Virus record (IMG/VR): IMGVR_UViG_3300023213_000358
Span: 1-38,038 of that record
Length of the DNA: 38,038 nucleotides
Origin: a virus
Direction: 5' to 3' (one strand)
Shown here: positions 1 to 38,038 of the stretch, one piece after another
Layout: every line of letters starts with the position of its first letter
Numbering within the stretch: position 1 is the stretch's first letter
Made by a program: the position numbers and the translations under genes
The notes under the pieces: generated by a model
Told to the model about the DNA's origin: nothing
Database searches by the model: none
The model's input: the letters and a program-made list of their open reading frames with translations, nothing else

Positions 1-127
1 GACCGCAGCGGGTGGAGACAATAATATTAAGGCTACTATTGGACTGCCAGGTGTATTCATAGTCGCTTCCTCTTGGTCTGGTAGCGGTGCATCAAGTGTG
101 TATGGTGCAGGCGGGAAGGGACAGAGC
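1..127. repeat. Terminal overlap, identical to 37912..38038 (circular closure signature)
   Basis: Read by eye: gaccgcagcgggtggagacaataatatt...ggcgggaagggacagagc occurs at both ends with no mismatch seen. The offset of 37911 is a multiple of 3. Confidence 0.95.
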
Positions 128-253
128 ACAAACTCCACGGGTCTCGCTGGATCAGGGTTCGGTGCTGGCGGGGGGGGAGGCTGTTCCAGAACAGCCGCTA
201 CGGCAGGGGGGGCGGGGTCAGCCGGCGTGATTTATGTCTGGGAATACTCGTGA
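1..253 (+). CDS. 3' part of the junction-spanning glycine-rich tail-fibre-like protein (continues from 37478..38038; 1-127 duplicates 37912-38038)
   Basis: The frame is open from base 2 to TGA at 251-253, in phase with the open frame at the window end. It translates as ...GAGGKGQSTNSTGLAGSGFGAGGGGGCSRTAATAGGAGSAGVIYVWEYS*. There is a GTGA overlap with the next gene. Confidence 0.75.
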   Translation, partial: TAAGGDNNIKATIGLPGVFIVASSWSGSGASSVYGAGGKGQSTNSTGLAGSGFGAGGGGGCSRTAATAGGAGSAGVIYVWEYS

Positions 254-1536
254 TCTCGAACCCACTGATTCTGTACAACTCCAGCATTTCGCAAAGCCTC
301 ACTGACGCTCAGACCTACATTACAACGCGTGGCCTTCCGACCAACCTTGCGGGTTTTAATTTCGGTAGTGTCGGTACTTTCGTGCCCAACGACACCAATT
401 GGCAGGACGGCACGGTTACACTCACCGCTAATTCCTATAAAAACAACGGCGTGACGATCACTAGCTACGATGGACAACCACTGGGCTTTAACTTCAGTTC
501 ACCGGTGGGGTTTTCCTCCTGTGCACTCGTCAACATTCTGACTACAGCATTTTATGATGCGATCCTGCTTTCGACCTTCACACCACTGGCTTACTTCAGC
601 ACATTTTTAGATGGCGGGACTAACATTCCATTCTCCGCACTGCTGGCATATATTCCAGGCAACTTTGCCTCCACTGCATCCCTTCGCGCCTACAGTCGAT
701 ACATCAGCCTGCGAAGTCCGACTGCTGTCTTTCCTCGCGTCATGCCACACGGCCGAATCGGCTGTCCTGCCAGTTACACCCCGAATAGCACCTTCCCGAC
801 ATTTGATTTTACCGTTGAAATGGTTCCTCGAGTGGGTGGGACGATTGTGTCGCAGGCGGTTAACAATGCGGTGGTAGCAGAGAAAACCTACAATTTCGGC
901 AAGCCCCATGTCACCTCCAGTCTGGGTGGAGCGTTCGTGTCTGGTGGCTTCGGCTTCACCGCAGCATATTGGACATCGCTTATGGCAAAGATGCGAGCGG
1001 CTGTGTGCAACTGGACGATTGACATTGGCAACGGATACGCAGCGCAAAATTACTTCGGGGGCACCACGAACGCGGCAGACCTCTGGAATGGTACATTGGC
1101 TCCGGCAATTTCGATGTGGGCACTGTGCGGTGCGTTCAACATGAACGGATCTGCAGGCAGCAATACGGGCGATCAGAATGTTCCTGGGTCTCACGTATAT
1201 TCAGCAAACTACACAGTTGTGGCCGGAGGGTGGAGCGCACACTGGTATAGTTATCAGTGGTTCTGGACATTTGACTTTCTCTATAACGGTGGGTCTGCAG
1301 GATTCATCACCGTGACGGAGCCCGCCTCTACGGGCAACATGGACCCCTTGACAGTGTTGACGTTTCTGTTGGGTGGGTACAGTCTGTGTGAGGTTTTAAT
1401 GCTGTGTTCGATTAGCGACGGCCTCAGTGACACTCGGAGCAACGAACGCCTAACAGTCGTCGGAGATCCGCTCTATCGGCCTTATGCCACGACGGTTCAG
1501 ACCGCTGTTGGATTTCAGCTGCCGGGGTTCTCATAA
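250..1536 (+). CDS. 428-aa virion/receptor-binding candidate (function unknown)
   Basis: ORF from the track. The GTG start overlaps the upstream stop (GTGA). The protein is rich in Asn/Ser/Thr/Gly/aromatic residues like fibre and spike proteins. GC is lower than the rest of the genome. The C-terminus carries ...ERLTVVGDPLYRPY. Confidence 0.75.
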   Translation: MISNPLILYNSSISQSLTDAQTYITTRGLPTNLAGFNFGSVGTFVPNDTNWQDGTVTLTANSYKNNGVTITSYDGQPLGFNFSSPVGFSSCALVNILTTAFYDAILLSTFTPLAYFSTFLDGGTNIPFSALLAYIPGNFASTASLRAYSRYISLRSPTAVFPRVMPHGRIGCPASYTPNSTFPTFDFTVEMVPRVGGTIVSQAVNNAVVAEKTYNFGKPHVTSSLGGAFVSGGFGFTAAYWTSLMAKMRAAVCNWTIDIGNGYAAQNYFGGTTNAADLWNGTLAPAISMWALCGAFNMNGSAGSNTGDQNVPGSHVYSANYTVVAGGWSAHWYSYQWFWTFDFLYNGGSAGFITVTEPASTGNMDPLTVLTFLLGGYSLCEVLMLCSISDGLSDTRSNERLTVVGDPLYRPYATTVQTAVGFQLPGFS

Positions 1537-1543
1537 ATAGCAC

Positions 1544-2047
1544 TTGTGGCAGCACTGGCACATGCAATGGATTCTGCTCCGTGTGCGCAACTCCACCTTC
1601 TGGAAAGCCATCGCCGCGTTTGCGTTAAGCCAGTGGTACTACCACACCAAAGCCCGGAACGAGGCCGACCCGACCGAAGCGTTGAAGTACCGCTCGATCG
1701 CCGAGGACGATGCCGCCGCCGAGAAGGAGTTCATGAACGCCGCCCGAGGGTCCTTTGTGACGGCTGACCAGGTGAACCACAACCAGGGCACGACGCAGTC
1801 GCAGAAGGTCACCCTGTCGGCGAGCGGGCGGGATCTGCTGTGGGGCACGGTGCTCGCGCTCTCGCTCGCCATGAACGTCGCGGGGTACTATAAAATGCGC
1901 GACGTGGATACCCGCAAGTGGCTCCACGACTATGACCTGAACCAATTCCAAATGGGTGACTTCGCGCGCTTGCAACGCGAGGTTGATGCGGATCACACTC
2001 TGCTGAGCCTGTTAGGGCCGAAGTGTCTCAACAAACCGGAGAAATAG
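1544..2047 (+). CDS. Hypothetical membrane protein upstream of the lysis genes (alternative ATG start at 1562)
   Basis: ORF from the track. Hydrophobic segments FWKAIAAFALSQWYY and LLWGTVLALSLAMNVAGYY. GC3-rich codons. Sits directly 5' of the endolysin cassette. Confidence 0.55.
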   Translation: MWQHWHMQWILLRVRNSTFWKAIAAFALSQWYYHTKARNEADPTEALKYRSIAEDDAAAEKEFMNAARGSFVTADQVNHNQGTTQSQKVTLSASGRDLLWGTVLALSLAMNVAGYYKMRDVDTRKWLHDYDLNQFQMGDFARLQREVDADHTLLSLLGPKCLNKPEK

Positions 2048-2049
2048 TC

Positions 2050-2244
2050 ATGGGCGGCGGCATCATTATTCAGCGCAGCAGTGTGTTGTTGACGGCGATC
2101 ATGGAGAAGTGCTTCTACGAGTCGCTCTCGACGAACGACCAGGAGGCCGTCGAGCAAATCTCCACCAAGCCCCCAGCAGAGCGCACCGCGGAGGATGTGC
2201 AGTTCCTCGCGGCAAAGCTCTGCGAGCTCGCCAGCGAGGACTGA
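2050..2244 (+). CDS. Hypothetical 64-aa protein
   Basis: ATG at 2050 preceded by GGAG (ccGGAGaaatagtcATG). In frame with track ORF 2023..2244. Confidence 0.55.
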   Translation: MGGGIIIQRSSVLLTAIMEKCFYESLSTNDQEAVEQISTKPPAERTAEDVQFLAAKLCELASED

Positions 2245-2246
2245 GA

Positions 2247-2735
2247 ATGTCCTTCGCGAAGGCCGTGGCGTTCGTGCTCGTGGAAGAGACGGACGAGCTC
2301 ACCGACAACCCCGCTGACCCTGGTGGACTCACCAAGTACGGCATCGCGCTCAAGCGTCACCCCGAACTGACGGCCGAGGACATTCGCGCCATGACCCCCG
2401 AGCGGGCCGCGCAGATTTACGCCGGAGCGCAGTACTGGGAGGCCGTGCGCGGGGACGAGTTGCCCGATTATCTGCACGTCGTGATGCTCGACACGGCGGT
2501 CGTGCAGGGTGCCGCCATCGCCATTCGCTCGCTCCAGACCGCGCTGTACCTCAAGGAGGACGGAGTGCTCGGCCCGCGAACTTTGGCAGTCGCCAAGGGG
2601 AGTGTGCCTAAACTGATCCTGAGTCGTTTTACGGCCGCGCGTATCCTGCACTACAGTCGGGACAAGACTTGGAACATCGACGCCCTGGGCTGGTCTACGC
2701 GCGCCGTAGCGGCTGTCGTGGAGAGTCTCACGTGA
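2247..2735 (+). CDS. Endolysin, GH108-like N-terminal domain plus PG_binding_3-like C-terminal domain
   Basis: Internal ATG at 2247 of track ORF 2109..2735. Motif EETDELTDNPADPGGLTKYGI matches the GH108 signature (E..(x)..DPGG.T.YGI). The later EDGVLGPRTLAV...FTAARILHY resembles the peptidoglycan-binding domain that accompanies it. Confidence 0.8.
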   Translation: MSFAKAVAFVLVEETDELTDNPADPGGLTKYGIALKRHPELTAEDIRAMTPERAAQIYAGAQYWEAVRGDELPDYLHVVMLDTAVVQGAAIAIRSLQTALYLKEDGVLGPRTLAVAKGSVPKLILSRFTAARILHYSRDKTWNIDALGWSTRAVAAVVESLT

Positions 2736-3253
2736 ATCTCTCGGACAACTTCAAACAGATTATCTCCACCGTCGCCCCACTGCTAGGGACCGCGCTTGGC
2801 GGACCGTTAGGCGGGGTCGCCGGGACCTTTCTCGCAAACGCCTTGGGGCTGCCGGCGAGTGATCCGAAAGCGATCGAGGCGAAACTGGCGAACGCCGACC
2901 CCCAGACGCTCCTTGCGCTGAAGAAGGCGGATCAGGACTTCCAAGCGCACATGGCAGAACTCGGCGTCGATGCCGACAAACTGGTCTACGACGACAAGGC
3001 GAGCGCTCGAGCCCGAGAACTCGGCGTCAAAGACCACACCCCCTCAGTACTGGCCTACGCCGTGACCTTCGGGTTCTTCGGCGTCCTGGGGTTCATGCTC
3101 GGCATCGGTAAGCCCAAGGAGGGCGGCGATGCCCTGCTCGTCATGCTCGGGTCACTCGGCACGGCATGGGCGGCGATCATCGCGTACTACTTTGGCTCAA
3201 GTCTGGGCAGTGCGAGCAAGGACGCTACGATTCGAACGATGGCCGGGAAGTAA
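2732..3253 (+). CDS. Holin-like membrane protein (flavour of the 3-TM GTA-type holins)
   Basis: GTG at 2732 overlaps the endolysin stop (GTGA). N-terminal Gly/Ala-rich segment, then a charged helix (KADQDFQAHMAELGVDADKLVYDDKASARARE), then TM segments VLAYAVTFGFFGVLGFMLGIG and ALLVMLGSLGTAWAAIIAYYFG. Confidence 0.6.
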   Translation: MNLSDNFKQIISTVAPLLGTALGGPLGGVAGTFLANALGLPASDPKAIEAKLANADPQTLLALKKADQDFQAHMAELGVDADKLVYDDKASARARELGVKDHTPSVLAYAVTFGFFGVLGFMLGIGKPKEGGDALLVMLGSLGTAWAAIIAYYFGSSLGSASKDATIRTMAGK

Positions 3254-3255
3254 AG

Positions 3256-3540
3256 TCAGGGTTCGTTCACGGCCCGATTTGCGGCGAGAAAGCTCGTAAT
3301 CCAGCGCTCGGCGGCCGAGGCGGCATCTAAGTACTCTTGTCTGACCTGCCCGAGGTCCGTCTCCTGCCCGAGCGTGTACGCTTCCCAGATCCGCGTGCGC
3401 AGGAGCTTGGGCAGGAGAGCCCAGTGATCCTGACAGCCCCAGCGCGCGAGCGGCACTTGGACTTTGCAGCCGGGCCACGCGCAGTCCTTGGCCCCGTCCG
3501 CGAGCGTTGCGTTCTTCACGTGCGCAAATTTGTTGGGCAT
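3256..3540 (-). CDS. Hypothetical Cys/His-containing protein (C.WPGC...C..HW motif)
   Basis: ORF from the track. Last gene of the leftward operon. GC3-rich. Confidence 0.65.
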   Translation of the reverse strand: MPNKFAHVKNATLADGAKDCAWPGCKVQVPLARWGCQDHWALLPKLLRTRIWEAYTLGQETDLGQVRQEYLDAASAAERWITSFLAANRAVNEP

Positions 3541-3541
3541 G

Positions 3542-3667
3542 TCAGCACCACCAGTGCAGCAGTAGACGAATAAGGGCCCAGCCGACGATGACCCACACGC
3601 TCGTGCCGATCAGGGTGGCGACCCAGAGCGCAACGTCCGGGGTCCAGCGGTTACGGCGCACTCGCAT
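3542..3667 (-). CDS. 41-aa single-pass membrane peptide (below the ORF-track size cut-off)
   Basis: My own translation: MRVRRNRWTPDVALWVATLIGTSVWVIVGWALIRLLLHWWC*. The ATG overlaps the end of the upstream gene. Its TGA lies 1 nt before the downstream ATG. It exactly fills an otherwise empty gap. Confidence 0.5.
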   Translation of the reverse strand: MRVRRNRWTPDVALWVATLIGTSVWVIVGWALIRLLLHWWC

Positions 3668-3857
3668 GAGGCGGGCTCTCTATGTACTCTGCGGGCACAT
3701 CGCGCCACTCGCCGTGCCCTAAGTCATCGGCGAACCACTGCTGGAGTTTATAGTCGCGCCGGAACTGCCCTTCCACCCGGTGGACCATAAGCCCGTTGGA
3801 ATAGCTAGGGTCCGTCCACTCCAAGCGAAACCACCGTAGTCGCATCGTGGGAGCCAT
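3651..3857 (-). CDS. Hypothetical protein
   Basis: ORF from the track, tightly packed in the leftward operon. Confidence 0.55.
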   Translation of the reverse strand: MAPTMRLRWFRLEWTDPSYSNGLMVHRVEGQFRRDYKLQQWFADDLGHGEWRDVPAEYIESPPHASAP

Positions 3858-4060
3858 CAGGCTTGCACCTGGTGTGCGAGCAAAAAGTCATCAATGACCT
3901 CTGCCGCCTGAATCAACAGCGAGTGCTGGCGATGCTCCAGCCCGCTCTGCGCGAGCAACTCTTTGCACGAGCGGGCATCCCCCGGGTCCTTCACCCCCGC
4001 CCTTTGCTGGCAGGTCATCTTGAACACAATCGCCGCAGCAATCGCTTGTTCGATCGACAT
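3857..4060 (-). CDS. Hypothetical protein
   Basis: ORF from the track, tightly packed in the leftward operon. Confidence 0.55.
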   Translation of the reverse strand: MSIEQAIAAAIVFKMTCQQRAGVKDPGDARSCKELLAQSGLEHRQHSLLIQAAEVIDDFLLAHQVQA

Positions 4061-4063
4061 GAC

Positions 4064-4795
4064 TTACTTACTCCCGGCCGCCAGGCCCTTTTCAACCACC
4101 GCGCGCACGCCCGGGTAATTCAACTCTTTCTTCAGCGCCCGGGCCATCTTGTTGAGAAACACGCTGTCAGGAATCAGCGCTGCTTCGGGCACTTGACCCT
4201 CCGCCACCGCAGCAATGAGTACTTTCTTGTCCAGCACGAGGGCCGACCAGGTCTCCCGCGAGACGATCCCTGCCACTTGGGGGGCGTCGCGCTGCGCGAT
4301 CGCCGGGACAATGGTTGCCGCCGCAACCGCTGCCGCGTTCGCCTTCGCTTCCAGCGCTTCGGCTTTGCGGACATTGCCCGCCTCGCGCTCCAGGCGCGCC
4401 TTCTCGTCATTCGCACGCGCTTCGGCCTCGCGTTTCAGGCGCTCCTTGGCGGCCAGTGCATCTAACTTGCGCTGCTCTTCCTGACGCAGCCGGTCCTGCT
4501 CTTGGTCATACGCCAACATCCCGCGCTTGAAGAGACTCTCCGCCTCGGCGAGCTCAAGCTCGGGGCCGGCGAAAAAGTCGTTGAGGGCTTTCACCACGGC
4601 CTTCGCAGGACCCAAGAGCAGGACCTTCTTGCTCGCGAGCTTTTTCTGGGCGCCCTTGATGCGCTGCAGATAGTCCGCCGCCTGCGTATACAGCTGCGGG
4701 GTCGTGACGATGCAGTCACGCGCGGCGGCAAGGATCGGGGAGAGGGTGCGCTGGATCTCTTCGCGATCCGCGGCGGTAATCACAGAGTCGGTCAT
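4064..4795 (-). CDS. Coiled-coil protein, function unknown
   Basis: ORF from the track. Long charged heptad-like central region (DQEQDRLRQEEQRKLDALAAKERLKREAEARANDEKARLEREAGNVRKAEALEAK). Confidence 0.8.
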   Translation of the reverse strand: MTDSVITAADREEIQRTLSPILAAARDCIVTTPQLYTQAADYLQRIKGAQKKLASKKVLLLGPAKAVVKALNDFFAGPELELAEAESLFKRGMLAYDQEQDRLRQEEQRKLDALAAKERLKREAEARANDEKARLEREAGNVRKAEALEAKANAAAVAAATIVPAIAQRDAPQVAGIVSRETWSALVLDKKVLIAAVAEGQVPEAALIPDSVFLNKMARALKKELNYPGVRAVVEKGLAAGSK

Positions 4796-4837
4796 GGGTT
4801 TTTCTCCAAGAGTGGCGTCAGATGCAATACTCTGGCA

Positions 4838-5089
4838 CTAGGAGCGGACCACGCGCAGCTTCGGCTTGCCCGCGATCTTCGGTTTTGCGCGGCGCTTGCG
4901 GGTGTTTTTTGCGATGCGGTCCAGCTTCGCCGGCACATCAACAAAGTTCTGGCAATGGAGCAAGCCGTTCAGTATCTGCAGTTCGGCTCGAATGTCCATC
5001 AGGACCTCCACAGCGACGTGCTCCCAGCGCCACTGGGCATCTGGCGGCGTCTGCCACTGGATGTTGACTCGGTTGGCTCGTCTAGCCAC
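4838..5089 (-). CDS. Hypothetical basic protein (start uncertain; the track gives 5137)
   Basis: GTG at 5089 slightly overlaps the stop of the upstream gene. Lys/Arg-rich C-terminus. Confidence 0.45.
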   Translation of the reverse strand: MARRANRVNIQWQTPPDAQWRWEHVAVEVLMDIRAELQILNGLLHCQNFVDVPAKLDRIAKNTRKRRAKPKIAGKPKLRVVRS

Positions 5090-5297
5090 GAGGCTCTCCG
5101 GAGGTAACCGGAAAGGCGCGATCCAGAGCCGCCTCAAGCGAGTCCTCCAGATCCATCGGACCGTCCTCCTCGTAGAGATCCCACTCGGTCATTTCAGGGA
5201 TGGCCTCGGGGTCCCCGTCCCGCTCATCCTGACAGTGGCACCACGACTGCATGCCGCACTGGGCATGATCGCCGCGAGTACAGGCTTCGCACATCAT
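5082..5297 (-). CDS. Small protein with a Cys/His-rich N-terminus and a strongly acidic C-terminus
   Basis: MMCEACTRGDHAQCGMQSWCHC followed by QDERDGDPEAIPEMTEWDLYEEDGPMDLEDSLE. ATGA overlap with the radical-SAM gene stop. Confidence 0.65.
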   Translation of the reverse strand: MMCEACTRGDHAQCGMQSWCHCQDERDGDPEAIPEMTEWDLYEEDGPMDLEDSLEAALDRAFPVTSGEPRG

Positions 5298-6175
5298 CCG
5301 AATAACCCCGTCTGTGCGTCGTACCGCTCGCGCCGTGACGATTTGATGCAGCCGGCGTACGCGCTGAAGGGCATGTAACGCCAGAGGCGTCGGTTCGCCC
5401 AGCGCGCAACATCTTTGAGCTTGCGCTCAGTCCAATCGAACTTGACCAGCGGCTCCTTCTCCAGCGCGTTAAGTTTGATCTTGTACTGCACGTGAGGCTC
5501 ACCACCCCAGGCGATCGCCTCTCGGATGCGCACCATACACTGATCGAAAGATTCGTTGCCGATCAGTACGTAGGGGCGCACCCGCTTCGGCTTCATCCCG
5601 CGAGAGGTGAGAATGAGCATCATCGCGCGCACTTGCCGCCACTCGTGCGACTCGTCGTAGCCGAAACGCCAGGGCCCGCGATTGATCTTCGACCAGCGCT
5701 CGAAGGTCGCGTCGTCAAAGTTCGAGGGCTCAAACCCCGAATTGGCGTCCCAGAGGGGAACGCCGGAGGCGACGTAGCGCTCAATGATGTGCTCCTGGTA
5801 GCGCACGTCGAGCCCGGCCAGATTGTTGTCGCACAGGATCGGGCGCACCGGGAAGTTCGGGAAGTGCTTAAAATCCCCGTCGATCATCCACGCGTTGCAG
5901 AAGTCGCAACGCATGTTGCACCCGCGGCTTGCATAGGTGGCGTCCGCGTTGTGGAACCGAATGGCATCCGGGATCGGTGCACCAAGCTCCGCGACCCCCT
6001 CTAGGTAGTGCCTGCGCATGAACGTGGCAGGTCCCCCGGCGAGCACTCGATAGCCCCAAGCCTTGTACTGCTCGGCGCGATCGCGGGCGTCCGGGAGCCG
6101 CCAGGTGAAGGCTACGGACAGGTAAGCATTCTCGCCGTCTGTCCACTCGGCCAGTCCGTTCACCCAACCGCTCAT
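5294..6175 (-). CDS. Radical SAM superfamily enzyme (unassigned subfamily)
   Basis: Canonical CX3CX2C cluster motif in YASRGCNMRCDFCNAW (the SRGC...C.FC context is typical of radical SAM cores), followed by ILCDNNL. About 80 aa of N-terminal extension. No second Cys cluster (no SPASM). Confidence 0.7.
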   Translation of the reverse strand: MSGWVNGLAEWTDGENAYLSVAFTWRLPDARDRAEQYKAWGYRVLAGGPATFMRRHYLEGVAELGAPIPDAIRFHNADATYASRGCNMRCDFCNAWMIDGDFKHFPNFPVRPILCDNNLAGLDVRYQEHIIERYVASGVPLWDANSGFEPSNFDDATFERWSKINRGPWRFGYDESHEWRQVRAMMLILTSRGMKPKRVRPYVLIGNESFDQCMVRIREAIAWGGEPHVQYKIKLNALEKEPLVKFDWTERKLKDVARWANRRLWRYMPFSAYAGCIKSSRRERYDAQTGLFG

Positions 6176-6390
6176 GCAGCGTCACCTGTTATGGAAAGAG
6201 GTGATCTGGACGCGTTCCACGCCTCAACCGCCTCGTCCCAGTCATCCCGGTGAGGCCCTTGGCCCCCGCACTGGCAGGTGACGCGGTAGCGCAGTCCGCG
6301 CTGCGAATACTCCGCCACGCGCTGCCGAAGGGATCGGCCGCAGAATGGGCAGGGCGCGATCAGGCCCGTGCGATCAACCGCCAGCGCCAT
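6172..6390 (-). CDS. Lar-family restriction-alleviation-like zinc-ribbon protein
   Basis: PCPFCG...(x)...VTCQCGGQGP...EAVEAWNASR matches the Lar family pattern (CPFCG ... C..C.a.gp ... A...WN.R). Good SD (GAAGGAAGTCATG). Confidence 0.65.
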   Translation of the reverse strand: MALAVDRTGLIAPCPFCGRSLRQRVAEYSQRGLRYRVTCQCGGQGPHRDDWDEAVEAWNASRSPLSITGDAA

Positions 6391-6644
6391 GACTTCCTTC
6401 CTCGCTCACAGCGGTTACAGGCCGTTCGTTTTCGTAGGGGCGTGAACCCCTCGCCCGTCTTGGCGTAGTCGTCCGCCGCCGCCTTGTCACACTCCAGGTG
6501 GCATTTGTTCATCACGAAGCAATCCTCGAAGATGCCAGCGCTGTACTGGTACTTCTGTCCGGCGAGGATTGGCTGACCGCACCATGAGCAGCGATGTGCT
6601 GTGCGCGCGGTGCGCGTCTCATCGGTTAGGCACGTCCAGCTCAT
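6360..6644 (-). CDS. Cys-rich small protein (zinc-finger-like)
   Basis: Internal ATG of track ORF 6360..6995, 7 nt after the upstream stop. HRCSWCGQPI...CHLEC. Confidence 0.5.
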   Translation of the reverse strand: MSWTCLTDETRTARTAHRCSWCGQPILAGQKYQYSAGIFEDCFVMNKCHLECDKAAADDYAKTGEGFTPLRKRTACNRCERGRKSWRWRLIARA

Positions 6645-6651
6645 GCAACAC

Positions 6652-6906
6652 TCACCCGTTCTCAGGATGGCATATTGGGCAGCTCGGATCATGGTGCTGG
6701 GCGCTGCAAAGCCGTAGGCTACGGGACAGGTCGATTGCCTCAAGAATAGCGACTTCTCGCGGCTTGGCTGCAAACGCATCGTACGTGACACCGAAGCGCG
6801 CTTCGAGCGCCTCGCAAAGCATATCAAAGCGATACTCCAGAGTACTCTCCGTCTCCGTTTGCTTCGGCGTAAAGGGGATGCTGAAGGTTGAAGGGCCTGT
6901 GGCCAC
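6652..6906 (-). CDS. Hypothetical protein
   Basis: ORF from the track. The alternative long frame 6360..6995 has junk-like Arg/Ser composition over this stretch. Confidence 0.55.
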   Translation of the reverse strand: MATGPSTFSIPFTPKQTETESTLEYRFDMLCEALEARFGVTYDAFAAKPREVAILEAIDLSRSLRLCSAQHHDPSCPICHPENG

Positions 6907-6957
6907 ACTGTTTGTTCGACCGCGGTGCGGTCATGCCTGCTTCCTCCACTGCGGTGT

Positions 6958-7710
6958 TCATACGAGCAGTACCTTCTGATAGGGCATGCGCTCAATCCGT
7001 GAGGCGAAGTGCGCCGCCTCGCGCCAGTTGTTTGCGTTCCGTCCTTCCCGGCGAGCTGCGAAGCTCCAGGCCATCGAGTCAGCGGAACGGAGTAGTCGTC
7101 TCACCAGCCCCGAGTGCAAAGCCGTCGTCTTGAGGCCAAACCCGTGAAGGAGTAGGTCAGGGCGCACCGCATGGATGGCCAGCAATACGGCCTCGATCGC
7201 CTGAACATCACTGTTGCGTTTGCATACGGAGCCGACACCGACCCACAGGCCAGCCGTGAGCCGGGGTCCGTACATGTGGACATGCCGGACGTAGTCCTCG
7301 GGCGAGTAACCCTGTAGGACCGGCATGATGTACACGCCAGGATTGCAGGCGACCAACGCATCGTACCGCTCGATCGTCAACCGCTGGTGCTCTGCGATGG
7401 ATAGCCCCGTTTTGGCGATGATCCACGGCTCGCACATGTAGTCCTGCGCGACCGCTGCGAGCAACTCGCCATTGCCGACCCAACGCCGGATCTCTGCGGC
7501 GTACTCCTCGACGCCATGCCGGTAGTGACCGTACGTAGCCAGCTCCGTGAAAGCGCCGCTGTCCATGATCCAGCGACCGACCTTGAATGGCCCCTTGCGC
7601 CTGCGCAGCCGGTTCACGCTGATGAAGGCCGTCTCGAAGTGACGAGCATCTGACGGTTGATGCAAGCCCGGGAAGAACAGCAGATTGTTTGTCCGCTGCT
7701 CTACGGACAT
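6958..7710 (-). CDS. dpdA: DpdA-like DNA-guanine transglycosylase (TGT superfamily) candidate
   Basis: Internal ATG of track ORF 6958..8073. Recognisable pattern MDSGAF ... MPVLQGYSPEDY ... VGVGSVCKR ... LHGFGLKTTAL ... SADSMAWS, as in 7-deazaguanine DNA transglycosylases. Not verified by search. Confidence 0.6.
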   Translation of the reverse strand: MSVEQRTNNLLFFPGLHQPSDARHFETAFISVNRLRRRKGPFKVGRWIMDSGAFTELATYGHYRHGVEEYAAEIRRWVGNGELLAAVAQDYMCEPWIIAKTGLSIAEHQRLTIERYDALVACNPGVYIMPVLQGYSPEDYVRHVHMYGPRLTAGLWVGVGSVCKRNSDVQAIEAVLLAIHAVRPDLLLHGFGLKTTALHSGLVRRLLRSADSMAWSFAARREGRNANNWREAAHFASRIERMPYQKVLLV

Positions 7711-7931
7711 TGCTGGTACTCCGCCGCTGCGTGCTGATCTATCGCGCCTGTATGGGGCGATTTGAACCAGTAATCCGAGTGTTCGAGGCCGAGCTTCCGC
7801 AGCTCGCCCACGGCCACCTTTTTCGTCCCGGCATTGAAGTGGTTCTCGCAGAGGAAGATGCCGAGCCAGCACGACGCCTTTAGACAGGCATCGCAGACCG
7901 TTACCGGATATTCCAAGATGCGATTGCTCAT
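7701..7931 (-). CDS. Hypothetical Cys-containing protein (C..C...SCW.G.F.C...AGT...ELRKLGLEHSDYW)
   Basis: Internal ATG of track ORF 7701..8102. ATGA overlap with the upstream gene. Confidence 0.55.
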   Translation of the reverse strand: MSNRILEYPVTVCDACLKASCWLGIFLCENHFNAGTKKVAVGELRKLGLEHSDYWFKSPHTGAIDQHAAAEYQQCP

Positions 7932-8143
7932 GGCTTCGGTTCGTGTGAGGCCGACCGGATGGCGTACAACGCATTGCGGAAGATCTTGCGCGCGTGCCAT
8001 TTTGGGTTGCTGATGATCGTGCACGGCCCGGGGTAATTGGCGACGAAGTACTCCTCGAAGTAGTGCATCGCATCCTCGAAAGTGAAGACCTCTCCGGGAC
8101 ACTCGGGCGATGCCATCTGATCTGCAGTCATATTGTCAGACAT
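7928..8143 (-). CDS. Hypothetical protein
   Basis: Internal ATG of track ORF 7928..8401. The upstream part of that ORF is Arg/Ser/Pro junk. Confidence 0.55.
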   Translation of the reverse strand: MSDNMTADQMASPECPGEVFTFEDAMHYFEEYFVANYPGPCTIISNPKWHARKIFRNALYAIRSASHEPKP

Positions 8144-8648
8144 CGCTAGGCGCTTCGTGGGCCTGAAGATCAGTATCTCGGCCGACCCCACTCCCGCTCT
8201 TGTCCGCGCGGATCGCACTGTGCCAATGCAGGAGCGCGGCGGCGCTACTGATGCAGTGATGCTGGGCTTTCTCCTGGCTGCCCGTGATCGCAGCGCGCAG
8301 GGCTTTCCCGGCGAGGTACCCGACGAGCCAGTACCAATGCTCGGCGGACTTCTCCCGGTCGTGCGGCGCGCCCCAGCGCTCACGCTGGTGGGCCGCCTCA
8401 CGCTTTAGACCTTCAAGAAAATCCGTGGTCTCGGGCGAGTTGATGAGCTTATCCAGCCGCCGCAGTTCCCGGTCCTGGTTCTCCACTTGGCGCTGCAGAT
8501 CCGCGTTGTGCTGTTCGAGGGTCGCCAGACTGTACGGGGTGACCGTCACGCTGCCATCGGGGCCGAGATCCACCTTGTGATCGCGACGCATCAGATGCTC
8601 GATGTCATCTATCGAGAGGTGCTGGGCCCGCGGTACGTCTGCAGTCAT
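8136..8648 (-). CDS. Hypothetical protein with a coiled coil and a conserved-looking helical C-terminus (ERWG..HD...W.WLVGYLAGKA...HH)
   Basis: ATG at 8648 forms an ATGA overlap with the upstream membrane-protein stop. Confidence 0.65.
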   Translation of the reverse strand: MTADVPRAQHLSIDDIEHLMRRDHKVDLGPDGSVTVTPYSLATLEQHNADLQRQVENQDRELRRLDKLINSPETTDFLEGLKREAAHQRERWGAPHDREKSAEHWYWLVGYLAGKALRAAITGSQEKAQHHCISSAAALLHWHSAIRADKSGSGVGRDTDLQAHEAPSDV

Positions 8649-8890
8649 GATGTTTTCCCCAGAAAATACGGCTGTATCCACCATTGCCAAACTCCCTTGA
8701 ACCAGGAGAACGTGTAGAGACAGGACATCATCATGATGCCGAATTGGTGATGACCCGCAAGCGTCCAGAACCAAAAGGGTTGCGCTGCTGATCCGAACAG
8801 ACACGCACTCCGACGCCAACTCTCGCGTTTGCTCTGCGTGAGGAATACGGCAGTTGAGCCGAATGCGACGATGCCGATCTGGTCGATCAC
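8645..8890 (-). CDS. 81-aa polytopic membrane protein (about 3 TM, Trp-rich)
   Basis: GTG at 8890 forms a GTGA overlap with the methyltransferase stop. VIDQIGIVAFGSTAVFLTQSKRESWRRSACLFGSAAQPFWFWTLAGHHQFGIMMMSCLYTFSWFKGVWQWW. Locally lower GC. Confidence 0.55.
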   Translation of the reverse strand: MIDQIGIVAFGSTAVFLTQSKRESWRRSACLFGSAAQPFWFWTLAGHHQFGIMMMSCLYTFSWFKGVWQWWIQPYFLGKTS

Positions 8891-9615
8891 GCAAGTTGCT
8901 CCACTCGTGGCTTGTAGACCCGCGCGATGTGACGTGCGAGAGGAAGGGGGATTTTGGCTACTGTGGCCTGCCAAGCGAGACGTTCCAATCTCTTGCTGTT
9001 CGCCGACCTTCCATTGCCGCCGTTTTTGAAAAACCAAGAGCGCCCACTGCCTTCGCCTTTGCGTCCCCTGGTCGCGAGAATTGTATTGAAGGCCTGCCCC
9101 GCACGATGCTTGGGGTCTTCTGGATGTTTCCAGTCCAAACCACCCACCTTCACGCCGCCCTTGGTCATCGGCATGAGCGCCGGCACATCGCCCCACAGGT
9201 AGTAACTGCCGTAGTGCCAGCGTGCGCGCCCGACCCACTTCTGCGCCCCGCGGACATTCTCCACGACCATCGGGATGTGGCGACCCGCTGCCGCGCAGGC
9301 CTCACGCTGAATGCGAAATTGCGCCTGGAACAACTCAATCCCGAGCACCGGAGGCGGCGCGGCTTTGGCGGCCTGCCAGGGCATCGCGCGCCAACTAAAT
9401 TCCTGGCAGGGACTTGAGCCCACGATCAGGTCAGCGTCCTTGAACTGCCGGCCGTGGAGCGTGCGCACGTCCTGCAAGACGAGTTGCCCGGGGTAGCGGT
9501 GCTCACCGTAGACGTGCTCCTCAAGGTCAAAGCCGATCACACGCCATCCTTCGGCCAGAAGCCCTTCCGTCCAGCCGCCGAGTCCGCAATACAGGTCCAC
9601 CGCCAGCGGCCTCAC
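8887..9615 (-). CDS. DNA (cytosine-5)-methyltransferase, compact
   Basis: Motif I DLYCGLGGW, motif IV GSSPCQEFS, motif VI VVENVRG, and a C-terminal IPLPLARHIA resembling motif X. GTG at 9615 overlaps the upstream stop (GTGA). Confidence 0.85.
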   Translation of the reverse strand: MRPLAVDLYCGLGGWTEGLLAEGWRVIGFDLEEHVYGEHRYPGQLVLQDVRTLHGRQFKDADLIVGSSPCQEFSWRAMPWQAAKAAPPPVLGIELFQAQFRIQREACAAAGRHIPMVVENVRGAQKWVGRARWHYGSYYLWGDVPALMPMTKGGVKVGGLDWKHPEDPKHRAGQAFNTILATRGRKGEGSGRSWFFKNGGNGRSANSKRLERLAWQATVAKIPLPLARHIARVYKPRVEQLA

Positions 9616-9830
9616 GCAGACTGCTCCGCGGCACAGGCCCGAATGTCCTCCATCGCGCGCGCGTCCGTCGCGAAGAAGTGCGGGACGCGCCCTGTGCTGG
9701 CCCGGTAGATCATGGCGCCCGCGCGCTGTGGCCCGTATTTGGCTTCCAGCTCCTGGCCAGCCTCGCCTGCGAGCGTGATCGCCCACCCAGCGCGGCAGTG
9801 CGTCGTCTCGCACTGGTGCCACGTCGCCAT
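9612..9830 (-). CDS. Hypothetical protein (WHQCETTHCRAGWAI motif); possibly the C-terminal half of a split pentapeptide-repeat gene
   Basis: ATG at 9830 lies 1 nt after the upstream stop. Its frame is open for 12 further codons upstream, overlapping the end of 9832..10155. Confidence 0.55.
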   Translation of the reverse strand: MATWHQCETTHCRAGWAITLAGEAGQELEAKYGPQRAGAMIYRASTGRVPHFFATDARAMEDIRACAAEQSA

Positions 9831-9831
9831 G

Positions 9832-10155
9832 TCAAGCCCTGCCGGCGCCAGACGCAATGACGGCAAGTATCTGGGCGTCGAGGTCCGGGATCACCGGCAC
9901 GTCGGGATTGCGTGCACGGAAGCGCTCGGCTCGACGCTTGGCACGCTCTTTGCGGTCGGCTCGTTCTGGCCGATGTGCCTCTGAACCATTCGTTTCACCG
10001 AGGTTCCTGGCGTCCGTGAGGTCGGCGCCCGTGAGGTCGGCGTCCGTGAGGTCGGCGCGCGCCTTGACGGCCGCGATCACCGCAGTACGCAGGCTCGCGA
10101 ACTCGCCCCCGAAGATGACGGCGCCGGTGAAGCGGTTTTTAATCTCGACGTTCAT
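9832..10155 (-). CDS. Pentapeptide-repeat protein
   Basis: ADLTDADLTGADLTDARNL (A(D/N)LXX repeats) encoded by a 3 x 15-bp tandem DNA repeat. ATG at 10155 has a strong SD (GAGGAGattgagcATG). Confidence 0.75.
   Translation of the reverse strand: MNVEIKNRFTGAVIFGGEFASLRTAVIAAVKARADLTDADLTGADLTDARNLGETNGSEAHRPERADRKERAKRRAERFRARNPDVPVIPDLDAQILAVIASGAGRA
10024..10068. repeat. 3 x 15-bp tandem repeat (ccgtgaggtcggcgY) encoding the pentapeptide repeats
   Basis: Read directly from the sequence. Confidence 0.9.
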
Positions 10156-10192
10156 GCTCAATCTCCTCAAACGAGTAACTGTGGATCAGTGG

Positions 10193-10378
10193 TCATGACT
10201 GCCTCAACCGCAGCAGCGGACGCCGAGTCGGAGACGACACCGGTACGCTTGACGCGGCCTCGCTCGGCCAGTGCAGGTTCGCGAGCAACCAGCGCGTCCA
10301 CTTCCACGCCCCTTTGCGCTCGCAACGGCGGACCCGCGTGCGCCGGTAGTAGGCCCGGTGGTAGCTGCGGCGGTCCAT
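10193..10378 (-). CDS. Hypothetical basic 61-aa protein
   Basis: Internal ATG of track ORF 10193..10429, 2 nt after the nuclease stop. GC3-rich first half. Confidence 0.45.
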   Translation of the reverse strand: MDRRSYHRAYYRRTRVRRCERKGAWKWTRWLLANLHWPSEAASSVPVSSPTRRPLLRLRQS

Positions 10379-10380
10379 GT

Positions 10381-10959
10381 TCAGGTACTCGCCTGCCACC
10401 ACCACAGATTCAGCGCCGACACAAACCAACTCCAGTCGCGGGTGTCCTCGTACGGATAGAGTCGATACTCGCTATCCGCGCGCAACTGCACCCCGTAGCG
10501 CTTCAGGGGTCGCCCGCCATAGGTGCGGCGGAACAAGTGCTCGTAGCCCGCCGTCTGTAGGCCCGCAGTGCGCGGCATGACAGTGGGAGTCTTCCAGTCA
10601 AACACCGCAGTGTAGCGTCGCATCACGCCCAACAAGTCTAGAGTGCCCGCGAACTTCAGCTGCGGGTCCACCATGCGATGCTCGACCCGCAGGACGGTCA
10701 CTTCGGCCTCTTTCACGAATTTCTGCGCAGCCGTGACGTAGGGCACGAGTTGAGGATCGAGCGTCGCCCAGTCCAGTTGCACCAGGAGCGCAAGCGCCAC
10801 GGCGTGATGCACCTGCTGCCCGAACACCCGCGCGGCCTCTAAGGTTTCTGGGGGAATCCCGTCCCAGCACTGCAGTGGCTCCAGCACCTGCGTCACGGAG
10901 GGAATCTCCTGGTCATCCAGGGAGTACCGGTGCTCTTTCTCGTCGAAGCGAAAGTCCAT
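10381..10959 (-). CDS. PD-(D/E)XK family exonuclease (RecB/Cas4-like fold, no Cys cluster)
   Basis: N-terminal EKEHRYSLDDQEIPSVTQVL and the catalytic-like block FAGTLDLLG...AVFDWKT. Partner position next to RecT. The start could also be 11001. Confidence 0.7.
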   Translation of the reverse strand: MDFRFDEKEHRYSLDDQEIPSVTQVLEPLQCWDGIPPETLEAARVFGQQVHHAVALALLVQLDWATLDPQLVPYVTAAQKFVKEAEVTVLRVEHRMVDPQLKFAGTLDLLGVMRRYTAVFDWKTPTVMPRTAGLQTAGYEHLFRRTYGGRPLKRYGVQLRADSEYRLYPYEDTRDWSWFVSALNLWWWQAST

Positions 10960-11031
10960 CACAGGCCTAGTTCCTCTTGCGCCATCTTGACGACCATACA
11001 TCGGCCAGCGCCACGTTCTGTTCCACTGTGC

Positions 11032-11868
11032 TCATGGGGCGTTGTCCTGTACGAGTTGAATCGCCTCCGCGACCTGATCCGTGCGCAGATCCTCCAGCGC
11101 GCCGACCTCGAATTTCACCATGACCAGCTTGTCGGGCACCCCGGTTTTGGCGAGCTGTTCGCGCAACAACTCCAACTGATCCTCGGTGGCTGGTCCCGGC
11201 TCAGCTTTGAACGCCTGCGGCGACTCTGGGACCTCTTTACGCGTCGTACTGGGCAAGAGGTCCACACCAGGCGAGAGTGCAATGACTTCCCCCTCGTCCG
11301 CATCGAAGATGCCGCCGAAGCCAAAAGCCGCCCGTGCACTCTGGATGTAGGCGCGGTGTTGCAACATCCGCGTCGGCATCTGATCCCACGGGTCGGTCTT
11401 GCGGTAATTCTCTTTGTAGTACTGCCGGCGACTGATCGGAAACTTCCGGTCACTGCGATGGATGATGCACTCGTAATAGAAGCCGAGCACGACGCCATCA
11501 GGTCCAATCGTCTCGTCAAACCCCGACCGCATCTCTTCGCCGACGTAGGTGCTCTGGCGCTCGACGAGACGCACCCACCCGTCAATGCCGACAATCGGGC
11601 TGATGCCCCCCGCCTTGTTGCGAAACGCGTAGATTTCCCTCGTGAAGGGGTTGAGGTGGTACTCGTTACTGACGATCATCAGCGCCGCGATCTCCGCATC
11701 CGTGACGGCGGGCTCCCCGCGCTTCACCGCGAAGGCGGTATTGCGCAGGATATCCAGCACTAGCTTCGGATCGACCGAGTAGCGCTGCGCGAACAACTCG
11801 ATCAAGCGCGGCTTTGCGGGAGCGACGTCTTGCGGCTTTTTGCCGACCACGGGCTTGGGCTGGTTCAC
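11032..11868 (-). CDS. recT: RecT-family single-strand annealing recombinase
   Basis: LMIVSNEYHLNPFTREIYAF...GISPIVGIDGW...DPWDQMPTRMLQHRAYIQSARAAFGF is the typical RecT core pattern. Confidence 0.85.
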   Translation of the reverse strand: MNQPKPVVGKKPQDVAPAKPRLIELFAQRYSVDPKLVLDILRNTAFAVKRGEPAVTDAEIAALMIVSNEYHLNPFTREIYAFRNKAGGISPIVGIDGWVRLVERQSTYVGEEMRSGFDETIGPDGVVLGFYYECIIHRSDRKFPISRRQYYKENYRKTDPWDQMPTRMLQHRAYIQSARAAFGFGGIFDADEGEVIALSPGVDLLPSTTRKEVPESPQAFKAEPGPATEDQLELLREQLAKTGVPDKLVMVKFEVGALEDLRTDQVAEAIQLVQDNAP

Positions 11869-12089
11869 AGGAGTTCCTTCAAGTCGTTTGAGTCGAGTTC
11901 TTCGACGGGAGTGGCCACCTCGAGGCTCACATCGTTCAACGCTAGTTGGTGCACGCGCGCCGCATCGGGGAGTTCGATGGAGAGTGTGTTTCGCACACTC
12001 TTTAGGATGAACGCGCGCGCCTGAGCGCGAGACTTCGCGCTCACCAGTCGTACCTGCCCGCGTCCGTCATCACACTCGTAAACCGGCAT
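11865..12089 (-). CDS. Hypothetical 74-aa protein, first gene of the leftward operon
   Basis: ATG at 12089 with SD (cGGAGactctcccATG). Its stop overlaps the recT start. Confidence 0.6.
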   Translation of the reverse strand: MPVYECDDGRGQVRLVSAKSRAQARAFILKSVRNTLSIELPDAARVHQLALNDVSLEVATPVEELDSNDLKELL

Positions 12090-12121
12090 GGGAGAGTCTC
12101 CGATTGGGGGACCGAGCGGGC

Positions 12122-12165
12122 ACGCTAGCGCATATTTGCCAATGAGGCAAGCACTCTGGTACGCT
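12122..12165. promoter_or_regulatory. Overlapping divergent sigma70-like promoters around the palindrome TTGCC-aatga-GGCAA
   Basis: + strand: TTGCCA (12136-41), 18-nt spacer, TACGCT (12160-65). - strand: TTGCCT (12150-45), 17-nt spacer, TAGCGT (12127-22). The hexamers are weak matches. Confidence 0.4.
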
Positions 12166-12173
12166 CCACACTG

Positions 12174-12392
12174 ATGAACTCCATTAAGCAGCATCTGGAT
12201 ACTCACCGGCGCTCCCAGCACGACTTCGCGCAAGCCGTGAACATCACCGACTCGCACCTCTCGCGCATCCTCTCCGGGCACCGGGCACCCTCGCTCCGGG
12301 TGCTCAAACGGATGGCAAAGGAATTGCGCGTCTCGATCGGCAAGCTCGCGGCCGAGGTGCAAGAGTACAAACGCGAAGGCCCGCCTCCGTGA
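12174..12392 (+). CDS. XRE-family helix-turn-helix regulator (Cro/CI-like)
   Basis: SQHDFAQAVNITDSHLSRILSGHRAPSLRVLKRMAKEL is a classic HTH_3-type motif. Sits at the divergent switch region. No SD, and the ATG is 8 nt after the putative -10. Confidence 0.8.
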   Translation: MNSIKQHLDTHRRSQHDFAQAVNITDSHLSRILSGHRAPSLRVLKRMAKELRVSIGKLAAEVQEYKREGPPP

Positions 12393-12643
12393 CCATCCGC
12401 GCCGCCTTCGTGCTGTTCAGGGCGCATCCCGCGAATCCCTTTGGGTACATGGGACGGATTCGTCTGCCCGACGGGCAGTTCTTTCGGATCGAGGCGAATG
12501 CAGTTGCCGAACGGGACGGGATCAAGAAGCACTTCGAGGGTATCTTGGTGCCTGTGGACGTGAAGCAGGGTGACCTGCTGTCATCGCCGCGCGACGAGGA
12601 CGCAGCCCTGCCGTTCGATGATGCGCTGCCCGAGGGACTCTGA
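12389..12643 (+). CDS. Hypothetical protein
   Basis: GTG start overlaps the upstream stop (GTGA). ORF from the track. Confidence 0.6.
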   Translation: MTIRAAFVLFRAHPANPFGYMGRIRLPDGQFFRIEANAVAERDGIKKHFEGILVPVDVKQGDLLSSPRDEDAALPFDDALPEGL

Positions 12644-12644
12644 C

Positions 12645-12878
12645 GTGGACTGTCTGCGCGTCGAGTTTCAATGTTCGGCGTGTCAGGAATTTTCCGTCAT
12701 GACAGTGAGCGTAGACGGTCCTGCGACCAACGCAACAGCCAAGAAAGTCGAGGAAGGGACGCTGGCAGCGATTCGCGAAAACATCCGCGAAGGCACGGAG
12801 CGGCCAGAGTGCCCTGCCTGCCATCAGAAGAGCTTGTCCACAACCGGCACGCGGTGGCGGCGCAAGTTACAGTCATGA
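12645..12878 (+). CDS. Zinc-ribbon protein (CSAC ... CPAC)
   Basis: GTG at 12645, 1 nt after the upstream stop, in frame with track ORF 12570..12878 (alternative ATG at 12618). Confidence 0.5.
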   Translation: MDCLRVEFQCSACQEFSVMTVSVDGPATNATAKKVEEGTLAAIRENIREGTERPECPACHQKSLSTTGTRWRRKLQS

Positions 12879-13363
12879 GTGGCTTCTGCGGCATCGACCC
12901 AGGCTTGTGTGGCGCCATCGCTTTTCTCCAACCTGACAGTACGTTTCAGCAAGTACTCGACCTTCCGATCATTCGCGACGGCCGGCTCGCGTGGGTAGAT
13001 GGCGGGGTGTTGCAATCCTTGTTGATTGATAGTCAGCCGGATGTTGTCATCGTCGAGCGCGTCTCGGCGATGCCGCGTCAAGGCGTCGCCTCCAGTTTCA
13101 ACTTCGGCGTGGGCTTGGGCTCGATCCTTGGCCTCATCCAGGCGCGCGAGCTGCGCTTGGAGCTCGTGACTGCGAGAGTGTGGAAACGCGATCTCAAGTT
13201 GTCCTCGGACAAACACGCCTCCCTTGATAAAGCCCGCTTGCTCTATCCCGGCGCGGAACTTCTACGCAAAAAGGACGAGGGGCGCGCCGAAGCGCTCTTG
13301 CTCGCATATTGGGGGTGGCGGCGGCAACTGGCCCACGTACTGGGGGCGCAGGAGCTCGCATGA
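12875..13363 (+). CDS. RuvC-like Holliday-junction resolvase
   Basis: GIDPGLCGAIAF (catalytic Asp), VVIVERVSAMP (Glu), SSFNFGVGLGSILG, KDEGRAEALLLAYWG (acidic pair). ATGA overlap upstream. Confidence 0.75.
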   Translation: MSGFCGIDPGLCGAIAFLQPDSTFQQVLDLPIIRDGRLAWVDGGVLQSLLIDSQPDVVIVERVSAMPRQGVASSFNFGVGLGSILGLIQARELRLELVTARVWKRDLKLSSDKHASLDKARLLYPGAELLRKKDEGRAEALLLAYWGWRRQLAHVLGAQELA

Positions 13364-13782
13364 CCGAGCTCAGTGCCGCCGAGAAGCGCGCGAACGCGGC
13401 GCGCATCAATGCCTTCCAGGCCCTGGCCAAAGTGCTCGGGCAGATCCTGCAGCCGGTCGTCTCGGTCGTCGAGGTGCCGCTGGAGGGCAACCGCAAGATC
13501 CTCTTGTCCACCTGTCCTGCAGAGTTGGCGCAGATCGTCGCCCAACAGCAGTTGCAACTGCGGCAGTTGGAGATCAATCTGCAGTGCATCGTGGACATGC
13601 TCTTGCAGAGCGCGCTGCTCGTCGCTGGGCCTGACGGGGCGCCCGTACGGTCTAACATTACGATGGAGCAATTCTGGCTCCTGTGTGCGCAGTCAGCGGA
13701 GAAACTCGCCGACACGATGCAGCGCGGGCTTTTGTCGCAGGGCGCGGTCCGCCCCGCATCTGGGATCGTGCTGGCCAATTGA
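13360..13782 (+). CDS. Hypothetical protein
   Basis: ATG at 13360 forms an ATGA overlap with the resolvase stop. Confidence 0.65.
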   Translation: MTELSAAEKRANAARINAFQALAKVLGQILQPVVSVVEVPLEGNRKILLSTCPAELAQIVAQQQLQLRQLEINLQCIVDMLLQSALLVAGPDGAPVRSNITMEQFWLLCAQSAEKLADTMQRGLLSQGAVRPASGIVLAN

Positions 13783-14123
13783 GTGACGACCCGCTCCTCA
13801 GTACGCAGACTCTGCTCCCCGCGCTCAAGCGCCGCTGGCCGCTCTTGGGGTGGGTGCTGGAGCAGTTCTCGCTCACCTCTGCGCTGACCGTTGCCGGCGT
13901 CATCGTGGGGTTAGGCGGGTGGGCGCTCTCGCTCCAGACCCGGGTCGTCGTGCTCGAGACCCGAGTGATTCCCTTCGTCAAGGATGAAACCCGCTTGCAG
14001 CGCTTGGAGGATCACGACCAGGAATATGCCCGCCGGCTCGCGCTCCTTGAAGCTTATGACCGCCAAGCGGTCGATGCCGCGAAACAGAACCCGCAACCGG
14101 ATCGTCGGACGCACCGACGCTAG
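13779..14123 (+). CDS. Hypothetical membrane-anchored coiled-coil protein (start uncertain)
   Basis: TTG at 13779 overlaps the upstream TGA. TM segment SALTVAGVIVGLGGWALSL followed by a charged helix. Confidence 0.45.
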   Translation: MSDDPLLSTQTLLPALKRRWPLLGWVLEQFSLTSALTVAGVIVGLGGWALSLQTRVVVLETRVIPFVKDETRLQRLEDHDQEYARRLALLEAYDRQAVDAAKQNPQPDRRTHRR

Positions 14124-14317
14124 GGAGCGGGGCGAGCGAGGTCTCGGAGGACGCGCTGCCAGTGCCGCACGATCTCCTGCCACCGCCGCGCCCGCCGGCG
14201 CCAGTACGCGACCTCGCTCGCGCGATACGCGCCCGCCAGCGCGGCGCCGACGCCCACCCCCAGGGCGAGGCCCACCTCAAGCAGGATCAGCCCGCCGGAC
14301 CAGTCCTGGCAGCTCAT
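14120..14317 (-). CDS. 65-aa membrane protein with an Arg-rich C-terminus
   Basis: ORF from the track. TM GGLILLEVGLALGVGVGAALAGAY. ATGA overlap with the lipoprotein stop. Confidence 0.55.
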   Translation of the reverse strand: MSCQDWSGGLILLEVGLALGVGVGAALAGAYRASEVAYWRRRARRWQEIVRHWQRVLRDLARPAP

Positions 14318-14475
14318 GGGGTGAGTTGCGCGTGACCATCGGGGTAGAGCACAAGATGATGCGCGATGACGGGCGGGGCGGGGGCTGTCCAGACCAGCGG
14401 GGCCACCCGGCGCGGGGGCGGGCTATTCACACAGCCTGTGAACAGCAGAAGACCCGCTAGCATGAAGATTTTCAT
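14314..14475 (-). CDS. 53-aa proline-rich lipoprotein (below the ORF-track cut-off)
   Basis: My own translation: MKIFMLAGLLLFTGCVNSPPPRRVAPLVWTAPAPPVIAHHLVLYPDGHAQLTP*. Signal peptide plus lipobox (FTGC). Strong SD (GAGAGGAGTCCTGATG). Confidence 0.6.
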   Translation of the reverse strand: MKIFMLAGLLLFTGCVNSPPPRRVAPLVWTAPAPPVIAHHLVLYPDGHAQLTP

Positions 14476-14732
14476 CAGGACTCCTCTCGCCACAATTTCT
14501 GCGAGCGCTCAACCTCGGGGTACGCCTGGAGCAGGCACAGCAGCTCCCACACAATCGCGGGCATACGCCGCAGCCCCTGCTCCCACGCCTCCACCGTGCG
14601 CGGACCGACGTAGACCAAATCGCCGAAATCCTGACGCGTCAGTGCCATCTGCTCACGCAGCTCGCGGATTTCGGCTGGCTTGGGACTGGTCCCTGGGCGG
14701 GTGGGCTGGGAGCGGTGGGGATGGGTGGTCAT
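14475..14732 (-). CDS. HTH regulator (XRE/antitoxin/Aca-like)
   Basis: IRELREQMALTRQDFGDLVYVGPRTVEAWEQGLRRMPAIVWELLCLLQAYP fits the pattern of small HTH antitoxin/Aca-type regulators. ATG at 14732 has an AGAGG SD. Confidence 0.7.
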   Translation of the reverse strand: MTTHPHRSQPTRPGTSPKPAEIRELREQMALTRQDFGDLVYVGPRTVEAWEQGLRRMPAIVWELLCLLQAYPEVERSQKLWREES

Positions 14733-14773
14733 ATCGCCTCTGAGTTGCCTCTCTTTCGCGCCAAGCCCTCTCT

Positions 14774-15079
14774 CTACTCGCAGCAATGATCTCGCACCAG
14801 GACGGGCGTAGCGGCATTACCGCGGGCCAAAAATCGATGCCGGATACTCTGGGCATCGAACTGACCTGCTCCAACAGACGCCATACATCCCCGGTAACCG
14901 GGGACGTATCCAGCCTCATACCACCCGACCGTCTGGCCGCATCCCTGGACCGGGCATGGAACGTTTGTGACCGCAGCCAAATAATCAGGCTGGCCGTACC
15001 GATCGTGACGTGGCGGCATGTCGTAGACCTCATGCTGACGCCAGCTATCCGGGTGCAGACTGTGCTCCTCGTATCGCAT
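14774..15079 (-). CDS. Hypothetical protein (Cys-containing, no recognisable family)
   Basis: ORF from the track. SD GAGGAG upstream of the ATG. Confidence 0.65.
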   Translation of the reverse strand: MRYEEHSLHPDSWRQHEVYDMPPRHDRYGQPDYLAAVTNVPCPVQGCGQTVGWYEAGYVPGYRGCMASVGAGQFDAQSIRHRFLARGNAATPVLVRDHCCE

Positions 15080-15082
15080 GAC

Positions 15083-15397
15083 TCAGCTCTCCTCGTCGTA
15101 CATGCCGCTGCTGTAGTAGCTGGGGGAGTCGCGGCGCCCGTCCCAGCCGTATTTGCGGCGATATAGTCTCTCTACCGCTTGGCGCGAGCTGCCGCGATCC
15201 GAAGAGGGCTCCCGTGCCGATCTCTGAGAGATGGCACAGAGTGTGATCCCATTGCCACTCCAGAGCACCTGAGTCACCGTTTCGTTTTTCGTCTCGCCGG
15301 ACTTTTTGGTGACCGTAATGAGGTCACCTTTCCGCGCTGCTCCCTCGCAGCGGATACCCCACTCGCCATTCTTGAGCTTCGTGTAGGTCGCGGCCAT
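15083..15397 (-). CDS. Hypothetical protein (N-terminal TKLKNGEWGIR... beta-rich domain, C-terminal YGWDG..SYYSSGMYDE)
   Basis: ORF from the track. SD GGAGAGACAAATG. First gene after a near-consensus promoter. Confidence 0.7.
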   Translation of the reverse strand: MAATYTKLKNGEWGIRCEGAARKGDLITVTKKSGETKNETVTQVLWSGNGITLCAISQRSAREPSSDRGSSRQAVERLYRRKYGWDGRRDSPSYYSSGMYDEES

Positions 15398-15457
15398 TTG
15401 TCTCTCCGAGCCCCTGATCTGCGAGGCGCCAGCCGGTCGGTATCGACCCTGGACGCT

Positions 15458-15503
15458 ATACTACATCGTCGTGATACGACTGTCAACTACTTTGTCGTAG
15501 TTG
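15458..15503 (-). promoter_or_regulatory. Near-consensus sigma70-type promoter with an overlapping inverted repeat (operator candidate)
   Basis: On the - strand: TTGACA (15486-15481), a 17-nt spacer, then TAGTAT (15463-15458). The perfect inverted repeat CAACTAC-N6-GTAGTTG (15484-15503) overlaps the -35. Confidence 0.6.
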
Positions 15504-15781
15504 GTTTGTTCTGATGTCAAATGTCCGAAAACGGCGAGTCCGCCAAGGCCTAAAACGGCGGGCGTGTCAAGAGTGCCTCGAGAGGTGTCAGGACTGTGAC
15601 AATCCCGCGGAGTCAGGCGTAGGCTTACGGTGTCCGGGGGGCAAACAGGCGCCTGGCGGAGGCACGAGGTGGTGTCTCGCTGCCTTCCGCCAGGCCCCTA
15701 CGGGCTTACCCTGCGTCTGCCCGGAAGGACGGGACGGGTCCGCAGTCGACCACGAGTTTCACGGGGTGGAGTTCACTCGCG

Positions 15782-16108
15782 ATGACCGAGGATAGCACAG
15801 TTGCGAAGAATCGTAGTCTTGATTCCTGGTGGGAGTCTTCTAATTACTTGTTCTTCTTGTACATTCGCAAGCGCTTAGCCGAAGCCCCGCACGCTTGGGG
15901 CCGCTTCCACCGGACGGCCGATCGTACAACGCCTCAAGCGCACAGTACCCGTCTTGCCCTCCGGCACAAAACCGCGTGGGCCGAAGAAATGGCCGAGTTT
16001 GAGAACCACCCGTCGGGTTCTTACGCGAAACAGCGCTGGAAAGCCCAGATGGCGGCCGCCGAAACCGAGATCACCCGCCACCTGAGCGCCCTGAAGGAGT
16101 CCTCATGA
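15782..16108 (+). CDS. Hypothetical protein upstream of the replication initiator (5' boundary uncertain)
   Basis: ORF from the track. The 3' half is GC3-rich and ends in an ATGA overlap with 16105. The 5' third is AT-richer and may be promoter rather than coding. Confidence 0.4.
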   Translation: MTEDSTVAKNRSLDSWWESSNYLFFLYIRKRLAEAPHAWGRFHRTADRTTPQAHSTRLALRHKTAWAEEMAEFENHPSGSYAKQRWKAQMAAAETEITRHLSALKESS

Positions 16109-16959
16109 GCTTCCCAGCCTTGCGTTGGGCCTTCGCCCTCACGTTGCGCCCGCCCGAGAAAGCCGTACTGCTCGCCCTCGCCTGGTTTGCCAACCCTGCC
16201 GAATGCGCTTGGCCCAGTCTCTCTACGCTGGTCCAATCGACCGGCCTCAGCCGTCGGACGGTCCTGTATGCCTTGAAGCGTCTGCGTGAGCTGGGCTTGA
16301 TCACGCTCGATCCGAAAACCGATTTCCCCTCTCTGACGAGCTACCGGCTACGCTTGGAAGACCCCGTGCAGGACTTGCACCCCCCCGTGCAGGACTTGCA
16401 CCCCCCCGTGCAGGACTTGCACCCCCCCGTGCAGGACTTGCACCCCCCCGTGCAAATAACGTCGTCAGGGGGTGCACCTCTTGCACTAGGGGGTGCACCT
16501 CTTGCACCCAATCTTCCATCTAACTCTTCAGAAATCTACCATCAAGAGTCCGACGCGCGCGCCCGCGTGCGTGAGCCTACGGCGCCGCGGGCGCGCAGGA
16601 CCCGAGCCCCCAACCCAGACCCAGACCCAAGCCCCGCCCCGTCCCCCCTCGCCCCGCCTCCCCTGCGCTCCCCCTTCACGATGGTCCCCGCCCCCCCTTC
16701 CCCCGTGGATTCTGAGCTCGCCCGCCGCGCCGACATCGACCGCCGACGCCGCCAAGCCGCGGAAATCGTTCGACAATGTGAGGCCCAAGCCTCCCGCGCT
16801 GGGACAGCCACTAGACAGGTGTCTAACGATGACAGCGCTGTCATTGGCTCACCTGTGAAACAATCGCAGGTCACTCAAGGCGGATTGATTCACCCATGCG
16901 ACAATCCAGAGCTCTCAAGCGCGGTCGCAAATGGGCATGACCGCGAGAATGAACACTAA
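16105..16959 (+). CDS. Replication initiator-like protein (N-terminal winged-HTH of the HTH_36 type; iterons inside the gene)
   Basis: KAVLLALAWFANPAECAWPSLSTLVQSTGLSRRTVLYALKRLRELGLI. In-frame PVQDLHP x4 encoded by the iterons. Pro-rich, low-complexity middle. Confidence 0.7.
   Translation: MSFPALRWAFALTLRPPEKAVLLALAWFANPAECAWPSLSTLVQSTGLSRRTVLYALKRLRELGLITLDPKTDFPSLTSYRLRLEDPVQDLHPPVQDLHPPVQDLHPPVQDLHPPVQITSSGGAPLALGGAPLAPNLPSNSSEIYHQESDARARVREPTAPRARRTRAPNPDPDPSPAPSPLAPPPLRSPFTMVPAPPSPVDSELARRADIDRRRRQAAEIVRQCEAQASRAGTATRQVSNDDSAVIGSPVKQSQVTQGGLIHPCDNPELSSAVANGHDRENEH
16362..16507. repeat. Iteron array: 4 x 21-bp direct repeats (GTGCAGGACTTGCAC cores) plus 2 x 21-bp repeats of the related core GTGCACCTCTTGCAC; putative origin of replication
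   Basis: Cores at 16366-80, 16387-401, 16408-22, 16429-43, a partial copy at 16450, then 16472-86 and 16493-507. All have the form GTGCA-N5-TGCAC. A lower-GC stretch follows at 16508-16548. Confidence 0.8.
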
Positions 16960-17391
16960 AGTGGGCCATCAGAGTCGGGTAACTCCTTGATTACCTTCGA
17001 ATTGCTGCGCTGATCCTTCGCATAATAGCTATTATGTTAAATGCATTGCTGCGGTGCACCCTGGCGGTGTAATCGGTTTTCGCGAGGGCGAGTGACCGGG
17101 CGGCGGGACGTTCACGTGGTTACCACGCTTTTCCCGCAAAAAAGAAAAATTCCGTAGGGAGTCAGGGGGTTGCGCAGGGGGAGGTTGACAAGTCCCGACC
17201 AGGCGCGGCAGGGTATCGGGTGTTGTGGCGACGTTGCTGACGGGTACCAACCGGGTGGTGTCCGGTCGCCCGCAGACCAGGGACGGGGCGGCGCGCAGTC
17301 TACCGCAAGTTGTAAGGTACGAAGGCAGGACGTCACGACAAAGGGGTTTACGTTCAAGCCCTTACGGGTGCGCTCGCAACGAGGGGGAAGT

Positions 17392-17649
17392 ATGGCTTTG
17401 AGTGCCGAAGCGCAGCATGTGGTGGATGCGTTGGAGGCGCATTTGACGGCGATTCGGCTGTATGCGCACACGGGGAGTGAGGCGGTGGTCGAGCAGCTGC
17501 GGGGGTTGGGGGACGCGGTACTGGCGAGGTTGGACGCATGGGGGGTGAGTGTGCGCGGGGAGTTTGAAGCGCACGCGAAGGAGTTTGCGGCGACCCGCTC
17601 GGGGAGTGCAACTCAACCCAACACCAACAAACCTAACACCAACACATGA
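17392..17649 (+). CDS. Hypothetical 85-aa protein, first gene of the late operon
   Basis: ATG at 17392 with SD GAGGGGGAAGT. In frame with track ORF 17170..17649. Confidence 0.65.
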   Translation: MALSAEAQHVVDALEAHLTAIRLYAHTGSEAVVEQLRGLGDAVLARLDAWGVSVRGEFEAHAKEFAATRSGSATQPNTNKPNTNT

Positions 17650-18047
17650 TTACCCCCACCGTCGGTCGCGTGGTGTTCACCTTCCAACCCTCTGCTCCAA
17701 CACGCTCGATGTTGACGTACGTTGAAGTCAGTTTGCCCAGTCAGCCGGGGGTGCACTTTGTCTGCACACTGCTCGGATTTGGGGCACTGCGCTGCGGGTG
17801 TTGTGAGGCGGTGTTGGGACCGGAGACGGGCGTGAAGTTGGGAATGCACTGCCACGGGTGCGGGGCCGTAGTGACGAAACTTGAGCGGGAGGGCGATACC
17901 CGTGGACAGTCCTCGCGAACTGGCGCAAGTCAAGAGCCTGAAGCCCTGGCCGCAGCGCGATCGGGAGGCGATGGCGAGCACGGTGCAGTATCTGACTCGG
18001 GAGCACGAAGCGGGTCACCTGCGCGAGTTGGTGTTCGTCAGCTTTGA
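17646..18047 (+). CDS. Cys-rich small protein (CGCC...HCHGC); 3' third is in a non-coding-looking frame
   Basis: ATGA overlap upstream. GC3-rich only up to about 17880. Overlaps the next ORF by 167 nt. Confidence 0.45.
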   Translation: MITPTVGRVVFTFQPSAPTRSMLTYVEVSLPSQPGVHFVCTLLGFGALRCGCCEAVLGPETGVKLGMHCHGCGAVVTKLEREGDTRGQSSRTGASQEPEALAAARSGGDGEHGAVSDSGARSGSPARVGVRQL

Positions 18048-18189
18048 TGCCCAGGCGGATGTCAACCTGTTGGTCTCGGGGAACATGTCGGTTGCGCATC
18101 TCGCGCTAGCGATTGCGTATCTGCAAGAGATGCTGACGCAGTATCTGAGGCGTGCCGGGGACCGCGCCCCGCCGATCCCGATCGCCTGA
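17881..18189 (+). CDS. Hypothetical protein (possible small terminase by position only)
   Basis: GC3-rich frame that opens at 17875. Possible starts are TTG 17881, GTG 17902 and ATG 17971. Confidence 0.55.
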   Translation: MSGRAIPVDSPRELAQVKSLKPWPQRDREAMASTVQYLTREHEAGHLRELVFVSFDAQADVNLLVSGNMSVAHLALAIAYLQEMLTQYLRRAGDRAPPIPIA

Positions 18190-18203
18190 ACCGCTAATCT
18201 CCC

Positions 18204-18413
18204 GTGATCGGGCCATTCATATGGGAGTTGCGCGGGCCTGGCCTTACCGTGCCCCTCAATCTTGAGGTCAGCCTGCCTCTGGCTGAAGCGGTGGGACTGA
18301 CGGTCGAGGCGTACGTCAAACATCGCTTGTGGGAGGCATATCTATGCGCTCAGGGGGTGCTACAGCCAACGGGGCCGATGTTACCCTCCGAGCTCATTGA
18401 GCGACCGCCGTGA
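18204..18413 (+). CDS. Hypothetical small protein
   Basis: ORF from the track. Its stop overlaps the terminase GTG (GTGA). No SD. Confidence 0.4.
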   Translation: MIGPFIWELRGPGLTVPLNLEVSLPLAEAVGLTVEAYVKHRLWEAYLCAQGVLQPTGPMLPSELIERPP

Positions 18414-20332
18414 GTTTTTCCCTCAGTGACTTCTGGGGGTGGTGCGCGCGCCTCGCGATCAATTCCAAAGAGTTTGGCACCGTCGCCTTTGACAAACCGT
18501 ATGGTCCGCAGCGTTGGGTACTGCGCGAAGTCGCCCGAGGGTTGGACGAGGGCGTGCATGACTTCACCAATCTCAAGTGCCGGCAGATCGGGATCTCGAC
18601 GGCCTTTCTGGGGCTGGATCTGTACTGGCCGTTCACGCACGAGGGCTTGGACGGCACGATCGTCACCCATGATGAGCAGACGCATGTTGCCTTTCGCACG
18701 CAGCTCTCCGAGTACTACCGCTCCTTGCCGCGCGCCTTGAAGCCCCGGCAGGTCACGCACAACGTGATCGAGTTCGTGTTCCGGTTTCGCTCGGGGGTCA
18801 TCTCGCGCCTGCAATACCAGATCGCCGGCGTGCGCGCGTCCGGCAACAACAAGTTGGGGCGGGCAAAGGGCAATGCGTATCTGCATGCCACAGAGATGGC
18901 CTTCTGGGGCGACCAACAGTCGATTCAGTCGTTGAACAACTCCCTTGCCGAGACTAACCCGAACCGCCTCTATATTCGTGAGTCCACCGCCAACGGTTAT
19001 AACGCCTTTGAAGAACAGTGGCGCATGGCCTGCCGCGCGACGACACAGCGGGGAATTTTCGTCTCCTGGTGGGCGCATGAGCTCTACCGGGTCCCAGAAG
19101 GCTCCCCGATCTACAAAACCTACTGGGGCTCGAGCGGCAAGATGACCCGCGAAGAGGGACAACTCGCCCGCGATGTGGCGCTGCTCTATGGTCCTGCGAT
19201 GGAGTATGTGAACGGCACGAAGGAGATCAGTCCCGAGCAGATCGCCTGGTATCGCTGGTACTCAGAGGAAAAAGTCGGCGACCCGGACATGGTGAACCAG
19301 GAGATGCCCTGGACCGAGCACCAGGCGTTTGTGGTGACGGGCGCGCAGTACTTCTCCGCGCGCGAGCTCACCGATGCCCACAAGGCGCTCGCGCACGATC
19401 CCACGCCCACCTATCTGCGGGTGGAGATCCGCCACACGATGACCGACACGCAGATCCTCGCGACCCCCAAGCGCGTGTCGAATCTGCATGTGTACGCACA
19501 GCCGGTGGACGGAGCGCAGTATGTCCTGGGGGCGGACCCCGCGTTTGGTTCTTCTGACTGGGCCGATCGCTTTTGTCTGTCGGTCTGGCGTTGTTATGCC
19601 GATCGGATCGAGCAGGTCGCCGAGTACTGCACCCCGGACTGTCTGCCCTACGCCTTTGCGTGGGTGTTGTGTTACTTGGGCGGGTGCTACTCCCCGTGTG
19701 CGTGGAATCTGGAAGTGAATGGCCCGGGTCAAGCGGTGCTCGGGGAGATGGACAACCTGCGGCGTCAGCAGTGGGCCGGCACCGATCACGACAAGCAGAC
19801 GATGAAGAACTTCCTCGCGGGGATGAAGGAGTTTCTCTACGCTCGCCCGGATCAGATTTCCCGCCTGCCCACCGCCCGCGGCACGGTGTCCACGCTGAAG
19901 GAGAAGCGCCGCTACTTCGACACCTTCAAGGGCTATTTCGCGCGCGGCATGGTCGTGACGCACTCCCGGGAGCTGCTCGAAGAGATGAAGTGGGTGTCGG
20001 TGCAGCCCGGGGAAGCCCCTTCTGCGGCCGGTCGGCGCAAGGATGACCGGGTGATTGCGGCGTGTTTAGCGGTGACGGCGTGGCATGATCGCTTGCGCGC
20101 GGGCTTGATGGCGCGCAATGTGACGCACCAGCGCACTGAGAAAGAGCCGACGAAACAACTGACCCCGATGGAAGCTCTGGTCGCCAAACAGCGCACGCTC
20201 CTGGGGCTCGCCGACCCGAAGGCCCAAGGCTCGCGTGAGCCGGGCGCTGGCGCTCCCGCCGTGCCCGCGGCCGGTCGCTCGTTTGCGGGCCGGCGCACGA
20301 CCCGACGGCACTTTGGAGGAGCTCGACGATGA
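18410..20332 (+). CDS. terL: Terminase large subunit
   Basis: ATPase P-loop-like KCRQIGISTAF. Nuclease-domain patterns YVLGADPAFGSSDWADRFCLSVW and RKDDRVIAACLA. Size and position precede the portal. Confidence 0.85.
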   Translation: MSFSLSDFWGWCARLAINSKEFGTVAFDKPYGPQRWVLREVARGLDEGVHDFTNLKCRQIGISTAFLGLDLYWPFTHEGLDGTIVTHDEQTHVAFRTQLSEYYRSLPRALKPRQVTHNVIEFVFRFRSGVISRLQYQIAGVRASGNNKLGRAKGNAYLHATEMAFWGDQQSIQSLNNSLAETNPNRLYIRESTANGYNAFEEQWRMACRATTQRGIFVSWWAHELYRVPEGSPIYKTYWGSSGKMTREEGQLARDVALLYGPAMEYVNGTKEISPEQIAWYRWYSEEKVGDPDMVNQEMPWTEHQAFVVTGAQYFSARELTDAHKALAHDPTPTYLRVEIRHTMTDTQILATPKRVSNLHVYAQPVDGAQYVLGADPAFGSSDWADRFCLSVWRCYADRIEQVAEYCTPDCLPYAFAWVLCYLGGCYSPCAWNLEVNGPGQAVLGEMDNLRRQQWAGTDHDKQTMKNFLAGMKEFLYARPDQISRLPTARGTVSTLKEKRRYFDTFKGYFARGMVVTHSRELLEEMKWVSVQPGEAPSAAGRRKDDRVIAACLAVTAWHDRLRAGLMARNVTHQRTEKEPTKQLTPMEALVAKQRTLLGLADPKAQGSREPGAGAPAVPAAGRSFAGRRTTRRHFGGARR

Positions 20333-20667
20333 CAGCCCCGCTCGACTTTTGGAAACTGATCGCCGCGACGCAACCGCTGGGCCGGCTGTCGTTGGTCGGC
20401 TCCCCCGGGTTACTCAACACCAAGAACCAGGTGTGGGCCGAGCAGATCCACCAAGCGCAGGTCTTCCAGCGCCACGGACTGTCCGAGGAAGAAGTGAGTT
20501 TAATGGGCGCGGCCTGGTGTGTGCGCCTCGTGAACGCCCGCCGGGCCATCGAGCGAGCGATCAGCGAGAAGTTAGTTTCGACGGCCTACCAGCTGCGGCA
20601 GGCGGGGTTTATGACCAACTTGGCCTTCCCGGTGGCCCTCCCACCGCTACCCCCGAGAATGCCGTGA
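20329..20667 (+). CDS. Hypothetical protein
   Basis: ATGA overlap with the terL stop. SD GGAG. Confidence 0.6.
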   Translation: MTAPLDFWKLIAATQPLGRLSLVGSPGLLNTKNQVWAEQIHQAQVFQRHGLSEEEVSLMGAAWCVRLVNARRAIERAISEKLVSTAYQLRQAGFMTNLAFPVALPPLPPRMP

Positions 20668-21314
20668 AAGCCTATCTCTGGCTGCTGCCCGCGATCCTCG
20701 TCTGGCTGTCCTACCTCGCTCCGCTCGCCCCGTGGCTGCTCTGGGTCCACCCGCACTGGTGGAGCCTGCCCTTGGCTCTGGTGCTCTCGCCGGCGGGCTT
20801 GCCGATTGCCTTGGGCTTTCCTCTCGTCGCGCTCTTCGCGGGGCTTGAGCGCTATCACGTCGACGCTTCTTGCCAGTACCCGGGTCGCTCGGTGCTCACG
20901 TGGATTGATTCACCGGTGAGACAATGGTGGGGAAACGAGGAAAACGGGATCAATGGGGCGACAGGACCGTTGCCCGCGGGCTGGCCTCGGGTGGCGTGGC
21001 CCCTGTGGCGGCAAATCTGGGTCTGGTCGGCATGGCGCAATTCGGTCGGGAACGCCCGCTGGCTCCCGTACTACGGCTGCACCGTGGACCCCAAGAGGGT
21101 GCACGTGTATATGTTCACGCCCGGACTGCACGAGACCAAGGTGGGGCAGTATCTGGCGCGCTTCGGGTGGCGATTTGAACTGCGCCTCTGTTACAACCCG
21201 ACGCAGTTGGAGTGGCAGAAACGCCGGTTTTTGTGGGTGGGCTGGCGCCTCGCGCAGCAAACGACGCTCACGCCTGGGGTTGGCTTCGCGTTCCAGCTCT
21301 GGGCGGCGCTATGA
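20664..21314 (+). CDS. Trp-rich integral membrane protein (function unknown)
   Basis: GTG at 20664 forms a GTGA overlap. TM segments LWLLPAILVWLSYLAPLAPWLLWV and LPLALVLSPAGLPIALGFPLVALFAGL. Then WWGNEENG...IWVWSAWRNSVGNARW. Confidence 0.6.
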   Translation: MKAYLWLLPAILVWLSYLAPLAPWLLWVHPHWWSLPLALVLSPAGLPIALGFPLVALFAGLERYHVDASCQYPGRSVLTWIDSPVRQWWGNEENGINGATGPLPAGWPRVAWPLWRQIWVWSAWRNSVGNARWLPYYGCTVDPKRVHVYMFTPGLHETKVGQYLARFGWRFELRLCYNPTQLEWQKRRFLWVGWRLAQQTTLTPGVGFAFQLWAAL

Positions 21315-21790
21315 TGCCTTTCACCGCCGATCATCCCCGCAACCGCGCCCCGCCCGGGGTGTTCTCGTGCGAGGAGATCCGCTACTGGATCAAAGAACTC
21401 ACCACGCGCTACGAGTGGAGTGCGACCGCGCTCGCCTCGGCCTTGGGGTTCCACGACAAGTGGGCCCCGCAGTCGCTGCTGTGCAAGATCCGCGCGCGTC
21501 CCGCGTGGATCTATCCCGGAGAGCAGATTCGCATCTCCCGGGGCCTCGAGCGGGTGCTCTCGGGCGAGCTCGTCTGTCGCCGGACCGAGATCCGTGGTCG
21601 ACGGCGCGTGTTCGCCGTGGTCGCAGATCACCCCGTGCCGCTCAAGCGCCCGCCGCGCTGGCGTTACAACCTCGCTGCGCTGCGCTTGGAGCGCGTCATC
21701 GGCCTGCCCCCGCGCCCCAGTCCCGCACTGCCCTCCTTCCGGAGCGTGGTCGGCATCCCACACCGCACCTGGACGGCGGCGAAAGAGTAG
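21311..21790 (+). CDS. Hypothetical basic protein
   Basis: ATGA overlap upstream. In frame with track ORF 21212..21790. Confidence 0.6.
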   Translation: MMPFTADHPRNRAPPGVFSCEEIRYWIKELTTRYEWSATALASALGFHDKWAPQSLLCKIRARPAWIYPGEQIRISRGLERVLSGELVCRRTEIRGRRRVFAVVADHPVPLKRPPRWRYNLAALRLERVIGLPPRPSPALPSFRSVVGIPHRTWTAAKE

Positions 21791-21795
21791 CGCGC

Positions 21796-22347
21796 ATGGG
21801 AGTCGTGCACGCTTTTGAATGCTTGGCCCACGGCCTGTTCGAGTCCCGTGTGAAGGCGGGCGAGGTCCCGAAGTGCCCGAAGGGCTGTAGCAAAGACCTG
21901 GTCACGCTGGTGTTCGTCCAGGCTCCGGGGTTTGTCGGCGCGCGCACCCGCAAGGCCGACCAGCTACTGCGGGAGGCCGCGGAAATGCAAGGCTTGTCGG
22001 ACATCTCGACGAGCCCCTCTCGCCCGGGCGGCTCGGTGGCCGATCGCAACCGCAAGAAAAACCTCCAGCGCATCCGTCTGCCCGATGGCAGTACAGGATA
22101 CGTGCAGCCGAGCCAAGCCGCTGTCTCGATGCAGGCCCCGGACTTCGGCCGCTATGTCGGGGCGCTCACCCACCGGGAAAACACGTTGTCCACGCTCGGC
22201 TTTGGCCACAAGTACGACTCCAGCGAGTGGACCAAGAACGAGGCGACCGGGAACCTCCACCACACCGGGGCGAAGTTGCCGAACCTTCCTATTCCCACCG
22301 GGTCGACCGGGGTCTCGATCGAGCGCGTCAAGGAGCGCAAAAAGTGA
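21796..22347 (+). CDS. Hypothetical protein
   Basis: Internal ATG of the 464-aa track ORF 20953..22347, whose upstream part is Arg/Gly/Pro junk overlapping better genes. Confidence 0.6.
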   Translation: MGVVHAFECLAHGLFESRVKAGEVPKCPKGCSKDLVTLVFVQAPGFVGARTRKADQLLREAAEMQGLSDISTSPSRPGGSVADRNRKKNLQRIRLPDGSTGYVQPSQAAVSMQAPDFGRYVGALTHRENTLSTLGFGHKYDSSEWTKNEATGNLHHTGAKLPNLPIPTGSTGVSIERVKERKK

Positions 22348-22658
22348 AGTATCGGGTGAGTTTTGCCGTCCCGCCGAACGTGGACCGCGCCGTGGCGCAG
22401 ATGCTCGTGCAGGGCCAGGAGCTCGAGGCGGACCAGTACCGCGTTCAAGACAGTGGCTGGCTGGAGTTCTACCAGAAAGGGCCACTGGATCATCCGACCC
22501 AACACGGCGTGCAATTTGTCGCCGATGTGTTGATCATCGCGTACGCGCCCGGTGTCGTGCGCTCGGTGGCGAACGTGGGGGCGTTCGCCGAGGCCACTCT
22601 CTCAGTAAAGGGCTCCCGTGAAGCTCCCCCCCGACCACACGAAGCGCGAGAAGCTTGA
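22344..22658 (+). CDS. Hypothetical protein
   Basis: GTG forms a GTGA overlap upstream. Overlaps the putative portal start by 41 nt. Confidence 0.5.
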   Translation: MKYRVSFAVPPNVDRAVAQMLVQGQELEADQYRVQDSGWLEFYQKGPLDHPTQHGVQFVADVLIIAYAPGVVRSVANVGAFAEATLSVKGSREAPPRPHEAREA

Positions 22659-24378
22659 GCGACTGGATTTCTTCGTCAACCTGAAAGACCGGTGTCTGGT
22701 CTCGCGGCCGGAGCGCCGCGAGCAGTACACGAGCAATCGCTTCTACTGGCTCTATGGCACGGATGGCTCGTACGAGAACGAGGACACCGAGACGGGGTTG
22801 GGCCCCCCGCCCGGGAACAAACTCTGGCCGCACATCGACCAACTCACCTCCTTTCTGTACGCCCAGGACACGACGCGCTTTTCCGTCCAGCCGGGCGTGA
22901 GCCAGCCCGACGTGTTCCAACAGTGGGTGCCGGTGTTGAATGACTACGTGAACGACGAGTGGCACTCCTCCAACACCGACATCGTGTATGGGCTGGCGCT
23001 GCTGCTCTCACTTGTCTACGGCACGACGCTCATCAAGCCTGTCTGGAAGCGCGATGGCATTCAACCTGGCATCGTCCTGCCGCACAACTTTGGCGTCCTG
23101 CGCGAGGACACATTCCAAACTTCCCGCCAGGAGGCCTTCGTTCACTGCTACACGATCACCCCGTCGCAGTTTCGCAATGACTACGGCGCGCTGCCACGCT
23201 TCGAGCAGATTCTGAAGAACGTCAACACGCGCGCGGCAGGCCTGGTGGAAGCGAACGAGGCGGGCATCGATCGCATCATCATGTCGGCGCAGGACCCGCT
23301 CTCGGGCGGCGGGGTCGGCGTCGTGGACTGGCTCGCGCAGGTGTCGATGAACTACGTGCCACGCGTGCGCGAAGAGTTGATCGACATGTTCGAACTCTAC
23401 GTGTACGACGATGCGCTCATGGACTATCGCATCGTCACGATGGCCTCCCCCGACATCCCGCTCTTTGACCGCCCGCTGCAGCTCACCGGCTGGCTGCCTC
23501 ACCAAGAGCCCTTCATCCAGGTGTGCCCGAACCCCGACCCGCACTACTGGTACGGCATCGCCGAAGTCGAGCGCCTGACGCCCTTGCAGGTCTATCGCAA
23601 CAAGTGCATGGCACAGATCGATCACTTGCAGGAACTGCAGGCGCATCCGCCCTCGACCTCCACGGGCTTCCCGTCCGACCTGCTCGAAATGCAGTACGTG
23701 CTGGACAGTCCGAACGGCTTTTTGAACCAGCCTGACCCCTCGAACATGGGGGGTGGGAGTGCGGTGCGTGCCGAGCGCATCAAGATCGACATCCCCCAGG
23801 ATCTGTATAACCGGATCGATCGCATTGACCTGATGTTCGAGGAGATGTCCGGGCTCCCCCCGATCACCAAGGGCCAGGGGGTCGCGGGGGTGCGCTCGGG
23901 AGGTCACGCCTCGGAGCTCGCCAAGCTCGGCTCCTCGCGGGCCAAGAAGCGCGCGCTCGTGATCGAGGACTCCCTTGAGCACCTGGCCACGATCTATTTG
24001 AAGCTCTTGAAGCGTTACGATGACAAGCGCTTGAAATCCTTCACGAATGAGAAGTTTGTGGCGGATCAGTTTACTGATGACTTCATGGTGAAGGTCGATG
24101 CGCACTCGAACTCCCCGATCTTTGCCGATGACCAGACGGCGCTCGCCTTCCAGTTACTGAAAATGAAGGTCATCACGCGCGAGCGCTTCCTGGACATGGT
24201 GCAGGTCCCGAACCGTCGGCAACTGAAGTGGGAACTGAAGAACATTATCGAGCCGGCCGAAGCGAAGGAAGCCCAGATGCGCATGGAACTGGAGAAGCAG
24301 CGTGCCGAGCGCCGCGAGCCCGGGCGGCCCCGTAAACCCAATGGAGCACAGCCGACTACCCCGCCCGCCGCTTCGTGA
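22618..24378 (+). CDS. Portal protein candidate
   Basis: 586 aa. First large gene between terL and the scaffold/capsid genes. No motif-level proof. Confidence 0.6.
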   Translation: MKLPPDHTKREKLERLDFFVNLKDRCLVSRPERREQYTSNRFYWLYGTDGSYENEDTETGLGPPPGNKLWPHIDQLTSFLYAQDTTRFSVQPGVSQPDVFQQWVPVLNDYVNDEWHSSNTDIVYGLALLLSLVYGTTLIKPVWKRDGIQPGIVLPHNFGVLREDTFQTSRQEAFVHCYTITPSQFRNDYGALPRFEQILKNVNTRAAGLVEANEAGIDRIIMSAQDPLSGGGVGVVDWLAQVSMNYVPRVREELIDMFELYVYDDALMDYRIVTMASPDIPLFDRPLQLTGWLPHQEPFIQVCPNPDPHYWYGIAEVERLTPLQVYRNKCMAQIDHLQELQAHPPSTSTGFPSDLLEMQYVLDSPNGFLNQPDPSNMGGGSAVRAERIKIDIPQDLYNRIDRIDLMFEEMSGLPPITKGQGVAGVRSGGHASELAKLGSSRAKKRALVIEDSLEHLATIYLKLLKRYDDKRLKSFTNEKFVADQFTDDFMVKVDAHSNSPIFADDQTALAFQLLKMKVITRERFLDMVQVPNRRQLKWELKNIIEPAEAKEAQMRMELEKQRAERREPGRPRKPNGAQPTTPPAAS

Positions 24379-24485
24379 GGTAGACTTACCCGTGACTGGG
24401 GGCCTTCATGGCAACACCCGGCAGGGATCGGTGAGTGAGTCACTGATCGTCTGCAACCGGGACGCCGACTCGTCAGGAGGAAGCC

Positions 24486-24521
24486 ATGCGCCATCGCAAG
24501 GGCCGTCGCGGGCGACGCTAA
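24486..24521 (+). CDS. 11-codon Arg-rich mini-ORF (MRHRKGRRGRR) with a strong SD
   Basis: cAGGAGGAAGCCATG, read directly. Sits in the 263-nt portal-to-scaffold-region gap, upstream of a terminator-like hairpin. Confidence 0.3.
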   Translation: MRHRKGRRGRR

Positions 24522-24548
24522 ACGCCCGAGTGCTGTTGACCTTGAACG

Positions 24549-24590
24549 ATGCGGCCCGAGGGGTGGCTCCTCTCGGGTCGCATGCGTTTT
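24549..24590 (+). terminator. Intrinsic-terminator-like hairpin
   Basis: A 15-bp stem (atgcggcccgagggg / cctctcgggtcgcat, with 2 G-U pairs), a 5-nt loop (tggct), then gcgTTTT. Confidence 0.5.
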
Positions 24591-24641
24591 GGCGCTGGAA
24601 CAGCTTGACAGCGTTGGACATTCGCGACAGCATCGCCCGCC

Positions 24642-25028
24642 ATGGTGAGCTCTGCGGAGTCGGTGTTGTCGGCGAGTCCTGCCTCGGGCGGGGCGGAGCC
24701 AGTCCCCCCAGGCCCCGCCGCGGCCTCTACGATGACGCCTCAGGAGCCCAAGGGCGAGCAGGCCTCGGCCGATGCAGGCATCATGATTGCGGTCCGGCTC
24801 CTTGAGCGTGCGGCCGTCGTCCACGGCTCGGAGTCCTCCAAGGGCAAGGCGGTGCGCGAGGCCCTCCACGGGCTCACCAAGGCGTATAGTCTGGGCGAGG
24901 ATCAGTTGCTCGAGATCATGCCGGCGGAGATCAAGACGGCGCTCATGGCTCCGGCGGGCGATGCAGGTGGGGGTCCGCAAGAGCTTTCGGGCGCGAGCGC
25001 CCCTGCTGCTGCCGCCGCGGCAGCTTAA
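24642..25028 (+). CDS. Hypothetical protein with a Pro/Ala-rich N-terminus and an Ala-rich C-terminus
   Basis: ORF from the track, GC3-rich throughout. No SD. TTGACA (24605-10) lies upstream. Alternative ATG at 24732. Confidence 0.55.
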   Translation: MVSSAESVLSASPASGGAEPVPPGPAAASTMTPQEPKGEQASADAGIMIAVRLLERAAVVHGSESSKGKAVREALHGLTKAYSLGEDQLLEIMPAEIKTALMAPAGDAGGGPQELSGASAPAAAAAAA

Positions 25029-25042
25029 GACGGAGACCTCAG

Positions 25043-25237
25043 ATGGACAATCGCAAAAAGTTTCTCGGTCCCAACGCGGGCACGCTGCGTGACCCGACCA
25101 GCAATTCCCTCGAGCACGGCCGGATGCGTAATCCGCCGCGTATGATGGAAATGGGCGGGTTTGATCGCACGGGCAAGGGTTTCCACAAGAACGACAAGAA
25201 GCTCTCCCCCGTGGCCACTTCGGTCAGTTCACGGTGA
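25043..25237 (+). CDS. Hypothetical small basic protein
   Basis: SD GGAGAcctcagATG. ORF from the track. Confidence 0.6.
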   Translation: MDNRKKFLGPNAGTLRDPTSNSLEHGRMRNPPRMMEMGGFDRTGKGFHKNDKKLSPVATSVSSR

Positions 25238-25323
25238 GTGTGCGGGCGAAAGGCCGTGGGTTCCCGCGCGGGACCAACCTGCGCAAAGTCACCAGTCGCT
25301 CGCAGCGACGGGGGAGGCGGTAA

Positions 25324-25863
25324 ATGGCCGGTATCGAGGACCTGAGCCCCGCGGATGCGCAAGCGCATGCGCTCGGTAAGCTGCTGCTCTCCAACCCCGA
25401 AGTGGCCAACCAGGCCAAGCGCCTCGCCAAGAAAGCCAACCCCGCACTGCAACTCCCGGAGATCGACCTCGAGGATGCGCTCGTGAGGGAGCGCAACGAC
25501 TCGATCGCCCGCGAGAAAAAGATCGAAGATCAGTTGATGGCCGAGCGCGTCGAGCGGCGCCGCGCCGAGCGCAACACGGACATCGTGAAAGCCGGCTTCA
25601 CCGTCGAGGAGATCGAGAAGATCATCGTCGATGAGAAGTGCTCGTACGACACGGCGATGAAACTCGCCGCGGCGTTGCGTCAGACCGCCGAGCCCTCCGC
25701 TCCGGACATCCGCTCGTCCACGATGATCGGGGAGCCGCTGAACCTGCGCCCGGCGGATGACTGGAAAAAGCTCGACAAGGCGGGCGCGCAGCGTCTGGGC
25801 CTGAAACTCGCGCACGAGATGGTCGACGACTTTCGCAAGCAAAGGCGCGCAGGCGCTCGGTAG
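25324..25863 (+). CDS. Scaffolding protein candidate
   Basis: Highly charged helical protein (ERNDSIAREKKIEDQLMAERVERRRAERN) immediately 5' of the capsid gene. SD GGGGGAGG. Confidence 0.55.
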   Translation: MAGIEDLSPADAQAHALGKLLLSNPEVANQAKRLAKKANPALQLPEIDLEDALVRERNDSIAREKKIEDQLMAERVERRRAERNTDIVKAGFTVEEIEKIIVDEKCSYDTAMKLAAALRQTAEPSAPDIRSSTMIGEPLNLRPADDWKKLDKAGAQRLGLKLAHEMVDDFRKQRRAGAR

Positions 25864-25909
25864 TCTGTAAGCACACCCGTGGGGGCGGGGTCACAATGGA
25901 GCGACATCC

Positions 25910-26929
25910 ATGCCCGTACCCGGCGGTTTACTTCCACAACTAGGGCCTCAGTACGCCGAACTGGCGGCCATCACGCGACGCTGCTTTCTCGCGCAGCTTG
26001 TCGTGCAGATTTATAACGCCAGTCCCCTGATGGCGTCTTTCCTGGCGAATGCGCAGTCCGCAGGCGGTGGGGTCTCCTCGATCACGGTCCCGGTCCAGGG
26101 TTCTCCCTTGGTGGTCGCCTCGGCCGCCGGGTACGACGGCTCCTTCACCCCGCCCCCGCCGCTCACGGGCGTGCAGGATGCAGAATACAACCTGCAGTTG
26201 GTGCTGACCCCCATTCCCTTCTTAGGCATGGAGGGGCTGGTGCAGGTCGATCATGCCGTGATCCCGATGATCCAGGCGCGCATGAACGATGCGACCAATG
26301 TCACCATGGATTTCATGGCGACCGATGCCTACTCCAACGTCTCGCTCACCAACAACCGGGTAGTCGGGTTGGATGGCGCGATCGATGACGGCACGAATCT
26401 GAATGTCTACGGGAACATTCCCCGTAACGCCAATCCCTGGTGGAAGAGCTACGTCAAGGCCTCCGGCGGCGGCAACCCCACGCGCAAGACCGTGATGCAG
26501 TGGATCGTCGGACTCAACAAGTACTGTGGCGAGCAGCCCTCGTTTGGCGTCACGGACGCTGGCACGTGGGCGAATCTTGCGCAAGACTATGTCGGGGCCG
26601 AGACCTACATGATCACGCCCGGGAACGCGTTTGACTCGGACGCCGATCGGCCGCGCGCCGCGTTCAAGGCGCTCGATGTCGCCGGCGTCCCCGTTTACAT
26701 GGACCCCTACTTCCCGACCGCAGATGCCGGGCAGATCGATCTCGTCAACTCGAACTATCTGAATGCGTACTGGCACGACCAGGCCGCCTTCAATTTCTCG
26801 GGCTTCGAGTCCACGATCCCCAACTTCCAGATCGGCTACGTCGGAGTGGTCGTGAACGCATGGCAGATCGTGAATGTCAAACCGAAGGCGAGCGGAAGAA
26901 TTACCGGGTACACCAGTTTGCCGATTTAG
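25910..26929 (+). CDS. Major capsid protein candidate
   Basis: 339 aa. Follows the scaffold-like gene. SD GGAG. Composition and size are typical of HK97-fold coat proteins. Not verified by search. Confidence 0.65.
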   Translation: MPVPGGLLPQLGPQYAELAAITRRCFLAQLVVQIYNASPLMASFLANAQSAGGGVSSITVPVQGSPLVVASAAGYDGSFTPPPPLTGVQDAEYNLQLVLTPIPFLGMEGLVQVDHAVIPMIQARMNDATNVTMDFMATDAYSNVSLTNNRVVGLDGAIDDGTNLNVYGNIPRNANPWWKSYVKASGGGNPTRKTVMQWIVGLNKYCGEQPSFGVTDAGTWANLAQDYVGAETYMITPGNAFDSDADRPRAAFKALDVAGVPVYMDPYFPTADAGQIDLVNSNYLNAYWHDQAAFNFSGFESTIPNFQIGYVGVVVNAWQIVNVKPKASGRITGYTSLPI

Positions 26930-26960
26930 GCGGTACGGGCTCGCTCACTGAGGACTCTGT

Positions 26961-27632
26961 ATGCAACAGCTCCAGGCTCTGCCGAACACGGTCTTTCTCC
27001 AGCCGGAGTTCTCGACGACGGCCGTCCCGATTGCCATGGGCGCCGGCGGCCTCATGGCGCTGCAGAACAGCGGCGCGGGTTCCAACGTCGCGCTCCTTAC
27101 CTTCAACGCCGCGCACGGCTACACCGCGACGCTACAGCCGAACGGCACGACGCTCATCCAGAACGCGACGACGGGTCACGGGCCGACGATCACGGGGGGG
27201 ACGACGCTCGACACCGGAGCGTACACGCTCTTTCAGTTGACCGGGGCGACGGTCAACACGGCCGTCAACGGTTTCACCATGGGCATTCTCGCGATTCCCT
27301 CGACGACCACCATGTTGGTCGCCTGCCCGGTCACAGGGACCAACCCGACCGTCACGGCCGCAAGCTTCCTGCCGGTGTTTGTGCTGCAGTATGGGCAGTA
27401 CAACGTCGCGCTGGGCGCGAATTGCGCCGCGCAGTACAACCCCGACAACACGGGTTCCCCGTACATCGCCACCACCGGGCCGGGGTCGGCGACGGTGCCG
27501 GCGCCGACTTTCCGTCAGTTGGCGGCCGTCTCGACGACCAGCCAGATCGAGTTCGAGGGGCTTGCGGGCCAGACCATCCTCATCGCAAACGGCGGGGCGG
27601 GTACGTCGCGCTGGTCACAGTATTTCCGTTAA
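26961..27632 (+). CDS. Virion structural protein candidate (Thr/Gly/Ala/Asn-rich, beta-type)
   Basis: ORF from the track. SD GAGGA. Confidence 0.65.
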   Translation: MQQLQALPNTVFLQPEFSTTAVPIAMGAGGLMALQNSGAGSNVALLTFNAAHGYTATLQPNGTTLIQNATTGHGPTITGGTTLDTGAYTLFQLTGATVNTAVNGFTMGILAIPSTTTMLVACPVTGTNPTVTAASFLPVFVLQYGQYNVALGANCAAQYNPDNTGSPYIATTGPGSATVPAPTFRQLAAVSTTSQIEFEGLAGQTILIANGGAGTSRWSQYFR

Positions 27633-27665
27633 GTGCGCTGACTTCACTGGGGGGCTGATTCGCCT

Positions 27666-28058
27666 ATGGACATCAAAGTCATCAGTCACTTGCCTGAGGC
27701 CTTGTACGGCCGCTTTGACGGCGTGGACTATGCGTTCCTGCCCGAAAAAGCGACTGTCCTGTCGCTCGCGGCCGCCACGCACATCTTTGACTTGGGGGAA
27801 GAGGACAAGTCCCGCGCGCTCAACCGCTTGGGCCTCCTGATCCCAGGCCGCAGTACATACCAGGAAGCGCTCGACAAGTTGGACCAGATTTCCTTCATGA
27901 AGGGCAAGACCGTCTTTGATGATGACGATGACACCCCGACCGACGGGATGCCGGCCGAGGCACCCCGCGGCGCGCCGCGCACCGGGGGACGACGCCCCCA
28001 CGTTGGCCCCAGTGGGGACTCGGGGGAGGCTTCGGCCTCCCCCGCAGGCTCCCGCTGA
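27666..28058 (+). CDS. Hypothetical protein with an acidic-then-basic disordered tail
   Basis: ORF from the track. The sequence contains DDDDDTPTDG. Confidence 0.6.
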   Translation: MDIKVISHLPEALYGRFDGVDYAFLPEKATVLSLAAATHIFDLGEEDKSRALNRLGLLIPGRSTYQEALDKLDQISFMKGKTVFDDDDDTPTDGMPAEAPRGAPRTGGRRPHVGPSGDSGEASASPAGSR

Positions 28059-28071
28059 TGTGCGCGCGTAA

Positions 28072-28725
28072 ATGGGTGCCCTCGACACCTATAACCTGCG
28101 TGTCCGACGCCTGCTGACCGACCCGAACAAGAACTACTGGCAGGACCCCGAGCTCAACGACGACATCAACCAGGCGCGCATTCGGGTCGCCGCCGACACG
28201 AAGTGTCTGCGCCAGTTGATCACGGGTATCAATCTCACGGGAGGGCTGGAACTCTACAACATTGTCAATACGGTCAACACAGGCACGCCGGCGAACATGG
28301 GGCTCAATGTGATCGAGGTCATCTCGGTCACGATCTACTGGGGCAACATGCGCGTGAAGTGCCAGAATCGCTCCTTCACCGAGCAGGACGCGAAGCTGCG
28401 GATCTTCCAGACCTATCAGACCCGCCCGGGCTCGCTCGCCATCATGGGCGGCAACAACGTGTACTTGAACCCGCAGCCGGATCAAACCTACGTCTCGGAC
28501 TGGGATGTCGTCCTGGTGCCGAGTCCCTTGGCGACCTCGACCGACCCGGAAGTACTACCCGTCGTATTCCAGGGACTGCCGCAGTGGTTCGCCGCCTCCA
28601 TCGCCAAGTACGGCGAGCAGTCGATGTCGGAGTCTGATCTCTTCTACAAGAAGTATCTGCTGGAGCGCCAGGCCGCCTCCTTCGCGTTCCTCTCCTCCCG
28701 GTGGCGTGACGCGTACCGGCGCTGA
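28072..28725 (+). CDS. Head-tail adaptor / tail-tubular-A-like candidate (by position and size)
   Basis: 217 aa, in the position after the capsid genes as in podoviruses. Confidence 0.5.
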   Translation: MGALDTYNLRVRRLLTDPNKNYWQDPELNDDINQARIRVAADTKCLRQLITGINLTGGLELYNIVNTVNTGTPANMGLNVIEVISVTIYWGNMRVKCQNRSFTEQDAKLRIFQTYQTRPGSLAIMGGNNVYLNPQPDQTYVSDWDVVLVPSPLATSTDPEVLPVVFQGLPQWFAASIAKYGEQSMSESDLFYKKYLLERQAASFAFLSSRWRDAYRR

Positions 28726-28734
28726 GGTGCTGTC

Positions 28735-30324
28735 GTGGCCCAGCACATTGAAGCCAAGGAGGAGCGAGCGCTCCAGACCTACACCTTCAAAGACTTTCTC
28801 GCCGTCAACACGACCAACGCCCGCGTCGCCTGCCCGCCGCAGGCCTTCTACAATCTGGAGAACGCCCAACCGATCGGCTCCGGCAATCTGCACTCGGTCG
28901 CCGACATCACGGCCGCGCTCCACAACTACGCGGCCGACACGATCTACACCGATGCCAACGCGAACCTCGCGGGCACCGAGTACCTGATCCAAGCGAGCAC
29001 GAACCAGAAGGCCTTTGCCTTCAATGTCGGGGCCTCCACCGCGACGCAGATCAACGGGGCGATCAACTTAGCCGGCGCGGGCACGACCTTCGCCCAGTGG
29101 CAGAACTCCAACGTGCTGCTCGTGGACTCCACGGGGTATTACCAGTGGAACGGCGCCGGGAACATTGTGGCGATCACGGGCACCGGCGCACCATCCTCCG
29201 GCAATGCGATTGCGGTGTACCAGAATCGTGTCTGGATCGCCGCCGGTCGGTTGCTGTACTTCTCCGCCCCCAACTCGTTCTCAGACTTCACCACGGCCTC
29301 GGGCGGCGGGTTCACGACACTCGTGGACTCGACCTTGCGCTCGTCGGTCCAGGCTCTTTTTGCCGCAAACGGCTATCTCTACATCTGGGGTGTCAGTTCG
29401 ATTGACTCGATCTCCGATCTCTACATCCCGGCGGGGGCTTCCCCCCCGACGCCGAATTTCACCAAACTGAACCTCTCCGCCGTCGTGGGAACGGATCAGC
29501 CGGGCTCGATCTACGTGTACGGGCGACTCGTGTTCTTTGCCAATCGGTACGGCGCCTGGAGTCTCTACGGTACGACGCTCACGCAAATCTCGAGCCCCGA
29601 TCCGAACAACGCCTATAACTCCGCCATCGATGGCACCTGGCAGTACGTGGACTTCACCAAGGTGGTCTCCGGCGGGCAGGTGATCTCGAACAATATCTTG
29701 TGCGGGGCGTTTCTCTTGAAGCGCTTGAACGACCCCGTGTTTGGCTCCAATACCGTGGTCGCGATCTACCAGGGGAACGCCGCCGGCGGGCGCTGGTGGT
29801 TCTCCAATTACGGCACGACAGGGGTGATCACGCGCATTACGACGGCGTACGTGAACAACATCCCGGCCCTCTTTGCCTACATCGGGAACCAGATTTACCA
29901 GTTGCTGCAGAACACTGCTTCCGCCCCGCCAGCCATCGTCTCCACGGCGCTGTGGGACTTTGGCGATCCGATCACCGAGAAACAGGTCATCAAAATCGGA
30001 ACGGGGATGACTATTTTCGCGTCGGTGAACTTGACGACCGCGTTGCTGACAGTGGACACCCAAGTCGGGTCCTCGCCCACAAACGTGAATTTTGGCGTCA
30101 TTCAATGGGTGAACAACAGCAACCAAGTCGTGCAGTGGCAGAACAATGCACTCGCGATCGTCGCGTGGCAGGTCCCGGTTCAGTACAGTACGTTCTGGGG
30201 GCAAGCGCCCCAAGGTTTCGCTAAATTTGTGGGTCTGACCTTGAGCACGCCGCAAGGAATGTTGTGGGAACTGAACTCGTTTCTGATGGACTATAAACTC
30301 GCCTCCAGATGGGTAGGCAAGTAG
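28735..30324 (+). CDS. Large beta-rich tail structural protein (nozzle / tail-tubular-B-like candidate)
   Basis: 529 aa. GTG start with SD GAGG. Repeated beta-strand-like blocks rich in Tyr/Trp/Gly/Asn. Confidence 0.55.
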   Translation: MAQHIEAKEERALQTYTFKDFLAVNTTNARVACPPQAFYNLENAQPIGSGNLHSVADITAALHNYAADTIYTDANANLAGTEYLIQASTNQKAFAFNVGASTATQINGAINLAGAGTTFAQWQNSNVLLVDSTGYYQWNGAGNIVAITGTGAPSSGNAIAVYQNRVWIAAGRLLYFSAPNSFSDFTTASGGGFTTLVDSTLRSSVQALFAANGYLYIWGVSSIDSISDLYIPAGASPPTPNFTKLNLSAVVGTDQPGSIYVYGRLVFFANRYGAWSLYGTTLTQISSPDPNNAYNSAIDGTWQYVDFTKVVSGGQVISNNILCGAFLLKRLNDPVFGSNTVVAIYQGNAAGGRWWFSNYGTTGVITRITTAYVNNIPALFAYIGNQIYQLLQNTASAPPAIVSTALWDFGDPITEKQVIKIGTGMTIFASVNLTTALLTVDTQVGSSPTNVNFGVIQWVNNSNQVVQWQNNALAIVAWQVPVQYSTFWGQAPQGFAKFVGLTLSTPQGMLWELNSFLMDYKLASRWVGK

Positions 30325-30334
30325 GAGCGACAAC

Positions 30335-31204
30335 ATGGCTGGCAATGTCTCGGGACTGCATGCGTTCGCAACGGATGTCGGACCAATTCCGCTTAATCTG
30401 CTCGACACGAACTACGGGACACAGACGACCGCCCTCAACACGCTGAACAACTTCGCCAATAGCTATACTGACACGGGAGTGGTGAACGCTCTCGTCGTCG
30501 CCCCCGCTGCCGCGCAGTTCGTGGCGTATAGCGACGGCCTGTTGTTACAGGTCAAGGTCGCAAACACCAACACGGCAAGCGTCGTCACCATCAATGTGGG
30601 CGGGCTGGGGGTAAGGAACATCGTCAACCCGGATGGTTCACCCCTTGCGAGCGGACAACTGTTGGCTGGATCGTGGATCACTCTGCAGTACGTCCAACCG
30701 GCAAACCAGTTTCAATTGACCTCTGGAGCCTCCCAACACACGTTCGTCACGCTCAAAGTAAAAGCGGCGGCAACTAGCAGGGCCAGTACCACGGTACTGT
30801 CGAACGACCCCGACCTCGTTGTCACTGTGCCCGCAGCCGGAACGTACTTATACGAACTGTTGGTGCAGCCCTACCAGAATGGTGGGGGTACAGTCGCGAT
30901 TGGGTTGAATCTGAACTACTCTGCGGCATATTCAGGGAACAACTCCCCTTACCTTCTCGACGGCAAAGTAGCCGGAGTCATAACGGGTCCCAGCCAGCAA
31001 GCGGTGGCAACGCTGCCAACCACCCTTGCTTTTACTTCTCCGGTTTTGGCGAGCTTTCCGGGCAGTGCGATTATTCGCATCATGGGTGTTCTCGTCGCCA
31101 CGGGGATCGGAACGCTAGGGTTTGCGTGGGCTCAGAGCGCCTCGAATGTGAATCCGGTCGTCGTTGACGTGGGGAGTTATCTCAAAGTCACGCAGGCTAA
31201 CTAG
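30335..31204 (+). CDS. Tail fibre-like protein
   Basis: The N-terminal pattern LLDTNYG...LNTLNN...DTGVVNALVV...DGLLLQVKVANTNTASVVTINVGGLGVRNIV resembles phage fibre N-terminal domains. SD AGGAG. Confidence 0.6.
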   Translation: MAGNVSGLHAFATDVGPIPLNLLDTNYGTQTTALNTLNNFANSYTDTGVVNALVVAPAAAQFVAYSDGLLLQVKVANTNTASVVTINVGGLGVRNIVNPDGSPLASGQLLAGSWITLQYVQPANQFQLTSGASQHTFVTLKVKAAATSRASTTVLSNDPDLVVTVPAAGTYLYELLVQPYQNGGGTVAIGLNLNYSAAYSGNNSPYLLDGKVAGVITGPSQQAVATLPTTLAFTSPVLASFPGSAIIRIMGVLVATGIGTLGFAWAQSASNVNPVVVDVGSYLKVTQAN

Positions 31205-31206
31205 TC

Positions 31207-31539
31207 GTGGTCATCACCCCCTTCGGCGACCTTGCTCTTGATGACCTCGTCGCCGAGGCCGCTTGGGTAGATGCGCACGAGCGCCGTCACTACGCACAGA
31301 CGGTGGCCGCGAAGCTCAGTGGCGGCGCCGTGCTGAGTGGGGTGATTGACGGGGACTGGATGCACCGGCACTGGGCGAGAACCGTCGCCTTGGCGATGCA
31401 GCAGGGGATTGACTTGACCGGCTATACCCAGGCGCTCGCACTGCCGTGGAAGTGGCGCACGGAACAGGAGCTCCTCGACTGGCACGAGTTGCACAATCGG
31501 CTGCACCTGAAGCAGGATCGACAACTGGGACTCATCTAG
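31207..31539 (+). CDS. Hypothetical protein
   Basis: ORF from the track (GTG start, no SD). Confidence 0.45.
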   Translation: MVITPFGDLALDDLVAEAAWVDAHERRHYAQTVAAKLSGGAVLSGVIDGDWMHRHWARTVALAMQQGIDLTGYTQALALPWKWRTEQELLDWHELHNRLHLKQDRQLGLI

Positions 31540-31553
31540 CGGACGCCCTCGCC

Positions 31554-33476
31554 ATGGCAGACCCCTTCTTTGGCGCCTCGAACTCGATCACCTCGAACAC
31601 GATGTTCGCCGGCGGCCCGGGCGGGGACCCGACGACGAATACGAGTCCCACGAGTCCGGGCCCTGCGGCGGGGACCGACAACACCTCCTGGCTCACCAAT
31701 CTCACCTCGGGGCTCTCCGACTTGTCCTCGGGAGTGAGTTCCTTCTTCAACAGTCCAGCTGGCAGTCTTGCGGAGTTTGGGACGCTCGCAGGACTGGGAC
31801 TCTCGCAGGCGAGCGATGCGAAGAAAACCAACGATGCGCTCGCCGGCTCGCTCTCCAGTCTCGGGACACCCTTCACGGGCACTGGCCAGGGAATCAACAC
31901 GCAGTTGAAGGGCGGGACGCCCGTGGCCGGCCCGCTCGGGGCCTCGATCACCGACCAGACGACGGCGGCGGCGAACTTTGGGAATGTGGCCAAAGCGTAC
32001 TCGACCGGTCAACTCACGGCCGCGCAGCAGCAGCAAGTGAATGACTTCGTGAAGCAGCAGCGCGCGATGGTGGACAGCCAACTCGCGGCCTCGGGGAACA
32101 CGGATGGCTCGGCGCGCGATGCCGCCTATCAGCAGATCGACAACAATGCGGCAGAGCTTGGGCAGCAGTTGATCTCCAGTGACTTAGGCGTCGGGCGCGA
32201 CGCCCTGAACACCGTGCAGCAGACCTACTCCACCCTGCTGAACCAAGCGCTCTCGACCGCTCAGTTTGGCTTTGGCGCGCAGGAAGCGGCCGTGCAGACG
32301 CAGATCCAGTCCGACACGCAGCTCGCCCAGTCGTTGAATCAACTCTTCGGGGCGATCGCGCAGGGGTTTGGAACGGCCATGGGCGCTCCCAAGGTGGCGA
32401 ACGTCACCCCTGGGGGCACGACGACCGGCACGGCCACGAGTCCTGCGAGCCAAGCGGCCAATCAGCTCGCCAAAGGCGCAGGGAGCGCACTCCAGAATGC
32501 GGCGACGGGCGGGGCGACCGCGCCAGCTGCGGGCCCCGGGACGGGACTGGCGACCTCGACCCCGAGTGACATCCTGAACACGGATCTGTCGAACTTCGGC
32601 AGTACCTTCGGGGGGATCAGTACTGCCGCGCCCGCGGCGAACTTAGCCGAGACTGACCTCTCTTCCTTCGGGAGCGTGTTCGGGACGCCGACGGCGGCGA
32701 CCGACGTCACGGCGGCGACGGGAGTCACCCCTGCCTTTAATACCGGGTTCATGTCGAGCGGGGCCTCCGGCGTCGCCGGAGCTGCGAATCTCGCCGATAC
32801 GCAGGCGGCCCAAGCAGCCGCAGGGGGGGCGAGTGCCGCCGCGCCCGCAGTCGCCCCCGCCGCTGCTGCTCCGGCCCTCGCTCCGGCTGCCGCCCCGGCT
32901 GCAGCAGCACCCGCTGTGGCCGCGCCCGCCGAGGCGATCGCTCCCGCCGCCGCAGTCGCGCCTGCGTTGACGGACGTGGGGATCATGCCGATTGGGACTG
33001 GCGCGATCGATGAAATCGCGGCTCAACAATCCGCAGAAGCCGCTAGCGCGTTGGGCTCGAGCAGCAGCAGTGCCGCTCTGGGACCTCTTGCGGGGACGCT
33101 TGCGGGGATCGGACTGACACTCGCTCCGGCACTCCTGGGCATGTCCACGCCTGCGTTCTCGGACAGTGCAGAGCACTGGGCAAATATCTCGAAAGCGCTG
33201 AAGGGCGGTTACAAGACCGATCCCAATACGGTAAACCACGCGTATGCGAACGATCCGCAGAGCACCCTCTTTGCGGACACGATCATGGGCGTGCTCTCGC
33301 AGCCGGCGAACCAGGTGCCGAACGACATCAAGCAGCTGGTGTGGCAGACGGGATTGGTACCACCGGGCCAGTGGGGACTGCCGACGGGAGATCCTAAGAC
33401 ACAACTGGCGCTCCTGCAGCAAGCGAATACAGCGGGTCGAGGTACGCGCACAGATCGAGGGACGGGGAAGAACTAG
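31554..33476 (+). CDS. Large low-complexity virion protein (internal/ejection protein candidate)
   Basis: ATG at 31554, in frame with track ORF 31446..33476. 640 aa rich in Ala/Gly/Ser/Thr/Gln, with a long Ala-Pro tract. Confidence 0.65.
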   Translation: MADPFFGASNSITSNTMFAGGPGGDPTTNTSPTSPGPAAGTDNTSWLTNLTSGLSDLSSGVSSFFNSPAGSLAEFGTLAGLGLSQASDAKKTNDALAGSLSSLGTPFTGTGQGINTQLKGGTPVAGPLGASITDQTTAAANFGNVAKAYSTGQLTAAQQQQVNDFVKQQRAMVDSQLAASGNTDGSARDAAYQQIDNNAAELGQQLISSDLGVGRDALNTVQQTYSTLLNQALSTAQFGFGAQEAAVQTQIQSDTQLAQSLNQLFGAIAQGFGTAMGAPKVANVTPGGTTTGTATSPASQAANQLAKGAGSALQNAATGGATAPAAGPGTGLATSTPSDILNTDLSNFGSTFGGISTAAPAANLAETDLSSFGSVFGTPTAATDVTAATGVTPAFNTGFMSSGASGVAGAANLADTQAAQAAAGGASAAAPAVAPAAAAPALAPAAAPAAAAPAVAAPAEAIAPAAAVAPALTDVGIMPIGTGAIDEIAAQQSAEAASALGSSSSSAALGPLAGTLAGIGLTLAPALLGMSTPAFSDSAEHWANISKALKGGYKTDPNTVNHAYANDPQSTLFADTIMGVLSQPANQVPNDIKQLVWQTGLVPPGQWGLPTGDPKTQLALLQQANTAGRGTRTDRGTGKN

Positions 33477-33478
33477 CC

Positions 33479-34882
33479 ATGGCTGACCCTGCCATCCCGA
33501 GTTTTTCGTCCCTGACCTCGGATCTGTCCGGGATCAGTGCGCAGTTTGACCCGCAGATTGCCTCCGAGCGTCACGCGGCCCAAGGGGCGGAGTCCCGCTC
33601 GGTCGGCGCGTCGGAACAGGCGGCGGGGGAAGCCGAGAAAGCCGCCGGGGATGTCTTGTCCTCAGACGAGCAGTTGAAGCAATGGGTGCAGTCCACCCCC
33701 TCGCGTCAGGTCGCCTACAAAGCGGCGATGCATGCCGCGCCGATGCTCTCGCTCCTCACCGCGCTCGGGGGAAAACTCACGCGGTTGAACGGCCAGCAGA
33801 TGCTCGGAGCGACCACGGGGATCGTGCAGGGCCTGAACTCGGGCGCCGAGAAACAGTACGAGGATGCGTACACGCAATGGAACGCCGCCTATCAGCGCAT
33901 GAAGGAGCATCAGGCCGCCCTCATGAAGGCGCACGAGTTGATGCTCGGGGCCTATCAGGGGCGCGCCGATGCGTACCAGAAAGCCGCCGAAGCCGCTCGG
34001 CGCATGACCGGAGATCTCCTGGATGAGAAGCAGACGGCGCTCGGCAACAAGGTGAATCTCTTCAAGACCCAGTCCGAGGCGCTCGATCGGCTGGAGAATA
34101 TTCACCTCGCGCTCGGGCACCTCAACGAGCAGAAGCGGCACAATTTGGCGACGGAGAACCAGACGGCGCTCAGCCCTCGGGCGCAAGAGTTGCTCTCTGA
34201 GCTTGCGCGCGAGGAAGTGCCGCTGCCCGCGGGCATGCGCGCGAAGGGCACGCTGGTGCCGGTACTGAATTCGATTGCCGAGCGCTACCCGAAAGAGAGT
34301 GTGGCAGCGCTAGTGGACGGCATTCGCTCCAACGCGATCGACATGAAGGTCGCGATGACCGAGGCCGGGATGCTGGGCCGGAAAGAAGCGGCGGTCTCGG
34401 GCGCACTGAATACCCTGACCAACAAGGGCGGACTGTTCGACCAGTTGGACGCCGCGGCGAAGAAAGTCAATCTCGACAGCGACAAGGTCAAAAGTCAGTT
34501 ACGGCTCTATCTGCAGGGGCATGCGATTGCAGACGAGGACGTGCAGAACTATCGTAACTTGATCGCAGACACCAAGTCCGAAGTGACCCAGGTGCTAAGC
34601 CGGTCGGGGATTCCGACCGATATCGTGCGCAGACAGGCCGACGAGATGTTCCCGCTGATCCTGAGTTATGGGGAGCTTCAAGTCTCCATGCAGGCCAGTC
34701 GGGCCGTCGCCCAGGCGGTGCTCAGTGGCAACGCCAAGGCCATTGAGATGCTCAAAGCCGGCAAGAGTTGGCCCGAGGTCGCCAAGGACGTCCCGGTCGA
34801 TCCTTTGGAAGGTCGCACGGCCACGGGCCGCAATGGGGAAAAGTACGTGCGCCAGGGCGGTCAGTGGGTGCGCACGCACTGA
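33479..34882 (+). CDS. Large alpha-helical virion protein (internal/ejection protein candidate)
   Basis: ORF from the track, 467 aa. Confidence 0.7.
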   Translation: MADPAIPSFSSLTSDLSGISAQFDPQIASERHAAQGAESRSVGASEQAAGEAEKAAGDVLSSDEQLKQWVQSTPSRQVAYKAAMHAAPMLSLLTALGGKLTRLNGQQMLGATTGIVQGLNSGAEKQYEDAYTQWNAAYQRMKEHQAALMKAHELMLGAYQGRADAYQKAAEAARRMTGDLLDEKQTALGNKVNLFKTQSEALDRLENIHLALGHLNEQKRHNLATENQTALSPRAQELLSELAREEVPLPAGMRAKGTLVPVLNSIAERYPKESVAALVDGIRSNAIDMKVAMTEAGMLGRKEAAVSGALNTLTNKGGLFDQLDAAAKKVNLDSDKVKSQLRLYLQGHAIADEDVQNYRNLIADTKSEVTQVLSRSGIPTDIVRRQADEMFPLILSYGELQVSMQASRAVAQAVLSGNAKAIEMLKAGKSWPEVAKDVPVDPLEGRTATGRNGEKYVRQGGQWVRTH

Positions 34883-34895
34883 AGGAGCGTTTCAC

Positions 34896-36350
34896 GTGGA
34901 ACCTGTGCCGGATGATCTGCCGCCCGGGGCCGTGCTAGACCCCCACCCTGCCGACTTGCCCGCGGGGGCGACACTGGACCCTGCCGAGGGGGAACACAGC
35001 CCGAACGCCTTGGGGCCGATGGCGAGCGCGGCGGTACGTCCCGTGGCTCGAGCGGCGAGTGACATTCTGAATTTCATTCCCGACATGGCGACCGACTTGG
35101 CGAACCTGATTCCCGAGAGCATTGCCGGTCCGAAGCTGCGCCGACCCTCGGAAGCTTGGTCGAACATCATCGACAAGTACACGACCAAGCCGCAAGGCCT
35201 CCTTGGGCGCGGGCCGGAGGAAGTGAGCACGCTGCTGTTGGGTGGCGGGGCCACGACGGGCTTGGAGCGCGCCGCAGGGCTGGGTGTCAAAGAAGCCACG
35301 GCGACCTATCAGCGCATCACCTCCCGAGCGGCGGAGAAGGCCCACACGGCGGGCTATCAGCTCCCGCCCTCCTATATCGGGGGTAAGCTTGCCAAGAGCG
35401 TACAGACCGCCGCCGGGGGCCCCAAGCTCGAAAAAACGATGTCCGCCGCCAATGAAGCCGTCACGGACCGACTGGCCCAGACGGAGCTTGGCCTGCACCC
35501 CGGGCACCCCGGGAACGAACTCGCCGAAGAGAGCTTCGAGGCGCTGAGACGGGAAGCGTATGAGCCGTACGAGGCCGTGCGGCAGTTTGGGACCGTCCCG
35601 ACGGATCAGGAGTTTCTGCACGACCTCGCAACGGCTGGCGACCGCTTCGCACACCGCCCCCGGAGCTTCAAGGGTGCCCGGTATCCAGAGATCGACGCCG
35701 AGAAAGCCCCGTACCAAGTGAGTGAGTTCAGCGCGTCCGAGGCGCTGGATGAGATTCGCACGCTCCGCCAACTCTCGCGCCAGAACCTTCGGAACTACAG
35801 CCCGGCCGCGAATGCACTCGGGTATACGCAGCGGGAGATCGCAAATGCGCTGGAGCACCAGATCGAGCGCGCCGCGAAGCGCTTAGGCAGCCCGGACCTA
35901 TTGGACCGCTTGCGCGCCGCACGCATCCAACTCTCCAAGATCGGAGCCATCGAGGACTCGATGGGCGCGGGCGGGCACGTCGTGGCCGAAGACCTGCGTC
36001 GGATGATGGATAAGGGTATTCCGCTGACCGGGAACCTGAAGTTGATCGCCGAGACTGCCAAGAATTTCCCCAGCGCCGTGCAGCAGATCACCAAGAAGGG
36101 GGAGACCGGAGTCTGGAGCGCGGTGGACTATCTCTTGGGTGGCACGGGCCTGGTGTCCGGGGCTCCCCAGGTCGCCGTGCTCTCGCTCGCCCGCCCGGTG
36201 AGTCGCTGGGCACTGGGCACCAAACCCGTGCAGAAGGCCATGATCCGCCGTCTCTCGGGCTCGGCCCCCTCGACCACGGGGACCTCGCTCAGTACGCTCG
36301 GGCGCGGGGCGGCCCTCGAGACCTACGAATCTCCTGAGCACACCCCGTAA
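34896..36350 (+). CDS. Large virion protein (internal/ejection protein candidate)
   Basis: GTG at 34896 with SD GAAGGAG, in frame with track ORF 34668..36350. Confidence 0.65.
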   Translation: MEPVPDDLPPGAVLDPHPADLPAGATLDPAEGEHSPNALGPMASAAVRPVARAASDILNFIPDMATDLANLIPESIAGPKLRRPSEAWSNIIDKYTTKPQGLLGRGPEEVSTLLLGGGATTGLERAAGLGVKEATATYQRITSRAAEKAHTAGYQLPPSYIGGKLAKSVQTAAGGPKLEKTMSAANEAVTDRLAQTELGLHPGHPGNELAEESFEALRREAYEPYEAVRQFGTVPTDQEFLHDLATAGDRFAHRPRSFKGARYPEIDAEKAPYQVSEFSASEALDEIRTLRQLSRQNLRNYSPAANALGYTQREIANALEHQIERAAKRLGSPDLLDRLRAARIQLSKIGAIEDSMGAGGHVVAEDLRRMMDKGIPLTGNLKLIAETAKNFPSAVQQITKKGETGVWSAVDYLLGGTGLVSGAPQVAVLSLARPVSRWALGTKPVQKAMIRRLSGSAPSTTGTSLSTLGRGAALETYESPEHTP

Positions 36351-36407
36351 AAAAGAGCGACACTCGCCGCCCTTGTCGGCCGGTCACAACGTCCAAGGGG
36401 GGCCACT

Positions 36408-36608
36408 GTGGGCAGAGGGCAGAAGTCCGATGACGAGATTTTCAAGGCCGCGAAAAACAAGATCGGCGACATGATCAAGACCGCCACCACCGTCGAGGAT
36501 GTCGTGTCGCTGTGCAACACGCTGAGCAAGATGAAGGCGGTCGAACTGAAAATGGGCGAAGATGACTGGGGTTCGGGACTGCCGAGTCCCCCGGATGAGA
36601 AACCATGA
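36408..36608 (+). CDS. Hypothetical small protein
   Basis: ORF from the track. Confidence 0.5.
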   Translation: MGRGQKSDDEIFKAAKNKIGDMIKTATTVEDVVSLCNTLSKMKAVELKMGEDDWGSGLPSPPDEKP

Positions 36609-36865
36609 CGCTTGTGGAGATCCTCGCCGGGGCGAATGTCGCCCTGCGCTTGATTCAAGAGCGCCTCCTGACCTTCGTGGCCCTACTCCTCACCTTTGCG
36701 CTCTTTGGCTGGGCGATGTGGCTCCAGAGCATTCTCGGGGCTATCATTGCAGGGACTTGGGGGCTGTCCATCTTCCTGCCGGTGCTCTTCTCCGGCCGAG
36801 GTACCTCCCATGTCCGTCAGCCCCCGGAAAACCAGTCCCCTGAAGGGACCGCGCACGGGTCATGA
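36605..36865 (+). CDS. Small 2-TM membrane protein
   Basis: ATGA overlap upstream. LLTFVALLLTFALFGWAMW and ILGAIIAGTWGLSIFLPVLF. Confidence 0.55.
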   Translation: MTLVEILAGANVALRLIQERLLTFVALLLTFALFGWAMWLQSILGAIIAGTWGLSIFLPVLFSGRGTSHVRQPPENQSPEGTAHGS

Positions 36866-37070
36866 AAAACTGCGCCTGACCCCGCTCACGCTGGAGCGGG
36901 CGCGCACGGACCCGGCACCGCTCGCGGTCCGGCACGTGAATTTCATTCAGGACTTCACTCGCCCGGTGAAGATCCCACGAAACTTACTCTCTTCTGAACG
37001 GGGCAGCAGCAACGAGAGTGACTCTGACGGTCAGCGCAAGGTTAGCGTGGGACAAATCCGGGAGGAGTAG
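36810..37070 (+). CDS. Hypothetical protein
   Basis: Internal ATG of track ORF 36696..37070. GC3-rich from 36810. Overlaps the previous gene by 56 nt. Confidence 0.45.
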   Translation: MSVSPRKTSPLKGPRTGHEKLRLTPLTLERARTDPAPLAVRHVNFIQDFTRPVKIPRNLLSSERGSSNESDSDGQRKVSVGQIREE

Positions 37071-37076
37071 CCCCGT

Positions 37077-37481
37077 ATGGCCATCACGTCAGCGTTTCAA
37101 ATGCAGGCCAGCGCCAAGACCATTACGGTGCAGACGAATGTAGCGCCTTCCACCAGTCAATCCACTGTGATTAATCTGACAGACATGGGTCTCACTCAGT
37201 GGCCGCAGTCCTTGCGCATGATCAACAACGGTACGGTAGACATCTGGGTGTACCCGAGTAATTCAGCACAGACCGCAGCTTTTCCGACTGCTGGCACCGT
37301 GACTGCGGGCACACCTCAGCCAGGCTTTCGACTCAAACCCGGTGTTGTCGAAGTATTCGCTCTGAGTGTTCTCGCGACCAATCCGAGCGCTGCGCAACCG
37401 CCCGTGCCAGGTTTTTTTCTCAACACGATTGCGTCGGTTGCTTCTCAACAGTTTGACGTGAGTCCTGGGGAAGGGTTGTGA
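37077..37481 (+). CDS. Hypothetical structural protein (lower GC)
   Basis: ORF from the track. SD GGGAGGAG. Confidence 0.65.
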   Translation: MAITSAFQMQASAKTITVQTNVAPSTSQSTVINLTDMGLTQWPQSLRMINNGTVDIWVYPSNSAQTAAFPTAGTVTAGTPQPGFRLKPGVVEVFALSVLATNPSAAQPPVPGFFLNTIASVASQQFDVSPGEGL

Positions 37482-38038
37482 GTGTTCGGGGGGTTGCCGC
37501 CGCGGGCACTGGTCGTTTGTTGAGTATCCAAGGCGCGCCGGTCATCCTTGCGGGTGCGGGTACGTACACTCCATCCGCTGGCTGTAGTTCATTTTTTGTG
37601 GACTGCTTAGCCGGAGGGGGCCAGGGGGGCGGAGCCAACTTCACGTCAACCGGCTCTGCCGCCGCCGGCGGCAATTCGGGAGCGCGGTGTTACAAAACCG
37701 TCAGCCCTGCTAGTTCTCAGGGATACACCTTTTCGGTCGGCGCTGCAGGCTCAAGTGGTGCGGCCGGGGCTGCAGGAGGGAGTGGAGGTGCAACCACGTT
37801 CGCCGATGTTGCAACGAGTGGCGCAACAGTGAACTTGACTGCGAACGGTGGGAATGGTGGGCAAGCGGTGGCAGATGCAGTAACCATAGGTTTCCCAGCC
37901 TCAGCACAAGCGACCGCAGCGGGTGGAGACAATAATATTAAGGCTACTATTGGACTGCCAGGTGTATTCATAGTCGCTTCCTCTTGGTCTGGTAGCGGTG
38001 CATCAAGTGTGTATGGTGCAGGCGGGAAGGGACAGAGC
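37478..38038 (+). CDS. 5' part of a glycine-rich tail-fibre-like protein that continues across the circular junction to 253 (about 228 aa in total)
   Basis: GTG at 37478 overlaps the upstream TGA (GTGA). No stop before the window end. Translation: ...AGGGQGGGANFTSTGSAAAGGNSGARCY...GYTFSVGAAGSSGAAGAAGGSGGATTF...ANGGNGGQA... Absent from the ORF track because it is unterminated in the linear window. Confidence 0.75.
   Translation, partial: MSVRGVAAAGTGRLLSIQGAPVILAGAGTYTPSAGCSSFFVDCLAGGGQGGGANFTSTGSAAAGGNSGARCYKTVSPASSQGYTFSVGAAGSSGAAGAAGGSGGATTFADVATSGATVNLTANGGNGGQAVADAVTIGFPASAQATAAGGDNNIKATIGLPGVFIVASSWSGSGASSVYGAGGKGQS
37912..38038. repeat. Terminal overlap, identical to 1..127
   Basis: Direct comparison by eye. 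Confidence 0.95.

Follow-up and report, generated by a model that had tools for sequence, protein, structure and literature searches.

Radical-SAM enzymes that act on DNA are nearly unknown. The two that have been described, SPL and gp53 of Pseudomonas phage M6, share the SPL-type fold, and gp53 was the first member of the superfamily found to take part in installing a DNA modification, SPL being the only DNA-associated member before it (PMC8989533). The modification served by gp53 is a DNA hypermodification installed post-replicatively, and the gene is part of a conserved biosynthetic cluster, together with genes for a kinase, a transferase and a PLP enzyme (PMC8989533). The protein considered here is of a different type, and its best structural matches are AprD4 (PDB 6fd2) and MgmA (PDB 9ccb), radical-SAM enzymes of 417-454 residues with a full N-terminal B12-binding-type domain (cobalamin is bound by MgmA), followed by MiaB/MtaB (PDB 7mjz), the nucleic-acid-modifying methylthiotransferases. 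The substrates of these nearest structural relatives are an aminoglycoside, a protein and tRNA; none is DNA. In the deazaguanine pathway that feeds DpdA, the radical-SAM step is QueE. Among phage protein families the relevant one is PHROG 9298, with members in Clostridium phage phiCT453B (gp19), Marinitoga camini virus 1 (UF08_54) and Bacteroides LoVEphage, all of them uncharacterised.

The stretch of viral DNA considered here (the window, 38,038 nucleotides) carries a gene for such an enzyme inside a leftward early operon (Table 1). The reading frame begins with ATG and comprises 293 codons and a stop, and ATGA overlaps couple it translationally at both ends, to a Lar-like ORF upstream and to a 71-aa ORF downstream. 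The Lar-like ORF matches phrog_599 (E=1.7e-9), PF14354 (E=9e-6) and TIGR03655 (E=1.9e-8), the Pfam and NCBIfam scores falling slightly under the curated cut-offs. Farther upstream on the same strand, at about 0.8 kb, is a solitary DpdA gene, and a C5-cytosine DNA methyltransferase-like gene shares the operon.

Table 1. Features of the radical-SAM gene and its surroundings in the window
Feature	Position	Strand	Basis
Radical-SAM enzyme gene	5294..6175	-	ORF list, sequence, homologues, AF2, Foldseek, PHROG 9298
N-terminal mini-domain, residues 1-55, beta-beta-beta-alpha-beta	6011..6175	-	Model secondary structure, invariant columns
Radical-SAM core, ~residues 78-250	5426..5944	-	Alignments, AF2, Foldseek
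CX3CX2C [4Fe-4S]/SAM cluster motif, C86 N M R C90 D F C93	5897..5920	-	Sequence
C-terminal short linear motif, Q288-T-G-L-F-G293	5297..5314	-	Sequence, motif statistics, low-confidence tail
71-aa Cys/His-rich acidic ORF, translationally coupled downstream	5082..5297	-	ORF list
Lar-like restriction-alleviation ORF	6172..6390	-	4-nt overlap with radical-SAM start
Solitary DpdA (DNA guanine transglycosylase) gene	6958..7632	-	PF23859 E=2.2e-44, phrog_1279 E=1.7e-64
C5-cytosine DNA methyltransferase-like gene	8887..9822	-	PF00145 E=2.8e-6, phrog_363 E=1.6e-12

The protein contains the cluster-motif sequence YASRGCNMRCDFCNAW, with its three cysteines (C86, C90, C93) preceded by about 85 residues and followed by ILCDNNL at residues 113-119; an earlier note, made from the sequence, had described this arrangement correctly and put the extension at about 80 residues. 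All three cysteines are retained without exception in 38 aligned homologues (57-72% identity) and are 96-98% conserved in a broader set of 56 sequences, made up of the window protein and 55 full-length sequences that represent clusters at 50% identity, a level that, judged from the alignments, is far beyond chance. Other core residues are conserved family-wide as well (P112, D116, N118, D143, G147, R170, D174, Y202, L204, R216, G224, P227 and W248). Besides the cluster there are only C115, C213 and C277. A SPASM/twitch auxiliary cluster, which the same note had judged to be lacking, was indeed not found, the only cysteines after the core being C213 and C277, neither of which is conserved family-wide.

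Standard profiles see little of this. PF04055 scores 16.1 bits against the window protein, where the gathering cut-off is 29.5, and matches the cluster motif alone; similar sub-threshold matches are given by 37 of the 38 members. An NCBIfam search with the window protein gave no match, and sequence searches of the PDB, whether started from the protein itself or from a profile, returned nothing significant. The family has diverged beyond the reach of the Pfam radical-SAM model, and the radical-SAM assignment, weak from sequence alone, is strongly supported by the predicted fold. The AF2 model (pLDDT 90.7, pTM 0.84) is matched by Foldseek in the PDB, with probability 1.00 in each case, to AprD4 (E=7.5e-7, TMq 0.62), MgmA (E=1.7e-5, TMq 0.56) and MiaB (E=2.7e-4), with LipA and SuiB next; a giant-virus MtaB-like protein is matched in BFVD at E=7.1e-5. 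Moreover, inteins interrupt three family members, which indicates that the active site is conserved and under selection. As part of the explanation favoured below, the ORF is regarded as encoding a putative functional, highly divergent radical-SAM enzyme, built of a truncated B12-binding-like N-domain, a CX3CX2C core, a basic C-terminal region and a disordered tail end.

The likeness to AprD4 and MgmA is one of fold, at about 12% sequence identity, with a local similarity of the MgmA cluster motif (RGCPxxCxFCxVP) to that of the window protein, but in place of their full N-domain there is a remnant of 55 residues. This mini-domain, with conserved S20, F23, W25 and G47-G48-P49 and no conserved cysteine, is a truncated remnant of a B12-binding-like Rossmann domain; the complete cobalamin-binding domain of class B radical SAM enzymes is absent from the window protein, in which about 55 residues precede the linker to the core and PF02310 has no match. 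Three distant members (phiCT453B, MCV1 and vir215) have some 45 extra residues at the N-terminus, and some of the long distant members give PF02310 matches of 18-20 bits, under the cut-off of 32.1. The guess of the earlier note, that the enzyme belongs to the clade with a B12-binding-like N-terminal domain, was thus right at the level of structure. It was also right that this is not QueE. The two share the radical-SAM superfamily, but the cluster here is at residue 86 and not near the N-terminus; there is no Pfam or NCBIfam match to QueE, QueE is not among the PDB Foldseek matches with E<=0.001, and the match to a putative viral QueE in BFVD is marginal (E=0.11, TMq 0.36).

The gene belongs to a very large, uncharacterised family that is found in phages and prophages and is related to PHROG 9298. 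Homologue searches gave 2457 matches in the subfamily of the window protein (subfamily 1) and 4247 in a second subfamily; at 50% identity there are 1153 clusters, and the hosts of the phages include Proteobacteria, Chloroflexota, Acidobacteriota, Bacillota and Bacteroidota. With PHROG 9298 the homology lies in the core (hmmscan, E=2.8e-10; residues 72-263 align with positions 93-280 of a 305-position profile, whose N-terminal part is unmatched), and PHROG 9298 also has tblastn matches to subfamily 2. The common motifs are S-x-x-F-x-W, GGP, RGC...C.FC.VP, DNN and D-x-N/Q-x-G, and in both families the genes are all phage early-region genes. At about 22% identity, the PHROG 9298 members differ in possessing the ~45 Rossmann-like N-terminal residues that are missing from the window subfamily. 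Among GenBank phages only distant "radical SAM domain protein" annotations were found, PLSDB plasmids gave no match, and none of the cluster-member names checked carries a name for the family. Searches of the literature turned up no publication about a radical-SAM enzyme of this kind from a phage.

The position of the gene beside DpdA raises an obvious possibility, put forward in the earlier note, namely that the enzyme is a tailoring or biosynthetic step for a 7-deazaguanine hypermodified base inserted by the neighbouring DpdA. The two genes share strand and operon, no minus-strand terminator-like site was seen between them, the pairing recurs on one near-identical sister contig, and, since the enzyme is not QueE, the step would be a new one. 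From the perspective of the family as a whole, this does not hold. No DpdA was found in 180 non-redundant homologue loci with about 2.0 Mb of flanks (drawn from 80 viral, 47 genome, 80 metagenome and 1 other), as searched by tblastn and phmmer with the window DpdA and by an HMM built from 81 DpdA sequences; nor did the radical-SAM enzyme turn up in any of 80 viral loci that carry homologues of DpdA (44-74% identity). The sister contig is the only place where the pairing was seen again, and no preQ0-pathway genes (QueC, QueD, FolE) are called there within 21 kb around the radical-SAM gene. For a homologue with 67% identity (P0005), the contig extends 7.5 kb upstream and contains no DpdA over that distance; the locus of another, 71% identical (P0003), is uninformative on this point, its contig ending about 1.8 kb upstream. 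Finally, thousands of phages carry members of the radical-SAM family, in contexts that are unrelated, and DpdA of the DpdA subfamily present here is itself a solitary gene with no conserved partners. Absence of co-occurrence in both directions is what the earlier note had named as counting against its idea, and a partnership with DpdA is barely credible: the enzyme stands outside the DpdA/7-deazaguanine pathway, and its adjacency to DpdA in the window is incidental. For the deazaguanine field this is a negative but useful outcome, in that adjacency in one phage is no reason to assign the enzyme to the Dpd pathway. What survives of the original idea, on other evidence, is a possible new DNA-modifying enzyme.

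Seven CX3CX2C ORFs near other DpdA genes were also inspected. One is a terminase large subunit, and the other six, with no Pfam match and no radical-SAM features, are chance matches.

No other partner takes the place of DpdA. In a de novo clustering of about 3400 neighbouring ORFs, no family was present in more than 19% of loci, and the commonest neighbours are each a minority among the 180 loci: a ParB_N-N6/N4 DNA methyltransferase in 34, an integrase in 26, DUF5131 in 19 and C5 methyltransferases in 9+6. Members of subfamily 2 are found next to Acb2/Tad1-hairpin, Tad6, Lockin, N6_N4 methyltransferase and HNH genes, and one identical protein (P0388) occurs in two differing contexts. The gene has no dedicated partner and is an autonomous, horizontally shuffled accessory of the temperate-phage early region, where recombination, anti-restriction and anti-defence genes reside. 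Methyltransferase-rich early regions are common in prophages anyway, and because of this the neighbourhood of the gene is weak evidence.

Defence genes, too, are found in prophage accessory regions, and the window gene is translationally coupled to a small Cys-rich ORF; from these facts one might propose either a viperin-like anti-phage defence gene of the prophage or a RiPP-like maturase of the neighbouring peptide. We consider both highly improbable. PADLOC gave no match for the window protein or for its homologue P0199, and the gene, instead of being a moron with expression of its own, shares the early lytic operon with recombination genes. Neither a SPASM nor an RRE domain is present. The notion of a conserved downstream peptide was rejected, since the downstream ORFs, when clustered, formed no group larger than 4 of 152, and by tblastn the 71-aa ORF is present in only 1 of 80 viral homologue loci.

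A different kind of evidence comes from the C-terminus. The consensus for binding to the beta sliding clamp is QL[S/D]LF, usually C-terminal, with QLGLF in E. coli Pol II (PMC3716654). The window protein ends in QTGLF-G-COOH, within a tail (residues 281-293) that AF2 models at low confidence, as disordered (pLDDT 47-54). Like the motifs of Pol II and UmuC (QLNLF), this is a C-terminal pentapeptide in a disordered region, with Q at position 1, G/S/D at 3, L/M at 4 and F at 5; at position 2, where the clamp consensus has L, the enzyme family has Q or T, and the motif is a candidate only.

Its conservation is readily quantified. Q..[LMI]F occurs within the last 10 residues of 97 of 121 close homologues and 58 of 174 loci members, as against 15 of 2507 control ORFs, so that the C-terminal Q-x-[G/D/S]-[L/M]-F rate is 80% in close homologues and 0.6% in controls. 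With the broader pattern Q..[LMIV][FLWYM] within the last 14 residues, 158 of 288 full-length sequences are positive, 138 of these with the motif one residue from the C-terminus. Tails of the second subfamily, otherwise unrelated, carry QMSLF, QMDLF, QGDLF, QTDMF or QLSMF, and 54 of its 117 members have [LMI]F within the last 10 residues (controls, 3.6%). In an LF-anchored logo, Q stands at -3 in 71% and G/D/S at -1. The C-terminal motif resembles a beta-clamp-binding motif and, as read from these tails, suggests docking to the clamp. AprD4 and MgmA have no tail of this type, and we found no radical-SAM enzyme described in the literature with a clamp-binding motif.

The predicted clamp binding depends on a motif of five residues, and many family members do not have it. 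Those of Chloroflexota and Acidobacteriota carry a different tail, (E/Q)-P-x-P-F; the distant PHROG 9298-type members with a full N-domain have no Q-x-G-L-F tail, in contrast to the window subfamily. The archaeal-virus member vir215 shows no PIP-box at its C-terminus, but its record contains X residues and is uninformative on this point.

Domain fusions also point to DNA. P0189, seen on two contigs, joins the radical-SAM enzyme to a complete Type II DNA methyltransferase domain (PADLOC PDLC03244, E=1.8e-29, residues 368-628), P0192 joins ParB_N to it, and P0265 joins it to HNH; such fusions are infrequent, with a handful in the 150 listed representatives. Some may be gene-calling artefacts (e.g., the P0138 fragment). 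The family is basic, with a median pI of about 8.7, and in subfamily 1 the C-terminal 60 residues have a pI of about 10. Taken together, the clamp-like tail motif, the fusions with DNA-directed domains and the inteins are clues, drawn from protein sequences, that suggest DNA as the target.

The reading we favour, at a probability of roughly 45%, is that of an autonomous, clamp-tethered radical-SAM enzyme that acts on DNA for counter-defence, outside the DpdA pathway; clamp binding, the DNA substrate and the counter-defence role are all three inferred. The enzyme would be expressed from the leftward early operon after infection or induction, would use its C-terminal Q-x-[G/D/S]-[L/M]-F motif to dock to the host beta sliding clamp and, with the 5'-deoxyadenosyl radical from its [4Fe-4S]/SAM site, would chemically alter the DNA behind the replication fork, the outcome being a post-replicative DNA modification for counter-defence. 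In the window, the Lar-like, DpdA and C5-methyltransferase genes supply a counter-defence context. A DNA substrate would be common to this enzyme and to SPL and gp53 only if the reading is right, and the window enzyme differs from gp53, with its SPL-like fold and its biosynthetic cluster, in having an AprD4/MgmA-like fold and no partner genes. Should both the tethering and the DNA substrate hold, they would amount to a DNA modification chemistry of a new kind, carried by a single gene, and to a new link between replication and the modification of bases. It is possible, if doubtful, that a widespread family of such partnerless phage enzymes, recruited to the host replication clamp, puts on freshly copied DNA a radical-derived (C-H functionalising) modification not known before, which protects the DNA against host nucleases; these enzymes would then represent a third, structurally distinct class of DNA-acting radical-SAM enzymes after SPL and M6 gp53, and the first to be clamp-tethered.

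The closest folds point elsewhere, to tRNA (MiaB), protein (MgmA) and small molecules (AprD4), and on that basis a stand-alone counter-defence or host-takeover enzyme with a non-DNA substrate can be tentatively proposed: host tRNA or rRNA by a MiaB-like logic, a host or defence protein by an MgmA-like one, or a small molecule such as an immune signal. The C-terminal motif would then bind another host protein or fold back on the enzyme. The gene adjoins Acb2/Tad1- and Tad6-type genes, which target signalling molecules, the tail motif differs among lineages, and the overall basic charge suits RNA as much as DNA. However, the fusion partners (Type II DNA methyltransferase, ParB_N and HNH) are DNA-directed, and tails in two divergent subfamilies match the clamp consensus. 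Moreover, the three-Cys N-terminal auxiliary cluster and the TRAM domain of MiaB/MtaB are both absent from the window protein, which has no conserved cysteine in residues 1-80, no TRAM match or other RNA-binding domain and no auxiliary-cluster cysteines for MiaB-type chemistry. Even if the substrate is not DNA, the family, with its thousands of members without functional annotation in the very region where phages hold their anti-restriction and anti-defence genes, is a large and unexplored counter-defence candidate.

DNA modification for counter-defence, the reading preferred here, has a rival in DNA repair; repair and translesion enzymes typically carry clamp-binding motifs (PMC3716654). A clamp-recruited enzyme might reverse or process lesions by radical chemistry in an SPL-like role, aiding phage DNA replication; SPL offers the precedent, as the sole DNA-associated radical-SAM enzyme known before gp53 (PMC8989533), and recombination neighbours are frequent in the family (RecT and an exonuclease in the window; YqaJ, ERF and RusA elsewhere). 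This is unlikely, in that SPL is absent among the best 50 PDB matches listed, and there is no family-wide cysteine to act as H-atom donor. C115 and C213 were considered as catalytic cysteines and dropped, being conserved in the close subfamily only. The association with methyltransferase, Lar and anti-defence genes fits modification better than it fits repair.

At the sequence level, the radical-SAM nature of the protein is barely recognizable. Pfam PF04055 gives 16.1 bits against a gathering cut-off of 29.5 bits, with the cluster motif alone matched; no NCBIfam family is matched, and PDB sequence searches with the single protein or a profile returned nothing. Against PHROG 9298, "radical SAM domain protein," the E-value is 2.8e-10. 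The AlphaFold2 model, computed from an alignment of 38 members of the window subfamily, is confident (pLDDT 90.7, pTM 0.84), and Foldseek against the PDB retrieves first AprD4 (6fd2, E=7.5e-7, TMq 0.62), then MgmA (9ccb, E=1.7e-5) and MiaB (7mjz, E=2.7e-4), followed by LipA and SuiB, that is, radical-SAM enzymes with an N-terminal B12-binding-type domain, or their relatives. In BFVD, a giant-virus MtaB-like protein ranks first (E=7.1e-5), and a putative QueE reaches no better than E=0.11. These matches to the predicted structure identify the protein as a radical-SAM enzyme of the B12-binding-like clade and not QueE, as the earlier note had guessed on both counts. Its description of the sequence was also correct: the quoted peptide, the three cluster cysteines and the ILCDNNL that follows are all present, and since the remaining cysteines are C115, C213 and C277 only, there is no SPASM-type cluster.

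The note's further proposal, that the enzyme is coupled to the neighboring DpdA gene and 7-deazaguanine chemistry, fared differently. The DpdA gene shares the strand of the radical-SAM gene and lies ~0.8 kb upstream of it, and no minus-strand terminator-like site separates the two. (The longest DpdA ORF, 6958-8073 (-), extends upstream well past the likely start, which is M at 7632 or, in the 250-aa JGI call, 7710.) From 80 loci on viral contigs, 47 in species-representative genomes, 80 on metagenome contigs and 1 further locus, we assembled 180 non-redundant homolog loci with ~2.0 Mb of flanking DNA; in 89 of them, each flank is 3 kb or longer. No DpdA turned up in any of the 180, whether the query was the window DpdA (tblastn, phmmer) or an HMM derived from 81 DpdA sequences. 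Reciprocally, none of 80 viral loci with DpdA homologs of 44-74% identity has a homolog of the enzyme within 10 kb, the few CX3CX2C-containing ORFs there being chance matches. Near a 67%-identical homolog lie genes for a helicase, an N6/N4 methyltransferase and an integrase, but no DpdA; for a 71%-identical one (P0003), the contig stops ~1.8 kb upstream of the gene, and this locus says nothing for or against a pairing. The arrangement is repeated only on the near-identical sister contig (L289, 37,996 bp). Moreover, this DpdA subfamily is solitary and its contexts are variable, without conserved neighbors among the 80 closest viral homologs (L081-L160), and on the sister contig the 21 kb surrounding the gene contain no called preQ0-pathway genes, which fits the "singleton" DpdA genes noted previously (PMC10516641). 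The note had held that homologs without dpdA-like genes in other genomes would refute its idea, and this is what was found; thus, the adjacency in the window is incidental.

The window gene belongs to a very large, uncharacterized, autonomous phage radical-SAM family. Homologs number 2457 in a 5.8-billion-protein collection; the best 120 share 57-72% identity with the window protein, are ~300 aa in length, and carry either no name or the label "hypothetical." When a profile was run against 1.84 billion cluster representatives, 1153 clusters matched at E<=1e-3; the count fell to 476 at E<=1e-10 and to 115 at E<=1e-30. A second subfamily (query P0199) has 4247 matches, and its sole name in any source is "Putative radical SAM superfamily protein." Hosts include Alphaproteobacteria, Burkholderiaceae, Dehalococcoidia and other Chloroflexota, Acidobacteriota and Brevibacillus. 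We found no published account of the family, and no PADLOC model matches the enzyme. Inteins (Hint plus LAGLIDADG homing endonuclease) interrupt 3 members, P0139, P0197 and P0218, in P0197 directly after the CX3CX2C motif.

No neighbor is conserved across the 180 loci. The commonest are a ParB_N-N6/N4 DNA methyltransferase (34 loci), an integrase (26) and DUF5131, the phage Gp37/Gp68 family PF07505 (19, median distance ~2.4 kb), followed by DUF1376 (14), C5 methyltransferases (9+6) and YqaJ (8). One DUF5131 gene, at 2926-3867 of contig L182, matches at E=3e-83. The immediate downstream ORF shows no conservation (its largest cluster holds 4 of 152), and this excludes a dedicated partner or precursor peptide. 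Subfamily-2 genes lie in early regions beside matches to the Acb2/Tad1-hairpin, Tad6, Lockin, DUF4942, N6_N4 methyltransferase, HNH, pentapeptide-repeat, ERF and RusA families, and P0388, one and the same protein, turns up in two different settings; mobile accessory genes of anti-defense regions behave in this way. Two such regions (contigs L298 and L300) look like anti-defense islands and could be mined for more candidates.

Three kinds of evidence bear on what the enzyme acts upon. First, rare fusions: P0189, present on two contigs, fuses the enzyme (residues 44-317) with an entire Type II DNA methyltransferase domain (residues 368-628; PADLOC PDLC03244, E=1.8e-29), P0192 joins ParB_N to it, and P0265 joins it to HNH. 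Second, the C-terminal end, ...YDAQTGLFG in the window protein. Q..[LMI]F occurs in the last 10 residues of 97 of 121 close homologs and 58 of 174 locus members, compared with 15 of 2507 neighboring ORFs (0.6%) used as controls. The broader Q..[LMIV][FLWYM] is found in the last 14 residues of 158 of 288 full-length sequences, exactly one residue from the C-terminus in 138 of these carriers. Subfamily-2 tails, otherwise unrelated, repeat the motif type (QMSLF, QMDLF, QGDLF, QTDMF, QLSMF, TADLF), with [LMI]F in the last 10 residues of 54 of 117 versus 3.6% of controls. In 258 tails anchored on LF, Q stands at -3 in 71%, G/D/S at -1, and -2 is variable. The tail is the sole low-confidence part of the model (pLDDT ~50). 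Proteins that bind the beta clamp have the published consensus QL[S/D]LF, mostly at the C-terminus, with QLGLF in E. coli Pol II (PMC3716654). Third, the family is basic (median pI ~8.7), with a pI of ~10 over the last 60 residues in the window subfamily. Together, fusions, motif and charge suggest that the enzyme is held at the host sliding clamp and works on DNA. It would dock through its C-terminal motif and modify DNA post-replicatively, most likely, judging from its gene company, in the service of counter-defense. We put the probability of a clamp-tethered, single-gene radical-SAM DNA modifier at about 0.3. The motif is absent from many members, including distant full-length ones; in more distant Chloroflexota, Acidobacteriota and Brevibacillus members (L191-L203), (E/Q)-P-x-P-F-(A/S), a few residues from the C-terminus, replaces the Q-x-G-L-F tail and may serve to dock these members to some other host partner.

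We found no published radical-SAM enzyme described with a clamp-binding motif. Two members are known to act on DNA, spore photoproduct lyase and M6 gp53, an SPL-like enzyme that operates inside a multi-gene hypermodification cluster (PMC8989533); the window enzyme differs from both in fold class (AprD4, MgmA, MiaB-like) and has no partners. It lacks the defining features of QueE and of SPASM enzymes, the complete B12-binding domain of class B cobalamin enzymes, and the auxiliary-cluster cysteines and TRAM domain of MiaB-type methylthiotransferases. Residues 1-55 form a beta-beta-beta-alpha-beta mini-domain, which ~45 extra N-terminal residues complete into a Rossmann-like domain in distant relatives (Clostridium phage phiCT453B, Marinitoga camini virus 1, an archaeal virus); hence, the window-subfamily domain is probably a truncated remnant, unlikely to bind cobalamin. 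Invariant in the 38-member alignment are C86, C90, C93, D143-A-N-S-G-F-E-P150, G167-P-W-R-F171, Y202, G206, E208, R258, W259 and N261. A broader set of 56 sequences (the window protein and, from clusters at 50% identity, 55 full-length representatives) conserves S20, F23, W25, G47, G48, P49, G85, C86, C90, C93, P112, D116, N118, D143, G147, R170, D174, Y202, L204, R216, G224, P227 and W248, with no other conserved cysteine.

Features of the window and of two subfamily-2 contigs
Feature	Position	Strand	Details
71-aa ORF	5082-5297	-	Cys/His-rich N-terminal segment CEACTRGDHAQCGMQSWCHC; acidic C-terminal half
Radical-SAM ORF	5294..6175	-	293 aa, ATG start
CX3CX2C motif	nt 5897-5920	-	C86, C90, C93, within YASRGCNMRCDFCNAW
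Lar-like restriction-alleviation ORF	6172-6390	-	72 aa; PF14354 E=9e-6, TIGR03655 E=1.9e-8, phrog_599 E=1.7e-9
DpdA gene	6958-7632	-	PF23859 E=2.2e-44; phrog_1279 E=1.7e-64
C5-methyltransferase-like gene	8887-9822		Leftward early operon
84-aa ORF	9612-9866	-	phrog_31265 positions 166-248 of 264
112-aa ORF	9832-10170	-	phrog_31265 positions 1-50; pentapeptide-like ADLTD repeats
Exonuclease	10381-11001		Leftward early operon
RecT	11032-11868		Leftward early operon
HTH-type regulator gene	12174-12392		Regulatory region
Acb2/Tad1-hairpin, Tad6, Lockin family genes	L298 5070-5285; L300 8757-9443, 2411-2707		Few kb from subfamily-2 enzymes

The window is a lambdoid-type temperate phage, with the radical-SAM gene inside a leftward early operon that also holds the DpdA and Lar-like genes; a resolvase and replication initiator lie beyond the regulatory region, and lysis and structural genes elsewhere. 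The radical-SAM start overlaps the stop of the translationally coupled Lar-like ORF in an ATGA, and its stop overlaps the start of the 71-aa ORF in another. On the sister contig, the JGI caller placed no gene in the Lar-equivalent 650 bp (L289 9352-10001). The 71-aa ORF has no family match and is not kept beside radical-SAM homologs; its product may be a small zinc-binding protein. The overlapping 84-aa and 112-aa ORFs look like pieces of a single gene broken by a frameshift, which may be genuine or come from misassembly. Pentapeptide repeats recur in a protein encoded directly upstream of a subfamily-2 radical-SAM gene (L296 4896-5501).

Follow-up and report, generated by a model that had tools for sequence, protein, structure and literature searches.

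A singleton-type DpdA in the complete genome of an uncultured podovirus without preQ0 synthesis genes

The dpdA locus and its genome

The DNA analysed here is a viral sequence of 38,038 nucleotides (IMG/VR record IMGVR_UViG_3300023213_000358), which we call the window, and the features discussed below are collected in Table 1. The dpdA gene has an intact reading frame with a coding-type GC3, and its first 10 nt are shared with the end of the upstream open reading frame (7701-7931), an arrangement indicating translational coupling with the upstream gene. The translation of the plus strand over the same interval contains many stop codons.

Table 1. Coordinates of the features in the window
Feature	Coordinates	Strand	Description
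Direct terminal repeat	1-127		Identical to 37912-38038
Radical-SAM-like protein, 293 aa	5294-6175	minus	C86-x3-C90-x2-C93 (CxxxCxxC) at nt 5897-5920
Lar-like restriction-alleviation protein, 72 aa	6172-6390	minus	Between the radical-SAM gene and dpdA
dpdA, 250 aa	6958-7710	minus	ATG start; predicted DNA guanine transglycosylase of the singleton type (Orion gp20 / phiLM21 gp25 clade)
QKVLLV, C-terminal tail	6961-6978	minus	Possible beta-clamp-binding motif; degenerate clade form Q-x-x-L-[F/D]-[L/V/F]
SADSMAWS	7063-7086	minus	D211 codon at 7078-7080; aligned with CAjan and Rosebush motifs
VGVGSVCKR	7216-7242	minus	Gly-rich loop; in TGT/bDpdA the corresponding loop borders the pocket that receives the base's 7-substituent
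QDYMCEP	7426-7446	minus	D90 codon at 7441-7443; invariant Asp, candidate base-recognition residue from motif order
MDSGAF	7549-7566	minus	D50 codon at 7561-7563; F54 lies in the motif
Compact C5 cytosine DNA methyltransferase	8887-9615	minus	Same leftward gene block as dpdA

Since the last 127 bases of the window are the same as the first 127, the 38 kb genome is complete, as a sequence-only reading of this DNA had held. Based on portal and adaptor matches, the phage is an uncultured SU10-like podovirus. A megablast search with 25 kb of the window found no match in the phage collection, and for the portal and terminase the matches, at 42% identity, are confined to uncultured Manatee Spring phages. 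Judged by these comparisons, the lineage appears to be without a cultured relative.

The same reading had noted that preQ0 biosynthesis genes are absent, and two kinds of search bear this out. A Pfam scan of all 343 stop-to-stop ORFs from the six frames, each at least 65 aa long, found no QueC, PTPS/QueD, GTP cyclohydrolase I, QueF, Radical_SAM/QueE, GATase or ParB domain at E <= 0.01. At the same threshold, no match in the window was obtained by tblastn with FolE, QueD, QueE, QueC, QueF and the transporter YhhQ of CAjan and E. coli, nor with ParB-like gp1, QueC, QueD, QueE and FolE of Rosebush. The six-frame scan and tblastn with the three reference sets also gave no Gat-QueC, DpdB or ArcS. 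Searches for preQ1 riboswitches were negative in the window and in six related loci, four of which are YhhQ-DpdA loci.

The leftward block that holds dpdA also contains recombination genes, the Lar-like gene and the methyltransferase gene. The Lar-like protein matches Pfam PF14354 just under the cut-off (E 9e-6) and PHROG 599 (E 1.7e-9). The methyltransferase is assigned by Pfam PF00145 (E 2.8e-6), PHROG 363 and the PADLOC model MTase_II, and its translation carries the PCQ and ENV motifs.

Family, predicted fold and active site

The 250-aa protein matches the Pfam family PF23859 'DpdA', scoring 155.9 bits (cut-off 27; E 1.5e-45) in an alignment of residues 12-222 to positions 5-224 of the 291-position profile, and it matches PHROG 1279 at E 1.7e-69. 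Its AlphaFold2 model (pLDDT 91.7) retrieved TGT structures and the DpdA structure 7UI4 with Foldseek at probability 1.0, among 175 matches at E <= 1e-3. The TIM-barrel structure 7UI4, the DpdA of S. Montevideo, was matched at E 3e-6; the best structural matches are TGT structures, with a query-normalised TM-score of about 0.6 and about 13% identity in the structural alignments. These results support the DpdA-like transglycosylase identity that had been proposed from the sequence: the protein is a member of the DpdA family with a predicted TGT/DpdA fold. Profile searches gave no match to the Pfam TGT model PF01702 at E <= 0.01 and a positive result for PF23859, and the predicted fold is of the TGT type.

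No NCBIfam model, the TGT models included, matches the protein, and PADLOC has no match for DpdA or its neighbours; one would expect either library to hold a model of bacterial DpdA. Against PDB sequences, neither phmmer with DpdA or the radical-SAM protein nor hmmsearch with profiles A4, A5 and A6 turned up a meaningful match. A look-up of the identical protein returned no recorded contig.

The TGT fold, together with the name 'queuine tRNA-ribosyltransferase' that databases give to the homologues, would agree with a phage TGT acting on tRNA rather than DNA. We consider this very improbable. The TGT models of Pfam and NCBIfam are negative where the DpdA model is positive, and the TGT Zn subdomain is missing: the 39 residues after D211 contain no Cys and one His, and a Cys/His cluster following the nucleophile was not found. 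Furthermore, the window has no tRNA genes, the clamp-motif-like tails of the clade (see below) point to DNA, and all DpdAs tested to date work on DNA (PMC10516641).

The five sequence blocks on which the original assignment was built are all there and in the order described: MDSGAF at residues 49-54, VLQGYSPEDY at 131-140, VGVGSVCKR at 157-165, LHGFGLKT at 188-195 and SADSMAWS at 209-216. We compared them with related enzymes and counted the key residues in 150 representatives of the clade clustered at 50% identity.

In the alignment, MDSGAF stands opposite LDSGAF (CAjan), GDSGAF (Rosebush) and LDSGGF (Orion). This makes D50 the predicted counterpart of Asp95, the general acid/base of S. Montevideo DpdA, and F54 that of its base-stacking Phe99 (residue roles from PMC10164549). 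SADSMAWS is aligned to SCDSSSWI (CAjan) and SVDSSGWG (Rosebush), making D211 the probable equivalent of the nucleophile Asp256 of the bacterial enzyme (bDpdA). Both catalytic aspartates are retained across the clade, D50 in 127 of 130 and D211 in 120 of 123 representatives, as expected if the enzyme is active. D90, present in 137/137, is a candidate equivalent of the Watson-Crick-edge residues Asp130 (bDpdA) and Asp156 (TGT); order and spacing fit bDpdA, and the assignment comes from motif order, not from residue-level superposition. Also conserved are Q133 (142/147), H189 (133/135) and G160 (139/139). The residues predicted to read the edge of the base (D90, Q133 and G134) are all kept.

The loop around G160 is set by hhalign on AVGGLAVGE of E. 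coli TGT with low probability. Its clade-specific form, GVGSVCKRN, is replaced by GGMVGR in CAjan and GGLVGR in Rosebush. For the clade profile as a whole, hhalign with E. coli TGT yields only a partial, low-probability alignment, so that residues are equated with those of TGT by motif order and by the Foldseek fold match.

Conservation of the catalytic residues in 150 diverse representatives indicates purifying selection, and we take the comparison to suggest that selection keeps the active site of the clade intact. This bears on the idea that dpdA is a mosaic passenger, useless in this phage for want of a suitable host base or of sufficient expression, with virion DNA left unmodified. In favour of a passenger, dpdA lies in a highly mosaic accessory region without conserved neighbours, the DNA of phage Orion is unmodified (PMC6884629), and one clade member has lost its catalytic residues (L168a; see below). 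Set against this are the selection on the active site, the intact, coding-type and translationally coupled gene, and a large family of 1860 clusters at 50% identity. We therefore hold a passenger role to be improbable.

At its C terminus, the protein ends in a weak version of a motif that is frequent in the clade. Diverse representatives end in QLSLF, QASLF, DQLELF and similar tails; among close homologues the Q is present in 36 of 38, and 31 of these 36 have L at +3. This is possibly a clamp-binding motif, to judge by its pattern of residues.

Tails resembling beta-clamp-binding motifs occur alike in the DpdA clade and in the family of the neighbouring radical-SAM protein, where the tail reads QQGLFV.

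The tails allow a bolder reading, in which Orion/phiLM21-type singletons form a separate class of Zn-free base exchangers recruited by the beta clamp. The QxxLF-type tail would bind the host beta sliding clamp and so bring the enzyme to replicating DNA, the base would be derived from the host and need not be preQ0, and the radical-SAM protein would be a second clamp-tethered enzyme, of a new kind, working on phage DNA. We regard this combination as speculative and unlikely.

The singleton clade and its genomic neighbours

The window protein is 64% identical to phiLM21 gp25 (E 1e-105) and 41% identical to Orion gp20 (E 6e-39), and it matches DpdA1, the pathway-linked type found in CAjan and Rosebush, only marginally (E about 0.04). 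On these similarities we place it in the singleton clade with Orion gp20 and phiLM21 gp25, and not in DpdA1. Most clade members are about 240-290 aa long. At least 79 bacterial species have relatives in their genomes, Paraburkholderia, Rhizobium, Sphingomonas and Nostoc among them, and the clade gene is retained in about 398 mycobacteriophage genome records.

A DpdA without synthesis genes had at first been thought unusual, and this part of the interpretation does not stand, whereas the DpdA-like identity and the lack of preQ0 genes do. Phages with DpdA only are the largest group catalogued by Hutinet et al. in 2019 (their group 3), with 76 of 182 viruses, and were proposed there to rely on host preQ0 (PMC6884629). 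In Supplementary Data 1 of that study, phiLM21, the closest cultured relative, has DpdA and YhhQ only, and no synthesis genes are listed for phiLM21 or Orion (PMC6884629). The window is thus a further example of a DpdA-only phage, an already catalogued type, from a lineage without a cultured relative.

Three ideas had been put forward for the origin of the inserted base: the preQ0 pool of the host, a different base, and supply by the radical-SAM enzyme. The first is the best supported. There is precedent in 9g DpdA and nt-1 DpdA2: either enzyme, expressed by itself, puts dPreQ0 from the E. coli pool into DNA, and deletion of queD abolishes this (PMC6884629, PMC10516641). In addition, 7 of the 93 loci of the clade have a gene of the YhhQ family (PF02592), the family of the preQ0 transporter (PMC6884629), right beside their DpdA gene. 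Throughout this data set YhhQ-family genes only adjoin DpdA-type genes; for example, among 82 radical-SAM loci the only one is in L060, beside a DpdA-like gene. A second link comes from the L168 locus, where WhiB, QueC and QueE come after the intact clade member L168b, which shares 40% identity with the window protein (E 2e-39). Together, the YhhQ neighbours and this one QueC/QueE neighbourhood tie the clade indirectly to 7-deazaguanine.

L168 contains two DpdA paralogues, and it does not tie the clade to QueC/QueE without complication: the matching paralogue, L168a, has lost its catalytic residues (D50 to T, D211 to E), and the link holds only through the second.

Part of the counter-evidence to a host pool comes from Orion, whose virion DNA has no dPreQ0, dADG, dG+, dPreQ1 or dQ (PMC6884629). 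Also counted against this reading are a pocket loop unlike that of validated DpdA1 enzymes, the lack of a YhhQ gene in the window, and the weak form of its C-terminal tail. Mycobacterium has no preQ0 pathway (PMC6884629), and retention of the gene by so many mycobacteriophages argues that host preQ0 is not the universal substrate of the clade. Because Orion DNA lacks the assayed 7-deazaguanines, a different substrate is conceivable.

The clade may accordingly have diverged in function, inserting a base other than preQ0 (another 7-deazapurine intermediate, or a purine analogue available in all hosts) or using its chemistry in another way, for instance to excise or exchange guanine in the DNA of the host or of competitors. 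Hutinet et al. raised divergence of singleton DpdAs as a question for further work (PMC6884629). Apart from the mycobacteriophage records, the unmodified Orion DNA and the catalytic Asp motifs of Orion gp20, which are intact despite such a host, this reading is favoured by the separation of the clade from the dPreQ0-proven DpdA1, by its own form of the 7-substituent loop, and by the 92 of 93 loci without preQ0 genes within 10 kb. It accords less well with the YhhQ genes, which keep company with DpdA alone, with the intact member beside QueC and QueE, and with the retention of residues suited to the guanine/deazaguanine edge. Also, a singleton of a different cluster, in Salmonella phage 7-11, goes with low-level dADG in the DNA (PMC6884629). 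On this evidence we judge divergence to be a serious alternative, though rather unlikely.

The third idea, that the radical-SAM enzyme supplies or tailors the substrate of DpdA, would make the pair a new modification module of two genes. About 780 bp separate them on the same strand, with two small genes in between; in the unrelated viral contig L060, a divergent DpdA-like gene and a Vut_1-like gene come directly after a radical-SAM homologue; and both families share clamp-motif-like tails. The gene content of related loci tells against the module. With flanks of up to 10 kb taken into account, a DpdA of the window type is found in none of 80 IMG/VR radical-SAM loci, nor in locus L001. The radical-SAM gene is found in none of 92 related DpdA loci. 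Neither family has a conserved neighbour, the commonest neighbour cluster being present in 8 loci.

The protein itself does not resemble QueE. It matches PHROG 9298 (E 2.8e-10) and no Pfam model, including Radical_SAM and the QueE type, or NCBIfam model; the best Foldseek matches of its AlphaFold2 model (pLDDT 90.1) are AprD4, MgmA and MiaB, with QueE absent among the matches listed; and QueE of CAjan, E. coli and Rosebush gave no tblastn match to the gene. Even a QueE could not synthesize preQ0 alone without FolE, QueD and QueC. Since the protein is neither QueE-like nor a conserved partner of DpdA, we rejected the idea, a functional pairing being most unlikely, and we treat the radical-SAM gene as genomic context.

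Proposed function and comparison with known systems

On balance we lean towards a compact, catalytically intact singleton DpdA that exchanges guanines in DNA, using preQ0 from the host pool. If it works like TGT and bacterial DpdA, the enzyme would swap selected guanines of double-stranded DNA for a 7-deazaguanine, passing through a covalent Asp-DNA intermediate, with D211 as nucleophile, D50 as general acid/base and D90 as base reader. The phage makes no base of its own, and preQ0 would most likely come from the queuosine-pathway pool of the host. The expected outcome would be sparse or motif-specific marks of the dPreQ0 type that blunt restriction. Such an anti-restriction role fits the position of dpdA in a leftward block with the Lar-like protein, the C5 methyltransferase and recombination genes. 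The C-terminal tail may in addition tether the enzyme to the host sliding clamp.

Singleton DpdAs are the commonest DpdA type in phages. One more example by itself makes their function no easier to test. The comparison adds the size of the clade, the selection on its active site, the link to YhhQ and the frequent clamp-motif-like tail, and these point to cultured members, such as phiLM21, for experiments.

Compared with TGT (PF01702), the window DpdA has its catalytic aspartates in the same order and is without the N-terminal lid and the Zn subdomain. The S. Montevideo bDpdA matches it in fold, with likely equivalents of Asp95 and Asp256 kept and a candidate for Asp130. However, bDpdA, at about 410 aa, contains insertions specific to DpdA as well as a structural Zn site, and requires the ParB-like ATPase DpdB (PMC10164549). 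None of these goes with the window protein: for the partners DpdB and DpdC, we found no ParB-type Pfam match in any ORF and no PADLOC match for DpdA or its neighbours.

The DpdA1 enzymes of CAjan and Rosebush share with the window DpdA the Pfam family and the order DSGAF ... LHxFG ... DSxxW, and presumably also the base-exchange chemistry on DNA. They are longer (306 and 385 aa), differ in the pocket loop, and lie beside FolE, QueD, QueE and QueC, with a ParB-like gene as well in Rosebush. For both phages dPreQ0 has been proven in the DNA, at about 30% of G (PMC6884629).

The nearest systems are those of phiLM21 and Orion, whose proteins gp25 (274 aa) and gp20 (258 aa) belong to the same clade and carry the same motif set. 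The phiLM21 DpdA is paired with a YhhQ-family transporter (gp26), which the window DpdA is not, and phiLM21 is classified as a siphovirus (PMC6884629) with a prophage repressor, in contrast to the SU10-like podovirus described here. As in the window, neither phage encodes preQ0 synthesis genes, and for such phages the same dependence on host preQ0 has been hypothesized (PMC6884629).

Identity and active site of the window DpdA

The product of dpdA, a gene whose first 10 nt lie within the end of the upstream ORF, is a genuine DpdA. It matches Pfam PF23859 'DpdA' at 155.9 bits (E 1.5e-45, cut-off 27) and PHROG 1279 at E 1.7e-69. With its AlphaFold2 model (38 homologues, mean pLDDT 91.7), Foldseek retrieves tRNA-guanine transglycosylases and the DNA preQ0 insertase DpdA (7UI4) from the PDB at probability 1.0. 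The sequence-only reading had recognized a DpdA-like enzyme from five sequence blocks, all of which we find in the order it gave. The TGT-family search that it proposed gives no match to PF01702, and no NCBIfam or PADLOC model matches the protein either.

In bacterial DpdA (bDpdA, S. Montevideo), Asp95 is the general acid/base and Asp256 the nucleophile, Asp130 and His181 read the base edge, Gly206 and Gly207 form the pocket loop, and Phe99 and Leu236 are stacking residues (PMC10164549). Because its active-site motifs follow the bDpdA residues in the same order with similar spacing and are near-invariant among 150 representatives (clustered at 50% identity), the window DpdA looks active, judging by sequence. 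Direct alignment with the CAjan, Rosebush and Orion proteins matches D50, H189 and D211; both catalytic aspartates (D50, D211) are kept. The Zn-binding subdomain is absent: the 39 residues after D211 hold no cysteine, and the PF23859 match ends at profile position 224 of 291.

The window genome (GC 62%) is complete: its final 127 bases repeat the opening 127. Pfam matches across its ORFs comprise DpdA, RecT, a GH108 lysozyme, HTH regulators, a C5 methyltransferase, a Lar-like protein, a PD-(D/E)XK nuclease and an SU10-type portal and adaptor; no integrase was detected in the window. The phage lineage is uncultured: in the phage collection, the structural module has kin only in uncultured Manatee Spring phages (42% identity) and Hydrogenobaculum phage 1 (33%, terminase only). 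Beside the terminal repeat, a 428-aa ORF in a low-GC stretch (~54% vs 62% for the genome) has no Pfam or NCBIfam match; it could be newly acquired or concerned with host range.

Coordinates of features in the window and in related loci (L numbers). Residue numbers refer to the window DpdA; its motifs are matched to those of bDpdA by order and spacing, D90 being a candidate equivalent of Asp130.
Feature	Position	Strand	Detail
dpdA	window 6958-7710	-	ATG start, 250 codons
radical-SAM-like protein	window 5294-6175	-	293 aa; CxxxCxxC at nt 5897-5920
clamp-like tail, radical-SAM	window 5297-5314	-	alignments A4, A5, A6
clamp-like tail, DpdA	window 6961-6978	-	alignments A4, A5, A6
428-aa ORF	window 250-1536	+	
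structural module	window 18410-31204	+	SU10-type portal and adaptor matches
MDSGAF	D50, F54		
QDYMCEP	D90		
LQGY	Q133-G134		
GVGS	G158-S161		
LHGFG	H189		
ADSMAWS	D211		
YhhQ/Vut_1 (PF02592) beside DpdA	L014 8777-9304; L103 9234-10001; L118 1771-2409; L138 1903-2427; L158 9439-9996; L159 10885-11463; L164 9439-9996		
DpdA paralogues	L168 9920-10744; 12568-13458		
radical-SAM, DpdA-like and Vut_1-like ORFs	L060 6638-8809		
IEWTHHTFNPWWGC-type ORFs, examples	L089 573-1814; L112 6210-7388		

Proposed source of the substrate base

As the sequence-only reading had stated, the window holds no preQ0 biosynthesis genes. Among all 343 stop-to-stop ORFs of at least 65 aa in six frames, each compared with Pfam, none matched QueC, QueD, FolE, QueF, a QueE-type radical SAM, an amidotransferase or ParB, and no window match at E <= 0.01 emerged when the pathway proteins of CAjan, E. 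coli K-12 and Rosebush served as tblastn queries. A YhhQ-type transporter is also absent from the window. Expressed alone in E. coli, 9g DpdA and nt-1 DpdA2 each insert dPreQ0, and the nt-1 activity is lost in a queD deletion strain (PMC6884629, PMC10516641). Hence a host pool can suffice for a solo DpdA.

We surveyed 93 DpdA loci, with up to 10 kb per side. A gene of the PF02592 (YhhQ/Vut_1) family directly abuts a singleton-type DpdA in seven of them, including phiLM21 (gp26); the single PF02592 gene in 82 radical-SAM loci likewise lies beside a DpdA-like gene. YhhQ is a preQ0 transporter, as cited by Hutinet et al. (PMC6884629), and its linkage to DpdA supports a 7-deazapurine from outside the phage genome as the clade substrate. 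A less telling link is that QueC and QueE occur near DpdA in one locus only, L168, an actinobacterial MAG contig with two clade DpdA paralogues. In the first, both catalytic aspartates are gone (T for D50, E for D211). The second is intact, shares 40% identity with the window protein (E 2e-39) and has WhiB, QueC (PF06508, E 3.8e-63) and QueE after it.

We lean slightly towards a compact singleton DpdA that would exchange guanine in DNA for a 7-deazaguanine base drawn from the host, most likely preQ0. The gene lies in an early block beside other counter-restriction genes, those for the Lar-like protein and the C5 methyltransferase. A different substrate or role for the clade is less likely. It is favoured by the chief doubt about the first reading: the singleton clade as a whole is without a demonstrated product, and ~400 mycobacteriophages retain the gene, with the catalytic motifs of Orion gp20 intact, yet their host lacks the pathway (pathway absence: PMC6884629).

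The radical-SAM neighbour and C-terminal tails

The nearby radical-SAM-like protein had been suggested to supply or tailor the DpdA substrate, a role that we reject. Its model (pLDDT 90.1) resembles AprD4, MgmA and MiaB; the listed matches do not include QueE. Window-type DpdA is found in none of 80 IMG/VR radical-SAM loci, nor in locus L001, and the radical-SAM gene in none of 92 related DpdA loci. Clustering of flanking ORFs gave neither gene a conserved neighbour (commonest neighbour cluster, 8 loci). Two juxtapositions of the two types in 82 loci are too few for us to call a module. The only one besides the window, L060, carries a radical-SAM homologue with a divergent DpdA-like ORF (VDNGAF...LHGL...SADST; no Pfam match) immediately after it, and next a Vut_1-like ORF.

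The radical-SAM-like family is large (at least 2457 clusters at 90% identity; 154 IMG/VR matches); the only model to match is PHROG 9298, with none from Pfam or NCBIfam. An N-terminal IEWTHHTFNPWWGC-type motif, which may resemble the phage Gp37/Gp68 family, marks ORFs that recur near radical-SAM genes (5 loci) and DpdA genes (6 loci).

Short conserved C-terminal tails in both families resemble the beta-clamp-binding motif, whose bacterial consensus, ascribed to Dalrymple et al. (2001), is reportedly QL[SD]LF. Q[QT]GLF plus one residue ends 96 of 120 radical-SAM homologues. Near their C-terminus, close DpdA homologues carry Q-x-x-L-[F/D]-[L/V/F] (Q in 36/38, L at +3 in 31 of these 36), and diverse DpdA representatives have QLSLF, QASLF, DQLELF and similar tails. 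Of 88 full-length DpdA representatives, 14 show the strict pattern, vs 0.6% of 11380 background ORFs; the tail of the window DpdA, QKVLLV, is a weak version of the clade motif. If real, the motif would account for DNA targeting by a DpdA that lacks DpdB, and the radical-SAM protein would then be a DNA-acting enzyme.

Comparison with DpdA-only phages

The DpdA family is large, with 6181 clusters at 90% identity (E <= 1e-5) and 1860 at 50% (E <= 1e-3). In the phage collection 407 records match the window protein; 398 are mycobacteriophages, and the rest include phiLM21, one Rhizobium phage and two Microcystis phages. Relatives also occur, probably in prophages, in genomes of at least 79 bacterial species, for example Paraburkholderia, Rhizobium, Mesorhizobium, Sphingomonas, Methylobacterium, Phenylobacterium and Nostoc.

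Hutinet et al. (2019) classed 182 viruses by gene content; the largest group, 76 phages with DpdA alone, was proposed to rely on host preQ0, and singleton DpdAs formed separate clusters in their similarity networks (PMC6884629). In that study none of five assayed nucleosides was found in Orion virion DNA, dADG in Salmonella phage 7-11 amounted to 0.02% of G, and Sinorhizobium phage phiLM21 is listed with DpdA and YhhQ only (Supplementary Data 1; PMC6884629). The solo DpdA is thus not the departure from usual systems that the sequence-only reading saw, since no published arrangement is commoner than a 'missing pathway'. Identity of the window protein is 64% with phiLM21 gp25 (E 1e-105) and 41% with Orion gp20 (E 6e-39). 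To the pathway-linked DpdA1 proteins of CAjan and Rosebush, which match each other at E 3e-20, it shows marginal similarity (E ~0.04). The window protein adds a further example of the already catalogued DpdA-only type, to which its nearest cultured relative had likewise been assigned.
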